Assembly: GCA_963662275.1 (NCBI GenBank) | Contig: OY759316.1 | Location: forward strand, 3,296,001 to 3,360,000 | Direction: 5' to 3' | Length of the DNA stretch: 64,000 bases | Source of the DNA: Candidatus Cloacimonadales bacterium | GTDB taxonomy: Bacteria > Cloacimonadota > Cloacimonadia > Cloacimonadales > DAONDQ01 | Shown here: in pieces, positions 1-64,000 of the stretch | How the letters are laid out: each line of letters opens with the position of its first letter | Position numbering within the stretch: position 1 is the first letter of the stretch | Position numbers and translations under genes: made by a program | Notes under the pieces: generated by a model | Database searches by the model: none | What the model saw: only the letters and a program-made list of their open reading frames with translations | What the model was told of the DNA's origin: nothing

Positions 1-329
1 TGGTAATTAATGATGTCTCCATTACTGGCAAGAGCATAAGCCGGACCAGCTAGGGTTTCTACGATATGCGGCTGGGTATTATATTCTGTTGCAGAACCTT
101 TGGTAGGATAACGAACATGCCCAATGGCAATTTTTCCTACCAGTTTCTCTATCAACCCAGGTATGAAAACATCCTTTACTAGTCCCATGCGTTTATGAAG
201 CTTGAATATATGACCATCACTCACTGCCATTCCACAGCTTTCCTGTCCGCGATGCTGTTCCGCAAACATTCCTAAAGCTGCCAGGCTCGCTGCATTCTTG
301 TGATTATATATCCCAATGATTCCGCACAT
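1..329 (-). CDS. purF: amidophosphoribosyltransferase, N-terminal part (runs off the window start)
   Basis: Manual translation from ATG at 329 gives MCGIIGIYNHKNAASLAALGMFAEQHRGQESCGMAVSDG...GHVRYPT. This has the Ntn catalytic Cys2 plus the QHRGQ and GHVRY motifs. Confidence 0.9.
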   Translation of the reverse strand, partial: MCGIIGIYNHKNAASLAALGMFAEQHRGQESCGMAVSDGHIFKLHKRMGLVKDVFIPGLIEKLVGKIAIGHVRYPTKGSATEYNTQPHIVETLAGPAYALASNGDIINY

Positions 330-367
330 TTATTTATCCTCGTACCACCTATTTCAGGAGGCAATCA

Positions 368-1015
368 TTATTCCGGTTTCTTACGGAAAGAAAGCTGATT
401 CTCTCTTCCTTCGCTCAATCTTCTAATATTCTCTTTATGCTTATAAATAACAAAACTTCCAATAATCAATATCAAACTTAGATTTGCAGCATCAGTAAAC
501 TGGTTGATTACATTGATATATAGCTCAGAAAGCATTAATAGAATTACTCCGAAAATTGAACCAAGAGAAACATATTTAGTGATAGCTGTGACAACCAGAA
601 AAGTAATAAAGGCAATGATTAAAGGCACTGGTGCTATCATGATGAAAACACCTGCTGCAGTAGCCACTCCTTTTCCGCCTTTGAAGCGTAGGAAAACAGA
701 AAAAATATGACCAAAAATAACTGCAAATCCGACCAAGCTTAAAAAGACAGTAATCTCATTACTGCCAAATCTTTTCAGGAGTAACTCACCGACCATGATC
801 GCTGCAACTCCTTTCAAAATATCAATGGCTAAGACGAGTAACGCAAGCTTCACTCCCAGTACCCTCATCGTATTTGTGGCACCTGTATTTCCACTACCTT
901 TTTCTCGAATATCCTGCCCTTTGATCAATCTGACAAAAATATACCCAGTTGGAAAACTGCCAATGACATAGGCAATGATGATCGGTATGCTAATACTTAA
1001 TAATAGGGACATCAT
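368..1015 (-). CDS. plsY: glycerol-3-phosphate acyltransferase PlsY
   Basis: Motifs GSFPTG, DIREKGSGNTGATN, DILKG, GHIFSVFLRFKGGKGVATAAG and HKENIRRL; lies downstream of der. Confidence 0.95.
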   Translation of the reverse strand: MMSLLLSISIPIIIAYVIGSFPTGYIFVRLIKGQDIREKGSGNTGATNTMRVLGVKLALLVLAIDILKGVAAIMVGELLLKRFGSNEITVFLSLVGFAVIFGHIFSVFLRFKGGKGVATAAGVFIMIAPVPLIIAFITFLVVTAITKYVSLGSIFGVILLMLSELYINVINQFTDAANLSLILIIGSFVIYKHKENIRRLSEGRENQLSFRKKPE

Positions 1016-1076
1016 AATCCTCTTTTATCGCTCAGTCTTCAGGCAATGTAACGCCGACGTTAACCTGTTCTTCCCT

Positions 1077-2417
1077 CTAATACTCAACATCGGGGTCATC
1101 TCCACCCTTGCCCTTAAAAATGATCCTGATCGTAGCTCCCTTAAAATGGAACTTTTCTCGAATCTGGTTATGAATATAGCGTTTATAGGCTTCCGAAAGA
1201 AGCTTGGGTGCATTACAGAAAATCAGGAATGTAGGTGGATGCATTTCCACTTGCGTCATATATTTCAGTTTAATATGCCTTCCCGTATGATGGGAAGGTG
1301 CATGTTTATTGATAATGTCTTCACGGAATTCGTTCAACTGAGCGGTAGGAATTCGAACATGGCTTGACTCATCCACTTCCAGCACCATATCGAGAATCTT
1401 TTGCACTCGTTGACCTGTTAAGGCGGAAATAAATAAGATTGGTGCATAATCGATGAAACTTAGCTCTTCTTTCACGGTTGTAACGAATTTCCCCACTGTG
1501 AAATTATCTTTATCTTCCGGTAAATCCCACTTATTCACGACGATGATAAGATCCTTGAATTTTCGTCTTGCATAGGATGCAATCCTCTGTTCCTGGTTGG
1601 ATATTTCTTCGTCTGCTGCTAATACTAGCACAACAACATCCGCCTTATCAACTGTCTCTAATGTCCGCATAGAACTGAAGTATTCCACACCATATTTGAC
1701 TTTTGCTTTCCGGCGTAAGCCAGCAGTATCAATGATAGTAAGTTTTTTCCCTTTAAATCTTAAATCAGTATCAATCGAATCACGTGTCGTTCCAGGAACT
1801 TCAGAAACGATGACCTGTTCACTTCCTAAGAGCTTATTGACGATTGATGATTTTCCCACATTCGGTTTACCTACAATCGCAATTTTAATTGTATCTTCTT
1901 CTTCCTCATTAATTTCCTGGGCTGGAATTAAATCCATCAGGACATCAAGAAATTTACCGGTATTCCGTCCCTGGCTGGCAGATATCGGAAAGGCATCTCC
2001 AAATCCAAGTTTGAGAAATTCATATAGATCAAATTCGTCTTTTTCATTATCAACCTTATTTACGACTAGCACGACATTATTCCTTCGGGGTAATAGCATC
2101 TTGCCTATCGCTGAATCAAGATCTGTTATACCTGTTTTAGCATCCACTACAAAAAGAATAAGATCTGCTTCTTCAATCGCTATAGCAGCCTGGTAACGAA
2201 TCAATTGATCCATGGACTCTGTGGAATCAGCAACGATTCCACCTGTATCGACAACGGAAAAGACTTTCCCGTTCCATTCGACATCTTCATATTTCCGGTC
2301 TCGTGTAATACCGGATTCAAAATCAACAATCGCACTGCGCTTCCGGCATAAACGATTAAAAAGGGTGGATTTCCCAACATTGGGACGCCCCACAATAGCG
2401 ACAACTTGCTTTCTCAT
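1077..2417 (-). CDS. der: ribosome biogenesis GTPase Der (EngA)
   Basis: Two tandem G domains (GRPNVGKS/DTGG/NKVD and GKPNVGKS/DTAG/NKWD) plus a C-terminal KH-like domain. Confidence 0.97.
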   Translation of the reverse strand: MRKQVVAIVGRPNVGKSTLFNRLCRKRSAIVDFESGITRDRKYEDVEWNGKVFSVVDTGGIVADSTESMDQLIRYQAAIAIEEADLILFVVDAKTGITDLDSAIGKMLLPRRNNVVLVVNKVDNEKDEFDLYEFLKLGFGDAFPISASQGRNTGKFLDVLMDLIPAQEINEEEEDTIKIAIVGKPNVGKSSIVNKLLGSEQVIVSEVPGTTRDSIDTDLRFKGKKLTIIDTAGLRRKAKVKYGVEYFSSMRTLETVDKADVVVLVLAADEEISNQEQRIASYARRKFKDLIIVVNKWDLPEDKDNFTVGKFVTTVKEELSFIDYAPILFISALTGQRVQKILDMVLEVDESSHVRIPTAQLNEFREDIINKHAPSHHTGRHIKLKYMTQVEMHPPTFLIFCNAPKLLSEAYKRYIHNQIREKFHFKGATIRIIFKGKGGDDPDVEY

Positions 2418-2504
2418 TCATCTTTCCTTAGAATTGCCAAATCTTGTTATTTAGCAATACTAATTCTCTACTATAGGTGATTTTGTCAAAGAAAATGAGA
2501 ATAA

Positions 2505-2754
2505 CACTCTCCTAGAGGGGGATACAAGAGGAATTATTGAGAGCCTCATCTGAACTTAATTGTAGCTCCCCCGTTCTACCTCCCCTTGAGAGGGGGGGTA
2601 AGGAACCAGGCTTTGGGAATGTGTATATACTTAAAAAAGCAATTTTGAAGAGGATCAGCTATTCCACATTTGGGAAAGAAAAGCTAATACCCCTTGGGAA
2701 GGAAATGCTAATCCCCCCTTGGGAAGGGGGGGAGGGGGGTCATTCTGAATCTGT
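2505..2754. repeat. degenerate cluster of CCCCCTT-N-AAGGGGG palindromes, homologous to the 5368-5802 array
   Basis: 2541-2604 resembles one unit of the 5.4-kb array (gagcctcatctgaacttaatt...ccccttgagaggggg). 2709-2754 resembles its right end (taatccccccttgggaagggggggaggggggtcattctgaatctgt). Confidence 0.8.
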
Positions 2755-2765
2755 TACCTGTCACC

Positions 2766-5333
2766 TTATTTGAGCAGTAGCATTTTCTTTGTCACAGTCT
2801 TATCGTTTGTATTCAGACGGTAGAAATAGACTCCACTCGTACATGATTTTCCACTATCATCTTTTCCATCCCACACGACCTTATGCAGTCCTATTGGCAT
2901 ATTCTCATTGATCAAATGCGCTACTTTCTGCCCCCTGATATTGAATATCTCCAGTTTCACTTTTTGCGGTGATTTCAGATGAAAAGACAGCGTTGCGCTG
3001 CTTTGAAAAGGATTCGGATATATTGATAATCCTTCCCTCGCTGCTGCTGTATTGTCTTGGTTGGCAACGGGTGTAATGATTGACATCCTGCGGATGCTAT
3101 CATAGCGATTTGCGTAACTGACGATGAGTGAGGGAGAAAATGTGCCGCCTTCTGTATAAACATAAGTGGGATTCTGCTCTTCAGAATCAAGGACGCCATC
3201 ACCATTGAAATCCCACGCCCAATGATCGGCATCACCAGTACTCATATCCGTAAAATGGACGGCAAGTGGAGCTGCACCACTGGTATCAGAGACAGCAAAA
3301 CCAGCCTGAATCTGACCCTGGTATTCATAAGCACCAATATCTATCCGGCTCTGTATCCCCAAACCATTCATAATTCTCGGATTGCCGAATAAGTCAAAAG
3401 GAGAGAGCGATAATCCTGTGGTATCAGTTGTTCCGGCATCTATCCCCGGAGATAGGGAAGTTATCATATAGGAGTTATCTCCCCACCCAAAGAATATCGG
3501 TTCTTCATCAATATTTCCCTCCTGCCAGTGCAGGAAATCGGAAGGATCACAAAATACACCATCCATGCCATTCCGAATGATATTATTGGATAGATACTCA
3601 TGATGATTATTTGGACTAGCCGGAGTATAAGGAAATAAGATTTCCTGGGATAATGCAGGATTCCAAAATATATTATTGGAAAGCATTGCATCACCATAGA
3701 TGGATAATAAAGAACTACCACCTGAATTATTGGCAAAAGTGCAGTTACTTATTTCTATGCCGTTATTTGCGTTAATTACTGCCATTGATGAACTAGCAGA
3801 TTGTGTGTTGTTAATAATATTCGAGTTTTTTATTTGAACATTAAGCCTGTCTGTTTCTACTGTTCTTCCAATGTAGAAAATCCCAGATCCATATTCAGAG
3901 TAATTATGATTTCCATTGAAAGTGCAACCATCAACTATTAATGTTCCATTTTGGGAGTAATTCAAACCATCACCTACAAATTCATTACTGCTGTTATTCT
4001 CTGAAACGCAATTAATTAAATAATTAATTCCTGAACAATCGGCAAAGGAGAATCCAGAATAGTATAATGATGCCATATTATTCCGAATGATTGTATTAGT
4101 AATCAAAAAATCTCTTCCTCCTCCGTTGCTAATGCCCACATTCGAACTCCCCAATCCATTTTCTACTATGACATTGTTTATTTCAGAATTTCTACTTCTT
4201 GTAGATTGGATGTTTTTTGGAGAATTTATACAGGTCAAATCCGAAATAACAACATGCTTACTCTGAATTGCAGGGAACAATAATTGATATGTAACTTCGC
4301 CATCAAGGATAGTATTTTCCCTGTTATCTCCTTTCAGATGAGTCCAGCTTTTCAGTGAAACACCGAATCTCTGTCCATTGCCTGAAACAGAATACGTTCC
4401 CTGGGCAAGATGAACAATTTTCGGATTCAAGCTGTCTGAAGCAATACGATACATTGCCTTATAAATTGAACGAAGAGGAGAAGACACTGATAATCCGGCA
4501 TTCTCATCATTGCCATTGGGAGAAACATACAAGTCATGATTAATTTCTGTCATATAGCCATGTTCAACATTGCAACTAATAGGGTTCTCAATGTTAGAAT
4601 CATCTGCAAATCCACTGATAAAAAAACCCAGAGGGTTTATGACTGTGCATGTATCGAGAACAACATTAACCTGGTTAAAATATGTGAATAGACAGTCTAA
4701 GCCTGCAACAGCATTATTATTATAGATTGAGCATTTATCCTGGGTATCGAAAGTAATAGTATTGGTATTCCCATAATTATAAAAGTACAAACCACCTCCA
4801 CCATAAGTTGCATTATTATTCCAGATGGTTGTTCCTTTTAAAATGAGATTAACTAAGGAACAATTAATGCCACCTCCATAATCCGAAGTATTATTTATTA
4901 TCCGACAATTGACAATTGTGAGAAGTCCTACATTCTCACAAAATATTCCTCCTCCATGATGCAGATGTGAAGAAGTAAAAAAATGTCCTATCCCATTTGT
5001 AATTAATAGACCTCTCATGATAGCAAATGATTCATTACTGTTTATGTATATGCAACTGCTTTGCTGATTACCGTCAATGATCGTGGAATCAATATAAGCA
5101 GGATTCCCAGTTGTCAGTTCCAAACTCGCAAGGGTTAGGCTATGCCCATTGAAATTGATATTCTCGAAGTATCTTCCCGGATATACTAAGACCGTGTCAC
5201 CGGTTGCAGAGGCATTAATGGCTGATTGGACAGCAGTAAACTGAGCAGAGCCATCCAGGTTAACGGTATGAGTAAGAGCGTAGAGTATTCCTGTTGAGAA
5301 TGCAAGCATTATCAATAACATAGTCTTTGACAT
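2766..5333 (-). CDS. secreted right-handed beta-helix protein with DUF1565-like repeats, a PKD domain and a C-terminal FlgD/T9SS-type sorting domain
   Basis: Signal peptide; DTVLVYPGRYFENINF; GGGI repeats; second module YVSPNGNDENAG; PKD WAWDFNGDG; C-terminal IYPNPF...IFNIRGQKV...KKMLLLK. Confidence 0.8.
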   Translation of the reverse strand: MSKTMLLIMLAFSTGILYALTHTVNLDGSAQFTAVQSAINASATGDTVLVYPGRYFENINFNGHSLTLASLELTTGNPAYIDSTIIDGNQQSSCIYINSNESFAIMRGLLITNGIGHFFTSSHLHHGGGIFCENVGLLTIVNCRIINNTSDYGGGINCSLVNLILKGTTIWNNNATYGGGGLYFYNYGNTNTITFDTQDKCSIYNNNAVAGLDCLFTYFNQVNVVLDTCTVINPLGFFISGFADDSNIENPISCNVEHGYMTEINHDLYVSPNGNDENAGLSVSSPLRSIYKAMYRIASDSLNPKIVHLAQGTYSVSGNGQRFGVSLKSWTHLKGDNRENTILDGEVTYQLLFPAIQSKHVVISDLTCINSPKNIQSTRSRNSEINNVIVENGLGSSNVGISNGGGRDFLITNTIIRNNMASLYYSGFSFADCSGINYLINCVSENNSSNEFVGDGLNYSQNGTLIVDGCTFNGNHNYSEYGSGIFYIGRTVETDRLNVQIKNSNIINNTQSASSSMAVINANNGIEISNCTFANNSGGSSLLSIYGDAMLSNNIFWNPALSQEILFPYTPASPNNHHEYLSNNIIRNGMDGVFCDPSDFLHWQEGNIDEEPIFFGWGDNSYMITSLSPGIDAGTTDTTGLSLSPFDLFGNPRIMNGLGIQSRIDIGAYEYQGQIQAGFAVSDTSGAAPLAVHFTDMSTGDADHWAWDFNGDGVLDSEEQNPTYVYTEGGTFSPSLIVSYANRYDSIRRMSIITPVANQDNTAAAREGLSIYPNPFQSSATLSFHLKSPQKVKLEIFNIRGQKVAHLINENMPIGLHKVVWDGKDDSGKSCTSGVYFYRLNTNDKTVTKKMLLLK

Positions 5334-5367
5334 ATCTTCTCCAAGATTCTAATTGGAACGCAATCTT

Positions 5368-5789
5368 TAGACCCCCCTACCCCCCTTCTCAAGGGGGGAT
5401 TAAGGAGCCTTATCTGAACTTAATTTTAGTCTCACCTTTCTAATCCCCCCTTGAGAAGGGGGGTTAAGGAGCCTTATCTGAACTTAATTTTAGTCTCCAC
5501 TTTCTAATCCCCCCTTGAGAAGGGGGGTTAAGGAGCCTTATCTGAACTTAATTTTAGTCTCCACTTTCTAATCCCCCCTTGAGAAGGGGGGTTAAGGAGC
5601 CTTATCTGAACTTAATTTTAGTACCCTTTCTAATCCCCCCTTGAGAAGGGGGGTTAAGGAGCCTTATCTGAACTTAATTTTAGTACCCTTTCTAATCCCC
5701 CCTTGAGAAGGGGGGTTAAGGAGCCTTATCTGAACTTAATTTTAGTACCCTTTCTAATCCCCCCTTGAGAAGGGGGGTAGGGGGGTCTA
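5368..5789. repeat. tandem array of six 62-64 bp units bounded by perfect 35-bp terminal inverted repeats (MITE/REPIN-like)
   Basis: Unit taaggagccttatctgaacttaattttagt...tttctaatccccccttgagaaggggggt starts at 5401, 5465, 5529, 5593, 5655 and 5717. 5368-5402 is the exact reverse complement of 5755-5789. Confidence 0.9.
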
Positions 5790-5815
5790 TTTCTGAATCT
5801 GTGCAATATTTGAAT

Positions 5816-5841
5816 GGATAGACACACGGGTCTATCCCTAC
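5816..5841 (-). repeat. GTAG-type REP-like palindrome
   Basis: Minus strand reads GTAG-GGATAGAC-CCGTGT-GTCTATCC; its TAG is the stop codon of the 5838 ORF. Confidence 0.7.
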
Positions 5842-7391
5842 TTTAGCAATACCATCTTCTTCGTCAGTTTGCATGCAGGTGTATCCAGACGATACAGGTA
5901 AATACCGGAGGCAGCTTTCCTTCCTGAATCATCTTTGCCATTCCAGGCTGTATCATGCCTGCCGGTCGTTGTGATACCATTGACAAGAGTACGTACCTTC
6001 TGACCTCTACAGTTATATATGGATAAATTGGCATGCATGTCTTTGGCGAGAGTGAAGGAGATATGAGTATCCGGATTGAAAGGATTTGGATAGTTTGCAT
6101 CTAATTCAGTCTCTAATGGAATTAAGGGAGTTCCTTCACCCGCTTTAAAAGAGAAATAGAGATAAGAATCAATATCCCTGAGATGAATTTTCCTTTTTTC
6201 AAAGACCATTTTATTCGGATTAAAGACTGTCCAGCTATTCTGCAACTTTGTACCACGATCTCCATAAGAGAATACGATTTCTATATCCGCTTCCGGATCA
6301 GACTTTGTTTCATCCAGTAAATATGCATTTATTTCAAGGGTGTCACTATCCACTTTTGCAGCCCCTTTACAAACTCCATCCACCATTATTCCAACTTCTA
6401 CAGGTACGTCCTGCGGATCTAACTCCACAAACACAGGCAGATAATCCAGCTTCTCCTTATAAGTGAAAATCTCAGCTTTCTCTCGTATTACAGGCGGACG
6501 GCTTGTTGACGGAATATTCCAGTACATTTGAGCAGGTGCATTGCTGAAAGCTTTCACAGCCACCATTTCACCACAGGATAAGGTGGGATGACCGACCGGA
6601 ATTCCCCAGGCAGCGCCGGGTTTGGGCATGATCCTGCGGGTTGCCCAGTTCCTGGTCTTAATCTCATACAGATAATCAAGATAAGTATGGGTCAAATCCC
6701 CGGGAATATGTTTCTTAAAAGCATCCATCAGATTTTGTGTCTGCTCCGGGAACCAGCCCAGCCAATATTCTCTGACTGTATTGGGATTGCTTGGAATTGT
6801 CAATGCCAGAGGAGTGGTATGAGCATCAGGATATAACCCGCTGATATGGAGACTATCAATATAGGGAGTACTAAATTGAACTTTAAAACCAATAGGGGCA
6901 AATGCTCTATAGCTTGCATTTAACCATTGGAACCCATCATTATAGACACTATTGAAAAATCCTCCGTAATTTGACTGGGCTGTAATGAGAGATGGAATAT
7001 TGCCCATATAACTTCCCAGCAATTTTCCAATTTCATTTTTATAATGACTTGCTATAAATGTTCTATCATCCAATACTGGAAAACTGCACCAGATAATACT
7101 GCTGCTTCCATCAGGATTTAGCTTGAAATAATCCCTTGTTTTATTCACATAAGGAGGAATATTCTGATCTGCACTCTCCGAATAAATGCTATCTCTGACT
7201 TCAACCAGTTGATTTTCTCTAACAGTAGAATCGAATATAACTGCCTGCCCGATTGTTTTAAAGGGGTAATCAAAGGAACCATCCTGTTGATTTAAGACGG
7301 TAGTCCCATCTACGTAAATTGTATGCACACCGTATAGGAAAGAAAAAGAAAGGCATAGAAATAGTAAAACAATTACATTTGATGTTTTTAT
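5838..7391 (-). CDS. secreted protein with a C-terminal FlgD/T9SS-type sorting domain; probable ATA start, possibly degenerate or chimeric
   Basis: AAGGAGG (7403-7397) precedes ATA AAA ACA and a hydrophobic signal peptide. The C-terminus reads NYPNPFNP...IYNCRGQKV...KKMVLLK. The ORF-track ATG at 7466 lies inside an 11-bp repeat. Confidence 0.6.
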   Translation of the reverse strand: MKTSNVIVLLFLCLSFSFLYGVHTIYVDGTTVLNQQDGSFDYPFKTIGQAVIFDSTVRENQLVEVRDSIYSESADQNIPPYVNKTRDYFKLNPDGSSSIIWCSFPVLDDRTFIASHYKNEIGKLLGSYMGNIPSLITAQSNYGGFFNSVYNDGFQWLNASYRAFAPIGFKVQFSTPYIDSLHISGLYPDAHTTPLALTIPSNPNTVREYWLGWFPEQTQNLMDAFKKHIPGDLTHTYLDYLYEIKTRNWATRRIMPKPGAAWGIPVGHPTLSCGEMVAVKAFSNAPAQMYWNIPSTSRPPVIREKAEIFTYKEKLDYLPVFVELDPQDVPVEVGIMVDGVCKGAAKVDSDTLEINAYLLDETKSDPEADIEIVFSYGDRGTKLQNSWTVFNPNKMVFEKRKIHLRDIDSYLYFSFKAGEGTPLIPLETELDANYPNPFNPDTHISFTLAKDMHANLSIYNCRGQKVRTLVNGITTTGRHDTAWNGKDDSGRKAASGIYLYRLDTPACKLTKKMVLLK

Positions 7392-7461
7392 AATGACCTC
7401 CTTAATTAATAATAGGTTAAAAGCAGATGTTTCAATGTCAAGATAAATATTCAGCCCTAAG

Positions 7462-7521
7462 AGCATTACGGTAGCAATACGGTAGCATTACGGTAAAAAA
7501 CCGTATTGCTACCGTAATGAT
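7462..7521. repeat. 11-bp unit array: 3 direct plus 2 inverted copies of AGCA(T/A)TACGGT
   Basis: agcattacggt agcaatacggt agcattacggt aaaaa accgtattgct accgtaatgat. Confidence 0.85.
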
Positions 7522-7594
7522 ATAGTAATCATACCATATTTGAAAAAGCTGACAAGTAACAAGTAATAGCTAACGTGTTCAGAAAAGAACAGAA

Positions 7595-7699
7595 GTAGAG
7601 ACGCCCAAATTGGGCGTCTTGTACAATTCGCAGACAAGAAGAGACGCCCAAATTGGGCGTCTCTACAAGTGGAGGACAGACACGCGGGTCTGTCCCTAC
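7595..7699. repeat. cluster of three GTAG-type REP-like palindromes
   Basis: gtagagacgcccaaattgggcgtct (from 7595), gagacgcccaaattgggcgtctctac (7641-7666) and ggacagacacgcgggtctgtccctac (7674-7699; homologous to 5816-5841). Confidence 0.8.
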
Positions 7700-7707
7700 A
7701 AGATTTT

Positions 7708-9288
7708 TTATTTCAATAAGATCATTTTCGACTGGATCATTTTCCCTCTGCATTCCAGACGGGCAAAATACATACCACTGGATACATGTTGATTTTGATC
7801 GTTCCTGCCATCCCAACTGACTTGCTGGAGACCTGGCACTTGATGACCATTGAATAGTGTTTTAACTAATTGACCTTTGAGATTATATATACTGAGAGCT
7901 GCATCTCCCGGTTGCTTCACATCATAGCTGATCGATGTTGAGCCGATAAAGGGATTTGGATAATTTCGCAGGAAGACTGTTGGCGCAATTGGATCCGATG
8001 TAGCTGTACCTGTAGTTCTCACTACGATCCTTTTTGAATACCAGCTCTTAATACTATCTGAATCTACCGCTGCAACCTGGATTGCATAATAAGTTCCGGA
8101 AATCAAATCCGATATTGTGGCTGCTGCCCTGGCATCATTATTGATATTCATCGAATAAGGCAGAATCACTGCTAGAGTATCTGGTCCATAATTTACTTCG
8201 TAATGATCCACATTCGATTCTGGATTTTCAAGCCATTGAATTGAAACGACATTGTTTCCAATTACCGTAGAAACAAGTCCAAGCGGTGGAGTAAGTGGTG
8301 CTTCAATAACTGGGACATTAAGCCAGGGAGTAAAATTGACATCACCAATAATGGTATCTCCTAATCCACTAGGATTTACTGATACATGATAAGGACCGCT
8401 TGCTGCTCCCCACCAATTGTTTTGCACAGTTACCGGAGCTGCGTTATAGAGTTCCAGACCGGCATTATCATTGTCGGTAATATTGCTGTTTTGCAGGATG
8501 ACGCTTCCATCGTGAACAACTAGGATACCTTTGTAATTATCTGTAATTGTTGAAAGCGAAATAGTAGGATTACATACTTCTCCCAAGTGGATCGCAGCAG
8601 TTCCCCAAAAGCGATTTCTTGCTATTGTACAATGGTTTAATTGAAAATAGACTTGATATCTGCCATAGATACCGGCTGCATAGGAACCACCTGTAGAATA
8701 TAGCGTGTTATCTGCGATGACACAATTGTTAAAAGTTGGTGAAGACCCTGGATCGATATGAGCACCTCCACCAGAATATGCATTATTGTGAACGATGATC
8801 ACATTTTCCAGGAGAGGGCTTGCTTGATTGCAATATAGTCCTCCTCCTGCACCAACACCGGCTACAGAGACTGAGTTGAAGGAAATAATCAGATTGCGAA
8901 GAGTTGGAGCTGCATAAACGCAACAGATTCCTGCGCCATTCATTGAGCCATAACCATTGCGAATCGTGAAGCCGGATATGAGAGTAGCTCTGGAAATGAT
9001 ACGTGCGTCCCAAGATGAAATCATACCGATCACCCTGCTGAGATGATTGCCATCTATAATGGTGTTTTCCCGAGTACCAGAGCTGATCAGGGAAATACTG
9101 TCAACCTGGGGCCAATTAATATTCTCCAGGTATGTACCTGGGGCAACAAGAACTGTATCCATTTCGGTACTCGCATTTAAAGCAGCCTGGATGGTGGTAA
9201 ATTCACTCGGAACATGGCGAGTGACAGCCATCATCGAAGCCATGAAAAAAGACATCATTAGAATCAGAATAAAGATAGATAGTTTCAT
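7708..9288 (-). CDS. secreted beta-helix protein with an FN3 domain and a C-terminal FlgD/T9SS-type sorting domain
   Basis: Signal peptide; HVPSEFTTIQAAL...DTVLVAPGTYLENI; NNWWG; FN3 (ATISDLISGTYYAIQVAAVD); NYPNPF...IYNLKGQLV...KMILLK; AAGGAGG RBS. Confidence 0.8.
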   Translation of the reverse strand: MKLSIFILILMMSFFMASMMAVTRHVPSEFTTIQAALNASTEMDTVLVAPGTYLENINWPQVDSISLISSGTRENTIIDGNHLSRVIGMISSWDARIISRATLISGFTIRNGYGSMNGAGICCVYAAPTLRNLIISFNSVSVAGVGAGGGLYCNQASPLLENVIIVHNNAYSGGGAHIDPGSSPTFNNCVIADNTLYSTGGSYAAGIYGRYQVYFQLNHCTIARNRFWGTAAIHLGEVCNPTISLSTITDNYKGILVVHDGSVILQNSNITDNDNAGLELYNAAPVTVQNNWWGAASGPYHVSVNPSGLGDTIIGDVNFTPWLNVPVIEAPLTPPLGLVSTVIGNNVVSIQWLENPESNVDHYEVNYGPDTLAVILPYSMNINNDARAAATISDLISGTYYAIQVAAVDSDSIKSWYSKRIVVRTTGTATSDPIAPTVFLRNYPNPFIGSTSISYDVKQPGDAALSIYNLKGQLVKTLFNGHQVPGLQQVSWDGRNDQNQHVSSGMYFARLECRGKMIQSKMILLK

Positions 9289-9308
9289 ACGAGCCTCCTT
9301 GTTTATAT

Positions 9309-9350
9309 TAGGTACTAGGTACTAGGTGCTAGGTACTAGGGGCTAGGTGC
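9309..9350. repeat. heptamer tandem repeat, 6 copies of a TAGGTAC-like unit
   Basis: taggtac taggtac taggtgc taggtac taggggc taggtgc. Confidence 0.85.
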
Positions 9351-9419
9351 AGAACAGACACGCTTCTTAAAAAGCGCAGTGAATCGGGAGGGTTTACTAC
9401 CGCAAAACCCTACTCTGCA
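9348..9419. ncRNA. candidate structured RNA (three-stem junction, possible pseudoknot); family not recognised
   Basis: Closing stem TGCAGA/TCTGCA encloses two hairpins, CGCTT-N6-AAGCG and AGGGTTT-N9-AAACCCT. It lies in the 5' leader of the 7708-9288 gene. Confidence 0.35.
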
Positions 9420-9448
9420 ATTTTTAATTCTTACTTTTTAATTCTTAA

Positions 9449-9949
9449 TTAGAATTTTAACTCCAGCCCTATCTTCTCATCCTCATATTTCAGATGGATT
9501 TCTTTCCGTTTCTTGTCAAAATTATAGAGATCAGCATCCACATAGGCATCGATAATTGATAAAAAAACAGTAGCTCCAATCCAAAAATAATCACTTTGTC
9601 TTCGATTATAATTAAGTTGATACTCACCCTGATAAAAGGAATAATTCCCGGATGCAGCATTATTCGCTTTATCATAATAATAATTTATCTGATTTGTATG
9701 ATAGATTGCCAAGCCTACAAAGGTTGCTTCCGATGCTAAAAAAACCGCAGATTTTACATAAGCATGATTGTAAAATTGCCCCCCCCCGGGAAGAGCGGCA
9801 GATAGCAATCCTGCTTTTAATGAACTGCGACCGGTATCGAAGGCAGACAGAGGGATAGAAAGAGTCATGAGCAGTATTAAAATAATGAGAATATGCAAAC
9901 CAGAAGATTGGAATCTTATGCCACGTATGAAAGCCAGAAAATAACGCAT
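9449..9949 (-). CDS. DUF5683-like membrane or exported protein (true start may be downstream)
   Basis: Motifs KAGLLSAALPGGGQFYN and SIIDAYVDADLYNFD. Confidence 0.7.
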   Translation of the reverse strand: MRYFLAFIRGIRFQSSGLHILIILILLMTLSIPLSAFDTGRSSLKAGLLSAALPGGGQFYNHAYVKSAVFLASEATFVGLAIYHTNQINYYYDKANNAASGNYSFYQGEYQLNYNRRQSDYFWIGATVFLSIIDAYVDADLYNFDKKRKEIHLKYEDEKIGLELKF

Positions 9950-9950
9950 A

Positions 9951-10898
9951 TTAATTTACCTTCAGAAGTTCGCGTAAACTTAATAAAAAGAGTGGGATCA
10001 TAATCTCGTGATGCCCAACAAAATAATATCCTTTTCCTCCAGTCATCGTGGGACGATCAACAATATTCGTTTGTGGACGATATTGCATATTCATATCGAA
10101 AACTGCTGTATAAAAATCTTTTAATGGATAGCCCAAGTTCCTGGTCACGGTGATAGCTTTCAAAAATACTTCCGGCAGAATAACAGCAGAACCAAAATTG
10201 AGGAAAACACCTCCATCATTGAGCGCAATTAAAGAATTACAGAAAATACGGAAATCACGCAGGGAACAGTCACCAATTGCTTTTCCATTAGCTGAAGCAT
10301 GTTGGTGTATGATATCTGTGCCAATGGCAACATGAACAGTAAATGGAATTTGTTTTGAATACGCTGCCGATAATAAGGATAATTTTTTAAATGGAGCATT
10401 GGATTCACTGATGGCTTTTCCGACTGACTCTCCATAACCAAGCTCTTGTGCAGAACCATTCGAAATAATTGTATTAATGCCATCTCCTGTTTCGATAGAC
10501 ATACCAAATGATCCATCAGCCAAAGCAATGGCAACATCCTCAGATGTATTCCCAAAATTAGCAATTTCATAATCATGGATGACAACTGAATTGTTGGACG
10601 CAATTCCTTTGATAACTCCCATATTAATTAAGTCAATCAGCAGCGGGGCAAGCCCGCATTTGATAACATGCCCACCCACTCCTATGAGGATTGGTTTCCC
10701 TTTCTTTACGGCATTCACACAATGATCCAGTAATTCTTGCATGTCGGCAGCTTTGAGGATTTGGGGAACACATTTCCAGAATGAAGCTAAATCAGTATGA
10801 TAAACTTGAGCGAATTCTGCCTCATTCACTTTTGAGGTTCTATCCATGATAGAATATCTTTTTAAATGACTGAGATCTATCTCATTAAATTGACTCAT
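9951..10898 (-). CDS. conserved hypothetical protein, deoxyhypusine-synthase-like (DHS/NAD-binding fold)
   Basis: Motifs GGHVIKCGL, LGYGESVG, TVHVAIGTDIIHQH, NFGSAVILPEVFLKA and YFVGHHEIMIPL. Confidence 0.55.
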   Translation of the reverse strand: MSQFNEIDLSHLKRYSIMDRTSKVNEAEFAQVYHTDLASFWKCVPQILKAADMQELLDHCVNAVKKGKPILIGVGGHVIKCGLAPLLIDLINMGVIKGIASNNSVVIHDYEIANFGNTSEDVAIALADGSFGMSIETGDGINTIISNGSAQELGYGESVGKAISESNAPFKKLSLLSAAYSKQIPFTVHVAIGTDIIHQHASANGKAIGDCSLRDFRIFCNSLIALNDGGVFLNFGSAVILPEVFLKAITVTRNLGYPLKDFYTAVFDMNMQYRPQTNIVDRPTMTGGKGYYFVGHHEIMIPLFLLSLRELLKVN

Positions 10899-11149
10899 TC
10901 AATATCCTTTTGCTATATATCATGTTAAAAAACTTTTTATATATTGCAGCAGGCTGTCAAGGATATTGTGTTGAACGCTATTTATTAGATAGACTATGCA
11001 CTCCTCCAGGTAATATCATGAAGAATCTATTACTGATCAAGTTACAAATCATAGCAATTCCTGTAAGGAATGGATAAAATAATACTTGCCAGAACAAAGG
11101 CTCCCTTTAGGTTGTCGCAAGTTTCTAAAAATATATAGATTAGGAGGTT

Positions 11150-11449
11150 ATGATGTCCGAGAAAAAGAAGAAAGATGAATGCGGTTGTGGACATGATCAT
11201 GGTGTAGAAGATATGCAAACGATCGTCATGACAAATGATGACGGTACGGAAATGGAGTTTGATATTCTTGGAACTTTAGAACATAAAGCCAAGAAATATA
11301 TTGCTCTTCTTCCTCGTAATTTCATGGTTTATGAATATAAAGATAAAGGTGAGGGCATGGAACTTATCGATATCGAAGATGAAAAGATCATGGAAGAAAT
11401 CGGGACTAAATTCGAAGCTATGTTATGTTGTGAAGAAGAAACTGAATAA
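11150..11449 (+). CDS. DUF1292 domain protein
   Basis: IVMTNDDGTEMEFDILGTLEHKAKKYIALLP...LIDIEDE; N-terminal CGCGHDH; AGGAGG RBS. Confidence 0.75.
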   Translation: MMSEKKKKDECGCGHDHGVEDMQTIVMTNDDGTEMEFDILGTLEHKAKKYIALLPRNFMVYEYKDKGEGMELIDIEDEKIMEEIGTKFEAMLCCEEETE

Positions 11450-11472
11450 TAAACCGCATACCTAAATAGATT

Positions 11473-11504
11473 AACCGCAACTCTCAAGGTTGCGGTTTTT
11501 TTTT
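11473..11504 (+). terminator. intrinsic terminator
   Basis: Hairpin AACCGCAAC...GTTGCGGTT followed by a T-run, between convergent genes. Confidence 0.8.
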
Positions 11505-11519
11505 GGGTGCATAAGTTGT

Positions 11520-13901
11520 TTATAATAAACTGACAGGATCTATATCGATTGCCATCTTAATGGAGGCAGGTAATTTCATCATTAGTCTCAAACGTTCTAC
11601 AGCTTCAGAAAGAATACTGACATTTTGTGCCTTCAAGATCAGGTGGTATCTGAATTTGTTCTGGAGTTTGGTGATGGGAGCAGGGACAGGACCTAAAATA
11701 AATAGTCGTTTATCCGGAAATCTCTTTTGCAGGCTGGAACTGATCTTTCGTATTAATTCCAGGTTCGTATGAAGAATCTGCTCATCTTCTCCAGTAAATA
11801 GTACTCTACCTAATCTATAATATGGCGGATAATGAAGTTGCTCCCTAAATCCAAGTTCTTTTTCTGCGAAAGCCCTGAAATTGTGATTCCTGGCATACTG
11901 AATGGCATAATTATCCGGATTAAATGTTTGGATAATTACTTCTCCTTCCTTATCTCCCCTACCCGATCGACCTGCAACTTGCGTCAGAATCTGGAAGGTT
12001 TTTTCACCTGCTCGGAAATCAGGAACACTCAAGGAAAGATCTGCAAGAATCACTCCCACTAGTGTCACATTCGGAAAGTCTAAACCTTTTGATATCATTT
12101 GAGTGCCGAATAATATATCTACTTCATTCAAGCGCATCGCATTGAACATATAAGAATAACTATCTTTTTTGGTGGTGGTATCAGAATCCATTCTTAAAAT
12201 ACGGGCAGTTGGAAAATATGTACGAAGCTGTTGCTCCACTTTCTGTGTTCCGGCAATACCAAAAGTGAATGTATGATTTCCACATTTTGGACATTTTCTC
12301 GGGAGAGCAGACTGGTATCCGCAATAGTGACAGAGGAGGTTTTCAGTATGCCTATGATAAAACAGGCTGACATCACAATCCGGGCATTCCAGCAATTCAC
12401 CGCATTTCTGGCATTGCACAAAGGAGGCATATCCCCTACGATTCTGTAATAAAATGACCTGTTCTTTCCTGTCTAACCGATCTTGTATCTTTTGTAGTAA
12501 TTGATCAGAAAACAATGCTTCCTTGGCTGAATCACGCATATCCACAATTTGGACTTTAGGTAAAATTGCTGTAATCGGTCTGTTTTCCAAAATAAGAAGT
12601 TTATATCTATTCTTCTGAACATTGTACCAGCTTTCCAGGGAAGGAGTAGCACTTCCCAAAACAACGACAGCATCATTGTATTTTGCTCTTAGTATAGCTA
12701 CATCCCGGGCATTATACCTTGGTGACTGTTCCTGCTTATAGCTATTTTCGTGCTCCTCATCTACGATGATCATCCCGACATCCGATAAAGGTGCAAATAC
12801 AGCGCTCCTGGCACCGATAACAATCCTGCTTTTCCCTGAATAAATATCCTTCCATTGTTCAAAACGTTCCCGTTCACTCAATTGACTATGGAGAATTGCA
12901 ATCTGTGCTCCAAAAGCCCGATAGAAACGATCAACCATCTGTGGTGTCAGTGATATCTCAGGAATCAGCATAAGCACATTTTTTTTCATTGTAAGGCATG
13001 TTTCTATGCAGCGAATGTAGACTTCTGTTTTACCGCTTCCAGTAATACCGAAGAGGAGATAAATCTCATTTGTTCCCAAGCTGGAGCGAATCGTCTCAAC
13101 TGCATTCTTTTGTTCATTTGAAAGATTAAGAACTAATCGAGGTTGTTTTTCTTTTGGCAGCAATTCATTTCTTATTTCCATCTCACGCGGTTCTATGTGA
13201 AGTAAACCCTTTTTCGCTAGAGCATGAATGATCGAATAACTAAAAGCATCTGCCACCTCCGCCATGGGAAAATCATTTCCAATTGAGTGAAAAAAGTTGT
13301 ATGCTTCTTCTTGCTTGCCAGTTAATGAAGGCATTTCATCAACATGTTCCAAGACAATATAGTTAGCTTTCTTGGGTTTAATGCGTTCATCATAATTTCT
13401 TTTTACCTGGATAATATTCTCATATTCTGCATCTTCCAATATCTTGAAAAAAGTATCACCCTTATAGCGATCATGAATTTCCGTCATTTTGAACCAATCA
13501 TCATGATCAAAGCAAAGCAGTAATTTGCTGTATTTAGGATTATGATCAATTTTATCCGTTTTTCGAATCCTGGTGATAATATCTAAATGAAGCGCTGCCG
13601 GTAAAAGAGCAAAGATCGCTTTACCTGGTTCACAATGATAGTATTTAGCCATCCAGATAGCTAGTTTGATCAAATCCGGTTTTAGAATAGGCTCATCATC
13701 GACGATTTCGGAAATGTATTTGTATTTTATTCTGGTATCAATTTCTGAAGCAGCTAATTCAATACCTACAATACCTGTTTTCAACATACGATTAAAATGA
13801 ACGATAACACGAATACCTGTCTTCAGTACATGTTCTGAAATATAGGTGTAGGGTTGATCAACATCTATATTTAAGAAAACCTGGTAATAGTATTTTTTCA
13901 T
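11520..13901 (-). CDS. priA: primosomal protein N' (replication restart helicase)
   Basis: GITGSGKTEVY, DEEH, LGSATPSLES, a four-CxxC Cys-rich region, GTQMISKGLDFPNV and QVAGRSGR. Confidence 0.97.
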   Translation of the reverse strand: MKKYYYQVFLNIDVDQPYTYISEHVLKTGIRVIVHFNRMLKTGIVGIELAASEIDTRIKYKYISEIVDDEPILKPDLIKLAIWMAKYYHCEPGKAIFALLPAALHLDIITRIRKTDKIDHNPKYSKLLLCFDHDDWFKMTEIHDRYKGDTFFKILEDAEYENIIQVKRNYDERIKPKKANYIVLEHVDEMPSLTGKQEEAYNFFHSIGNDFPMAEVADAFSYSIIHALAKKGLLHIEPREMEIRNELLPKEKQPRLVLNLSNEQKNAVETIRSSLGTNEIYLLFGITGSGKTEVYIRCIETCLTMKKNVLMLIPEISLTPQMVDRFYRAFGAQIAILHSQLSERERFEQWKDIYSGKSRIVIGARSAVFAPLSDVGMIIVDEEHENSYKQEQSPRYNARDVAILRAKYNDAVVVLGSATPSLESWYNVQKNRYKLLILENRPITAILPKVQIVDMRDSAKEALFSDQLLQKIQDRLDRKEQVILLQNRRGYASFVQCQKCGELLECPDCDVSLFYHRHTENLLCHYCGYQSALPRKCPKCGNHTFTFGIAGTQKVEQQLRTYFPTARILRMDSDTTTKKDSYSYMFNAMRLNEVDILFGTQMISKGLDFPNVTLVGVILADLSLSVPDFRAGEKTFQILTQVAGRSGRGDKEGEVIIQTFNPDNYAIQYARNHNFRAFAEKELGFREQLHYPPYYRLGRVLFTGEDEQILHTNLELIRKISSSLQKRFPDKRLFILGPVPAPITKLQNKFRYHLILKAQNVSILSEAVERLRLMMKLPASIKMAIDIDPVSLL

Positions 13902-13908
13902 AAGATAT

Positions 13909-13935
13909 AAAAAAGCCCCCTATACAGGGGGCTTT
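13909..13935 (-). terminator. intrinsic terminator at the end of the Agl-Glt-like operon
   Basis: Hairpin AAAGCCCCCT-ATAC-AGGGGGCTTT with a U6 tail on the minus strand. Confidence 0.75.
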
Positions 13936-13948
13936 AAATCCCTTTTTA

Positions 13949-15430
13949 TCAATTCTTGATAAATTGATAACTGAAGATATAAGTAACTTGTTTATTAACC
14001 GGTATCTTCCACTTCATAATGACTGCTTGCGCCTTTTGCAGGAAAGAATCCGTAAAATAACTACCTGCTTTCGGTTTTATTTCAACACCGGCAATTGCAC
14101 CACCTTCATTGATATATATAGTGAATTCAAGAGCACCATACATATCACGAATCTGTGATTCTGTAATAAAAAGATTCTGAAGTTGCGGTTTGTAAGTAGA
14201 AACATAATTGCGTACATTGCCTAACTCAGCTTTAACAGCCGGTGAACTTGAGGCAATTTCTGTTTCCTTCACTGCTACAATACCAGCAGAAACGAATCGA
14301 CTGCGAACCGCACCAATCTGAGAACTTGAAACGATTCTCTGGGCTTGTATCTTTCCAGTCTTTCCACCAAGAGCAGATGCATCGATTTCTTTATAACCAC
14401 GCGCTCCGGCAACATTAATATTTCCTTTGAAGAGTTCTCCAACATTCTGTGCACTTCTGCTACCTGTGGGAGCTACATTGAAGGCAGAGGCTGCACGGCT
14501 TCCACCACCGGCAGTTCCTGGACCAGGACCAACGCCACCTTTTCCTTTTCCACCACCACCGCCACCGCCTAGACCTTGGGCAACAAGATCACGTTCTGTT
14601 GTGACAGCAATAACTCTGGCAGAGCGGGTTTCACCAGAAGATTGTGTGGCACCCGGATTAAAACCAAACTTGCTTTCAATAGCACCAGAATTGACGTCAG
14701 TACTTTTTGTTTGCTTACCCTGGGAAGCAGCATCCTTTTTTGCATTCGCAGCAGCTTCAGCGGCAGCTTTTGCAGCGGCTTCAGCAGCAGCTCCAGCATT
14801 CTCAGCTTCCGTACTCTTTTCTACCGTCTTCTGGACTTCTGCTGTAACATATTGTGCCATTTTCTGGGAAGCTTCTAAACGATTTTGCAGAGTGTTTTCA
14901 ATGACCTGGGGTTTGTAAAACATATTAAACAACAACATGCCAGCAACTGTAAAGATCACACCGGCAACTAAAAGGTTCCTGGAGAATCTTGCTTCTGCTG
15001 TCGTTTCAGTTTTATGAGAAAGCTGACTGATCACCTGCCTTTGTTCAGCAGTAAATTCTATTTTGTATGGTACTTGAAATTCATAGGCGATTTCCCAATT
15101 CTGTGAAAAGCTGATAGAACCTGTTGTATCTGGTGCTAATGTCAATTGACTTCCACTGATTAATTGAGCCTGCTTCAGTTTGCTGGAATCAAGGACTTGA
15201 TCACCTTTACGAACACTAACTTCCATACCTTGATGAAGATTTAGAACAAATTTATCATTTTCACATTGTACTAAAAGGAATTTATCTGGGAAATTTGGAT
15301 CTAGAATCTGCCAAAACAAGTTTTTATTACTTCCGATATAGAAGCTTTTCAAGAAGTCTCGTTTATATTTTGCAATATCGAGGTTCTTTCCCTTATAATT
15401 CAATTTGATGTTTAGAACTTTTTCTGCCAT
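13949..15430 (-). CDS. GltG/PglI-like TonB-family energy transducer
   Basis: N-terminal ~150-aa soluble domain, single TM (LLVAGVIFTVAGMLLFNMF), Ala/Lys- and Gly-rich linker, and a C-terminal TonB-C/AgmX-PglI-like domain (VRNYVSTYKPQLQ...GALEFTIYINEGGAI...IMKWKIP...YIFSYQF). It follows exbB-exbD-exbD. Confidence 0.65.
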   Translation of the reverse strand: MAEKVLNIKLNYKGKNLDIAKYKRDFLKSFYIGSNKNLFWQILDPNFPDKFLLVQCENDKFVLNLHQGMEVSVRKGDQVLDSSKLKQAQLISGSQLTLAPDTTGSISFSQNWEIAYEFQVPYKIEFTAEQRQVISQLSHKTETTAEARFSRNLLVAGVIFTVAGMLLFNMFYKPQVIENTLQNRLEASQKMAQYVTAEVQKTVEKSTEAENAGAAAEAAAKAAAEAAANAKKDAASQGKQTKSTDVNSGAIESKFGFNPGATQSSGETRSARVIAVTTERDLVAQGLGGGGGGGKGKGGVGPGPGTAGGGSRAASAFNVAPTGSRSAQNVGELFKGNINVAGARGYKEIDASALGGKTGKIQAQRIVSSSQIGAVRSRFVSAGIVAVKETEIASSSPAVKAELGNVRNYVSTYKPQLQNLFITESQIRDMYGALEFTIYINEGGAIAGVEIKPKAGSYFTDSFLQKAQAVIMKWKIPVNKQVTYIFSYQFIKN

Positions 15431-15438
15431 AGAACCCC

Positions 15439-15978
15439 CTACAGTTTCAAGACTTTGTCTTTGATGTCGCCTTTTAGAGTGGAGAAATAGATACTAGTAA
15501 AACGCGAGGCGACACTGACGTTAACGATTTCTGTAATATAGTTACACAGAACTGTATCATCTGCCTGTATCATTAATACAGGCACTGCTTTGGGATTATT
15601 AGCCATGATTTTTGATGCTTGATCAGTCAGGAATGACAATATATTCTGACGAGTCTTTTCATTGGTTATAAGATCTTCCAGACTCCCTACATTAATGTTA
15701 TCAGAACCAAGAAGAATTTTATCAGGATATACTTTCAAAATCACTGTATCAGCATCTTTCTGTAAATCTTCAACGTTCATAGTCGTAGGAAATTTCATAT
15801 TGGGAGGAACGGAAACCCTTTGAACTTCCATTGATACATTTTTTATTAGAAAGACCAGGAGAATAGTCAAAACATCCGTCAATGATGTGATATTCAATTT
15901 GGGTGCTTTTGCGACCTTTCTCCGGACTTTGCGGTTTGTATCATGTCTGTTAATTCGTTTTTTTGCAGTATAACTCAT
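15439..15978 (-). CDS. exbD: ExbD/TolR-family protein (AglS-like)
   Basis: TM LNITSLTDVLTILLVFLIK with conserved Asp35; periplasmic VLMIQADDTV motif. Confidence 0.8.
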   Translation of the reverse strand: MSYTAKKRINRHDTNRKVRRKVAKAPKLNITSLTDVLTILLVFLIKNVSMEVQRVSVPPNMKFPTTMNVEDLQKDADTVILKVYPDKILLGSDNINVGSLEDLITNEKTRQNILSFLTDQASKIMANNPKAVPVLMIQADDTVLCNYITEIVNVSVASRFTSIYFSTLKGDIKDKVLKL

Positions 15979-15987
15979 GACATCATC

Positions 15988-16500
15988 CTAGTTGGTTGCT
16001 TCGTAAAATCTTGTTTCAGGAGTTGAATATGTAACATTCGGAAATCCATCGATTTTACACACATCAATAGACCTGACTAATGTTTCATATGTTACGTCGG
16101 GGTATGGAACAACCTTGATATTAAATAAATTAGGATTCCTGTTCTTCAAACTTGTGATAGCTTCGTCCAATGCGATGAAATCATATTTCTTTTGTCCATT
16201 AACAACAGATGTCGGTATGGTAATTGAACCACTACCCTCTTCCTCAATGACAAACCTGTTGTTGTAGAGAACTACTTTTACCACTTTTATTTTCTCACCG
16301 CTTGATCCGGCACCTGTACCACCGCCACCACCACCTGAATTGCCAGTCAAGTTCAGTGAGATATAAGATAGCTGGACGGTTACAAGCATCGTCAGAAGCA
16401 TTGGAATAAGTACAATGAAAAGATTCATAATAGGGGTCATATCAAGTGGGTCCATCCCAGACATCTTAGTATTTCGACCTTTCGATGGGGAGAATGCCAT
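15988..16500 (-). CDS. exbD: ExbD/TolR-family protein (AglQ-like position), Asn at the conserved Asp site
   Basis: TM LDMTPIMNLFIVLIPMLL; C-terminal PYPDVTYETLVRSIDV...GFPNV. Confidence 0.75.
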   Translation of the reverse strand: MAFSPSKGRNTKMSGMDPLDMTPIMNLFIVLIPMLLTMLVTVQLSYISLNLTGNSGGGGGGTGAGSSGEKIKVVKVVLYNNRFVIEEEGSGSITIPTSVVNGQKKYDFIALDEAITSLKNRNPNLFNIKVVPYPDVTYETLVRSIDVCKIDGFPNVTYSTPETRFYEATN

Positions 16501-16503
16501 GAT

Positions 16504-17268
16504 TTAATCCTTAATCGTGTTATTGATTTGGTTGATCATTTTAACACTATATTCATCAATTCCATTGATTACTCTTTCTGCAGTACTTTGCAGATAAATA
16601 CGCAGGAATTGGATTGGTATTGCAACGATTAATCCGAGAGCTGTCGTTCCCATAGCAGTCTTGATACCCATGGTCAACAAACGTGACTGATCAACTGGTG
16701 CAGCCGTAGCTAATGCATTGAAAGAACCAATCAATCCCCAAACCGTTCCCAGAAGACCTAACAGCATAGCTATCTGGGCAAACAAATCGAGCCAGAACAA
16801 ACCTGAATCGATGCCAGGAATTGTTTGAAGAGAAGCTTCATCAAAGGCATTTTGTACAGAATCTCTCAATTCTTGTCCTTTCTTTCCTGCTTTGCGTGTA
16901 TCACGAAATATGGAGAATCCACTCCAGAAAATAAAACCTAAGGTAGTCTTTCTAAAACTGTCGCAAATCTTAATAGCTTCATCAATTTCATCATTTTTAA
17001 CATAGCCTTTCAATTTAAGATAGAGTTTTCCAGCATCTACCTTTTCCAGGACTAATATCCGCCGTACCTTAATAAATCCGAATACGATTGAGAGAGCTAA
17101 CATGCCTAAAATCAAGATTCCAAAGGTAAGACCGCTATCATGTATGACTCCCCAAATTGTAGTGCCGCCAGATGCCTGTTTGGCAGCTTCTTTTGCAGCT
17201 TCCTGGGCAAAGGCAAATCCTGCTGTTGCTAGCAGAGATATCATAAAACCGATTTTTTTAGTATTCAT
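16504..17268 (-). CDS. exbB: MotA/TolQ/ExbB proton channel protein (AglR-like)
   Basis: Motifs IAMLLGLLGTVWGLIGSF and GIKTAMGTTALGLIVAIP; N-terminal signal-like extension. Confidence 0.88.
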   Translation of the reverse strand: MNTKKIGFMISLLATAGFAFAQEAAKEAAKQASGGTTIWGVIHDSGLTFGILILGMLALSIVFGFIKVRRILVLEKVDAGKLYLKLKGYVKNDEIDEAIKICDSFRKTTLGFIFWSGFSIFRDTRKAGKKGQELRDSVQNAFDEASLQTIPGIDSGLFWLDLFAQIAMLLGLLGTVWGLIGSFNALATAAPVDQSRLLTMGIKTAMGTTALGLIVAIPIQFLRIYLQSTAERVINGIDEYSVKMINQINNTIKD

Positions 17269-17289
17269 AATAACCTATTCCTCCATTGT

Positions 17290-17556
17290 TTATTTATATA
17301 GCATTTTATTGGATTTCACTAATTTCTCAAGTAGGAAGTTTTTAAAATCATCCGATACTTCCGTCTTTTTGCGACCCATATAAGCACTAGTATCTGGTAC
17401 TCTCATGGTTGCACGGACATCTTCTGTTGTTTCTTCCTTGAGTACTTTTACATTGTCTGCTTCAAATTTCTTCTTAACATCGGTTGCTTCCTGGCAGAAA
17501 ATGTATGTCATGGAAAAGCATAAAACCAAACTTAATAAAAAAGTTCTAATTTTCAT
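17290..17556 (-). CDS. small secreted protein, GltF/CglF-like (88 aa)
   Basis: ATG at 17556 follows a GGGGA RBS and overlaps the upstream gene's end. Signal peptide MKIRTFLLSLVLCFSMTYIFC; C-terminal half ...VPDTSAYMGRKKTEVSDDFKNFLLEKLVKS. Confidence 0.55.
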   Translation of the reverse strand: MKIRTFLLSLVLCFSMTYIFCQEATDVKKKFEADNVKVLKEETTEDVRATMRVPDTSAYMGRKKTEVSDDFKNFLLEKLVKSNKMLYK

Positions 17557-20500
17557 TATTCCCCGCCTTGTCTTCTTGTACCACCTCTTGGTTTGTTTCA
17601 GGTAGAGCACTGGTAGCTTGCTTTTCATAATAGATCTGCAGATTCTCAGCAAAATACTGATCCACATCTGATTCGTTCATTACTTTGATTTCAATCTTAT
17701 TAATCCCTTCAATCAGATTCTGATTATCTATCCTAATTAAAGAATGTGATATCTGAATTCCATTTACCAGAACTGTATCAATGACCTGAGGCTCACTATC
17801 TAAAGGCTGCATATTGATATTCACAAGTATAGCACTGCTTGAAGCTATATGCATATAAGCAATACTTGGAAGTGTCGCAGATTTAATATCCCTGGATATC
17901 GTGATTGACTGATGAGGGAAAATCTTGATGCAACCAAGAGTAAATTTACTGGTTGTAGTAATATTCGGTAAGATCTGAGACTTTGAAATTGGAAACGAAT
18001 CTGGACCAACTTCTGTGGTCATACGCCATGTATCGTCAAGTATATTTTCCACAATCTCATAAGATGGAAGCCGATTCAATTCTACTAACATACTTGTAGC
18101 TGCACCGATGTTAGAATCAGTATAACCCGTACTCTCTGAGAAAGTCCTAATCAGATATGTTAAGTAAAAAACTTCCGCATCTTGTAAACCTAAAACATTA
18201 TCAGATTTCGTAGTTCTAATCATCTGGACAACTGTATCATATGTTTCAGGAGTTCCTTTAAGCTCTAATATTTCACGAGCAGTTAAGATATACTTTTCAA
18301 GTTGAGTATCCATCACCTGGGCAGCATGCTCATATATCTTACCAATTAACAGAATTGCTTTTGTCCGTCTTTGGCTATCAAGATCATAGTCATTTGCTGT
18401 CCGAAGTAACTTTTCAACCTCACTTCTATTTCTATTGGCTTCATCAATAAGACCTTGAATTCTCTTATCGCCTCCGTTTAACTTCTGTTTCCATGTCGTC
18501 TTATCATTCACAACAAGTAAGGTTGATGGAGACATTTTAAGGAAACCATTTTCAAGACTTGCCAACTTGTCATCATACGTTTTCAGGAATTTCATATTTG
18601 CCATTTCCGCATCATAAACAGTTCTGTATGCAGAAAAATCTTCATAGACACTGGACAATGGTAGCTTTAATCCTTCTTTCTGATAACTAGTATCGAGTTG
18701 TTTAAACTCGTCTATTCTAAGGAAAGTAGTCGTCCAATCCTTTCTTCCAAAAGCAGCTACGGCTTCATCATATATCTTTCCTAACTCACCTTTAGCAAGA
18801 TCAGGCAGAAGTGTAGAGTTTGGATCTTTCTGATAAATTTCAAGAGCCATCTTATGATATTCAGCTTCGTTCCCTTTTTCTTTATACTTAGCAGCAGAAT
18901 ATTCCAATAAACCTAACGCTTTAGGATGGTTTGGGTATAATCTAGCAAAATTCCTACTAAGTTCAGCCACTTTTTGATCATATCCATTTTGTCGATATTG
19001 TTCAAGCGCTAACAAGTAGATATCTTCCTTGGGGTCGCTGCCAATATTGATTCTGCCTGCGACTGCATCATTATACAGATCCAAGTACATATTAGCGGCA
19101 CGATCTTTTGTTTCTGCACTTTTAGCAACTTCAGTGATCAATGTTAAACGTGTCTGATAGGCTTCAACAGATTTGGGATATTTGGTAACAAAGTTATTTT
19201 TCAACTGTTCTGACTGTACTTTATCCGTTAATAGACTATCTGCAATCGTCCATGCATTCACATAAAGGATATAGATATCATTTACGTTATCCTTATATTT
19301 GGCAACATCCAATAGCAGATCAATACTTTTCTGATACATACCGGCTTTGTTGTATAAATCTTGTGCTACTATTTTATAACCAATCACTCTAGTTTGATCA
19401 GTTTTATCAAACTCACTTGCAAGTTTCAGATATTCTTCAGCAGCCTTGGAATATTCATTCTTAGATTTGAGTAAATCAGCCTGGTTATTCATTTGAACAA
19501 GGTAATTGTCATGAATTGCCTGTTTGTCTTGGGCATTCAAAGCATACGACTCTGCTTCTTTATAGTAACTTGTTGCTTGATCAAAATTGCTTGCTTTTTC
19601 GCTGAGCTGTGCAAGTTCAGTATAAATTCCTCTTTTCTGACTAACAGGAAGATTATATTTCAAAATAGCAAGAAGATCTTGCGTCGCTCCATTATAATCA
19701 CCAACTTTTTGTCGAATTTGGCTTCTTCCATAGATAACATGAATTATTTCATCATCCTTATTAGTATCTGTATTCTTATCAGAAAGAAGAATGGCAAGAT
19801 ATCTTTCAACTCCCTGAAGATACAGTGTATCAACAGCAGCAGATGAAATAGTAAAAGTATACGTCGTATCAGAGTATGTACCATTTGTATATTTATCCTT
19901 CAATAATTCCTGAAGTTTCTCAATACAAATGAACGCTCTTCTTTCATTCTGAAAATAATTTGTATTCTCTGGGTTGTCCTGGTTAGATTGGTAAATTCTC
20001 TGATTCAACTCTAAGTATAATTTAGGATTGTTCTGATGTTCTGCTAAATCGTAATTCGCCAGGATAACCTTTTGAGCTTTATCTGTAATCCATCCTTGAT
20101 TGGTTGAATCCACCAGCTCTGGAGTGTTTTGAAAACGAGCTATCAAACCAGCATACTTTTGGAAAGCGAGTAATGACTTATTATTAAAGTACTCATTCCA
20201 GTAATAGGGTTCAAGGAAGAAATAGGACTCGCAAACTATTTTCATAGGTACTTTCAAATCATTAGATTTATTGGCGTTATACCAGGATGAACCAACGCTA
20301 TACGTGCTAATAATCTTCTCTTTTTCAGCTAAAATCACATCTTTCAAGTTCATGTTCGGGCGTAAACCATTCGCATTTGTCGAATAAATCACAATGATTG
20401 AATCTTCCAAAGAAGGGTTTTCCAATTCATTCGGGTAAAGAGTCATATAGGCGTTATAGAAATCAATCGCCTGCATAGGTGCATTCAGGCTTTTTTTAAT

Positions 20501-21406
20501 CTGAACTGCTTTTAGAAGTATCTTCTTCCCATATGAAACGCTTACTGTATTAGGAAGATGATTAATGGCATAAAGCGCTCCCTCTGAATTGGACACATAA
20601 TCATTTTTATCCAAGTTAACTAAGCTATATGCGACATTTTCAATTGATGAATCTTCATAATAAACTTGGAGTTTAAGACTTGGATTAGCCATCAGGGATA
20701 AGATACTACAAAAATCACTGAAAGATTTCTCATATAAACCGGAAGATAAGTTAGCCCAACCTCTTTGGAAAAGACCTATATACTGAAGATCATCATTTGA
20801 ACGGTTCGCCAGGATATTAAACAAATCAGATGCTTTTTGGTAATATTCAACAGGGCGTTCCGCGTCTAAACCTATCTGATAATAGTCAACAGCTAAACGA
20901 AAAATTGCTTCTGATCTATAGGTGGAAGTTGGGAAATCTCTAATTAATTCACCATATGCGTCGATCGCCGGTTGCATATCCTTTATCGTTACCTTTAAAG
21001 AATCCACATTATTGGTGATCTCCTCAGCGTTACGATTTACGGCGCGGATACGTTTATCATTGACTTTATTCATGGCTGACTGGGAAACATAGAATCCAAT
21101 ATTGTACAATATTCTGTCTTTTTCTCTGAAATTCGGATCATTGATTAATACTTGCTGATAATAATAGAGCGTAATCTCTGGATGCTGTAGATTGATAGCT
21201 CCACTGAGTTCAGCTAAATTAGAATAGAGGGAAGCATTGTTAGGTAAATTTGGATTTTCTTGTATAAAATTCAGAGTTTGTTGAAAAACTTGTCTTTTTA
21301 ATACAAGATTCTTTTCCAATTGTATTTGTAATTGTTCGTCAGTTACAGCAACAGCCATTGAAACGATAAGTAACAAAACTGTAAATATGAAAATACCCTT
21401 ATTCAT
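17546..21406 (-). CDS. large secreted TPR-repeat protein (GltD/AgmU-like position)
   Basis: Signal peptide, multiple TPR-like helical repeats (AIDAYGELIRDFPTSTYRSEAIFRLA; FVTKYPKS; FARLYPNHPKA) and a beta-rich C-terminal tail. Confidence 0.7.
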   Translation of the reverse strand: MNKGIFIFTVLLLIVSMAVAVTDEQLQIQLEKNLVLKRQVFQQTLNFIQENPNLPNNASLYSNLAELSGAINLQHPEITLYYYQQVLINDPNFREKDRILYNIGFYVSQSAMNKVNDKRIRAVNRNAEEITNNVDSLKVTIKDMQPAIDAYGELIRDFPTSTYRSEAIFRLAVDYYQIGLDAERPVEYYQKASDLFNILANRSNDDLQYIGLFQRGWANLSSGLYEKSFSDFCSILSLMANPSLKLQVYYEDSSIENVAYSLVNLDKNDYVSNSEGALYAINHLPNTVSVSYGKKILLKAVQIKKSLNAPMQAIDFYNAYMTLYPNELENPSLEDSIIVIYSTNANGLRPNMNLKDVILAEKEKIISTYSVGSSWYNANKSNDLKVPMKIVCESYFFLEPYYWNEYFNNKSLLAFQKYAGLIARFQNTPELVDSTNQGWITDKAQKVILANYDLAEHQNNPKLYLELNQRIYQSNQDNPENTNYFQNERRAFICIEKLQELLKDKYTNGTYSDTTYTFTISSAAVDTLYLQGVERYLAILLSDKNTDTNKDDEIIHVIYGRSQIRQKVGDYNGATQDLLAILKYNLPVSQKRGIYTELAQLSEKASNFDQATSYYKEAESYALNAQDKQAIHDNYLVQMNNQADLLKSKNEYSKAAEEYLKLASEFDKTDQTRVIGYKIVAQDLYNKAGMYQKSIDLLLDVAKYKDNVNDIYILYVNAWTIADSLLTDKVQSEQLKNNFVTKYPKSVEAYQTRLTLITEVAKSAETKDRAANMYLDLYNDAVAGRINIGSDPKEDIYLLALEQYRQNGYDQKVAELSRNFARLYPNHPKALGLLEYSAAKYKEKGNEAEYHKMALEIYQKDPNSTLLPDLAKGELGKIYDEAVAAFGRKDWTTTFLRIDEFKQLDTSYQKEGLKLPLSSVYEDFSAYRTVYDAEMANMKFLKTYDDKLASLENGFLKMSPSTLLVVNDKTTWKQKLNGGDKRIQGLIDEANRNRSEVEKLLRTANDYDLDSQRRTKAILLIGKIYEHAAQVMDTQLEKYILTAREILELKGTPETYDTVVQMIRTTKSDNVLGLQDAEVFYLTYLIRTFSESTGYTDSNIGAATSMLVELNRLPSYEIVENILDDTWRMTTEVGPDSFPISKSQILPNITTTSKFTLGCIKIFPHQSITISRDIKSATLPSIAYMHIASSSAILVNINMQPLDSEPQVIDTVLVNGIQISHSLIRIDNQNLIEGINKIEIKVMNESDVDQYFAENLQIYYEKQATSALPETNQEVVQEDKAGNNEN

Positions 21407-23424
21407 CGACTACCTGTCCCCTGATCCTGTTGATCAGTTCGTTCCGATTCTTTTTGCAGAAGTTTATCATTATTCAAAGTTTTGATGTAGCTTAATTCTA
21501 AGAGAGTATACTCAAATTGTTTATTCATCTCGTTAACCTGTTGATTCAAACTCTCAAATTGTTGACCATAAACCTTGAATATCTCATCAAACTGACCAAT
21601 ACGAGTTTTTGCATCACGAAGAAGCTTACCTGCTAATTTGCGATTAAAGTTTTTCGAAACATCCTCTCTTATCACAATCAAGGAATCTCTGGTATTCATT
21701 ATGTCCTGCAAAGTACTCCGTATCGCTTGTTCCTTTTCAGGATTGGTATTATAATTCCCAAAAAAGTGATTTGCAGCTAATTCCAGATTAGCTATGTCTT
21801 CTGCGAGAGAATTATAGGTTGCATAGGCTTTATCAGCCAATGCTGTGTTTCCAGATTTTTTTGCCTGGTCACCAACCTGTTTCCAATTGAGCAATGCTTT
21901 TCTCTCTTCCCAAATTTCCCTGGAAATGAGTTGCGCATTTTCATATTTTGTAGCGGACACTTCAGGCAAATTGGCTATTAGATTATACGCAAATGCTTTT
22001 ACATAAGTAGAATCAAGATCAGCAATATGCTTATCGATAAGTGCTGTTTCATCAACATTTGGCTTATTAACCAGTTGTTTAATCTTGAGCACTTCCTGAG
22101 TCAGCAAATTTTGATATGTGATGTACTTATCTTCAATATTTTGTATCTTCTTTAATTCAACGGGATTGATACCGTACGACTGATTTGTTAATTGAAGATC
22201 AATATCAGAAATTTGCTGTTCTAAAACACTCATTTCGTTCACTATAGCTAGATTTGTTTCCTTACTATTACTACTGATAAATTGATCTCTTAAGTCTCTT
22301 AATCTATAAATAGCATGGTGTTTTTCATTGATTAACTGAAGAAAGTTATCATTCAGTTTTTCTGAATTATCCACTACGTTCCTTGCTCCTTCTTCATCAC
22401 CTTGTATGCTTTTCATATAGACTATCATATAAACTGAAGAAGTATAGAATTCGGTAGCTTTCGGATCGTTGAGGATCTGGTTTAATAGAGTTTCCGCTTG
22501 TCCAAACTTTCCTGAATTCTTCAAGGCAATTGCCATTTCATATTTGATTTCACTCGCTGAAGTATTGGCATTCACCTGAGAATATTGAGAATAGTATGTC
22601 AATGCCTCATCAAGATTTCCCAATTCGGCATACAATCGTGCTATACATAGCAAAATGAAATCATAATAGGGTGCTTCCGGAGAATAATCATCTTTGATTT
22701 TCATGAATTGTTCAAGGGCAGCATCAGGTGAGACCGAACTGACTACAATCAAAGCAAGCATCGCTTTTGATCTAAGTCCTAAAGTTTTATCACCCGTTAT
22801 TGACATAAAACTTTCATAAGAATTGTCATATTGCCCCAGATTATAATACGCTTGCCCCAATGCATAAATTTGTTCATTCGTCTTAGCAGTCGTTATCGTT
22901 GAATCCAGAGCTATCAGTTTGATATCCTGATTTGTCGCTATATAGATTTTTTCTAGAAGTGATATGCCAGCATTGTATTTGATAGAATTGGGATAATACT
23001 TAATGAAGTCTTCCAAGGCAACTTGCGCTGATTCATAATACTTATTATTAAAATCTATGAGAGCCTTGTCATAAAGAATCCGATCCTGAACAGAAGGAAT
23101 ATCTTTATAAATCATTTTCATTTCAACCAATTTATCAGAAGCAGCTTCCAAACTCTGATTTTTCATAATATCAATCAGTTGTTTTTCTTCTACCTCAAAA
23201 CTTTGCATAAGAGCCGACATATTTCCGGCGTTATACTGCTTCTGCACTTCTAATCTCTTAGTTGCCACAGAGGCTAATCTATCTATTTGGGCTCGGAGTT
23301 CATTGTACTTATTCAGTTCTGAAGTAACGATAGAACGTAAAGAATCTTCAGAAACATTCTGCGCAATCAGAATATTTCCAAAAACAAAGAACATTACGAG
23401 TAACAAGAAAGATTTAGCTTTCAT
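21403..23424 (-). CDS. secreted TPR plus coiled-coil protein (GltC-like position)
   Basis: Signal peptide; TPRs (ALEDFIKYYPNS; YALGQAYYNLGQYD; IARLYAELGNLDEA); helical coiled-coil C-terminal half. Confidence 0.7.
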   Translation of the reverse strand: MKAKSFLLLVMFFVFGNILIAQNVSEDSLRSIVTSELNKYNELRAQIDRLASVATKRLEVQKQYNAGNMSALMQSFEVEEKQLIDIMKNQSLEAASDKLVEMKMIYKDIPSVQDRILYDKALIDFNNKYYESAQVALEDFIKYYPNSIKYNAGISLLEKIYIATNQDIKLIALDSTITTAKTNEQIYALGQAYYNLGQYDNSYESFMSITGDKTLGLRSKAMLALIVVSSVSPDAALEQFMKIKDDYSPEAPYYDFILLCIARLYAELGNLDEALTYYSQYSQVNANTSASEIKYEMAIALKNSGKFGQAETLLNQILNDPKATEFYTSSVYMIVYMKSIQGDEEGARNVVDNSEKLNDNFLQLINEKHHAIYRLRDLRDQFISSNSKETNLAIVNEMSVLEQQISDIDLQLTNQSYGINPVELKKIQNIEDKYITYQNLLTQEVLKIKQLVNKPNVDETALIDKHIADLDSTYVKAFAYNLIANLPEVSATKYENAQLISREIWEERKALLNWKQVGDQAKKSGNTALADKAYATYNSLAEDIANLELAANHFFGNYNTNPEKEQAIRSTLQDIMNTRDSLIVIREDVSKNFNRKLAGKLLRDAKTRIGQFDEIFKVYGQQFESLNQQVNEMNKQFEYTLLELSYIKTLNNDKLLQKESERTDQQDQGTGSR

Positions 23425-23436
23425 ATTATCCTGCTT

Positions 23437-24411
23437 TTATTGTTGGTCTTGGAGTATTTTTTTAATTTCTCCTAATTCCTTCTCTGCCTGTTCTCTCTTT
23501 TCACGAATCAACCTCAATTCATCCAGTAATTCATTCCCTTGTTTAATTTCTTCAGGTTTAGTTACTGTTCTGCGTCCGGCGAATTCCTGCTGACCACCTT
23601 CAAGTCCAAAAAGTACATTAGGTCTCTTGGTCGTAACATATTTATCAAAAGTATAGCCTACATTCATACCAAAACGCAAACTCTGAAACTGTTCAAGCTC
23701 CATCATTGTAAGTTGCCCGCTAAAATTCTTATAGGTAATTTTACCTGCAGCATTTAGATTGAAACCATCCATCTCCGCAATGACAGACCACATCGGTGTT
23801 GGTTTTACTTCCAAGCCGACAAACACCCCATCAATCTTATGCGAGAGCTCGTTTTGACCTCTAAAACGATTTGTTCCAGCACCTATGGTAATTATGGTCT
23901 CCAAATAATTGATAAAACCTAAACCACGAACGACACTTGACTTGGTAATTGCAGCATATAGGGAATTTCTTTCGTACATACAAGGTTCTACGATATTTTC
24001 CCATCTGGCAGCATTTGGTGCTTCCTTAGGTACTTTGGAGAACAGATTATCTGCTCCGATCGTGATCGCAGGTAATCTAACTGTTTCTTCTAATATTTTT
24101 AATTTAGCATTACCACAATAAACACCGTGTTCGGCTGCCACAAAGCCTAATTCTCCACGATTCATGATACCGACATTAATCATTCCATCCCAAGTATATT
24201 GGTATTTATGACTTTGAAGATAAGTAATATTGTTGTAGTTCGGACTATGCCAATCATTTGCAGAAAAATAATTAACATATGACACAGTCACCATATTACC
24301 TGGCATAACATATGCATTGGGAACTCTAATATTCCCCAAGTTTCCGATCGGAATCGCTTGAAGAATGCAGAGTACAGACACAAGGATAGAAAAGACCACG
24401 TATTTTTTCAT
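23437..24411 (-). CDS. putative outer-membrane beta-barrel protein (YjbH-like) with a C-terminal coiled coil
   Basis: Signal peptide; IRVPNAYVM; KLKILEETVRLPAITIG; amphipathic strands ending FGMNVGYTF; C-terminal LLDELRLIREKREQAEKEL. Confidence 0.55.
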   Translation of the reverse strand: MKKYVVFSILVSVLCILQAIPIGNLGNIRVPNAYVMPGNMVTVSYVNYFSANDWHSPNYNNITYLQSHKYQYTWDGMINVGIMNRGELGFVAAEHGVYCGNAKLKILEETVRLPAITIGADNLFSKVPKEAPNAARWENIVEPCMYERNSLYAAITKSSVVRGLGFINYLETIITIGAGTNRFRGQNELSHKIDGVFVGLEVKPTPMWSVIAEMDGFNLNAAGKITYKNFSGQLTMMELEQFQSLRFGMNVGYTFDKYVTTKRPNVLFGLEGGQQEFAGRRTVTKPEEIKQGNELLDELRLIREKREQAEKELGEIKKILQDQQ

Positions 24412-24508
24412 ATTCCCCCCACATTATCTTAATGTTGTTTTTTTTTGATTCATCTACATAGCATTTATAATGTATTGACATGTATTAGTCAAGTTTTATT
24501 TTATATAA

Positions 24509-24892
24509 ATGAAAAATGAAAACCCTTTAGCCTTGGCAAAAAATGGTGAAGATTTAGCTGCATCCATACTCTCCCAAAAGGGTTATACTATACTACAGAT
24601 GAATTTTCACAGTCGTTTTGGCGAAATTGATATTATCGCCAAATCACCTTCGCACATCATTTTTACTGAAGTAAAAACTCGTTCTTTTTTAAACAGAGAC
24701 CTTGCTTTAGAAGCTGTCTCATTAAAAAAACAAAAACGCATTCTCAAGACAGCTTTGCATTTTCTTCAGCAGCATCAGGAATACAATGAATTCATGATCC
24801 GCTTTGACATTATACTCGTCTTTTATCACCACGCAACAGAAAACTTCAGCATTGAACATATTGAAGATGCTTTTTCATTCAGTGGGGTATGA
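24509..24892 (+). CDS. yraN: YraN/UPF0102 family endonuclease-like protein
   Basis: GEDLAA...KGYTIL..NFHSRFGEIDIIA...FTEVKTR...RFDII...IEHIEDAF. Confidence 0.9.
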   Translation: MKNENPLALAKNGEDLAASILSQKGYTILQMNFHSRFGEIDIIAKSPSHIIFTEVKTRSFLNRDLALEAVSLKKQKRILKTALHFLQQHQEYNEFMIRFDIILVFYHHATENFSIEHIEDAFSFSGV

Positions 24893-26230
24893 AGAATCCT
24901 TCTCCAAATCCTCTTCTTGAAAATTTTTCCCTAAATAGCGCTGCCAATCAGCTTGTGAATTCTCTTTTTCATCATTTTTAGCATAGATCATTTTATAATT
25001 ACCATTCATTTGTATATCAATAAAAACATAGCTTCTGCCACTTTTTGTGTACTTCCAAATCTGATAATCCTTTTGTACAAACTTTGTATCATCGGAAGTT
25101 ACCCGTTTACTGATATCATCAGGCACACCCATTCGGATATAAATCCTACCCATGTCAGATTCCCAACCCGGTTTGAAATGTGAGTAAAATTTATTTGCAT
25201 AACTGATTCGATTCTTAATCAATGTCGTCCATTGCAGGACAGGCTGATTTTCTTCCGCTGCAAGAGAAATCCATAATTGAGTTGTCATGCGTTTTTTCCC
25301 ATCATTCGAAAGTACATCCAGGGAGGATAGTTTCGATTTTGGATAAAAATACTTCAGTAATGAAATCTCCTCTGCTATCTTCGGTAAGATACTGATAAAA
25401 TCTTCTTTTATTTCTCCCAGGGAGAAGAAAGTAGTAACGGTATCCGGTTTTGATCCTGATTTCCTAATGATCTTTAAATCCAGTAAACCATAAGGAAGAT
25501 CTTTCAAAGAAATACATGTTTGTATATTTGTTAAGGAGGATGTTGATTGGGTACTCGTTTCCCATGAACGAAGAATAGTTTTATCCTTGAGTAACCGATA
25601 TTCCATTTCGAAAGAAATACTGCCACCAGTTCCATTGGTAGGTCCAAACATTTGATAATAGATATACATACTATCCTGTAAGGCTGGATAAAAAACATGG
25701 GAAGGTTCAACCAAATATATTTTGTTATTTCTTCGGAATTTCTCCATATATCTTGTGGTATCTGCAGTGGCAATAGATTTGCTTAATTCAATATCACTGA
25801 GAGACCTATCAACTGGTAATTCGATAAGATCCTTGACCCAGGTTTTCGAATTAGTAGACTTCGGATCTGTAAATGTAATCCTGATTTTGTAACTCTTACC
25901 ACTCAAAACCAGGCTAATCTTATCCATAAAGGATTTTTGTTCTGACTCTGCATCATTCTGACTCGAGACCCCGATTTTATTGGTGAATTCCTTTTGAGTA
26001 ATGACGGAATCACTTTTTAGAATTTCGATTTTTACAGTTAGATCAGCAAAATAACCTTTTTGAAATCCGACAAAACTCAAATTGTTGTATTTGACTTGGT
26101 AGTTAATCTCAAATTTGGTTTGATGTTTCTCATTAAAGAAGCGATTCATATCGATGTTCACAGGTAAATTAGCTGCCCAACACGCGAAAAAGGTAAAAGT
26201 GAATAGTAGTGTTGCTAATATTTTATTCAT
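24875..26230 (-). CDS. GWxTD domain-containing exported protein
   Basis: Signal peptide; RISYANKFYSHFKPGWESDMGRIYIRMGVPD...YQIWKY. Confidence 0.85.
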   Translation of the reverse strand: MNKILATLLFTFTFFACWAANLPVNIDMNRFFNEKHQTKFEINYQVKYNNLSFVGFQKGYFADLTVKIEILKSDSVITQKEFTNKIGVSSQNDAESEQKSFMDKISLVLSGKSYKIRITFTDPKSTNSKTWVKDLIELPVDRSLSDIELSKSIATADTTRYMEKFRRNNKIYLVEPSHVFYPALQDSMYIYYQMFGPTNGTGGSISFEMEYRLLKDKTILRSWETSTQSTSSLTNIQTCISLKDLPYGLLDLKIIRKSGSKPDTVTTFFSLGEIKEDFISILPKIAEEISLLKYFYPKSKLSSLDVLSNDGKKRMTTQLWISLAAEENQPVLQWTTLIKNRISYANKFYSHFKPGWESDMGRIYIRMGVPDDISKRVTSDDTKFVQKDYQIWKYTKSGRSYVFIDIQMNGNYKMIYAKNDEKENSQADWQRYLGKNFQEEDLEKDSSYPTE

Positions 26231-27344
26231 CGGATACCGATCCTAGTTGGTAATTCCCCCAACTGTTAAAATCATAAAATTGGAAGATTTTGTTTTCAGA
26301 ATAATAGTACCATATAATGTATGGTGGTCTATCCAAGGGATATGGATCAGATACCACTTCATCAGGAGTACCGTATTTAATAAAAATTCTACCTCTGTCA
26401 GATTTCCAACCTGGTCGATAGTTGCGAATCGAATAATTCCGATCCGCCTCTAATACTCGGGCTTCAAAGGTATCTCTGAATTCATTGCGGTTCGTACCAG
26501 GAGTGGGATCCTTCATCTTCCAGAAATCTTCGATTGCCTGTTTATCTTTTTCATGTTTGATTGACCTGAAATATTGTAGTTCATTTTGATTCATAATATA
26601 TTTCAATTGCAGCACCTGATCCTCAATCGAATAGCGTTCGCTGAAACCGCTTGTGGAATTAAACGAAAGTACTTCTTTCGTATATTTCACTTTTTGTGCA
26701 AAGACCTGCAATTTTATTACAGGATGTTCCAAACCGGCAAGAATTGATTTCATATCTACATGGATAACTTGTCCAGCAGAAATATTAATTATTTTAATTT
26801 TATCCTCTTCTGCTATGGAGATCTTGACACTATCCGGTATGATTCCCAGGTTCGTCTGTAAAAGCAATGAATCAACTTTTGAAGACAGATTATCAAGCTC
26901 ATGAACTAAAAAATAGTTATTCCCCATTTTACCAATTAAAAATAAAGTTCCAATTTTTTTCCCATTACTTGGAATTATCAATGGAAATTTCTGCTCATTT
27001 TTATCACCTAGATCAAGGTTATTTACCTGCATGTATAACATATAATTCCCGGGAGGAAGCTTGATATTGCGAAAAATAGGATAGTCTTCTGTATCCATGG
27101 AATCAGGTTTTGTAAATTTTAACGGCTCAAATTCATGGTAAACATTTTTTTTATTCGTATCTAATATATCCACTTTCAATTCATAGTCACAAATTCTGGT
27201 TTGAAGATTAGGATGAAATCCGGAATACGGGAGAAGTAGTAATAGTATTGTAGTATCGCCAACTTTTTCAGATCTTAATTGCTGACCGATGAGAAACGTT
27301 TGGAGACTTATTAGGAGAATAACTAATCCTATGATTTTATACAT
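26223..27344 (-). CDS. GWxTD domain-containing exported protein
   Basis: Signal peptide; FWKMKDPTPGTNRNEF...RVLEADRNY...PGWKSDRGRIFIKYGTPD. Confidence 0.85.
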   Translation of the reverse strand: MYKIIGLVILLISLQTFLIGQQLRSEKVGDTTILLLLLPYSGFHPNLQTRICDYELKVDILDTNKKNVYHEFEPLKFTKPDSMDTEDYPIFRNIKLPPGNYMLYMQVNNLDLGDKNEQKFPLIIPSNGKKIGTLFLIGKMGNNYFLVHELDNLSSKVDSLLLQTNLGIIPDSVKISIAEEDKIKIINISAGQVIHVDMKSILAGLEHPVIKLQVFAQKVKYTKEVLSFNSTSGFSERYSIEDQVLQLKYIMNQNELQYFRSIKHEKDKQAIEDFWKMKDPTPGTNRNEFRDTFEARVLEADRNYSIRNYRPGWKSDRGRIFIKYGTPDEVVSDPYPLDRPPYIIWYYYSENKIFQFYDFNSWGNYQLGSVSDE

Positions 27345-30300
27345 AATTTATCGTCTTTACAAAGACCTTGAACCCTTTCCCTTGTAATGCACTGATTAAT
27401 TTTACATCAGGATAGATCTTCAGCGTGTTTGAATGAAGAACCATCTGTTTAAAACGTTCTGATTTAATCATAAATGATACATGGAATTGTCCTTTTTCTC
27501 CCTCGGACATCTTCCTTACTTCATGTGCCAAATCTATGTTTGCATCTTTTTCATCCAACTGGATGAACACATCTCCAGTCAGGTGATTACGTAATTCAGA
27601 AATCGGAAACAGCATTTTTGGAACGATCCGCAACAAACTCTCATCCCCATTTGAATAGGCAGATTTCTTGCCGAATATGAATAAAAATTTTCCTGTTTCT
27701 ATCTTATCAATGAACTGATGATAATCCTTATCAAATAAGGTTAGCTCGAATCTACCTTCCATATCTTCACAAATGACAAATGCCATCATCTTCCCGTTTT
27801 TATTTTTTTTCTTCCTAATTTCCGTCACAATACCAACTAACCGGAGATCACTTTGTATCTGTTCCTGTTCTGGTGAAGTCTGACTATTCGCATTAGAGAA
27901 TAGATCCAACACCGGTTTGTATTCAAATAAAGGATGACCGGAAACATAGAATCCCAAGACACTTTTTTCCATTTCCAGTTTTTTATTAAAGTTCCAATCA
28001 ATCGCTTCCGGTAATTTTGGGAAATATGTATTCTCTTCCTGTGTGTCATCCAAGATATCAAAGAGAGTCATCTGCCCTCGTTTCTTTTCTCGATGATGGC
28101 TGGCTGCAAATTCAATGACAGATTCTACTGCTTCCCACTTTTGTGCTCGTGTACCTTCCAGATTATCCATGGCTCCTGCTGCGGTTAAGCTTTCGAGTAC
28201 AGTTTTGTTCACTGCCATGGGATCAACCCTGCTGCAAAGATCATAAATACTTTTGTAGGTACCGTTTTTATCTCTTTCTTCAATTAAAGCTTGAATGGCA
28301 GCATCACCCACATTCTTCACACCTCGCAAACCAAATAGTATGGAATCACCATGCACGGCAAAAACATCATGGCTTTGATTAATATCCGGGGGTATGACCT
28401 TGATACCCATTGCCATGCATTCTTCCATGAAATATGGTATCTTTACGGGATCATCTTCCAAGGATAGGAGAGCAGCCATGAATTCAACAGGATAGTGTGA
28501 TTTCAGAAAAGCTGTCTGGAATGCCACTAAAGCATAACAGGCTGCATGACTTTTATTAAATGCATATTCTGCAAATTTTTTCATTTCCTCCCAGATTTTA
28601 TCAGAGATCTGGTAAGCAACACCATTTTTGAAGGCATTCTCTTTGAATGTCTTTTCGTATTTTTCCATCATAGACAGTTTCTTCTTACCCATGGCTTTGC
28701 GAAGTGAATCTGCTTCTCCCCTGGTGAAATTACCCATCTCTCGGGAAATTTGCATCACCTGCTCCTGGTAAACAATCACTCCATATGTATCCCGCAATGC
28801 AGCTTCTGATAAAGGATGTGAATATTGAACTTCTTCCTCTCCGTGCTTTCTGCGGATATAATTGCTGATAAATTGCATTGGACCTGGACGATAAAGAGCA
28901 ACCATAGCAATCAGGTCATCAAACTGGTTGGGTTTCAATTCCATCAGGTTCTTTTTCATACCGGGAGATTCAAACTGGAAAATACCGTCAGTCTGACCTT
29001 TCGCTAACAACTCATAACTTGAGGCATCGGTTAGATCAAGATTTTCTATATCTATATTAATATCCTGGGATGATTTGACGATCTCAATAGTTCTTTGAAT
29101 CAATGTCAGGGTTTTTAAGCCCAGGAAATCTATTTTTAGAAGCTTCAGATCTTCCAGGCATCGTCCTTCATATTGGGTGACGGCTGAATTCTCCTGTCCC
29201 TTTTGGCTTGTACTTGCCAGGGGTACATAATCGCTGAGATCTCCGGGTCCAATCAGAACACCAGCAGCATGCACTCCAACCTGTCTGACTAAACCCTCCA
29301 AAACTAAACTATGCTTTAGGATTGTGGCATAGACGGCATTATTCTCCATTAACATGCGAAATTCAGGAGACTCTCTCAGACATTCTTTTAGAGTGATTTT
29401 GGGTTTACTGGGCATAATTTTCGTAATTAGATTTGAATCTACGGCAGATACACCCATGACACGCGCAACGTCCTTGATGACAGATTTCGCACCAAGAGTT
29501 CCGAAAGTAACGATTTGCGCTACACTGTCACGTCCATATTTTTCAATTACATAATCAATAACTCTTGATCTTCCCTGGGCACAAAAATCGATGTCTATAT
29601 CCGGCATACTGATACGATCCGGATTCAGAAAACGCTCAAAAAGCAGATCATATTTCAAAGGATTGATGCGGGTAATATCCAATAAATAGGAAACGATACT
29701 ACCTGCAGCAGAACCTCTACCAGGACCTACAGGAATATCCATAGCTCGCGCGGCATCAATAAAATCCTTTACCACAAGAAAATAACGTTCAAAACCAGTA
29801 CCTTTGATCACTCCCAGTTCATAATCGATCCGTTCTTGAATCTCGTCTGTTATTTCTCCATATTTTTGAGGAACGGCACTTAAACAGAGATTCCTAAGAT
29901 ATTCAGTATAATTGGTATCACCGTCAGGTAAATCGAAACGTGGTAACAAAAATTCATCATAATCTAATACTAAATCTATTTGATTCGCGATCTTCTGCGT
30001 ATTCTCGTAGGCTTCATCCAATTCAGGAAACAACAGGCGCATCTCCTGTTCGTTCTTAAAATATAACTCATTGGTATTGTAATGCATCCGATTCGTATCT
30101 TCCAGCGTTTTACCTGTTTGAATGCAGAGCAGGATATCATGAGCTTCAGCATCTTCTTCCAGGAGATAATGGCAATCATTTGTCACGACCATTGGAGTAT
30201 CAGTGTCCTGCGCTAATTTAATCAGCTTGGGTATGATCAGTTTTTCATCTGGTAGATTATGGTCTTGCAATTCGATATAAAATCTGCCGGGGAATGTTTC

Positions 30301-30783
30301 CTTGTAGAACTTTAGAGCTTCCTCAGCTCCTTTTTCATTATCATTCAGTAATAGATTGGGAATTTCTCCCTGCAAACAAGCAGATAAGCAAATCAGACCT
30401 TCATTGTATTGTTTTAAAAGGGATTTACTGATCCTGGGTTTGTAGTAGAAACCATCCATAAAGGATTTGGAAGTCAGTTTCATGAGGTTTTTATAACCTT
30501 TCAGGTTTTGAGCAAGCAGGACAAGATGATAGCGATGATCAGGACGGGATTCAATCTGATCAATCTCGCCATTGATTAAATAGGTTTCAATACCAATAAT
30601 GGGCTTGAGTTCCAGTTTCTTGGCTGCATTGTAAAACTCGATTGCCCCGAACATATTTCCATGATCGGTAATGGCAACGGCATTCATTCCGAACTCTACC
30701 GCAAGATGCAACATTTTATCAATACGGCAGGCACCGTCAAGAAGACTGAATTGAGTATGATTGTGTAGATGAACAAACGCCAT
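27337..30783 (-). CDS. dnaE: DNA polymerase III subunit alpha
   Basis: PHP domain HLHNHTQFSLLDG; GPGRGSAAGS; SMPDIDIDF; YAFNKSHA; C-terminal OB fold. Confidence 0.98.
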   Translation of the reverse strand: MAFVHLHNHTQFSLLDGACRIDKMLHLAVEFGMNAVAITDHGNMFGAIEFYNAAKKLELKPIIGIETYLINGEIDQIESRPDHRYHLVLLAQNLKGYKNLMKLTSKSFMDGFYYKPRISKSLLKQYNEGLICLSACLQGEIPNLLLNDNEKGAEEALKFYKETFPGRFYIELQDHNLPDEKLIIPKLIKLAQDTDTPMVVTNDCHYLLEEDAEAHDILLCIQTGKTLEDTNRMHYNTNELYFKNEQEMRLLFPELDEAYENTQKIANQIDLVLDYDEFLLPRFDLPDGDTNYTEYLRNLCLSAVPQKYGEITDEIQERIDYELGVIKGTGFERYFLVVKDFIDAARAMDIPVGPGRGSAAGSIVSYLLDITRINPLKYDLLFERFLNPDRISMPDIDIDFCAQGRSRVIDYVIEKYGRDSVAQIVTFGTLGAKSVIKDVARVMGVSAVDSNLITKIMPSKPKITLKECLRESPEFRMLMENNAVYATILKHSLVLEGLVRQVGVHAAGVLIGPGDLSDYVPLASTSQKGQENSAVTQYEGRCLEDLKLLKIDFLGLKTLTLIQRTIEIVKSSQDINIDIENLDLTDASSYELLAKGQTDGIFQFESPGMKKNLMELKPNQFDDLIAMVALYRPGPMQFISNYIRRKHGEEEVQYSHPLSEAALRDTYGVIVYQEQVMQISREMGNFTRGEADSLRKAMGKKKLSMMEKYEKTFKENAFKNGVAYQISDKIWEEMKKFAEYAFNKSHAACYALVAFQTAFLKSHYPVEFMAALLSLEDDPVKIPYFMEECMAMGIKVIPPDINQSHDVFAVHGDSILFGLRGVKNVGDAAIQALIEERDKNGTYKSIYDLCSRVDPMAVNKTVLESLTAAGAMDNLEGTRAQKWEAVESVIEFAASHHREKKRGQMTLFDILDDTQEENTYFPKLPEAIDWNFNKKLEMEKSVLGFYVSGHPLFEYKPVLDLFSNANSQTSPEQEQIQSDLRLVGIVTEIRKKKNKNGKMMAFVICEDMEGRFELTLFDKDYHQFIDKIETGKFLFIFGKKSAYSNGDESLLRIVPKMLFPISELRNHLTGDVFIQLDEKDANIDLAHEVRKMSEGEKGQFHVSFMIKSERFKQMVLHSNTLKIYPDVKLISALQGKGFKVFVKTINYV

Positions 30784-30977
30784 TTATTTTACTTCCTCTT
30801 CGAATTTCCAATGGTTATTATTACGAAAGAGGATAAATCTGTCAAAGGATTTACTAAATATTTATTCAAAACCATAACCGCATTATTTTCAATAAGATAT
30901 GACCGTCAATCATTTCGCTTGCATATTTTTATTTGTTCTTATAATTTGTTCTTATATAAGAAATAAAGGAAGTTACT

Positions 30978-31322
30978 ATGAGCAACGATTTTTCTTGGTT
31001 CGACTCCGTTTCTGCTGCCATGACTGTCTGTGATCTCGAGGGTATCATCATCGCTATGAATGAAAAAGCCAGCATCTCCTTTGCCAAAGATGGCGGGAAA
31101 GATTTGATCGGTAAAAGCCTCCTGGATTGTCATAATCCTCATTCTCAGAAGATGATCAAAGAAATGATGACTACCGGAAATGTGAACGCTTATACGATTG
31201 AGAAAAAAGGGATTAAAAAGCTGATTTACCAGGCTCCCTGGTACAAGGATGGAACTATCGCTGGTCTTGTGGAAATATCCATGGAAATACCCGCTGAAAT
31301 GCCCCATTTTGTCAGATCGTAG
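30978..31322 (+). CDS. stand-alone PAS domain protein
   Basis: TVCDLEGIIIAMN...LIGKSLLDCH...YTIEKKGIKKLIYQAPW...GLVEIS. Confidence 0.8.
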   Translation: MSNDFSWFDSVSAAMTVCDLEGIIIAMNEKASISFAKDGGKDLIGKSLLDCHNPHSQKMIKEMMTTGNVNAYTIEKKGIKKLIYQAPWYKDGTIAGLVEISMEIPAEMPHFVRS

Positions 31323-31390
31323 AGACGACCTATAAGGGCGACTCTATTTGAAAAAGGAGGAGAATCAGGCGTGCAAGGTGCATGCCTCTA
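31319..31390. repeat. doublet of degenerate GTAG-type REP-like palindromes
   Basis: gtagagacgacctataagggcgactct (overlapping the PAS gene stop) and the inverted aggcgtgcaaggtgcatgcctcta. Confidence 0.55.
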
Positions 31391-31422
31391 TTATTCATAT
31401 CTGTCTTTAATTCCACGTAATT

Positions 31423-31536
31423 TATACCAAGTTCAATCAAAGTTCAATCCTGTTTCATACCAATCCCTTTCCAATTTCTCGAAACAGGAATGAAACAGGA
31501 ATGAAACTGGTATGAAACAGGATTGAAACTGGTATA
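31423..31536. repeat. 11-bp unit array in inverted arrangement, GAAAC(A/T)GG(A/T)AT-like
   Basis: Right arm: gaaacaggaat gaaacaggaat gaaactggtat gaaacaggatt gaaactggtat. The left arm has degenerate reverse complements (tataccaagtt caatcaaagtt caatcctgttt cataccaatcc). Confidence 0.8.
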
Positions 31537-31645
31537 ATCCTTGAGGAATGAAGCCTTATCAATAGATAGGTTTTAAATCTGATTATCTTGTTACATTTAC
31601 CAAAGATAAGGAGTTTGCTCCCTACGAACTCACTGGAAAGCCGGC

Positions 31646-32662
31646 TTATTGCACTGTGAAGGTATATTCATGAGATTCAGAACCGATGTTCATATTCAAT
31701 CCTGAGTCCCAATCAAAGGCATCCACACGCCACTTGAACGTTTGATTTGTAAATAACTGACCAGTATAGTAGATATTGTAAGTATTCTCACTCACGCTCA
31801 GGATATCTGATGACCAAAGCAATTCATGTGATTCATCAAAGAGTAATACCCGATACTTCATTGAGGTTCCACTTGTATCAAATTCAAATGAAAGACCATT
31901 CATTGATTCCAGCGTGGCATTGTTTTGAGGAGAATGGAGCATCTGCTTATCCAAGAGTCGATAGGATACAGTATCTGAAGTAGTACTGTTCCCCATCTGA
32001 TCAAACACTTTGATAAAATACGAATACTCGAAGTATATACTATCAGGACTCATGGTCACATTCTTCATATCATTAAAGGATACTTGTGAAGGCGAAATGG
32101 AAGCTATCATTTTCGGAGCGGAAATTTCATTGAATCTATATACTTGAATATGATCCAGATCTGAATCGTGTAAAGGTTCCCAACTGATCTTTATTCCATC
32201 TACTTCAGGGATCGCATCTATGCCATTGGTTTCATCTTGTATGACAACCCATGCACCATTAAAATAGAGTGAATCAGTGGAATCACCGGTATCTCCGAGA
32301 TGAGGAATTAGAATTGGTTTGGCTGGAGGATGGAAGATCGTATACGTGATCATCGTGACAGCACTGGAAGTCCAGCCTTGTTTATATGCTTTTGCCTTAA
32401 ATGTAGTTGTATTCGCTATTTCAAGAGGAATTGTATATAATGCTGATGAATCAGATGGTATCGTTCCATTTGTCGTGTAACGGATTTGAGCATCCATCGT
32501 TGGGCATGTGATCGTAACAGTCTTCGAAGTATTGTACGTACCTTCCTGGAGAGAAAATACAGGTTGTGCAACGATTGAAAGCGTGTGGTTTTCGGTGGGA
32601 GTTGAACATCCAATTAACAAAATGGTTATCAACGCAGACAGGCAAATATATAAGTATCTCAT
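31646..32662 (-). CDS. lipoprotein with a chitobiase/beta-hexosaminidase C-terminal (FN3-associated) domain
   Basis: Lipobox LLIGC; PVFSLQEGTY...AQIRYTTNGTIPS...LYTIPL...FKAKAYK; further Ig/FN3-like modules. Confidence 0.7.
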   Translation of the reverse strand: MRYLYICLSALITILLIGCSTPTENHTLSIVAQPVFSLQEGTYNTSKTVTITCPTMDAQIRYTTNGTIPSDSSALYTIPLEIANTTTFKAKAYKQGWTSSAVTMITYTIFHPPAKPILIPHLGDTGDSTDSLYFNGAWVVIQDETNGIDAIPEVDGIKISWEPLHDSDLDHIQVYRFNEISAPKMIASISPSQVSFNDMKNVTMSPDSIYFEYSYFIKVFDQMGNSTTSDTVSYRLLDKQMLHSPQNNATLESMNGLSFEFDTSGTSMKYRVLLFDESHELLWSSDILSVSENTYNIYYTGQLFTNQTFKWRVDAFDWDSGLNMNIGSESHEYTFTVQ

Positions 32663-32815
32663 TATTCTCCCTAACAACGCATCATTGAATCATAAGAAAC
32701 CATTGATATCAATATCAATTTAATTAAAATGACAAGTGTAAGTCAAGTAAATATTCGGAAAACTCTTTCTTGAAATATTCTTATTCCCCGACCAAGGTTA
32801 AAGAATTAGCATGTT

Positions 32816-32843
32816 AAAATGGCTGCCCGAAGGCAGCCATTTT
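32816..32843 (-). terminator. intrinsic (possibly bidirectional) terminator
   Basis: AAAATGGCTGCC-CGAA-GGCAGCCATTTT. Confidence 0.8.
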
Positions 32844-32872
32844 ACTTTTTGTATGCTATAGAAACTGGATAA

Positions 32873-34162
32873 CTATTTTAAAATAAGAATTTTTCTTGTT
32901 TGATTTAGACTCGGTGTAACCAATCGATAGAAATACATACCTTCAGCACATTTGTTGTTCTTGCTGTCCGTTCTATTCCACTCGATTCTATGAGTTCCCG
33001 ACTGTAAATTATAAGAATTTACTAATTGTCCTTTGAGATTGTAAATACTCAGAACACCAGTCTCGCCACTCTTTATGGAGGCATTGACAACCGGGTTCAC
33101 TGATCTTGCAGGATTCGGATATACGGATGATAAGCTGGTTACCGTAACGGCAACAGGTACGTTTTCACTGAGCGTATTAATATTAATCGGTCCGTATAGA
33201 TTTGATGAACCATCATAATCATTGGATTCCAACCAATAATAATAAGCCTGGTTGGAAGCGACATCCAGATCCTGGAAATGATATTCTGTTGTTTGTGACG
33301 TATTTGTCGCACTGATCATTCCACCATTCACCTTTGTGGCGGTATTGACCAGTTTATCTGTGTTACGATAGATATTGAATCCCTGGACATTCGTCTCTGA
33401 TTCAGTCACCCAGTTGATCTGACATAAACCGGAAGCATATGTACCACTAAAGGAAGACAGTTCAACAGGACATTCATCATCTACATCATCACCGAGTTTA
33501 AATGCAAGATCCTGTATTACTGGTGGAATATCCGGGAAGATATGCCACGCCCCATGCATGAAATAGGTTGCCTTATCATTCCAGGGATTATTCGTAGTTT
33601 TCCAACCAATTCTTGTGTTTATGGTATCTTGAATGGCTACACTCACACTTATCCAGTAAATTGTCCCTGAAGTTTGGATGAAAGCTAAACTATCAGGAAT
33701 AATTATCTGGGTTCGGTAATAATCAAGATGATTAGCAGGAATATACTCTTGTGTCCAAGGATCATACCAGGCTTGTACTCCTGAACCGAAATACCAGCTA
33801 TGTTTAGGTATAAACCAATCACTCCAAAGCAAGTTCCCAGGATGGCTGAATAAAGGTCCCTGACCGTCTGGATCAGCAACGTCTGACCATATCTGTATCA
33901 ATAAGCTATCAATGATTCCTTCGTCATCATTGAACCACGAATTGTAAATACAAATATTTCTGATAGGACCTGTACTCGAACAAAGCCAATCATCTGCAAG
34001 AGTGTCTGGATAGAAAAACTTGATATCAACACCGTTTGGATCTGGAAAACGCTCCCATTTCCATACAGCGTTTAATGATATTGTCGACATGATAAATAAG
34101 AATAGAATAAGCAATAACTTGCTCTTCTGCCACCAATCAAACTGTGACTTAACTAATTTCAT
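32873..34162 (-). CDS. secreted protein with a PVELSSF linker and a C-terminal FlgD/T9SS-type sorting domain
   Basis: Signal peptide; LADDWLC..TGPI domain; CPVELSSF...WVTESETNVQGFNIYR; SVYPNP...IYNLKGQLV...RKILILK. Confidence 0.78.
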   Translation of the reverse strand: MKLVKSQFDWWQKSKLLLILFLFIMSTISLNAVWKWERFPDPNGVDIKFFYPDTLADDWLCSSTGPIRNICIYNSWFNDDEGIIDSLLIQIWSDVADPDGQGPLFSHPGNLLWSDWFIPKHSWYFGSGVQAWYDPWTQEYIPANHLDYYRTQIIIPDSLAFIQTSGTIYWISVSVAIQDTINTRIGWKTTNNPWNDKATYFMHGAWHIFPDIPPVIQDLAFKLGDDVDDECPVELSSFSGTYASGLCQINWVTESETNVQGFNIYRNTDKLVNTATKVNGGMISATNTSQTTEYHFQDLDVASNQAYYYWLESNDYDGSSNLYGPININTLSENVPVAVTVTSLSSVYPNPARSVNPVVNASIKSGETGVLSIYNLKGQLVNSYNLQSGTHRIEWNRTDSKNNKCAEGMYFYRLVTPSLNQTRKILILK

Positions 34163-34410
34163 ATTCCCTCCAGTATCCATATTATTTTATAGCATACAAC
34201 CCGAAAATATGTAAATATCATTTAAGGTCAAGAAGTATTTTCGTAATAGGGAGTTTTTGCATGATACATATCTCCATGTATGTGTTTGCCCAATATACAG
34301 CAGTTATAGAATTATCACACATTAACATAAGATACTGTTTTATCGTTTTAATATGATATAAATTTACTTATGACAAATTTTCAAAATGCTTACGCATTAC
34401 ATAATATGTT

Positions 34411-34899
34411 TTAACGAAGTGCTAAGATATCAGCTATCTTTTTTCTCATAGTATCCCAATGTGTTCCAGTCCAGTAGAATCTGCCACAATATCTGCAAAC
34501 AAAGTACTCATGGTATTTTGCATAAACTCGATCGGGTACTAAGCCTATCACTTTTTCCTTCTGAATGAGGTAAAGAGGACGATTACAACAAAGGCATCTT
34601 GTAAAAAAATACTTCTCATCCGGATGTAAAGAAGATAGTATCTCTTTTAGTTGTTCCAAGTGATCATCGGAATGAACCAGGATGCGTGTAAAAGGACGTT
34701 TGTCTTTACTCAGCTTGATGCTGCGTGTTAATAATATCCTGTCCTCCGTAATTGTACGTCGTATCAATTCAGAAACCGAAATAGCTGGTATGACAGCAGC
34801 ATCAAATCCCATCATGCGAAGCCATTTGGCTACTCGGTTGAGATCAATGGAAAGCAGGAACTTCTGCGTTGGGTATCCTTTTTCAGCGTCTTGCATCAC
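34411..34899 (-). CDS. Mut7-C RNase domain protein (PIN-like plus Zn ribbon)
   Basis: VAKWLRMMGFDA, EDRILLTR, FTRCLCCN, CRYCGRFYWTGTHW. Confidence 0.85.
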   Translation of the reverse strand: MMQDAEKGYPTQKFLLSIDLNRVAKWLRMMGFDAAVIPAISVSELIRRTITEDRILLTRSIKLSKDKRPFTRILVHSDDHLEQLKEILSSLHPDEKYFFTRCLCCNRPLYLIQKEKVIGLVPDRVYAKYHEYFVCRYCGRFYWTGTHWDTMRKKIADILALR

Positions 34900-35569
34900 G
34901 GATAAGGATCATTCGGATCAGGTTAATCAGAGCCATGAGTGTTGCTGCCACATATGTCAGGGCTGCAGCATCAAGAACTTTTTTCGCCCCTGCCATTTCC
35001 TGAGGGTTGATAATGAAGCCATCATTTAATTGCGCAAGTGCCCTGGAAGAGGCATTATATTCAACAGGCAGAGTTATTACATGAAACAGTAAAACACCTG
35101 CAAAAAGAATAATACCAACATTAATGAGAAAGGAAAAAGCTGAAAAGAACAAACCGACAAAAAACAAAGGAAATGCAAGAGTAGAACCGATATTTGCTAC
35201 AGGAAAAAAACTGTTCCGAATACGAATGGGTGAATAACCTAAAGCATGCTGAATTGCATGTCCACATTCATGAGCTGCAATGGTAATTGCAGCTAACGAT
35301 CTGGAATTATATACACCTTCGGATAGATTTAATGATAAATCCCGGGGATTGTAATTATCTGTTAAGTTGCCCTGGATCGGCTGAATAACAACATCTTTAA
35401 GCCCATTTCGGTCTAAGATCAGCCTGGCTACTTCAGAACCTGTCATATCGATTGTATTTGCTACCTTGCTATATTTTTTATAGGCACCTGATACCCTCAT
35501 CTGCGCATACAATGCGAGAATAAGAAAAGGAATCAATATCAGGAAAGTAGTTCCTCCAAAGAAAAGCAT
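34883..35569 (-). CDS. membrane neutral zinc metallopeptidase (YugP/Zn_peptidase_2 family)
   Basis: LTDNYNP, AAHECGHAIQH (HExxH), TLPVEYNASSRA, VLDAAALTYVA. Confidence 0.9.
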   Translation of the reverse strand: MLFFGGTTFLILIPFLILALYAQMRVSGAYKKYSKVANTIDMTGSEVARLILDRNGLKDVVIQPIQGNLTDNYNPRDLSLNLSEGVYNSRSLAAITIAAHECGHAIQHALGYSPIRIRNSFFPVANIGSTLAFPLFFVGLFFSAFSFLINVGIILFAGVLLFHVITLPVEYNASSRALAQLNDGFIINPQEMAGAKKVLDAAALTYVAATLMALINLIRMILIRDARR

Positions 35570-35586
35570 AAGTTCCTCCCTTTAAT

Positions 35587-35820
35587 TCGTGGAGTAGGAT
35601 TCCGATCCTACTGAATACATACCCACGGAAGTAGTTGCTGCATCGTGGAGTAGGATTCCGATCCTACTGAATACTAACCCACGGAAGTAGTTGCTGCATC
35701 GTGGAGTAGGATTCCGATCCTACTGAATACATACCTGCTGAAGTGGTTGCTGCATCGTGGAGTAGGATTCCGATCCTACTGAACCTCTTTGTATTCAGCA
35801 CAATCGGTATCATGCTCTAC
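35587..35820. repeat. 56-bp tandem repeat (3.5 copies) of a REP-like hairpin plus one inverted degenerate copy
   Basis: tcgtggagtaggattccgatcctactgaa starts at 35587, 35643, 35699 and 35755. The inverted variant gtattcagcacaatcggtatcatgctctac is at 35791-35820. Confidence 0.85.
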
Positions 35821-35934
35821 ATAATTGAAACCATCTTCGATAATGTTTTTACATAAGGCAAGATAAATCTGATACTAAATCTCTTCGCATCAGCCCCCTA
35901 GCCTCCAGTCTCTAATCTCAAGCCTCTTCTGCCC

Positions 35935-36030
35935 CTACTTCAGCAGCAGCATTTTCTTCGATATCGTCTTCCATGGTGTTATTGCCCGATATAGGTAAAC
36001 ACCACTAGCCACTTGTTTGTCACTTGATAT
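35935..36030 (-). pseudogene. orphan remnant of a FlgD/T9SS-type C-terminal sorting domain
   Basis: Manual translation gives ...SDKQVASGVYLYRAITPWKTISKKMLLLK*(TAG). This matches the ends of the CTD proteins in this window, but there is no upstream gene body. Confidence 0.7.
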
Positions 36031-36145
36031 CCATCCAGTTTGATTGAAATTCAAACAATTTATTGACAAAAATGAAGTCGATTTAAAAATTCTGCTAAGA
36101 AAAAGTATATTGTAAATGGTATACTCTTAATATTCTGGGGGTATA

Positions 36146-37075
36146 ATGAATATAAAAAACGCTGCTGGTCTAATACTTGTAATCAGTTTACTCATTCTTG
36201 TAGGATGCAAGGATAAGATTACGGATACAAGTGGACTATTAAAGCTCAATGTGAATGGTCTTGTAAATCTTGGTTTAGATGCCAGGTATGAAGCTTGGAT
36301 CATTGTTGATGGGACACCGGAAAGTATTGGCAAATTCACAGTTAACAGTGAAGGTAATTTATCAATCACAACATTCACAGTTGAAAAGAGTATCCTTGCT
36401 GCGGCTACCGGGTTCTTTATTTCTATCGAACCGGTACCTGATCCAAGTCCTAATCATAGTAATTCTATCATTCTAGCGGGAAATTTTGGTAGTGCAACCG
36501 ATAGTACTCAGACAAACATAGCCTATCTATATATTGGACATCCACTTGCATTGAGTAATAATTTTCTGGAATCAGTAGGAAATTATGTTCTCTCTTCACC
36601 CACTGATACAAATCCAATGAATGAAACTTCAGGCATCTGGTTTATGGATGTCAGTTCAGGTTACCCTCACACTGGTTTATACTTACCACCGCTGCCAACC
36701 AGTTGGAAATATGAATCCTGGGCAGTCTTCCTCACGAATGATAATCGAATTATTACAAAATCAATGGGGAAATTTACACAAGCAAATCACTCTGATTTAG
36801 ATTCTCTGTATTGTGGTCCACTTTCTCAACCCGAGTATCCTGGTGAAGATTTTGTGAATGAAACACTAATTTCAGCTCTCGGCTTAGCTACCCCCATCAA
36901 TATGAGTGGAAAAAACATTTATATCACAGTTGAACCTGATCCGGATTTCAGTCCTGATCCATTTTTCCTGACACTACTTAAGGCTGCTATTCCTGCAAAT
37001 GCAGCACCACATTTGACATATACAATGACGAATCAAGCGGTGACCAGTAGTCCAACGGGAAAAGCAACTCGCTAG
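36146..37075 (+). CDS. lipoprotein with two RskA-C/anti-sigma-like repeats
   Basis: Lipobox LILVGC; repeated modules YEAWIIVDG..IGKF..ISIEP and YESWAV..MGKF..ITVEP. Confidence 0.6.
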   Translation: MNIKNAAGLILVISLLILVGCKDKITDTSGLLKLNVNGLVNLGLDARYEAWIIVDGTPESIGKFTVNSEGNLSITTFTVEKSILAAATGFFISIEPVPDPSPNHSNSIILAGNFGSATDSTQTNIAYLYIGHPLALSNNFLESVGNYVLSSPTDTNPMNETSGIWFMDVSSGYPHTGLYLPPLPTSWKYESWAVFLTNDNRIITKSMGKFTQANHSDLDSLYCGPLSQPEYPGEDFVNETLISALGLATPINMSGKNIYITVEPDPDFSPDPFFLTLLKAAIPANAAPHLTYTMTNQAVTSSPTGKATR

Positions 37076-37217
37076 ATTTCTGAGGTTACCATAAATTTAT
37101 TCAAATTAACTGCAATTCTTGCTGTAATTTGTATATCTTTTCTACTTAGAAGAGACTGACTAGTTACTGGATGATGTGTGTTCTACCAGACTCCGCAAAA
37201 CTATTAAAAAGGATGTT

Positions 37218-39281
37218 ATGTCATATTATATAGATCATATATTAGAACTATTCCAAGATGAAGAATTACGTTTTTTCTTTGTTGAAAAAGAAGATAAAGG
37301 ACAATTACATATTGTTGATCGGAATGGTAAGAGAAATAGAGTTCCCGAGTCTCGTATAGTTTTCCTTTTTCCCAATCGTACCACATCCGAAACAGCTACC
37401 AGGATCATTGATCAATTGCAGGAAGAAATCTCCCATTTGATGTTAGATATTGATACTGCGCTTCTATGGGAATCTGTTCCTGAATATGATCGTGAGTATA
37501 AAATATCGGAACTGGCTGATATTTATTTCAACACCCCATCAGTAATTGAACAATCAGCATTATTCCATGCTTTACGGTCAGATAATCTCCATTTTAAAAG
37601 AAAAGGCGTTTTCTTCTTTCCTCGAAAACAGCAGCAAATAACAGAAATCAGTCTTCAAGCTGAAAAAGATCAGGAGAAAAAAGAGAAAACAGATAGACTG
37701 TTATCTTTTTTTAAACAGATCCTCAACTCAAAAAATAAATTACAACCTGACGAATACTTCTCCAGTGTATTAATGGAGATGAAGCATCGTCTTTATCAAC
37801 ATAGACTTGATTTTGCTGAACAGATATTACAATCATTAGATACTCGACGTTCAATGGGAAGTCTTCTTTATGAGGTCTTTCACAAAACAGGAATAATTAG
37901 AGAAGATGAGAATCGTTTCCTTATAGAAGCAGGGATTCCTGAACTCTTTTCTACTGAAACCGAAGTTGCAGCAGAGACCGCATCATTATTCCAATCTGCC
38001 CAAAGTCGAATGAATCTGACTAGTCTTGATATCTTCAGCATTGATGATGAATCTACGCGTGAAATCGATGACGCTCTATCAATCGAGAAATTAGAAAATG
38101 GCTTTCGCATCGGTATCCATATCTCGGAAGTATCTTCGTGGATTGAACCGACCTCATTATTAGATAAAGAAGCACAAAAACGAATCTCCTCTATCTATCT
38201 GGAAACGGGTGTAATAACCATGTTCCCAGAAATCCTCTCCTGCGACCGTATGAGTTTGAAAAGTGGTGAGATACGCAGTGCATTAAGCTTACTGGTTCAC
38301 TGTACTCCTGAGGGAGAGATTACAAACTACCAGTTTGTCATTTCCGATTTTAATGTTCATCGCAGGCTTTCCTATGATGATACAGATGCCATGCTGAAAT
38401 CAAAAAATACTGACTTGCTTTCATCTCAAATCAGCCAATTCAAAAGTCTTACAGATACTTGGAAGAAACAAAGAATGGATGCAGGCGCAATTGATATTTG
38501 TAAACCGGAATTCAATCTTGAAGTGAATGGGGATGATATTGTCCTCAAACAATATGATCGCTTTTCACCCAGCCGTAGTATTGTATCTGAATGCATGATT
38601 CTTTTCAATAAATTGGCTGCACAGTTTGCTCTTGAAAGAGATATCCCTATGATCTATCGGGCACAAGACCCACCACAGGACTTGCTTTCCAATGAATCCC
38701 GAGGAAGAGAATTGAAGTCATTAAGTATGTTAAATGAGAAAACACTTGATCGACAATCTACTGATATTGACAAAAATGAATATAATCCCATTCAAGTTGA
38801 TCAGATCATGCGTCAAATGAGACCGGGAAGACTGACGACGATTCCTCTTCCCCATGCGGGCCTGGGTGTCGATATTTATACTCAGTTGAGTTCACCCATC
38901 CGTCGATATGCTGATCTTGTGCTGCAAAGACAGATTATTGCCAGCCTAAATAATACAGAATGTCCCTATAAAATTGAAGAATTATATGAAATCCTGGCAG
39001 CTATTGAAGAAAACGAAAAGCAAATCCGTGAAGTTTATCAGCGTTCACGTCAATATTGGCTAATTCGTTATTTAGAGAAATACCGCCTTCATGATGTTTT
39101 CCCGGCTATGGTCATCAATATGAATCCCCGCCAGGCTTTTGTAGAAATATTAGAACTCGGGTATCGTGTAGCTCTTCCAGGTAGCCCCTTGTTCAAAATA
39201 GGACAAACTCTCACCATTAAAGTTAGGAAGTTGGATGCCGAGGAAGGAATTATGGCATTTGAAGCGATATCTGTGCAATGA
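37218..39281 (+). CDS. RNB-domain exoribonuclease (RNase II family)
   Basis: Catalytic SIDDESTREIDDALS; HAGLGVDIYTQLSSPIRRYADLVLQRQI; C-terminal S1 domain. ATG at 37218 follows AAGGA. Confidence 0.88.
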   Translation: MSYYIDHILELFQDEELRFFFVEKEDKGQLHIVDRNGKRNRVPESRIVFLFPNRTTSETATRIIDQLQEEISHLMLDIDTALLWESVPEYDREYKISELADIYFNTPSVIEQSALFHALRSDNLHFKRKGVFFFPRKQQQITEISLQAEKDQEKKEKTDRLLSFFKQILNSKNKLQPDEYFSSVLMEMKHRLYQHRLDFAEQILQSLDTRRSMGSLLYEVFHKTGIIREDENRFLIEAGIPELFSTETEVAAETASLFQSAQSRMNLTSLDIFSIDDESTREIDDALSIEKLENGFRIGIHISEVSSWIEPTSLLDKEAQKRISSIYLETGVITMFPEILSCDRMSLKSGEIRSALSLLVHCTPEGEITNYQFVISDFNVHRRLSYDDTDAMLKSKNTDLLSSQISQFKSLTDTWKKQRMDAGAIDICKPEFNLEVNGDDIVLKQYDRFSPSRSIVSECMILFNKLAAQFALERDIPMIYRAQDPPQDLLSNESRGRELKSLSMLNEKTLDRQSTDIDKNEYNPIQVDQIMRQMRPGRLTTIPLPHAGLGVDIYTQLSSPIRRYADLVLQRQIIASLNNTECPYKIEELYEILAAIEENEKQIREVYQRSRQYWLIRYLEKYRLHDVFPAMVINMNPRQAFVEILELGYRVALPGSPLFKIGQTLTIKVRKLDAEEGIMAFEAISVQ

Positions 39282-39299
39282 AATAATAAGGAAGGTGAT

Positions 39300-40346
39300 A
39301 TGACACGCAGTTTTGGAAGTGATAATCATTCAGGTATTCATCCCAAAATACTGGAAGCAATCTTCCAGGCAAATATCGGTGTTGAAAGATCATACGGTGA
39401 TGATCCCTATACAGAACAAGCGATAAAGAAGCTGAAACATCTCTTTGGAGAAACAGCAGACATATATTTCGTTTGTAATGGAACTGCAGCTAATGTATTG
39501 TCATTGAATGTACTCTTACACCCGTACGAAGCAATCTTGTGTGCAGAGTCAGCTCACATCCATGTGGATGAATGCGGTGCACCAGAGCACTACATAGGCT
39601 GTCAACTCATTACTATGCCCACTTCTGACGGAAAATTGAAACCTGAGATGATACCTCCTCATTTATCAGAAATTGGGTTTGAACATCATGTTCAGCCGAA
39701 AGTGATTTCCATTTCACAAATATCGGAACTGGGAACAGTTTATTCCATTGAAGAAATTAAAGCTCTCGCTGATTTTGCACATTGTCATGATATGTTGCTG
39801 CATATGGATGGAGCACGTTTTGCAAATGCAGTTGTTTCGATGGGAATGGATGTTCGTACCATGACGGTTGATGCGGGAGTGGATGTCATGACATTTGGCG
39901 GAACGAAGAATGGCATGATGATGGGTGAAGCTGTCATTTTCTTCAATCCGGAGATGTCAAAATCATTTAAATACATACGTAAACAGGGAATGCAACTACT
40001 GTCAAAGATGCGATATGTGTCTGCTCAATTCAGTGCTTATTTGGAAAATGATCTTTGGCTGAAAAATGCCAGTAAGGCAAATAACATGGCAAAGTTATTG
40101 GAAAAAGGTTTGCGAGAATTTGAGATGTGTCATATTCATTATCAAGTCGATGCTAATGCCATCTTCCTCTCATTACCACGTGAGATAGCTTTCAAGTTAC
40201 AGGAAAGATTCTTCTTCTATTTTTGGGATGAAGACCCACTGGAAATCAGACTTATGACTTCATTCATGACCACGGAACAAGATATTGATGCTCTTTTGAA
40301 TTCCCTTCACGAAATATCTGCTTCCAACTGCCATGAATCAAAATAG
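39300..40346 (+). CDS. ltaE: low-specificity L-threonine aldolase (PLP-dependent)
   Basis: FGSDNHSG, YGDD, NGTAAN, HIHVDECGA, LHMDGARFANA, FGGTKNG. Confidence 0.88.
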   Translation: MTRSFGSDNHSGIHPKILEAIFQANIGVERSYGDDPYTEQAIKKLKHLFGETADIYFVCNGTAANVLSLNVLLHPYEAILCAESAHIHVDECGAPEHYIGCQLITMPTSDGKLKPEMIPPHLSEIGFEHHVQPKVISISQISELGTVYSIEEIKALADFAHCHDMLLHMDGARFANAVVSMGMDVRTMTVDAGVDVMTFGGTKNGMMMGEAVIFFNPEMSKSFKYIRKQGMQLLSKMRYVSAQFSAYLENDLWLKNASKANNMAKLLEKGLREFEMCHIHYQVDANAIFLSLPREIAFKLQERFFFYFWDEDPLEIRLMTSFMTTEQDIDALLNSLHEISASNCHESK

Positions 40347-41220
40347 AATCAGTTACATCTATTGCTTTTGGGCGATCTTCTTCTTCTCCACCATTGAACT
40401 TGTGGGGAAACTGATTGGGAAGGGGATTTCACCGCTCCTAATAACAGCCTATCGTTTCACTATAGGTGGACTTGTGCTTCTGCCATTTGCCGTGTATCAC
40501 TGTAAAAAAAGCAATTTAAAGTTGCATTTTACAGATTATCTCCATATGGCATATCCGGGTGTAATCAATGTGGCAATCAGCATGATGTTCCTACAATTGG
40601 CAGTATATTTTGGAAAAGCATCGATGGCTGGGATACTTGTTTCAACAAATCCACTTTTTGTTGCTATTTTTGCCTATTTGCTTCTCAAGGAAGATTTGGA
40701 TCGATATAAAATTCTAGGAATTGTAGTAGGCTTAGGTGGAATCTTCCTGATTATTATAGGAGAAAAACAACTTCTTTTAGGGGATGCTAATCTTCTCTTG
40801 GGAACGCTGTTTGGTTTGCTTGCGGCACTGACATTCGGCTTCAATGTTGTGCTCTCTAAGAAGTATATCAAAAAATATGGCAACTTCCTGTTTAATACAG
40901 TTGCTTTTTTTAGCGGAGCATTCGTTCTACTCATTGCCGGAATGGTATTGGGAATTGATATTACTTTTTCGTTCAGTTTGAAAAACTGGCTTTATATAAT
41001 ATATCTGGGTCTATTCGTCACAGGATTGGCATATATTCTATTCTTCGAAGGATTAAAGCATATTTCAGCAGCAACAGGTTCTATGTTTTTTTTCCTCAAA
41101 CCAGCACTGGCAAGTATCTTTGCTGTGTTGATTCTTAAGGAACATCTTTCCCCGTCGCAAGTTGTGGGTATTGTGCTGATTATTCTTAGTTTGAATACAG
41201 ACAGGTTGAGAAAAAAGTAA
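40333..41220 (+). CDS. EamA/DMT family transporter
   Basis: Ten hydrophobic segments forming two EamA repeats. Confidence 0.88.
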   Translation: MNQNRISYIYCFWAIFFFSTIELVGKLIGKGISPLLITAYRFTIGGLVLLPFAVYHCKKSNLKLHFTDYLHMAYPGVINVAISMMFLQLAVYFGKASMAGILVSTNPLFVAIFAYLLLKEDLDRYKILGIVVGLGGIFLIIIGEKQLLLGDANLLLGTLFGLLAALTFGFNVVLSKKYIKKYGNFLFNTVAFFSGAFVLLIAGMVLGIDITFSFSLKNWLYIIYLGLFVTGLAYILFFEGLKHISAATGSMFFFLKPALASIFAVLILKEHLSPSQVVGIVLIILSLNTDRLRKK

Positions 41221-41269
41221 AGATACTTAACGATACTGCTTGTTTCAGTTTTCTAGAGCAAACTTCATA

Positions 41270-44200
41270 TTAGAATTGTATTTCCATCCATATACTTATA
41301 CTAAATGTTCGGAGTGATTCATTTTTCTTCAGATTTTTCTGCAATTCATAACTACTTGTTAATCCACCTTTGATATTCCTGTGAAACTGGTAGGTTGCCC
41401 CTGGTGTAATAGATATCTTCTGTGTACTCAAATTGACTACTGTTTCTCTGCCATAATTGACATTATAATCTTTTTGCCAACTTAAACCGATGCTGGAAGT
41501 CATTTCATTCTTAAATTGAATCTTCTTCTTTGAGAATGGAATATGAATACCTTTTTCAGCGGTGAAGGCATAGGAAAGATTACCTGATACAGATTGTGAA
41601 TTTGTTGTATTCCTAACTTTTGAAGAGGAAGATTGAATCGTTATATCTTCCGACTGGGATAAATTATAGGCAAGATTGGTGGTCATGTTATTCACCCAAT
41701 TGGCAGTCCAGGCAAGAAAAGGCTGCATCGATACTGTGCGAATAGTTTTCTCTGGTCTGTCTGATTCTTTATTACTCAAAGAATAATTGGATGTTAAACG
41801 TGAACTTGTTAGAATCTTTTGAGCGTGAAGATACTTCTGAAATTCACTGAGCGTAAGTGTTACATCAGGAAAAACAACCGTTGTAGATGTTTGACTGGAA
41901 TTCGCATAGCTTTTCTGAATTGACATAGTATATTTAATATCGGAATCAAGATTCGAAGTAAAAGCTATTCCGGAAGAAAGACCATAACTGTTATCGTAAT
42001 TACGGGAATTAAGTAGACTATCTGCAAGAGTATGAGGCAGACCCAATTGATACCAGAAATTAGGTCGATTATCTAAATATTGAAAACTTGTTGTATAACC
42101 GTTTTGGTATGTAGTAGCAAGATTTTTAATTTTTGAAAGATAAGAAAGGAATGAGCCAGCACTTAAAAAATCAGCTTGTGGATTTTCTGAAGAAACTTGG
42201 TCTTTCGGTTTCATCCGATTATCATTTTGATTTCCTTTTCCTTCCTGTTCAGCTTTATTCTTCTCTTCTTCTGTTTGATAAGTAAGCATTTCTTTTTGCT
42301 TTTTACGATCTTCTATAGATTTCTGATCCGATTCCTCAGAGTCAGTTACCTTGTTTTCCTGGGGTTGATCTTTACTTGTCTTTTCTGTTCCACGTTTTGT
42401 TTGTCTATTACTGTTTTCAATAGGTTTTACTGAAGGTATTTGATAGGGATTCCATCCAGCAGGTTTAACTTCTGGATACTGATCAATAGTAGTAACTGTA
42501 TTAATTGCAGATTCGGATACTGTTGATTTATTCAGCTTTTTTTGCTCTTGATGACTGATGACAATCCTCGCCCAGGAACTCAGTAGATCGGAATTTTTTA
42601 TAGTCATATTTGATCGAATAGCTCGATTCGTATTCCCGTCTCGCTTAAAATTCTCAACAGTGAGATTGTTTAGGTTTGAAGCATTGTTTTGCCTGAATGT
42701 CTCTGAGTATTTAGAATTTACATTAGTTGAAAAAGTAAGTAAATTATCTACATATCTTGGAGTATAATCCAGATTCACATCCTGTAGATGTTCTGATTCA
42801 ATGCCAATATTGATACTTTTCCGCATCTGTCTGATCATAAAATCACGCTTAGTTGTTAACCGGTAGGTTGTTGTCAAATCTGTGAGTATATCATACCCCA
42901 AACTGTTATCAGTTGTTAACTGCCTTGTATCTCTAGTTTGATCTCTCGGGTCCCACTGATTTGGATTAACCGTATTTTTCAGGTAACTTTTTGGAAAAGA
43001 GGCAAAATATGTAAAAGCATTATTAAAAGTCTTTGGCAAGAAGTAGAGAGCATAATCCTTTGAGAATTTAAGTGCAAACTTCTCCTTGGGAATATCAAGC
43101 CGATAATTATAGACTTCCCTATATGAAAGAGTAGTATCAGCAGTTGTTGGATCCAGGCGTTTGGTATATGTTATATTACCTGAAACAGCGGTATTCTTGA
43201 TAGTGTAAGCTAGAATTGCATTTTTGGGAGCTTTAAGTTGACTAAACCCAAGATCAGCAGAATAAGATGTTTGATGGCGTTCATCTCTTTCTTGGGTTTC
43301 TGTAGCTATATTCAGTTGATCGGAATATGCCCGGAATTTAGGTATACCCATTTGATATGCATATTTTAATGATAAGGGGATACTCAGACTCCAACTATCC
43401 GGCATAAACTTATGCAGGGAGTAATTATTACTAATATTTAGACTGGTTGTTTCTTCAAAGCTACCCGATAACGAACCGCTTCTCTGGCTTGTTGTACTAA
43501 AATAGGGAGACTGTTTAATAATTTCAACATCCAGAGTTGAAAAATCAGCAAAAGTCGTACTTATACTTGCCCTGCCAGCATAGCCAGCACCTACAATTGG
43601 ATCGCTGACCCTTATATCATCAAAATATATTGTACCGGTATATGGTTGGGATTGACTTCCTAGTGCCTCGACTCCAAGACTGATTTCCTTGATGTTATTC
43701 AAACTCGGATACTGATTAGAAGCCCCTACAAAAGCGAAAGTATAATTATCTTCCTGGATTTCACCCCTGGTAAGCTGAATATTTCCTAAATAAGGCTGGG
43801 TAATCTTGACATGTGAACTATCTGAACGAAGCATTGATAATTTTGAAAAAGGAAACTCCAGTGTTGTCCATTTACTTTGTTCCATCGTTGGAGTATAATA
43901 ACGTTCGACTTTTGTTTTATATCTAATTTCATAATAATGAGTAGAATCTGCTCCCATACGCATGATGATATTGATACTGTCAGGATTTTGATCAGCATTT
44001 TGCGCTTTTTCAGGATACAGTAAAAACTTGAGATTATTGTATGAAAGAAGATTAAAAGATTCCCGAAAGATCTGTTTCACTAATCCAAAATGAGTGGGTT
44101 GCAAATTCTTATAATCGATAATCAGACTCTGTTCCAACGCCGCTTTGGAATCCACTGTTTCAAATGTGCCTGCTGGAGATCGGTAATGGTTGTTATTTTG

Positions 44201-47200
44201 ATTATCGATGATTCCAACTAACATTTCTTCTTGGTACATCTCAATTGTAGAAACAGGAACGACTGTTTCATCAGGGTTACGGAGGCCTTTATCTTCCCAC
44301 TTATTACCAACAATATCAAGGTTTGCAAATTTGACACGAGTGGTCTTTTCCACTTCAAACCATATTCTGGCATAACTGATTTTTTGCAGGCTCGGATTTG
44401 TTGTTGTTGAATTCGTAACCACTCTCATGAAATTGGGATCATGCATGGGGATTCGATATAGTTTCCAACCATTCTGATTTGTATTGATCGGAGGATAAAG
44501 AGCTGGATTACTCAATGAAATCGTATATTCAAAGTACTGATCCAATACATCTAATGCACCATTTCCATTTAAATCTTCCGTATCTAATATTCCATTATGC
44601 TCAGTCCCATTAATATGCGGATAATCTCCAGTCGAAGCTTCCTGGTCACTACTGGCTATATCATTAGGATCGGCACCAAATGTACCATTGGGTTTACCAT
44701 CTAATCCTACATCCTCTCGTGAATCAAGAACACCATCCTTTGGTCCACCATTAGATCCGTCTTCTGTATTTGGTTTCCCGTTCTGTTCTCCAAAATCTGT
44801 ATAAAAATCCTCGCTGATGTTTCCCAGATCAACATGCATAACCACAGGTCCAGGTTCATCTGTACTCAAGGGATCAACTTTAACGAGAATCTCGATATAT
44901 TTCTTTTGGGATAAGTCAATCTGGTTGCCAATATACTTCATTAACCCACCCCAATAGGTAATATTTGATCCCGGCATACCTAATGGATTGGGTGACATTT
45001 TGACTGCCATCACAGTCACTTTATCCTTCTTTTCCTTTTCCGTCAGCGTAGAATCATTATAGACATCTTTTGCATAAACATCATCGGGATTGTACCAGAT
45101 TGTTTTAGCCTTAGCAAGATTGATTTGGGAAGGCTTACTTCCTGGAACCCAAGTCGAACGCATTACACCTAACGGAAATACGTCCAGGATTCCTTCCATA
45201 TCGTCTATGTAAGCTTCCTGTTTCTTCGTATTTGGATCCCCATAGAGATAAGGCAAACTCATCGCAATTTCACCACTTAACAAAATCTTGGAATCAGCAT
45301 TTGTCTTAATCATGGGTAATGCATCAATCATTCTGGTAACAAAAGCTGGTTGAACAGCAAATTGACCATCTACATCTGCCAGGATCAATCGCAGATTTTC
45401 ATTCCCTATCTTAGGATGTTTATCTGTAACAGATTCCGTTCTGTAGATGAATGTTCCCCCAATTTTTGTATTATCACTGATGATATAATCAGCTCTGACA
45501 CCCATTAGGGATTTTTTTTCTACTGCAAAACCACTTTTGAACTCATAATCTATCTCAACTTTATCTTGGGGATTTTTTCCTTTTGGAGTTAAGAATGTTA
45601 CTTCACCTAAATCATAATCCATCACATAATCTATGTTTTCTCGTAATTGTTCTCCATTAACTTTAACATGAACGCTACCTTTTAGAATACCAAACTGATT
45701 CAGAGCAATTCGTTCCCGTGCCACTTTTCCCTTATAATTAATTAGCATATGCGATTGATCTAAGAGAAGATACTCCGGTTCTTTGTTATAGATCAGATCT
45801 CCCAATGGCTCGAAGGGACGTAAAAAAGGAATTCGAATATATCCTTTTGCCAAATCTAAGGAGAGATCACCGTCACCCACAAAGTTATCACCATTCGTAT
45901 CCATATGCAAATAATCATTGTACCTGACTAATCCGTTTGTGACAATCGAATCAGGTACATTATAGTCTCGTTTCATGTTTGATTGAATGGTAAAAATATC
46001 CAGACGAAATCCCTCAGCCTGAACATTACTCTGACCAAGATCATACATATTTCTGACTTCATAATCCCAGGTATTATTTGGATTAGTAGGTTCATTTTCC
46101 TGATTCTTGGATCGAAGTACTCTGACATGAAGTTTGTCTGTGTTGGGGAAAGTTGCTGGTACTGCAACTTCATTGGCTTGAACGTATTTGACTGCTATGG
46201 TAAAATTGGATTCGATGGTTTTATAGAGAATAATGATCCCTTGATTATATGCATAATCAACATCATAATCAACGCCAGGCAATAATTCATCATACATTGG
46301 CGTATAAGTTACCCCTTGTGAATTAGTTACAGGGTCACCTTCAAGAGCATTGTTATCATTATTAGAATTAGCATCATCCATATATACAAATAGTGATTGA
46401 GCTTTTGGCAGCAGATCAGTATTGGCAACTAATGCTCCCCGATAAACCTTAATGGCATTATCAACCCATCCTGGGGGAACATGAGTGGTATCCTGGATAC
46501 TTGGATCTGTATTAATCAAGTCTCCAGCTTGGTATAAAGAATATAGTTCTTTGGGTTTAGCTATATAGTACATTTTGCGATTCACAAAAGATCTACTGGA
46601 AATATCAACTGAATCTGCCTGGGTAGATCCAGTAAAGGTTTTCTTATTCTTCTGTCCTTCTTCCTTACTCAGGATGGTTGTTAGTTCCAGATTACCAATT
46701 TTCATTTTTGATTTCACACCAAACAAACCTTGCGAAGATGCACTATAACTGATATATCTGGAACCACTCAGAGCAAGTGTAATATTTCCCATTTCCACGG
46801 ACTGGACGATTTCATCTTCATCGCCCTTATATTGAACATTGATATTATTTGGATTGAAGAGCTGTTCATCTTGATTCGAATTGTGGGTCAAACTCACAGT
46901 AATCTTATCACCAATGGTACCTTTCAGGCTCAGATTTAGATCCTGTCTCATAACAACATCGAAATTTGAACCTTTCATATTTTCGCCAACAAGATGATTT
47001 TGTGATTTCGTACTTGTCCCTGTAAAAGTTAATTTCTGGCTACCATCCAAACTCAATTTCCCTGCTTTGTTTCCCAAGAATTTGCGAACTGATTTTGGAA
47101 TTGCTATGTTCGGTAAATCAATGGTAATTTCAGGAATGATGCCTGCTGTACTGGAACGATTTGATATGCTGAACATATCCAATACAGTCTTTCGCATTTC

Positions 47201-47530
47201 AACATGATAAATTGCAGAACTTAAGTTGTTGAAATATTCATCAAAGGATAAAACCACAGCAGGATATAGCTGTATTTCACCAATTTGAGCAGTCAGCTTT
47301 ACATTTTGATTCTGATAATCTACTTTTTCTGTTGTCTTCGTGCCGAAATCAGTTACCATGTAGGGTGCTGCTTTCCTAAAGTTCAAGCCTTTATCCAACT
47401 TATAGTAGATAATCTTATTATCAACAACCGGAGAATAATCCCCGATATAAAGTAAAGGACTAAATGTCTCAGCAAATGCTAACATCCAGACAAATCCAAT
47501 TGCCAGGATTAGCAGGATTTTTTTATTCAT
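41270..47530 (-). CDS. sprA: SprA/Sov-like type IX secretion outer-membrane translocon
   Basis: 2086 aa with a signal peptide. Motifs YKGDEDEIVQSVEMGNITL, QGLFGVK, GSVHVKVNGEQLRENIDYVMDYDLGEV, DLGNISED and TEDLNGNG; many amphipathic strands; terminal Phe. Confidence 0.88.
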   Translation of the reverse strand: MNKKILLILAIGFVWMLAFAETFSPLLYIGDYSPVVDNKIIYYKLDKGLNFRKAAPYMVTDFGTKTTEKVDYQNQNVKLTAQIGEIQLYPAVVLSFDEYFNNLSSAIYHVEMRKTVLDMFSISNRSSTAGIIPEITIDLPNIAIPKSVRKFLGNKAGKLSLDGSQKLTFTGTSTKSQNHLVGENMKGSNFDVVMRQDLNLSLKGTIGDKITVSLTHNSNQDEQLFNPNNINVQYKGDEDEIVQSVEMGNITLALSGSRYISYSASSQGLFGVKSKMKIGNLELTTILSKEEGQKNKKTFTGSTQADSVDISSRSFVNRKMYYIAKPKELYSLYQAGDLINTDPSIQDTTHVPPGWVDNAIKVYRGALVANTDLLPKAQSLFVYMDDANSNNDNNALEGDPVTNSQGVTYTPMYDELLPGVDYDVDYAYNQGIIILYKTIESNFTIAVKYVQANEVAVPATFPNTDKLHVRVLRSKNQENEPTNPNNTWDYEVRNMYDLGQSNVQAEGFRLDIFTIQSNMKRDYNVPDSIVTNGLVRYNDYLHMDTNGDNFVGDGDLSLDLAKGYIRIPFLRPFEPLGDLIYNKEPEYLLLDQSHMLINYKGKVARERIALNQFGILKGSVHVKVNGEQLRENIDYVMDYDLGEVTFLTPKGKNPQDKVEIDYEFKSGFAVEKKSLMGVRADYIISDNTKIGGTFIYRTESVTDKHPKIGNENLRLILADVDGQFAVQPAFVTRMIDALPMIKTNADSKILLSGEIAMSLPYLYGDPNTKKQEAYIDDMEGILDVFPLGVMRSTWVPGSKPSQINLAKAKTIWYNPDDVYAKDVYNDSTLTEKEKKDKVTVMAVKMSPNPLGMPGSNITYWGGLMKYIGNQIDLSQKKYIEILVKVDPLSTDEPGPVVMHVDLGNISEDFYTDFGEQNGKPNTEDGSNGGPKDGVLDSREDVGLDGKPNGTFGADPNDIASSDQEASTGDYPHINGTEHNGILDTEDLNGNGALDVLDQYFEYTISLSNPALYPPINTNQNGWKLYRIPMHDPNFMRVVTNSTTTNPSLQKISYARIWFEVEKTTRVKFANLDIVGNKWEDKGLRNPDETVVPVSTIEMYQEEMLVGIIDNQNNNHYRSPAGTFETVDSKAALEQSLIIDYKNLQPTHFGLVKQIFRESFNLLSYNNLKFLLYPEKAQNADQNPDSINIIMRMGADSTHYYEIRYKTKVERYYTPTMEQSKWTTLEFPFSKLSMLRSDSSHVKITQPYLGNIQLTRGEIQEDNYTFAFVGASNQYPSLNNIKEISLGVEALGSQSQPYTGTIYFDDIRVSDPIVGAGYAGRASISTTFADFSTLDVEIIKQSPYFSTTSQRSGSLSGSFEETTSLNISNNYSLHKFMPDSWSLSIPLSLKYAYQMGIPKFRAYSDQLNIATETQERDERHQTSYSADLGFSQLKAPKNAILAYTIKNTAVSGNITYTKRLDPTTADTTLSYREVYNYRLDIPKEKFALKFSKDYALYFLPKTFNNAFTYFASFPKSYLKNTVNPNQWDPRDQTRDTRQLTTDNSLGYDILTDLTTTYRLTTKRDFMIRQMRKSINIGIESEHLQDVNLDYTPRYVDNLLTFSTNVNSKYSETFRQNNASNLNNLTVENFKRDGNTNRAIRSNMTIKNSDLLSSWARIVISHQEQKKLNKSTVSESAINTVTTIDQYPEVKPAGWNPYQIPSVKPIENSNRQTKRGTEKTSKDQPQENKVTDSEESDQKSIEDRKKQKEMLTYQTEEEKNKAEQEGKGNQNDNRMKPKDQVSSENPQADFLSAGSFLSYLSKIKNLATTYQNGYTTSFQYLDNRPNFWYQLGLPHTLADSLLNSRNYDNSYGLSSGIAFTSNLDSDIKYTMSIQKSYANSSQTSTTVVFPDVTLTLSEFQKYLHAQKILTSSRLTSNYSLSNKESDRPEKTIRTVSMQPFLAWTANWVNNMTTNLAYNLSQSEDITIQSSSSKVRNTTNSQSVSGNLSYAFTAEKGIHIPFSKKKIQFKNEMTSSIGLSWQKDYNVNYGRETVVNLSTQKISITPGATYQFHRNIKGGLTSSYELQKNLKKNESLRTFSISIWMEIQF

Positions 47531-47570
47531 TACGTTCCTGTATTAAAGCGTAGAAAATCATTGCATACAA

Positions 47571-48362
47571 TTATGAGGTAGAATCCAGAGTACAACTTAT
47601 TCGATATAATCCTTCAAGAGTTAAAGTCTTATCGATTACATCAATTTCTCCGCACTCTTGACAAATCAAGGAAGAAATACCACCGGTTGCAATTGCCCTG
47701 ATCTCACCCAGAGAGGCATACTCCTGACGTATTTTCCGTATAAACCCATCCACCATCAGAGAATGACCCGTAACGATACCTGAAAGTAACCCTTCCTTAG
47801 TACTTGTTCCAATCGTTTTCTTCGGTGTCTCCAACTCAATCGAACTGAGCAGAGCTGCTGTATTGAAAAGAGTCGATGCCGATGTCATAACACCAGGTGC
47901 AATTACGGTTCCATAAAATGTTCCATCCTTTCCCACCAACTGGATAGTAGTAGCAGTACCAAAATCACAGATGATACAATTCGTTTGATACTTTTCTTTG
48001 GCAGTATATGCATTCACTACCAGATCAGCACCAATGAATGAAGGGTCAGGAACCAGGAATTTTAAACCTAACGGTGTTTTTGCATTTACGATAACCAGCT
48101 TGCATTGCAAGTACTTGTTGATCATATGCGTAAAAATTCGTGTCAGTTCAGGGACAACCGAAGCTAAAATACAATTGTGAAAATGCGCAATGTTTTGAGA
48201 AATACTCTCCTTTAGAGATTTGAATAAACTATAATACTCATCTGCTGTCTTAAGTGAATCCGAATGGAACCGCCAAGACTGGATAAGTTCACTCTCTTCA
48301 TAAATACCCATGACAATATGGGTATTTCCTATATCAATGACCAGAACGTATTTTTTATTCAT
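47571..48362 (-). CDS. coaX: type III pantothenate kinase
   Basis: LVIDIGNTHIV, ASVVP, IGADLV, CDFGTATT, IATGG, LTLEGL. Confidence 0.93.
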   Translation of the reverse strand: MNKKYVLVIDIGNTHIVMGIYEESELIQSWRFHSDSLKTADEYYSLFKSLKESISQNIAHFHNCILASVVPELTRIFTHMINKYLQCKLVIVNAKTPLGLKFLVPDPSFIGADLVVNAYTAKEKYQTNCIICDFGTATTIQLVGKDGTFYGTVIAPGVMTSASTLFNTAALLSSIELETPKKTIGTSTKEGLLSGIVTGHSLMVDGFIRKIRQEYASLGEIRAIATGGISSLICQECGEIDVIDKTLTLEGLYRISCTLDSTS

Positions 48363-48453
48363 TGTAACGGAGTTTTATCATTTATTATTATGCGTCAAGA
48401 AGAATATTTAGGAGTTAAGAATTCGATGATGAAAATGATAAAAAAAACTGACA

Positions 48454-48530
48454 CTTGTAACCTGTACCCTGTCACCTGTCACCTGTCACCTGTACCCTGT
48501 ACCCTGTACGCTGTATGCTGTATGCTGTCC
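48454..48530. repeat. heptamer tandem repeat, about 11 copies of CCTGTMM/GCTGTAT
   Basis: cttgtaa cctgtac cctgtca x3 cctgtac x3 gctgtat x2 gctgtcc. Confidence 0.85.
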
Positions 48531-48617
48531 TCTTCCCCATCTTTTCCTTGCCAGATTCAGGGACAATTCATTTATTGCATTTCTCTTGAAACTATTATGG
48601 AGGCTTAACAACCACGT

Positions 48618-50057
48618 ATGAATGAAGATAGAAATTTTCAGAAACCCCTATGGCTAATGCTCTGTATTTTTATCATATTGCTCATTGTGGCATATTTGAT
48701 ACCTGCCTATAACCAGGGTAACTGGAAGATTAGAAAGCTCTTTCTATTTTCGGATATTACGAATAAACCTGATAATAATCAGAAACTCACTTTAGCCAGG
48801 ATATTTGGTTTACCAACCCAGACAAAGGTTGGAAAAAGCACTGCTGAATCGAAACCTGCAGTACCACTTGTAGATTCTGAATTAACACCTTTCTTTGAAG
48901 CATTGAAGCTTTGTGAGCAAAATGGGACGCCTGTAAGGATTGCCTATTTTGGTGATTCTATCATCGAAGGTGACTTAATCACACAATCACTCAGAAAAAA
49001 CCTGCAAACCCGCTTCGGTGGTTCAGGTGTTGGCTTTGTACCGATTACTTCCATTGTAGCGAATTTCAGGACAACGATCAAACACAGTTTTTCCAATGAA
49101 TGGTCTACCTTTTCACTCATGAATCCCAACCCCAATAGATATCCTATCGGCATGTCCGGTTATGTGAGTATGCCACTCTGGGAAAAAGTACAATTCAAAA
49201 CTACTGCTGCGCTAGATAGTTCCGGAACTACTCCCGTGCCGGTGGATACGGTTAAGACAATTAGCAGTCCTTATTGCTGGGTAAGATACAGAGGAAGCCC
49301 TGTTTCCAATCCGGATGCTTTATTTCATAGAATAAGACTGTTTTATAGTAATGCTCCTTCAGGGTATTCCATCCAAACAACACTCGGGAAACAACCGATA
49401 CAAAAGATTTCTCTATCTCCGGGAAAAGAATTACAATCTCTGGCATTGAATGTAAATACTCCCATTGAGAACATCGAAATGATATTTCCCAAATCAAATA
49501 GCCTTTGCGCTTATGGTATGAGTTTTGATTCTCCGCGCGGAGTGTATGTCGATAATTATGCTTTACGTGGATATTCAGGAATGTACTTTACTAACATCCC
49601 AAGAAATATCTTAGCTGGTTTTCAACAGCAAATGCATTACAATCTAATTGTTCTTCAATATGGTACTAATGTCTCCCAGGCTAGTGTCAGAGACTACAGT
49701 GCGTATCGTAATGGTATGATCAAATCAATCAGGTATTTGCAGGAGATATTCCCCGGAACCCCGATCCTTGTTATTTCTATTGGTGATAAAAGCATGAAAG
49801 TAGGCACAGAATACCAGACATCTCCTGATATTCCATACCTGGTTCAAGCCCAACAAGAAGTTACCCGAAAAACGAATACTGTTTTTTGGAATCTTTATGA
49901 GAATATGGGTGGATACAATTCTATGGTAACATGGGCAAATTCCACACCTCCCTTGGCTCAGCGAGATTATACCCACTTTAATTCCTATGGGACGAATAAA
50001 ATAGCGGGAATGCTAACCCAGTTCCTGATGAAACAATATGACAATATCAAACGCTAA
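48618..50057 (+). CDS. membrane-anchored SGNH/GDSL esterase or acetyltransferase (O-acetylation cluster)
   Basis: RIAYFGDSIIEGD, LQYGTN, DYTHF; N-terminal TM segment. Confidence 0.8.
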   Translation: MNEDRNFQKPLWLMLCIFIILLIVAYLIPAYNQGNWKIRKLFLFSDITNKPDNNQKLTLARIFGLPTQTKVGKSTAESKPAVPLVDSELTPFFEALKLCEQNGTPVRIAYFGDSIIEGDLITQSLRKNLQTRFGGSGVGFVPITSIVANFRTTIKHSFSNEWSTFSLMNPNPNRYPIGMSGYVSMPLWEKVQFKTTAALDSSGTTPVPVDTVKTISSPYCWVRYRGSPVSNPDALFHRIRLFYSNAPSGYSIQTTLGKQPIQKISLSPGKELQSLALNVNTPIENIEMIFPKSNSLCAYGMSFDSPRGVYVDNYALRGYSGMYFTNIPRNILAGFQQQMHYNLIVLQYGTNVSQASVRDYSAYRNGMIKSIRYLQEIFPGTPILVISIGDKSMKVGTEYQTSPDIPYLVQAQQEVTRKTNTVFWNLYENMGGYNSMVTWANSTPPLAQRDYTHFNSYGTNKIAGMLTQFLMKQYDNIKR

Positions 50058-51531
50058 TCGTTTTGTAATTCAATCAGTTGCTTCTATCTTTTGCCTGTTG
50101 ATGTTGACAGGTTCTTCGTTTGCCGACTCTGATAAGCTGAATATTCAGAATAATACCAGTTTTTCCTTACAATCGGAAAAGGAAGCAGTAGCATCCAATT
50201 TCATTAAATTAACAATGAATCGAACTTCCTACTCATTTATCAGAAAAGACAAGAATATACTTCAAAATGATAGCTTAGGCATGTCTCGTTTTTATCAGAA
50301 ATTATTAGCATTAAGACAAGGAAAAATCGAGCATGTGAATATCGTTCAGATTGGTGATTCACATTTACAATCAGGTTTTACTCCCGATGAAGTAAGATCT
50401 GGCTTGCAGGATTTCTTTGGTGATAGTGGCAGAGGTTTAGTTTTTCCTTATAGAACTGTTGGCGCAAATGAACCTAATGATGTTCTTCTTACTACACAGG
50501 GTTGGGCAAAAGGAAATTCTTCAACAAAAACCTATACCGTTAGAAAAGGTGATACAAAATCAGGGATTGCACGTCGGTTCGGGAAAAGCACAAAATCATT
50601 GAATCGGCTAAATCCCGGTCTGGCTTCAAAGAAAACAATTAAACCCGGTCAGGTACTGATCATTAGTAACTCAACACAAAAGATTCCACCTGGGTTATGC
50701 GGTTATTCTTTGAGAACTTCTTCGAATTTAAATTCGATCACGGTGATTACAAAAACAATAGCGAATGCTTCTCAACAATTCAATATGCTTTCGCTTTTAA
50801 TGGATAGCACGGACAGGAAAATTTCAATAGAAGTCAGCGATAAAAATAATAAACTCCTGGTAAAATCTGTGATTGACCCTTTATCAAACGCAATGAATAG
50901 CGTTCCACTCGCCTGGTCTGATTCTGTGAATTCAGTGCAGATCAAAGTAAACAGTTTGAATGGTGCGAATCCAGGTGTCACTCTCTATGGTATAACTTTG
51001 GAGAGAAATGCCCCTGGCATCATGTATCATAGCATTGGTATTAGTGGTGCAGGATTTGTGAGATATAATCAGAATTTACGCTTTTTCAAACAACTGACGG
51101 TATTAAAACCGGATTTAGTCATTGTTTCGCTTGGGACAAACGATGCTATGGGTACATTTCGCTTAACTAGCTGTGAGCAGGATGCCCTGGAATTCCTTTC
51201 TAACATCCAGGAAGTATTACCCAATGCGGATATTTTACTTACAACACCGCCCAATACATATAAAGTATCTCGTAAAGGAAAAGTGGAAGTTTATGCAATC
51301 CCCCAGATCTGTGATATGATGAAGGATGTTTCGAATTTCAACGGCTTTGCCTGGTGGAACTTCTATGAAATTATGGGTGGACAAGGCTCAATGAAGAAAT
51401 GGGTTAGCAACGGCTTGGCTCAGTACGATCACAAACATTTCAGCGCAAACGGATATCGGGAACAGGGTTATCTGCTTCGTGATTCGATCCTGCAGGGGTA
51501 TGCTTCCTATGTGGCAAGACTGGCTAAATAA
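50038..51531 (+). CDS. SGNH/GDSL hydrolase with an inserted LysM domain
   Basis: IVQIGDSH, SLGTND, DHKHF; LysM YTVRKGDTKSGIARRFG...LNRLNP...IKPGQVLII. Confidence 0.82.
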   Translation: MTISNANRFVIQSVASIFCLLMLTGSSFADSDKLNIQNNTSFSLQSEKEAVASNFIKLTMNRTSYSFIRKDKNILQNDSLGMSRFYQKLLALRQGKIEHVNIVQIGDSHLQSGFTPDEVRSGLQDFFGDSGRGLVFPYRTVGANEPNDVLLTTQGWAKGNSSTKTYTVRKGDTKSGIARRFGKSTKSLNRLNPGLASKKTIKPGQVLIISNSTQKIPPGLCGYSLRTSSNLNSITVITKTIANASQQFNMLSLLMDSTDRKISIEVSDKNNKLLVKSVIDPLSNAMNSVPLAWSDSVNSVQIKVNSLNGANPGVTLYGITLERNAPGIMYHSIGISGAGFVRYNQNLRFFKQLTVLKPDLVIVSLGTNDAMGTFRLTSCEQDALEFLSNIQEVLPNADILLTTPPNTYKVSRKGKVEVYAIPQICDMMKDVSNFNGFAWWNFYEIMGGQGSMKKWVSNGLAQYDHKHFSANGYREQGYLLRDSILQGYASYVARLAK

Positions 51532-52975
51532 CCTGCTATCCCTTCTTGTTTACGATGTACATAAACCATTGCTGTTTAACAGTATGTTCTTCTTTATTTA
51601 TTTCCTCTTACTTCTCATCTTTTATCAATTCATCCTGAAAAAAGTCAATGTCAGAACGTGGTATCTGATTGCTTTTTCCCTGTACTTCTATTATAAGACC
51701 AGCGGTATTTTTGTCCTTTTATTGATTACCACAGCTTTCATTAATTTCGTGATCAGCGAGTGGATAGATGCTTCCACATCGGAACGAAAGCGGAAATGGC
51801 TATTCTTCTTAAGTATTGTCTGGAACTTGGGAACACTCGGATATTATAAATACACAAATTTCTTTTTCCAAGCGCTGAATGACATAGGGCATCTGAATCT
51901 CCAGCATGTGGATATTTTCCTGCCCATTGGTATCTCTTTCTTCACCTTCCAAACGATGAGCTACACATTTGATATCTATCGTCGTAAGCTTAAACCGACA
52001 AAGAGTTTTGCTGACTTACTCTTCTTTGTGGCATGTTTCCCGCACCTGGTTGCAGGCCCTATTGTCAGGGCTGCCAAGTTCCTACCACAGGTACGTAAGA
52101 AAATTACACTGAGTAATGCGCAAATGGCATCAGCATTATTCCTGATCATCAGCGGACTGGTAAAGAAAGCTGTTATTGCAGATTATATCAGCATCAACTT
52201 TGTAGAACGTGTCTTTTCAGAACCTGGACGCTTCAGCGGAGTGGAGAACCTGCTTGCCATTTACGCTTATGCCCTGCAGATCTATTGTGATTTCTCCGGT
52301 TACTCGGATATTGCGATAGGCTTGGCTAGGTTGATAGGTTTTGAACTTTGTGAAAACTTCAATTTACCCTATCGCTCAAAGAGCATTACTGAATTCTGGA
52401 GAAGATGGCATATCTCACTTTCCTCCTGGTTGAAGGATTATCTCTATATCCCTCTTGGTGGTAATCGAAAGGGAAAGATCAGACAGTATGTGAACCTGAT
52501 GGTGACAATGCTTCTCGGTGGACTTTGGCATGGTGCTTCCTGGAATTATGTTGTCTGGGGCGGTATTCATGGGATAGGTCTTTGTGTAGATAAACTGCTT
52601 TTGAAATGGAAGTTCCTGAACACTTGGCTGGGAAAGTCAATGGGCTTGATCATTACCTTCCATTTCGTCTGTTTCGCTTGGATCTTCTTCAGGGCACCGG
52701 ATTTTGCCTCAGCAGGTGTTATGTTGAAACAGATTTTCACTGCTTTCCAGGCTCCTGTTTTCTTCGACTGGATCAAAGGCTTCAGGGGCGTCGCTATCCT
52801 GATGCTCTTCGGCTATGTCATGCACTTCATTCCCCGAAAATTCGACGAAATATCGGAAAAGATACTTTATCATCTGCCGGTCCCTGCCCAATCCCTGATC
52901 ATTGCTGCTGTCATTTGGGTTATGTACCAGGTCAAATCTTCCGATATCCAACCGTTTATCTATTTCCAGTTTTAA
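51509..52975 (+). CDS. MBOAT O-acyltransferase (AlgI/PatA/DltB family)
   Basis: LPIGISFFTFQ, LVAGPIVR, QIYCDFSGYSDIA, EFWRRWHISLSSWLKDYLYIPLGG, GLWHGA and terminal FIYFQF. Confidence 0.93.
   Translation: MWQDWLNNLLSLLVYDVHKPLLFNSMFFFIYFLLLLIFYQFILKKVNVRTWYLIAFSLYFYYKTSGIFVLLLITTAFINFVISEWIDASTSERKRKWLFFLSIVWNLGTLGYYKYTNFFFQALNDIGHLNLQHVDIFLPIGISFFTFQTMSYTFDIYRRKLKPTKSFADLLFFVACFPHLVAGPIVRAAKFLPQVRKKITLSNAQMASALFLIISGLVKKAVIADYISINFVERVFSEPGRFSGVENLLAIYAYALQIYCDFSGYSDIAIGLARLIGFELCENFNLPYRSKSITEFWRRWHISLSSWLKDYLYIPLGGNRKGKIRQYVNLMVTMLLGGLWHGASWNYVVWGGIHGIGLCVDKLLLKWKFLNTWLGKSMGLIITFHFVCFAWIFFRAPDFASAGVMLKQIFTAFQAPVFFDWIKGFRGVAILMLFGYVMHFIPRKFDEISEKILYHLPVPAQSLIIAAVIWVMYQVKSSDIQPFIYFQF
52923..52975 (+). 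repeat. left copy of a 53-bp direct repeat (3' end of the MBOAT gene; att-like)
   Basis: tgtaccaggtcaaatcttccgatatccaaccgtttatctatttccagttttaa; 51/53 identical to 61416-61468. Confidence 0.92.
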
Positions 52976-52976
52976 A

Positions 52977-53450
52977 TTACCAGCATCTTCTCAGTTTTGT
53001 TGCCTGCTGAACTTGTTTTTTTGAAAATTGTTCCAAGGATACTATGAAGTCGTTGATTTTGGCATCAATCAATCCCATTAGCTTGCAGATATTATCAAAT
53101 TTGTCTTGATATGGACCCTCAAAAAAAGAAGGATCAGGGAAACTCCAATGCAGATGTTTTAAAGCTCCCAGAAAAATGGGACAACGTTCTCCACTCGCAT
53201 CGTCGCAAACCGTGATTACAAAATTGAATCTTGCTTGTTTCTTTTGAAGATCAAATACGTTCTTCGTCTTTTTATTTGAAATATCAACTCCAATTGATTT
53301 TAGGACATCTATTACCATAGGATTGAGCTCACCCGGTTCCAAACCGGCACTTTCGACATGGATTGCATCCCCTAACTTCAAACGGAGAAGCTCTTCTGCA
53401 ATTTGGCTGCGAGCTGAATTATGGATACAGACGAAGAGTACTTTGATCAT
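52977..53450 (-). CDS. arsC: arsenate reductase (LMW-PTP/thioredoxin-type ArsC)
   Basis: VLFVCIHNSARSQIAE, SAG, VITVCD..SGERCPIF, HWSFPDP. Confidence 0.85.
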   Translation of the reverse strand: MIKVLFVCIHNSARSQIAEELLRLKLGDAIHVESAGLEPGELNPMVIDVLKSIGVDISNKKTKNVFDLQKKQARFNFVITVCDDASGERCPIFLGALKHLHWSFPDPSFFEGPYQDKFDNICKLMGLIDAKINDFIVSLEQFSKKQVQQATKLRRCW

Positions 53451-54118
53451 GATAAGTCTTCTTTTTTCAGGTTTTCTTCTAAGTGATGCTTAATGACTCT
53501 TCCTTGCACGATATAGACAGTATTTTCACCGATATTCGTACTTAAATCAGCTACTCTTTCAAAGTTCTTGGCAATTCTCAGCAAATGCATGTAATGCTCA
53601 ATTTCAGCGGGACGGTCTTTCATTAATGAGACAATTTGATGATATATACGTCGATTATAACCATCTACTATTTCATCCTGGCTGCAGACTAGTCTTGCTT
53701 TGTCCACGTCTTCTTTCATGTAGGCATCAATGCTATCCAACAGCATTTTTAGGGCTACTTCTTTCATTTTTATAAGGTCGGGCAACTGAGAGTTTAAAGG
53801 GCTACCTGTCATTTTAGCGACACTTTCGGCGATATTAAATGCTTGGTCCCCTAATCTTTCCAAGTCATTATTGATTTTATAGATCATGAGGATCAAACGT
53901 AAGTCTTTTGCTTCGGGATGGAATAATGCCATAAGGACTATGCAATCATCTTCTATCTGCATCTCCATTTGATTTACTTTTTGCTCAAACTCCGCTACTT
54001 CATCGAATCTGTTAATGCCTTTTTCTATGCCTTCAAATGAGTAAGAAACCATCTTTTCAACAGTGGCTGCCATTTCGATGATCTTCTCTTTTAATTGTGT
54101 AATCTTAGTGATTAACAT
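53447..54118 (-). CDS. phoU: phosphate signalling protein PhoU
   Basis: PEAKDLR, NDLERLGDQA, FERVADLSTNIGE; follows pstB. Confidence 0.93.
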   Translation of the reverse strand: MLITKITQLKEKIIEMAATVEKMVSYSFEGIEKGINRFDEVAEFEQKVNQMEMQIEDDCIVLMALFHPEAKDLRLILMIYKINNDLERLGDQAFNIAESVAKMTGSPLNSQLPDLIKMKEVALKMLLDSIDAYMKEDVDKARLVCSQDEIVDGYNRRIYHQIVSLMKDRPAEIEHYMHLLRIAKNFERVADLSTNIGENTVYIVQGRVIKHHLEENLKKEDLS

Positions 54119-54127
54119 ATGTTCTCC

Positions 54128-54886
54128 TTAACCAAAGACACCGGTAAGATATGCTTCAGTTCGCTTATCCTGGGGCACCGTAAATACTTTATGGGTTTCT
54201 CCAAATTCAACCAGTTCGCCCAGGTACATATAAGCAGTGTAATCCGAAATCCTGCCTGCTTGTGAGATATTATGGGTAACAATTAGAATTGTCACATGTT
54301 TTTTTAATTCGACACAAAGCTCTTCAATTTTGGCAGTTGATTGCGGATCAAGAGCAGAAGTGGGTTCATCGAGAAGGAGAACTTCCGGCTTGTTAGCCAA
54401 AGCCCGAGCAATGCATAAACGCTGTTGTTGTCCGCCTGATAGTGACATTGCTGATTCCTGCAATCTATCCTTGACTTCTTCCCATATACAGGCTGCCTTT
54501 AAACTCTCTTCTACCCTGTCTTGAATTTCATTTTTTTTGTATTTGCCTTGAACAACAAGTCCATATGCCACGTTACTGTAAATTGATTTGGGAAAAGGAT
54601 TGGGTTTCTGAAATACCATACCAACCCTGGTTCGGATGTTTGTTACATCAGCTTTTGAATCATAAATATCTTCACCACTCAAAAGCACATTTCCTGTTAT
54701 CATGGTTTCAGCTATCAGGTCATTCATACGATTGAAGGTTCGAAGAAGTGTTGATTTTCCACATCCGCTTGGACCAATTATAGCAGTTATTTTCTTTTCT
54801 GCGATTCCAATATTAACATCATGTAAAACCTGGTTGTCTCCAAACCAAAGGTTAAGTTCTTTTGTTTGAATCTGATTGTTTACCAT
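54128..54886 (-). CDS. pstB: phosphate ABC transporter ATPase
   Basis: [54 protein letters not shown]. Confidence 0.96.
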
Positions 54887-55734
54887 TTTCTTTTCTTCCT
54901 CATTCTATAACGTATTATGATAGCCACTGAGCTAACGCCCATTACCAGGAGTAATAAAACAACCGCTGAACCATATGCTATTGGGACTTGAGATTCTGCA
55001 TGTGTACCTTCGGTCATCAAAGCATAGATATGATACGGTAATGCCATAACTTCATCAGATAAACTTCTTGGCAGTCTTAATGAGTAAAAAGTAGCTGCCG
55101 TAAACATGATCGGTGCGGTTTCTCCTGCTACTCTTCCGATGCTGATGATGATTCCAGTCAGGATATTTGGCAAAGCTGTTGGTATCAGGACACGCATTAT
55201 TGTTTGACTCTCCGTTGCTCCTAAAGCCAGTGAAGCTTGATAAAAATCGTTTGGAACTGCACGTAAAGCTTCCTCACTAGTATTAATAATGACTGGTAAT
55301 GCCAATACTGCAAGAGTCAGCGAACCTGAAATAAGGGAAACGTTCATTTTCAGCAGATTCACAAACAAAGCTAAACCAAATAAGCCATAGACAATCGAGG
55401 GAATTCCCGCAAGAGTATTGATTGATATCCTAACTATTTTCATCAGCCACCTGGGTTTTCCATAACAATTCAGGAATATAGCAGTCGCCAATCCTAAGGG
55501 TAATGCAATCGAAATGGATAAGACCGTCAGCCAAAAAGTTCCAACTAAAGCTGGATAGATTCCGCCTTCAGTCATGCCTTTTAAAGGTGACTGAGTTAGG
55601 AAACTCCAACTGATAACTACCAGTCCTTTAGAAAGTATCTTGTACAAAAAAAGAACTAAAAAACCAATAGTTACTGCTAAACAGATTCGCATGACATTGA
55701 TTCCAATGAATTGTTTAACGCTTCTCTTGTTCAT
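54880..55734 (-). CDS. pstA: phosphate ABC transporter permease PstA
   Basis: [40 protein letters not shown]. Confidence 0.93.
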
Positions 55735-56600
55735 TTCTTTACTCTCTTTAAAAAGACAAGCTCTGTCACTAGATTACTTACAAATGTAATGACAAAAAGT
55801 ATGATCGCCAAGGCAAACAAAGCATTGTAATGCACATCTCCAACAACTGTTTCGCCCATTTCAGAGGCAATTGCAGATGTCATTGGTCGTACAGAAGAGA
55901 AGATATTATGTGGAATTTGAGCGCTGCCACCTGCTACCATTAATACAACCATCGTCTCACCTATAGCTCTGCCAAAACCTATCAGTATACTGCCTATGAT
56001 ACCGCTTTTAGCTGCAGGCACAACTACTTTCGTAATGGTTTCCCAGGGAGTCGCACCAAGAGCCAATGATGCTTCTCTTAGATTTTTAGGCACGTTTGTA
56101 AGTGCATCTTCACTCATGCTTGTAATGATTGGAATTATCATAATTCCTAAGATGACAGATGCTGAGAATAAATTCAGTCCTGAATCTAATCCAAATAACT
56201 GTCGGATAGCAGGAGCCAGGAATGCCATTCCAAACAAACCATATACAACGGAAGGTATTCCTGCAAGAAGTTCAACAATTGGTTTTGTGATTTCTTTCAT
56301 TCTTGAGCTTGCTAATTCTGCAATATATATTGCTGAACCTAATCCCAAAGGTACAGCAATGATCAAAGCACCCAAAGTCACATAGATCGATCCAATAATC
56401 AAACTGCCGACACCAAATGCAGGTGGATCGTGAGTTGGATACCAGGCAATACTGAAAAGGAATTCTTTCACACTGACAACACGAAATATTGGTAAACCTT
56501 CCTTAAAAATACTGAATATAATCCCAATTAGGAACACCATGACAAACATGGATGCTGTATAGGTTATGGCTCTAAAGAACTTTTCTTTGTATGAATTCAC
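55731..56600 (-). CDS. pstC: phosphate ABC transporter permease PstC
   Basis: [38 protein letters not shown]. Confidence 0.93.
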   Translation of the reverse strand: MNSYKEKFFRAITYTASMFVMVFLIGIIFSIFKEGLPIFRVVSVKEFLFSIAWYPTHDPPAFGVGSLIIGSIYVTLGALIIAVPLGLGSAIYIAELASSRMKEITKPIVELLAGIPSVVYGLFGMAFLAPAIRQLFGLDSGLNLFSASVILGIMIIPIITSMSEDALTNVPKNLREASLALGATPWETITKVVVPAAKSGIIGSILIGFGRAIGETMVVLMVAGGSAQIPHNIFSSVRPMTSAIASEMGETVVGDVHYNALFALAIILFVITFVSNLVTELVFLKRVKK

Positions 56601-56621
56601 ATTTGTTCCTTTTCCTCATGT

Positions 56622-56656
56622 CAAGAAGGGACACAGGAGGGGTGCATCCCTTCTTG
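56622..56656. other. pstS-pstC intergenic hairpin (mRNA stabiliser or partial terminator)
   Basis: Inverted repeat CAAGAAGGGA...TCCCTTCTTG. Confidence 0.55.
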
Positions 56657-56675
56657 TTTCTGTTTAATCACTCAA

Positions 56676-57488
56676 TTAGTCGAGAGAAATGAAGCCATTG
56701 TCTTTTACGATCTTTTGTCCTTCAGCAGATTGGATAAATGATATAAAAGTCGCAGCATTGCCTTTGGCTTTGCCATTTGTATACATATAGAGCTTGCGGC
56801 TAAGTTTATAACTCATATCTTTTACAGTCTTTTCAGTAGGTAGAACATTATCAATAGTTAAAGCATGAACCTTATCCGTCATGTATCCAAGCCCGATATA
56901 ACCAATTGCCCCAGGAGTATCACCAACGGATGAAGCAACCGCATTGTTTGAAGCAAGCATCTGGGCAGAATCAATTACTTTTGAACCTTGCAATGCTTTT
57001 TCATTAAAGACTTCGAATGTTCCTGATGAAACGTCCCTGGATATAACCACAATTGGTAAGTTCTTCCCTCCCAGTTGACTCCAATTGGTCAGTTTTCCAG
57101 TGTAGATACTTTTCAATTGTTTGAGTGAGATTCCTCTTACACCGTTGGCATTATTCACAATGATAGCAATACCATCGTTCGCAACGAAATATGGAACAGG
57201 GTTAATCCCTTTTCCTTTAGCCTGTGTAATTTCTTTGGCTTTCATTGGACGGGATGAGTTTGCTATATCTGCTGAATTTGATAGCAAGGCTGCTATGCCA
57301 ACACCACTGCCGCCACCCCGAATGGATATATTCACAGAAGGATATTTTGCCATAAAGGCTTCTGCTGCAGCCTGGGCAATAGGCAGAACTGTGGTCGAAC
57401 CTGAACAGGTCAATTGATTAGCACTTTTAGAAAATAAGGGTATTGCAATCAGCAGTATCACAAGGATTATGATGGTCATTCTTTTCAT
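56676..57488 (-). CDS. pstS: phosphate ABC transporter substrate-binding protein
   Basis: SGSTTVLP, GGGSGVGI, ADIANSSR, RDVSSGTFE, GAIGYIG. Confidence 0.93.
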   Translation of the reverse strand: MKRMTIIILVILLIAIPLFSKSANQLTCSGSTTVLPIAQAAAEAFMAKYPSVNISIRGGGSGVGIAALLSNSADIANSSRPMKAKEITQAKGKGINPVPYFVANDGIAIIVNNANGVRGISLKQLKSIYTGKLTNWSQLGGKNLPIVVISRDVSSGTFEVFNEKALQGSKVIDSAQMLASNNAVASSVGDTPGAIGYIGLGYMTDKVHALTIDNVLPTEKTVKDMSYKLSRKLYMYTNGKAKGNAATFISFIQSAEGQKIVKDNGFISLD

Positions 57489-57508
57489 GATAGATATCTC
57501 CAGTTTTC

Positions 57509-58702
57509 TTAATTCGTTAAAGTATTAGAGAATTTCCATTTCAGTTGGAGCATGATCTGGCTGCTGTCCTTCATTCCTTTGGCAAATGAACTGGCAGATT
57601 CACTCTCATCATACTTCCTGGAGGAATAGTCCAACTGTAATGTAAGTTGTGGAATATCAGAAGCATCAGGTAGGAAACCATAATTAACACCGAATATCAA
57701 GGTATTCAGCAGTGATCTGGCAGAATCAGTTGTTGGTCTATCACTTTCATCCCAGCTATCGTATCTCCCGATTACTTCAATTGGTATATTAATAATCGAT
57801 TTCAAAGCAATCGAAGGCATAATCATCAAGCCCTTGGCTTTATAATCTTTCCCGGTTGCATTGGGGTACTCGACCTCTTTGGATATATATTCCATCCAAA
57901 CATCTGCCGGACCATAAGCGATACGACCTAAACAGTCTATGAGGCTCTGCTTTTCAAATTTGCTATTTATCACATCCCCCGATAGTGTTTTATCTCTTCC
58001 AACAGAGTTACTCATATATGAACCACCTATTGTTACGCCTTGTATGGGTGTCAAACGCAGATTACCGAGATAAGTGAAGTCAGTATTTTCGCTTAGGCTA
58101 GCCCCAACTTTTTTATAACCTTCACCATTATATAATCCAAAAGCATATTCTCCCCAACCTTGTGGAATGAAACCGTTTAGGGTGATTCCATAGTCAGACG
58201 AGTTAACCACTTTATATAGATCACTAGGTGCTTTTTCAATTAGCGCATAACTCCAATCATAGATGGTCCCGAAGTATGTTTTCTGCAGTCCGACGGTTAA
58301 GTACAAATCTGGAATTGGAGTCAAATTGCCAAATTCAACATATCCATATTTGAGCTTTAGTCCTGCTCCGTCCATAGTAGCATTTTTTAAAGAGTCTATA
58401 GGCATGGTTTTATCACCGGGAACCTGATGAGTGGCATCTGAAGAAAACATATCCACTGTAAACCTGGCTTTCGTATTGGTTGAAAAGGATGTTTCAAGTC
58501 CAAAATATCCTCTTTCCAAGGATAAATAGTTTTTAGATAGCTTGTTAACGTAACTGCCTTGGGCATTTTTGAACTTGGCTGTTTCGTTTGTCCACCGCCC
58601 CCACATTTCTCCGCTTAGTTTTGTTTCCAGGGCAGAAGCGAACACCGAAACACATAGCAGGCTTGCTGTTACAATAAGCTTACTGAGCAATTTGATCGTC
58701 AT
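57509..58702 (-). CDS. putative phosphate-starvation outer-membrane porin
   Basis: Signal peptide and amphipathic beta-strands (ERGYFG, LKLKYGY, YNGEG, GRYD, LQLKWKF); first gene of the pst operon. Confidence 0.65.
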   Translation of the reverse strand: MTIKLLSKLIVTASLLCVSVFASALETKLSGEMWGRWTNETAKFKNAQGSYVNKLSKNYLSLERGYFGLETSFSTNTKARFTVDMFSSDATHQVPGDKTMPIDSLKNATMDGAGLKLKYGYVEFGNLTPIPDLYLTVGLQKTYFGTIYDWSYALIEKAPSDLYKVVNSSDYGITLNGFIPQGWGEYAFGLYNGEGYKKVGASLSENTDFTYLGNLRLTPIQGVTIGGSYMSNSVGRDKTLSGDVINSKFEKQSLIDCLGRIAYGPADVWMEYISKEVEYPNATGKDYKAKGLMIMPSIALKSIINIPIEVIGRYDSWDESDRPTTDSARSLLNTLIFGVNYGFLPDASDIPQLTLQLDYSSRKYDESESASSFAKGMKDSSQIMLQLKWKFSNTLTN

Positions 58703-58751
58703 TTGATTCTCCTTTTTTATTTGCTTAGTCTGCTTAATTATACGCTTTGAA

Positions 58752-58825
58752 TGTTAAGATTGTATAAACTTTATGTTAAGAATTGCTAACACTTTAGAAA
58801 ATACCGATTGTTAAGAATAATTAAC
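58752..58825. promoter_or_regulatory. Pho-box-like TTAACA repeats in the porin/phoB divergent promoter
   Basis: tgttaa (58752), tataaa (58763) and tgttaa (58774) are in 11-bp phase; a further tgttaa is at 58809. Confidence 0.55.
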
Positions 58826-58904
58826 CGAATTTGCAGATATTTAGCTTGTCATGAACTGGTAGTATTGCTTTATGGGGGCGTTTTGCTAAACAAAGAGAGA
58901 TAAT

Positions 58905-59624
58905 ATGTCTTTAATCTATGTCCTGGATGATGAGCCTGATATTCTCGAGTTAGTCGAGTTGAATCTGACCAAAGCTGGCTTTGAAGCCCATTGCTTTGAA
59001 CGGGCAATTCCTTTACTACAGACCCTTAAGATAAAATTACCCGATCTTCTCATCCTTGACCTCATGCTACCAGACATAGACGGGATTGAAGTTTGCAGTC
59101 AAATTCGTCAACACCCAAAAATGAAAAGCCTTCCTGTTCTGATGTTAACTGCCAAAGTTGAAACTGATGAAAGGATTCATGGATTAGAAACCGGAGCTGA
59201 TGATTATCTTACAAAGCCATTTTCGCCTGGTGAACTAATTGCCCGAATCAAATCGATATTACGCCGCAAGGATTGGGAAACCGAAAACAATATACTGGAG
59301 ATAAGCTCTGATTTTCGTATTGATTTCAATTCATATGAAGTATTGATAGATGATAAACGTATCGATTTAACAAGAACAGAGTTCAAAATACTCCAATTGC
59401 TGACAAAACAACCTGGGAGAGTCTATAATCGCTCACAGATACTTGACTATCTTTGGGGAACCGACAAGATAGTGATAGATCGAACCATCGATGTCCATAT
59501 CAAACATCTACGAGAAAAGATTGGTCGTTTCGGTGAGTATATCCGTAATATTCGAAGTGTAGGATATAAATTTGAAATAGATTCCTGCAACGAAGAGAAA
59601 ATAGAAGAAAAAGATAATGAATAA
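58905..59624 (+). CDS. phoB: OmpR/PhoB-family response regulator
   Basis: LDDE, DLLILDLMLP, GADDYLTKPF, LTRTEF, DRTIDVHI; divergent from the pst operon. Confidence 0.85.
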   Translation: MSLIYVLDDEPDILELVELNLTKAGFEAHCFERAIPLLQTLKIKLPDLLILDLMLPDIDGIEVCSQIRQHPKMKSLPVLMLTAKVETDERIHGLETGADDYLTKPFSPGELIARIKSILRRKDWETENNILEISSDFRIDFNSYEVLIDDKRIDLTRTEFKILQLLTKQPGRVYNRSQILDYLWGTDKIVIDRTIDVHIKHLREKIGRFGEYIRNIRSVGYKFEIDSCNEEKIEEKDNE

Positions 59625-60789
59625 ACAAAAACCGATTTACAGAAGACCAATCCTTTGTCTTATCATATACTTGTTTTGCGTCCTATGTTTAATGGTATAT
59701 CCCCTACCTATCTTGTTTAGATTATCGATAATTTTCATATTATCAGTACTAATCATTCAAATCTGGAATCGGAATTACCAGCATCTCAATGTTCACAGGG
59801 AAGAACTTCGCATGGTAGCAAATACGATTGAGGATGCAATGTGGTCAATCAAGCCGAACGGAACGATTGAATGGATGAATCCTGCTTTCTTATCTATCTT
59901 TAACGCTTCTGAAGACCAGCGATATAAGAATTACACAGAGGTTATAAAGGTTCCTGTTGTTCGGCAATTTATCAGGGATTTTATGCAAAATCAAGAAGAA
60001 AGAATGTCCGAAGTAACTTTCGATGACCAATACTACCTCATTACAGGATCAATCAATCCCAATGCAGAGCGCATTGTCTTTATTATGCAGAATATCAATT
60101 TGATTCGACAAACCGAAAAGATGAAAAAGGATTTTATGGTCAATGTTGCCCATGAACTTCGCACCCCCCTGACTGCAATTAAAGGTTTTACTTTAGCCCT
60201 GGAAGAAGACTTTACAATAGACAACAAACGGTATTTGAAGATTATTAAGAACCATACAGACCGTCTTATTAATATGATCAGTGACTTGCAAACATTAGCA
60301 AAATTAGAACGTATGCCAGAATTGGATATCCAGGAGATTGACTTGAGAATATTCATGGAGAATATCATGGATATGTATGTACCTTCAATCCAGAAAGCAG
60401 GACTTTATCTGAAATACACCCAATATCCTGAAGATATACTCGTTAGTGTTGATCCCTTTAAATTTGAACAGATATTTGTTAACCTTATCGACAACGCTCT
60501 TCATTATACAGACAATGGGGGATTCAGCATTTCGGCAATAAAGACAGATAGCGATCTTACTATAGAAGTAGCGGATACCGGTAGTGGTATTTCTATTGAA
60601 CATATTTCAAGGATTTTTGAACGGTTTTATGTAGCTGATCCTTCCCGGAACAAGAAGATCAGCGGTACTGGTTTAGGATTGGCGATTGTGAAACATGCTG
60701 TTCTGTTGCATCATGGCAGTATTAATGTTTTGAGTGAGCCAAACAAAGGTACCCGTTTTACGATGATATTTCCTAATCAGTTTATTTAA
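59617..60789 (+). CDS. phoR: PhoR-like sensor histidine kinase
   Basis: Two N-terminal TM segments, PAS-like domain, NVAHELRTPL, NLIDNA, DTGSGI, FERFY and GTGLGLAIVKH. Confidence 0.85.
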   Translation: MNKQKPIYRRPILCLIIYLFCVLCLMVYPLPILFRLSIIFILSVLIIQIWNRNYQHLNVHREELRMVANTIEDAMWSIKPNGTIEWMNPAFLSIFNASEDQRYKNYTEVIKVPVVRQFIRDFMQNQEERMSEVTFDDQYYLITGSINPNAERIVFIMQNINLIRQTEKMKKDFMVNVAHELRTPLTAIKGFTLALEEDFTIDNKRYLKIIKNHTDRLINMISDLQTLAKLERMPELDIQEIDLRIFMENIMDMYVPSIQKAGLYLKYTQYPEDILVSVDPFKFEQIFVNLIDNALHYTDNGGFSISAIKTDSDLTIEVADTGSGISIEHISRIFERFYVADPSRNKKISGTGLGLAIVKHAVLLHHGSINVLSEPNKGTRFTMIFPNQFI

Positions 60790-60801
60790 GGATATTGAGA
60801 A

Positions 60802-61314
60802 ATGAATGATAGGTTCACTTCTAACATATTGATAACAGAGAATGAAAATCTTGTTTATTCTATTGCCAGGTCATACCAAATGAAAGGTATCCCTATTGAA
60901 GATATTACCCAGGAAGGTTTTATGGGTCTATTAGAAGCTCATCAGCACTTTGACCCATCCAAGCAAGCTAAATTCAGTACCTATGCCGTTTATTGGATAA
61001 AGAAGTATATCTTACTTGCTTTTGAAAAAGAAAATGATCATGGAAAAAAGATAAAAGATTCGTATTCCGATCTAAACGAGCAAAAAAAGCATAAGTACTC
61101 TCTTCAAGTATCAGATCAAGGATTCTCCAAACTGCTAAAATTGCCTCCAGATATGCCTGTCTTAGAAGAAAGTGTTATCCGGCTTAGTTATGAAAAGAAA
61201 ATGCCTATAAAAGAAATAGCTCTTCATCTGGATTTAACAAATGAGAAAGTTAGACAAATTAGGGAAAAGGCATTAAGAAGAATCAAATGTAAGCAATCCT
61301 CGTGCTTCCTCTGA
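60802..61314 (+). CDS. compact sigma-70 family factor (regions 2 and 4 only)
   Basis: Region 2 EDITQEGFMGLLEA..FDP....KFSTYAVYWIK; region 4 EIALHLDLTNEKVRQIREKALRRIK. Confidence 0.8.
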   Translation: MNDRFTSNILITENENLVYSIARSYQMKGIPIEDITQEGFMGLLEAHQHFDPSKQAKFSTYAVYWIKKYILLAFEKENDHGKKIKDSYSDLNEQKKHKYSLQVSDQGFSKLLKLPPDMPVLEESVIRLSYEKKMPIKEIALHLDLTNEKVRQIREKALRRIKCKQSSCFL

Positions 61315-61415
61315 TATTATGAACAAATCACAAGAAATTTAATGAGAGAAAAACCGATCATAACCGAACCAAGTCCCGGTTATCGTGCCGTAATGCTGCG
61401 GTAATTTCGGAGTTT

Positions 61416-61468
61416 TGTACCAGGTCAAATCTTCCGATATCCAGCCGTTTATCTACTTCCAGTTTTAA
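61416..61468 (+). repeat. right copy of the 53-bp direct repeat (displaced MBOAT 3' end)
   Basis: tgtaccaggtcaaatcttccgatatccagccgtttatctacttccagttttaa; encodes YQVKSSDIQPFIYFQF*. Confidence 0.92.
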
Positions 61469-61474
61469 TATTAT

Positions 61475-61554
61475 CGTGGAACTCTTAATTTATTGCGTTA
61501 TCCCCGTGGAACGCTTAATTTGTTGCGTTATCCCCATGGAACTCTTAATTTATT
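61475..61554. repeat. 30-bp tandem repeat (2.7 copies)
   Basis: Units like cgtggaactcttaatttattgcgttatccc start at 61475, 61505 and 61535. Confidence 0.8.
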
Positions 61555-61661
61555 AGGCTATGCTTTGACCGGAATGCTTCATTCATTGGCTTTGTGTTTG
61601 CCAGTTGAAATTGCATAGCCGTTTGAAAACAGCGTTCCGAGATTCCTAAAGAAATAACTAC

Positions 61662-64000
61662 CTATGCAAGCTCTTCTTTCTCGCTTTTATTGATTTCATC
61701 TAGAAACTCTAGCGATTCAATGGTTTTGGGATGTTGTTCACCAAGTTTTTCTCTGCGTATAGAGAGTGCCAGTTCATAATAATCCTTTGCCTGTTCATAA
61801 TTTTTCATATTTCGATAAGCATTGCCAATATTGAACAAGTTCAGAGCAACAACTGGATGCCTCTCTCCCAGTGTATCCTTGTTGATTGATAAAGCCTGGA
61901 ATAAATATTCCAGTGCTTTATCAAATTCAGCCCTATCCATATGAATACAACCAATATTGTTGAGGCTGCCAGTGATATTCGGGTGATGATTACCCAGGTT
62001 GTCCTTCAAGATTGACAATGCTTTCTGAGAATAATCAAGAGCTTGATCAAAAGCAGCTTTTTGATAGTAAACCATGCCAATACTGTTTAGGCTTAGAGCA
62101 GTGTTCAGATGATCGACACCCCAGATTTTCTGTTGTATGGAAAGCGCTTTTTGATGAAATTCAAAGGACTTATCAAAATTGCCTATTTTCTTAAAGTAAC
62201 TGCCAATATTATTATATGACACTGAAGTCTCCTGGTTCTCTTCTCCAAAAGCCTCAAGCCGAATAGATAACGCTTGCTGAAAATACTGATACGCTTTATC
62301 AAATATTCCCTTGTAATCATATGCAATACCAATGTTGTTTAAAATCTTAGCTGTTTCAGGGTGCCTCTCTCCATATACTTCCTGTCGAATTGCCAGTGAC
62401 TTCTGATAGTATTCCAGAGCTTTATCATATTCACCCATATTACAATAGACCGATCCTATATCATGATAACTTTCTGCTGTAGCGACATGCTTCTCACCTT
62501 GAAATTGCCTGTTTGAAAACAATGCAGACTCGTAATAGGATATACTGCTCTCAAAGTGAAATTGTCTCTTTTCATATTCACCGACTCTGTTGTAATATTG
62601 AACCGCTTTTTCCCATTCTCCGGCTTTATCAAAGTGTCTCGCCAGTTCCCCAAGCCTGGTGTTATCCTCAACATAGTGCTTTTCGATAATTTGTGCTGCA
62701 AGATAATGCAGTGATTTTATCTGTCTTTTTAGCTGCATTTCGTAGGCTGCTTCCCGTAGTAAGCTATGGCTGAAGATATATTTTATTTCGCTAATGGCAT
62801 TCCAGATATGTTCCTGTTCGCCTGCATGAAGTTGACTTTGAACGATGAGTTCATTGAGATATTCAGGACGTTGTTCGAGAGTTTCCAGCATCTCTTTGAG
62901 TATTTCCACAGCAAATTCACAACCGAGGACACTGGCTGTTTGCACAGTACGCTTGAGTTCAACTTCCAACCTATCCAAACGGGCTACCAGCAAAGATTGA
63001 ACTCCCATTGGTAATACTTCCGTCTGTTCCTTGAGTTGATAAAGTCCCTGAACGATATGCAATTTCCCGGATTCTTCCAGGTAACATACGAGTTGCTCAA
63101 CGAGGAAGGGATTTCCCTGAGAAATAGATAAGATATATTCAGTAAATTCCTCTCCAGGTGGAGTTTGTAGAATTTCTTCTATCAAAGCCATTACCTGCTG
63201 CTTGTTCAGACCATCCAGGTCAGTCGAGGTCGTATTCACATCCTTATCCAATTTAAGAACAGGTTTACTGCCGTCATCCAAAGGTCGGGATGTTAGAATG
63301 AATTTGAAAGGAACATTGTTAGCTCTCCTTGTAAGAATCGTGATAGTCTCTTCTGATTCTTTATCCAACCAATGCAAATCTTCAATGATTAGAACAACAG
63401 GTTTATCAAGCGTAAGCGTTTCCAATAAAGTTCTAAGGGCAAAACCCGTGACAGAAGATCGGTATTTAGGATCTAAATCAGCATAAATACTGCCTTCCCA
63501 TTCCAATCCTATCAGACCTGCAAGTACGGATTCAATCCTTTCAAGCTCTTTGATTAGACTTGGATACACAGCGAGAGATATGTTCCGTGTCTTTTCGATA
63601 AAACCAGCCCAATGAATTCGGAAATCTGTACGACGGGATTCAATGCTCCCCGTCAGTTCTGTAGTAAACAACTGTCTGATCCAATGAGCAAAAGGATTGA
63701 GAGGTGATCTGTGAATGGAATCGGTCTGCAGGAAAAAAGAACTGACTCTGTCGCCAAGTAGTTGTGTCAATTCAAAGACTAACCTGGATTTTCCTTGTCC
63801 TGCTGTACCATAGATGTAACTGACATGTGCAAATTGATGATCAAAAAGAAGATCGCAGGAGTTTGTTAAGTCTTTCAATTCCTGTTCCCTGCCGATAAAA
63901 CTACTCTGATAGTGCGAATGTGCTTTACTCTGTTCTCTTCCTAGCAACTTGTAGGTTCTGATTGGGTTCGGATAACCTTTCAAACTGATTTCTCCTAAAT
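61662..64000 (-). CDS. STAND-type AAA ATPase with C-terminal TPR repeats, probably fused to an adenylate/guanylate cyclase (5' end beyond the window)
   Basis: Frame is open to the window edge (LGEISLKGYPNP, typical of the end of a class III cyclase domain). Motifs FIGREQEL, Walker A GTAGQGKS, LIIEDLHWLD, GNPFLVEQ, and kinesin-light-chain-like TPRs (GERHPETAKILNNIG). Confidence 0.82.
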   Translation of the reverse strand, partial: LGEISLKGYPNPIRTYKLLGREQSKAHSHYQSSFIGREQELKDLTNSCDLLFDHQFAHVSYIYGTAGQGKSRLVFELTQLLGDRVSSFFLQTDSIHRSPLNPFAHWIRQLFTTELTGSIESRRTDFRIHWAGFIEKTRNISLAVYPSLIKELERIESVLAGLIGLEWEGSIYADLDPKYRSSVTGFALRTLLETLTLDKPVVLIIEDLHWLDKESEETITILTRRANNVPFKFILTSRPLDDGSKPVLKLDKDVNTTSTDLDGLNKQQVMALIEEILQTPPGEEFTEYILSISQGNPFLVEQLVCYLEESGKLHIVQGLYQLKEQTEVLPMGVQSLLVARLDRLEVELKRTVQTASVLGCEFAVEILKEMLETLEQRPEYLNELIVQSQLHAGEQEHIWNAISEIKYIFSHSLLREAAYEMQLKRQIKSLHYLAAQIIEKHYVEDNTRLGELARHFDKAGEWEKAVQYYNRVGEYEKRQFHFESSISYYESALFSNRQFQGEKHVATAESYHDIGSVYCNMGEYDKALEYYQKSLAIRQEVYGERHPETAKILNNIGIAYDYKGIFDKAYQYFQQALSIRLEAFGEENQETSVSYNNIGSYFKKIGNFDKSFEFHQKALSIQQKIWGVDHLNTALSLNSIGMVYYQKAAFDQALDYSQKALSILKDNLGNHHPNITGSLNNIGCIHMDRAEFDKALEYLFQALSINKDTLGERHPVVALNLFNIGNAYRNMKNYEQAKDYYELALSIRREKLGEQHPKTIESLEFLDEINKSEKEELA

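Follow-up and report, generated by a model that had tools for sequence, protein, structure and literature searches.

The window analysed here, a 64,000-nucleotide stretch of a Candidatus Cloacimonadales bacterium genome, contains an eight-gene operon that probably (at about 0.78) represents the Agl-Glt 'core complex', the Group B genes, in its Cloacimonadota form, which lacks GltE as in Fibrobacter. Two lineage-specific components are added to this core: a 12-stranded outer-membrane barrel of its own and a secreted 88-aa peptide. The Agl-Glt core complex, aglR, aglQ, aglS, gltC, gltD, gltE and gltG, has been described in Gamma-, Beta- and Deltaproteobacteria and in Fibrobacter succinogenes (Luciano et al. 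2011, PMC3169522). Myxococcus built its gliding motor on this proton-driven complex, which also occurs in bacteria that do not glide. Homology of the transducer to GltG, reciprocal profile matches of two TPR proteins, and gene order together with protein sizes bear out the gltC-gltD-aglR-aglQ-aglS-gltG assignment made in a sequence-only reading of this DNA.

Organization and conservation of the operon

The operon had been described as eight tightly packed minus-strand genes ending at a terminator, and the open reading frames are as claimed, running from 24411 to 13949. Its features, in order of transcription, are as follows.

24464..24492, minus strand: promoter-like site TTGACT-17 nt-TATAAA (consensus match only, read from the sequence)
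23437..24411, minus strand: 324-aa outer-membrane protein (AF2, mean pLDDT 71.8; Foldseek)
21403..23424, minus strand: 673-aa secreted TPR and coiled-coil protein, GltC-like (Pfam TPR families; hhalign)
17546..21406, minus strand: 1286-aa secreted TPR scaffold with a beta-rich C-terminal part, GltD-like (hhalign)
17290..17556, minus strand: 88-aa secreted peptide, its start overlapping the stop of the 1286-aa gene
16504..17268, minus strand: 254-aa TolQ/ExbB-type channel subunit in the AglR position (MotA_ExbB, PF01618, 75.6 bits; cut-off 22.9)
15988..16500, minus strand: 170-aa TolR/ExbD-type subunit with Asn for the membrane Asp, in the AglQ position (ExbD, PF02472, 30.3 bits; cut-off 25.4)
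15439..15978, minus strand: 179-aa TolR/ExbD-type subunit with the membrane Asp, in the AglS position (ExbD, PF02472, 36.9 bits; cut-off 25.4)
13949..15430, minus strand: 493-aa GltG-like transducer (AF2, Foldseek, hhalign, NF033768)
13912..13935, minus strand: intrinsic-terminator-like hairpin (10 pairs, 6 of them G-C, loop of 4, tail TTTATATCTT)

The coordinates give the following spacings in gene order: a 12-nt gap, overlaps of 4 and 11 nt, and gaps of 21, 3, 9 and 8 nt. The promoter-like site precedes the first ATG by ~50 nt and falls inside a 97-nt gap that the operon shares with the divergent yraN; the motif scan does not list it, because that scan accepts only -10 hexamers whose sixth position is T. 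At the other end, the terminator-like hairpin and its T run start 13 nt past the last stop, and priA comes next beyond them.

The gene order is conserved beyond chance. The full set of seven larger genes recurs in unchanged order at 24 of 40 related loci; 12 more keep an unbroken part of that order, most of them being truncated by contig ends, and the other four have a relative of the 1286-aa protein alone. A rearranged order was found in none of the 40. Among 41 genomes sampled from Cloacimonadota, the GltG-like protein is present in 29 and missing in 12.

The operon also follows the published core order, gltC-gltD-(gltE)-(extra gene)-aglR-aglQ-aglS-gltG, in a comparison that used the locus tags and lengths of Gura_3077-3070, Sde_2961-2954 and Fisuc_1892-1897. 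Published core sizes in Geobacter (629-1108-240-[x]-211-166-166-484 aa) and in Fibrobacter (746-1292-212-[x]-164-308 aa) are similar to those of the operon. For core membership, size ranges of ~570–750 aa for GltC and ~950–1300 aa for GltD were used. Order and sizes also support the aglR-aglQ-aglS reading of the three stator genes.

The transducer belongs with GltG

The 493-aa protein had been described as a cytoplasmic domain followed by a transmembrane (TM) segment, a Gly-rich linker and a TonB-C-like end. That architecture holds, and the cytoplasmic domain can now be identified as an FHA fold. The protein comprises the FHA fold (residues 1–120), a TM helix at about 145–171, a linker (194–394) and a TonB-type C-terminal domain (397–490); the linker, ~200 residues long, is disordered and Ala/Gly-rich and carries three conserved short motifs. 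The AF2 model exceeds a pLDDT of 90 at residues 1–120 and 400–490. In Foldseek searches the FHA part has 5a8i (E 6.3e-4, TMt 0.60), Ki67 and Rv1747 as top matches, and the C-terminal part matches the TonB C-terminal domains (CTDs) 6sly, 9dc4_T, 6fip and 1u07. GltG itself is described as FHA plus TM plus TonB_C (PMC3169522 Table 1; PMC11761067).

Profile comparisons extend this likeness. A profile of the 493-aa family yields only 164 matches at E<=1e-3 among 1.84 billion proteins, including proteins of ~440–476 aa and one of 609 aa. Nine of these distant matches were scanned against NCBIfam, and all nine exceed the NF033768 cut-off (74–110 bits; cut-off 40). All nine also match NF033760 (gliding_GltG) at 74–198 bits (E 1e-20 to 2e-58), in every case below its equivalog cut-off of 650, and NF033760 is the top family for eight of them. 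One of the nine has full-length relatives that carry the name 'AgmX/PglI C-terminal domain-containing protein [Polyangia bacterium]'. A look-up of cluster members for 10 distant matches yielded a single name, and that one was unrelated. Direct alignment of the 493-aa family with the GltG family by hhalign gives a probability of 99.6% (E 3.9e-24) over 179 columns spanning FHA and TM, and this match, together with the modeled architecture, sustains the GltG assignment.

Single-sequence and domain-model searches return less. In the genome, the 493-aa protein is unmatched by NF033760 at E<=1, and a PDB sequence search with it finds nothing meaningful. NF033768 matches 24 of 27 family members, every one below cut-off; tonB_Cterm and Pfam TonB_C (PF03544) each match two of the 27. 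NF033768 was rejected as a sole discriminator, as it also gives matches below cut-off in E. coli and in the canonical TonB proteins of this genome.

Two TPR proteins are GltC-like and GltD-like

The reference Glt-like loci for this comparison are metagenome contigs recognized because they match the GltC, GltE and GltG equivalogs below cut-off and one domain model above cut-off; their order is GltC-like, GltD-like, GltE-like, small protein, GltG-like. By hhalign, the 673-aa family matches the GltC-like profile at 97.7% (E 1.6e-12) over 201 columns, and the 1286-aa family matches the GltD-like profile at 96.7% (E 3.9e-10) over 319 columns (residues 45–383), the homology being limited to the N-terminal parts (201 of 673 and 319 of 1286 residues). 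The swapped controls give 4.3% for the 673-aa family against the GltD-like profile and 8.0% for the 1286-aa family against the GltC-like profile. These reciprocal matches uphold the earlier naming of the two TPR proteins as GltC and GltD.

NF033756 (GltC) does not match the 673-aa protein and is absent among the 25 of 32 families listed for the 673-aa family. The YbgF model matches 25 of 25 members of that family (best E 1.7e-13) and CpoB matches six. However, the GltC-like and GltD-like reference proteins match YbgF too, so this match tells only the type of TPR. Detectable relatives of the 1286-aa protein are confined to Cloacimonadota-type records: word-indexed homologue searches with the protein and with its alignment return 19 and 15 proteins, respectively, all of its own family, and an ESM Atlas search returns only unnamed giant-TPR clusters.

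The operon holds no third TPR gene, and NF033758 is unmatched in the window region, in agreement with the prior claim that a separate gltE is missing. GltE is treated as dispensable here because the published Fibrobacter core lists none either.

Stator, barrel and secreted peptide

The 254-aa protein has TolQ as its best NCBIfam match (71.8 bits, below the cut-off of 221), and among PDB entries TolQ chains come closest to it (E 2.4e-8). The Polyangia-type reference loci contain no stator genes; the AglR, AglQ and AglS labels follow gene position, and the nearest named relatives of the stator are TolQ. The 170-aa and 179-aa proteins represent two distinct families. The membrane Asp is present in 30 of 30 rows of the 179-aa family, and in the 170-aa family the column that lines up with this Asp in E. 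coli TolR is Asn in 30 of 30 rows. Possession of two ExbD genes is itself unspecific, since three of the five motor loci in the genome have them.

The 324-aa protein consists of a signal peptide, a conserved N-terminal segment and a ~12-stranded beta-barrel, followed by a disordered stretch (263–292) and a conserved helix (294–323). It has no Pfam or NCBIfam family, and Foldseek against the PDB matches its model to the COG4313 channel 4rl8 (E 1.2e-5), FapF and KdgM (TMt 0.65). The barrel had been called YjbH-like, a label that is not sustained: neither Pfam, NCBIfam nor Foldseek against the PDB shows YjbH similarity, and the fold is a generic 12-stranded one. At the same operon position, 28 relatives of this protein are found.

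The 88-aa peptide starts at ATG 17556, as read from the sequence and in agreement with the N-termini of its relatives. It has a conserved core and a conserved KKSNKLLY-type C-terminal end, is detectable by BLAST in 26 of the 40 loci, and has no family in Pfam or NCBIfam. Its proposed identity as gltF falls, as hhalign against GltF-position proteins gives 1.8%; gltF is confined to Myxococcales and Bdellovibrionales (Luciano et al. 2011, PMC3169522).

Proposed mechanism and alternative functions

Part of the architecture is visible in the models above, and from it we infer the following coupling, protein contacts and output. A TolQ-like pentamer would surround a heterodimer of the two TolR-like proteins, one of which keeps the proton-carrying Asp, and this stator unit would turn proton flow into movement. 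The movement would be handed to the 493-aa transducer, with its FHA domain and TM helix seated on the stator and its linker of ~200 residues spanning the periplasm, where the short conserved motifs may rest on the 1286-aa TPR scaffold. The TonB-type end could then engage the scaffold, the peptide, or both, and the 673-aa TPR/coiled-coil protein might link the scaffold to the barrel. The machine would most likely move or gate a component of the outer membrane or cell surface, or maintain the envelope, and presumably does not drive TonB-type nutrient uptake.

An alternative, which we regard as unlikely, concerns function and is compatible with Glt-core ancestry: the operon may be a divergent Tol-Pal-like system, TolQ-TolR-TolR plus a TolA-like transducer and YbgF/CpoB-like TPR proteins, that replaces a missing canonical Tol-Pal, keeping the outer membrane attached and helping constriction. 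The TolQ relationship of the channel subunit and the YbgF and CpoB matches of the 673-aa family point this way. So does the genome: no TolB exceeds the cut-off in the complete sequence (best 63 bits versus 343; the control genomes matched, two of them above cut-off), and its three OmpA-domain genes all lie away from the five motor loci. However, the operon itself encodes neither TolB nor Pal, its transducer combines an FHA domain with a tail of the AgmX/PglI type, and the failure to find the GltG-like protein in 12 of 41 genomes would be odd for an essential envelope system.

A role as the proton-driven energizer of a GldLM-less, T9SS-like secretion system (SprA, PorV-like protein and CTD cargo), by the Glt-core machine alone or with paralogous motors, is improbable. 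Such a role, if true, would be the first function of the core complex outside gliding. The sequence-only reading put it forward as a candidate on account of sprA and CTD-bearing genes nearby, which lie inside the window, and had proposed looking for sprA carriers that lack gldL and gldM (porL and porM). SprA_N is above cut-off in 36 of 41 Cloacimonadota genomes, and GldL and GldM are each above cut-off in 0 of 41. In the source genome GldK is not above cut-off and GldN has no match. This pattern fits the idea; the Gld searches all ran without a positive control, because no control genome carries a T9SS. Cloacimonadota appear to have SprA-type secretion without recognizable GldKLMN. The operon's own motor belongs to the MotA_ExbB/ExbD families, not to GldL/GldM (PorL/PorM). 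Three observations count against the link between operon and secretion. First, seven of the 36 SprA-bearing genomes lack the GltG-like protein, and in the five of these seven that were checked the 1286-aa profile finds only TPR-level matches of 15–22 bits. Second, the proximity to sprA is not conserved, the distance from sprA to the operon being 96 kb to 1.1 Mb in five relatives with both on one contig. Third, it is a different ExbB-ExbD-ExbD-TonB locus of the genome that has a PorV-like gene and a CTD protein as neighbors.

Also improbable is an ordinary TonB-ExbB-ExbD energizer, supplemented by TPR proteins, for TonB-dependent uptake across the outer membrane. The ExbB/ExbD Pfam families, the TonB-CTD fold and the commonness of paired ExbD genes among the genome's motor loci agree with it. 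Against it, the operon has no TonB-dependent receptor, a canonical receptor-ExbB-ExbD-ExbD-TonB locus lies elsewhere in the genome (TonB_C 65 bits; tonB_Cterm 49 bits), Pfam TonB_C is scarce in the family, the 120-residue N-terminal FHA fold differs from TonB's short cytoplasmic N-terminus, and the GltG-family homology and the reciprocal GltC/GltD matches speak for a Glt-type core.

Read as a Glt-type core, the operon brings the core complex to another FCB phylum as a compact, self-contained unit that encodes the barrel, both scaffolds, the peptide, the stator and the transducer together. Structure prediction and reconstitution thereby gain a minimal list of parts, and the Asp/Asn stator is a natural test of whether one Asp suffices for a 5:2 motor. 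The Cloacimonadota carriers are uncultured, which is a practical limit.

Comparison with known envelope machines

The published core complex is the closest counterpart. Both have a TolQ-like protein with two different TolR-like proteins, an FHA-TM-TonB-type transducer and two large secreted TPR proteins. The Cloacimonadota operon differs in several respects. Its sequences are too remote for the Myxococcus-based NCBIfam models, and the window proteins give no matches at E<=0.01 to the equivalogs GltC NF033756, GltE NF033758 and GltG NF033760. One of its TolR-like subunits carries Asn, whereas AglQ and AglS are both described with Asp (PMC9389320). It begins with a dedicated 12-stranded barrel bearing a C-terminal helix, has an unrelated 88-aa peptide where others have GltE or an 'additional gene', and has a GltD-like protein with a beta-rich C-terminal extension; the phylum, too, is new for the complex.

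The Myxococcus gliding (Agl-Glt) and spore-coat (Agl-Nfs) machines share the same core logic. In the Myxococcus model, GltG is docked by its FHA domain and TM on an AglR5-AglQ-AglS stator and reaches through a long disordered linker to place a TonB-like CTD on GltD (PMC11761067); 6sly is a structural match of that CTD both in that work and here. M. xanthus GltG has an N-terminal and a central FHA domain (PMC11761067), whereas the transducer here has one. GltF is the Group A part that was checked in the operon, and the 88-aa peptide does not match the GltF-position proteins. Because the equivalog models are unmatched and the peptide scores so low against GltF, the operon is not regarded as an orthologue of the Myxococcus gliding machine.

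The stators of Tol-Pal and TonB-ExbBD come from families homologous to those of the operon, and these systems likewise have a transducer with one TM segment, a long linker and a globular end of the TonB/TolA type, as well as TPR proteins of the YbgF/CpoB type. Unlike them, the operon is without TolB, Pal and a TonB-dependent receptor; its transducer bears an FHA domain, its TolR pair, probably heterodimeric, has a single Asp, and its TPR scaffolds are giant.

Organization and conservation of the operon

All eight minus-strand open reading frames of the sequence-only reading are present where it had placed them. From the first gene to the last, the spacings are 12, -4, -11, 21, 3, 9 and 8 nt, and the best start of the 88-aa gene is the ATG at 17556, giving an overlap with the 1286-aa stop; relatives of 78–104 aa align from this point. 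The source genome is a single contig of 4.38 Mb, 99.97% complete. Features of the window are:

24411..13949, minus strand: operon coding in order for 324-aa (barrel), 673-aa, 1286-aa, 88-aa, 254-aa, 170-aa, 179-aa and 493-aa proteins
5' of the first operon gene, in the gap common to the divergent yraN: promoter-like site TTGACT-17-TATAAA, read from sequence
13 nt past the last operon stop: terminator-like hairpin, 10 pairs and a T run
24875..30783, minus strand: region with dnaE (1148 aa) and two GWxTD-domain genes (373 and 451 aa), dnaE overlapping the first of these by 8 nt

The synteny survey that the sequence-only reading proposed, run here with the 1286-aa family and one genome per species, yields 40 loci, which by title comprise 37 Cloacimonadota/Cloacimonadales, two Candidatus Tenebribacter and one ‘uncultured bacterium’. 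All seven larger genes occur in the same order at 24 loci, a contiguous subset keeps that order at 12, and the 1286-aa relative stands alone at four, three of them second copies; none of the 40 exhibits a rearranged gene order. The flanks (GWxTD genes, yraN and priA) are also conserved, with GWxTD genes and yraN accompanying the operon at most related loci. Three genomes (loci L044, L047 and L049) carry a second 1286-aa relative of ~1650 aa with the other operon genes absent nearby. Of 41 genomes sampled from the phylum, 29 have the 493-aa family; it occurs across most of the families that make up the window's order and was not found in families f7, f8 and f9.

Relationship to Glt proteins

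A metagenome scan with Polyangia-type GltG relatives provides 80 reference loci, with gene order read where upstream DNA is present:

First: GltC-like, ~770 aa, best NCBIfam match gliding_GltC (55–57 bits)
Second: GltD position, ~1200 aa, best NCBIfam match a TPR protein
Third: GltE-like, ~340–400 aa, gliding_GltE (69 bits)
Fourth: small protein, ~135 aa, no NCBIfam match
Fifth: GltG-like, ~470 aa, gliding_GltG (163 bits)

In profile–profile comparisons, the 673-aa family matches the GltC-like profile at 97.7% (E 1.6e-12) and the GltD-like profile at 4.3%, and the 1286-aa family matches GltD-like at 96.7% (E 3.9e-10) and GltC-like at 8.0%. Because the matches are reciprocal and the swapped pairs score low, the similarity is specific, beyond general TPR likeness. 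The assignment of these proteins as GltC and GltD is thus supported, for their N-terminal parts, to which the similarity is restricted.

The 493-aa transducer is a GltG-type protein, as had been proposed. GltG is listed as FHA, TM and TonB_C (PMC3169522, Table 1), and a structural-model paper describes an FHA domain beside the TM helix, with a TonB-like C-terminal domain at the far end of a long disordered linker (PMC11761067). For the 493-aa protein, AF2 with a 27-row alignment predicts this layout:

Residues 1–120: confident all-beta domain
Residues ~145–171: TM helix
Residues 194–394: disorder
Residues 397–490: confident alpha/beta domain

In Foldseek comparison with the PDB, the all-beta domain best matches FHA domains and the alpha/beta domain best matches TonB C-terminal domains. 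The family profile recovers only 164 proteins at E<=1e-3 from 1.84 billion representatives. In an NCBIfam scan of nine distant matches, each scores above the cut-off (40) of the AgmX/PglI-tail model NF033768, at 74–110 bits, and each also matches gliding_GltG NF033760 (74–198 bits), the top family for eight. One of them (609 aa) also exceeds the Pfam FHA cut-off, and full-length relatives of another are annotated as AgmX/PglI proteins of Polyangia, a family that hhalign joins to the 493-aa family across FHA and TM (probability 99.6%, E 3.9e-24). NF033768 matches 24 of the 27 Cloacimonadota family members, every one below cut-off, and tonB_Cterm or Pfam TonB_C matches just two of the 27. The window proteins go undetected by the equivalog models built on Myxococcus.

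In relatives (genomes G019, G001, G032 and others), the domain that closes the 493-aa proteins is also encoded by itself on 130–200-aa ORFs, and it ends one protein each of the Ser/Thr kinase, caspase-domain, SBBP-repeat and TPR-PD40-OmpA types (P0128, P0146, P0167 and P0174).

Divergent components

At the E. coli TolR Asp column, the 170-aa TolR-like family has Asn and the 179-aa family keeps Asp, each in 30 of 30 rows. This differs from AglQ and AglS, each of which carries the Asp according to a review (PMC9389320). The 324-aa barrel, earlier termed YjbH-like, has a generic 12-stranded fold matching COG4313, FapF and KdgM, plus a conserved C-terminal helix. The label gltF for the 88-aa peptide does not hold either, as similarity to GltF-position proteins is absent.

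For the 673-aa, 88-aa and 254-aa proteins (window 16504..24411) and their relatives, the predicted signal peptide terminates at A-Q or G-Q, which would make Gln the first mature residue. These Gln-first ends recall the ‘Q-rule’ reportedly described for Bacteroidetes.

Other motor loci of the genome

The closest paralogue of the window stator lies in another motor cluster of this subtype, the smaller of the two (L011:7320-12702; G000:C1:2038319-2043701). Its products are a secreted protein of 254 aa, ExbB (248 aa), two ExbDs (143 aa, with Gly at the TM Asp column, and 156 aa, with Asp), a 319-aa protein with an N-terminal anchor and a long linker of low complexity, and a secreted helical protein of 643 aa. 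Another locus (L010:5370-17273; G000:C1:4335169-4347072) encodes a receptor-like protein (CarboxypepD_reg and Plug), ExbB, two ExbDs and a canonical TonB, and then a 1034-aa protein without a family assignment, a PorV-like one (PF19572, 32.7 bits) and one bearing a CTD; T9SS-type parts thus adjoin this motor locus and not that of the window.

Possible output of the operon

The output may, at a reasonable guess, be a Tol-like role in the envelope, since no TolB exceeds cut-off in the source genome and the TPR proteins match YbgF/CpoB models. However, these models match the Glt reference proteins as well, and the operon includes neither TolB nor Pal.

The proposal that the operon energises T9SS-like secretion is improbable, and nothing supports it. 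The window contains sprA and CTD genes, and the combination that the sequence-only reading suggested looking for, SprA without GldL or GldM, appears to occur: SprA exceeds cut-off in 36 of the 41 genomes and GldM and GldL in none, in searches that included no T9SS-positive control and so do not in themselves show absence. In the source genome, GldK is below cut-off and GldN has no match, again without such a control. However, seven of the 36 SprA genomes have no GltG-like protein, and in the five of these checked the 1286-aa profile gives weak TPR matches only. Furthermore, sprA lies 96 kb to 1.1 Mb from the cluster in five relatives, and a PorV-like gene adjoins another motor locus.

The GldK model yields 55 sub-cut-off matches in the source genome (best 91 bits), all on its C-terminal FGE-sulfatase-type part, at G000:C1 2908419-2917565 (a 3333-aa ORF) and ~40 other places. 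The pattern suggests that the domain has greatly expanded in number, many copies lying in a single 3333-aa protein.

Comparison with the published core complex

Titles and abstract openings of the literature on Cloacimonadota type IX secretion or Cloacimon* gliding motility do not describe the operon. The core complex occurs in non-gliders, where its function is unknown, and always carries one extra gene, as stated by Luciano et al. (PMC3169522), whose Table S3 supplies the published lengths.

Protein lengths (aa) in the window operon and two published core clusters
Cluster: GltC; GltD; GltE; extra; AglR; AglQ; AglS; GltG
Geobacter: 629; 1108; 240; unlisted gene; 211; 166; 166; 484
Fibrobacter: 746; 1292; none; -; 212; unlisted; 164; 308
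Window operon: 673; 1286; none; 88; 254; 170; 179; 493

The proposed gltC-gltD-aglR-aglQ-aglS-gltG order without gltE agrees with these clusters, that of Fibrobacter also being GltE-less, whereas the window operon differs in being preceded by the 324-aa barrel. The operon is real and conserved. It belongs to the known Agl-Glt core complex as a remote variant that lacks GltE, has a barrel and a peptide of its own, and has a stator with one Asp.
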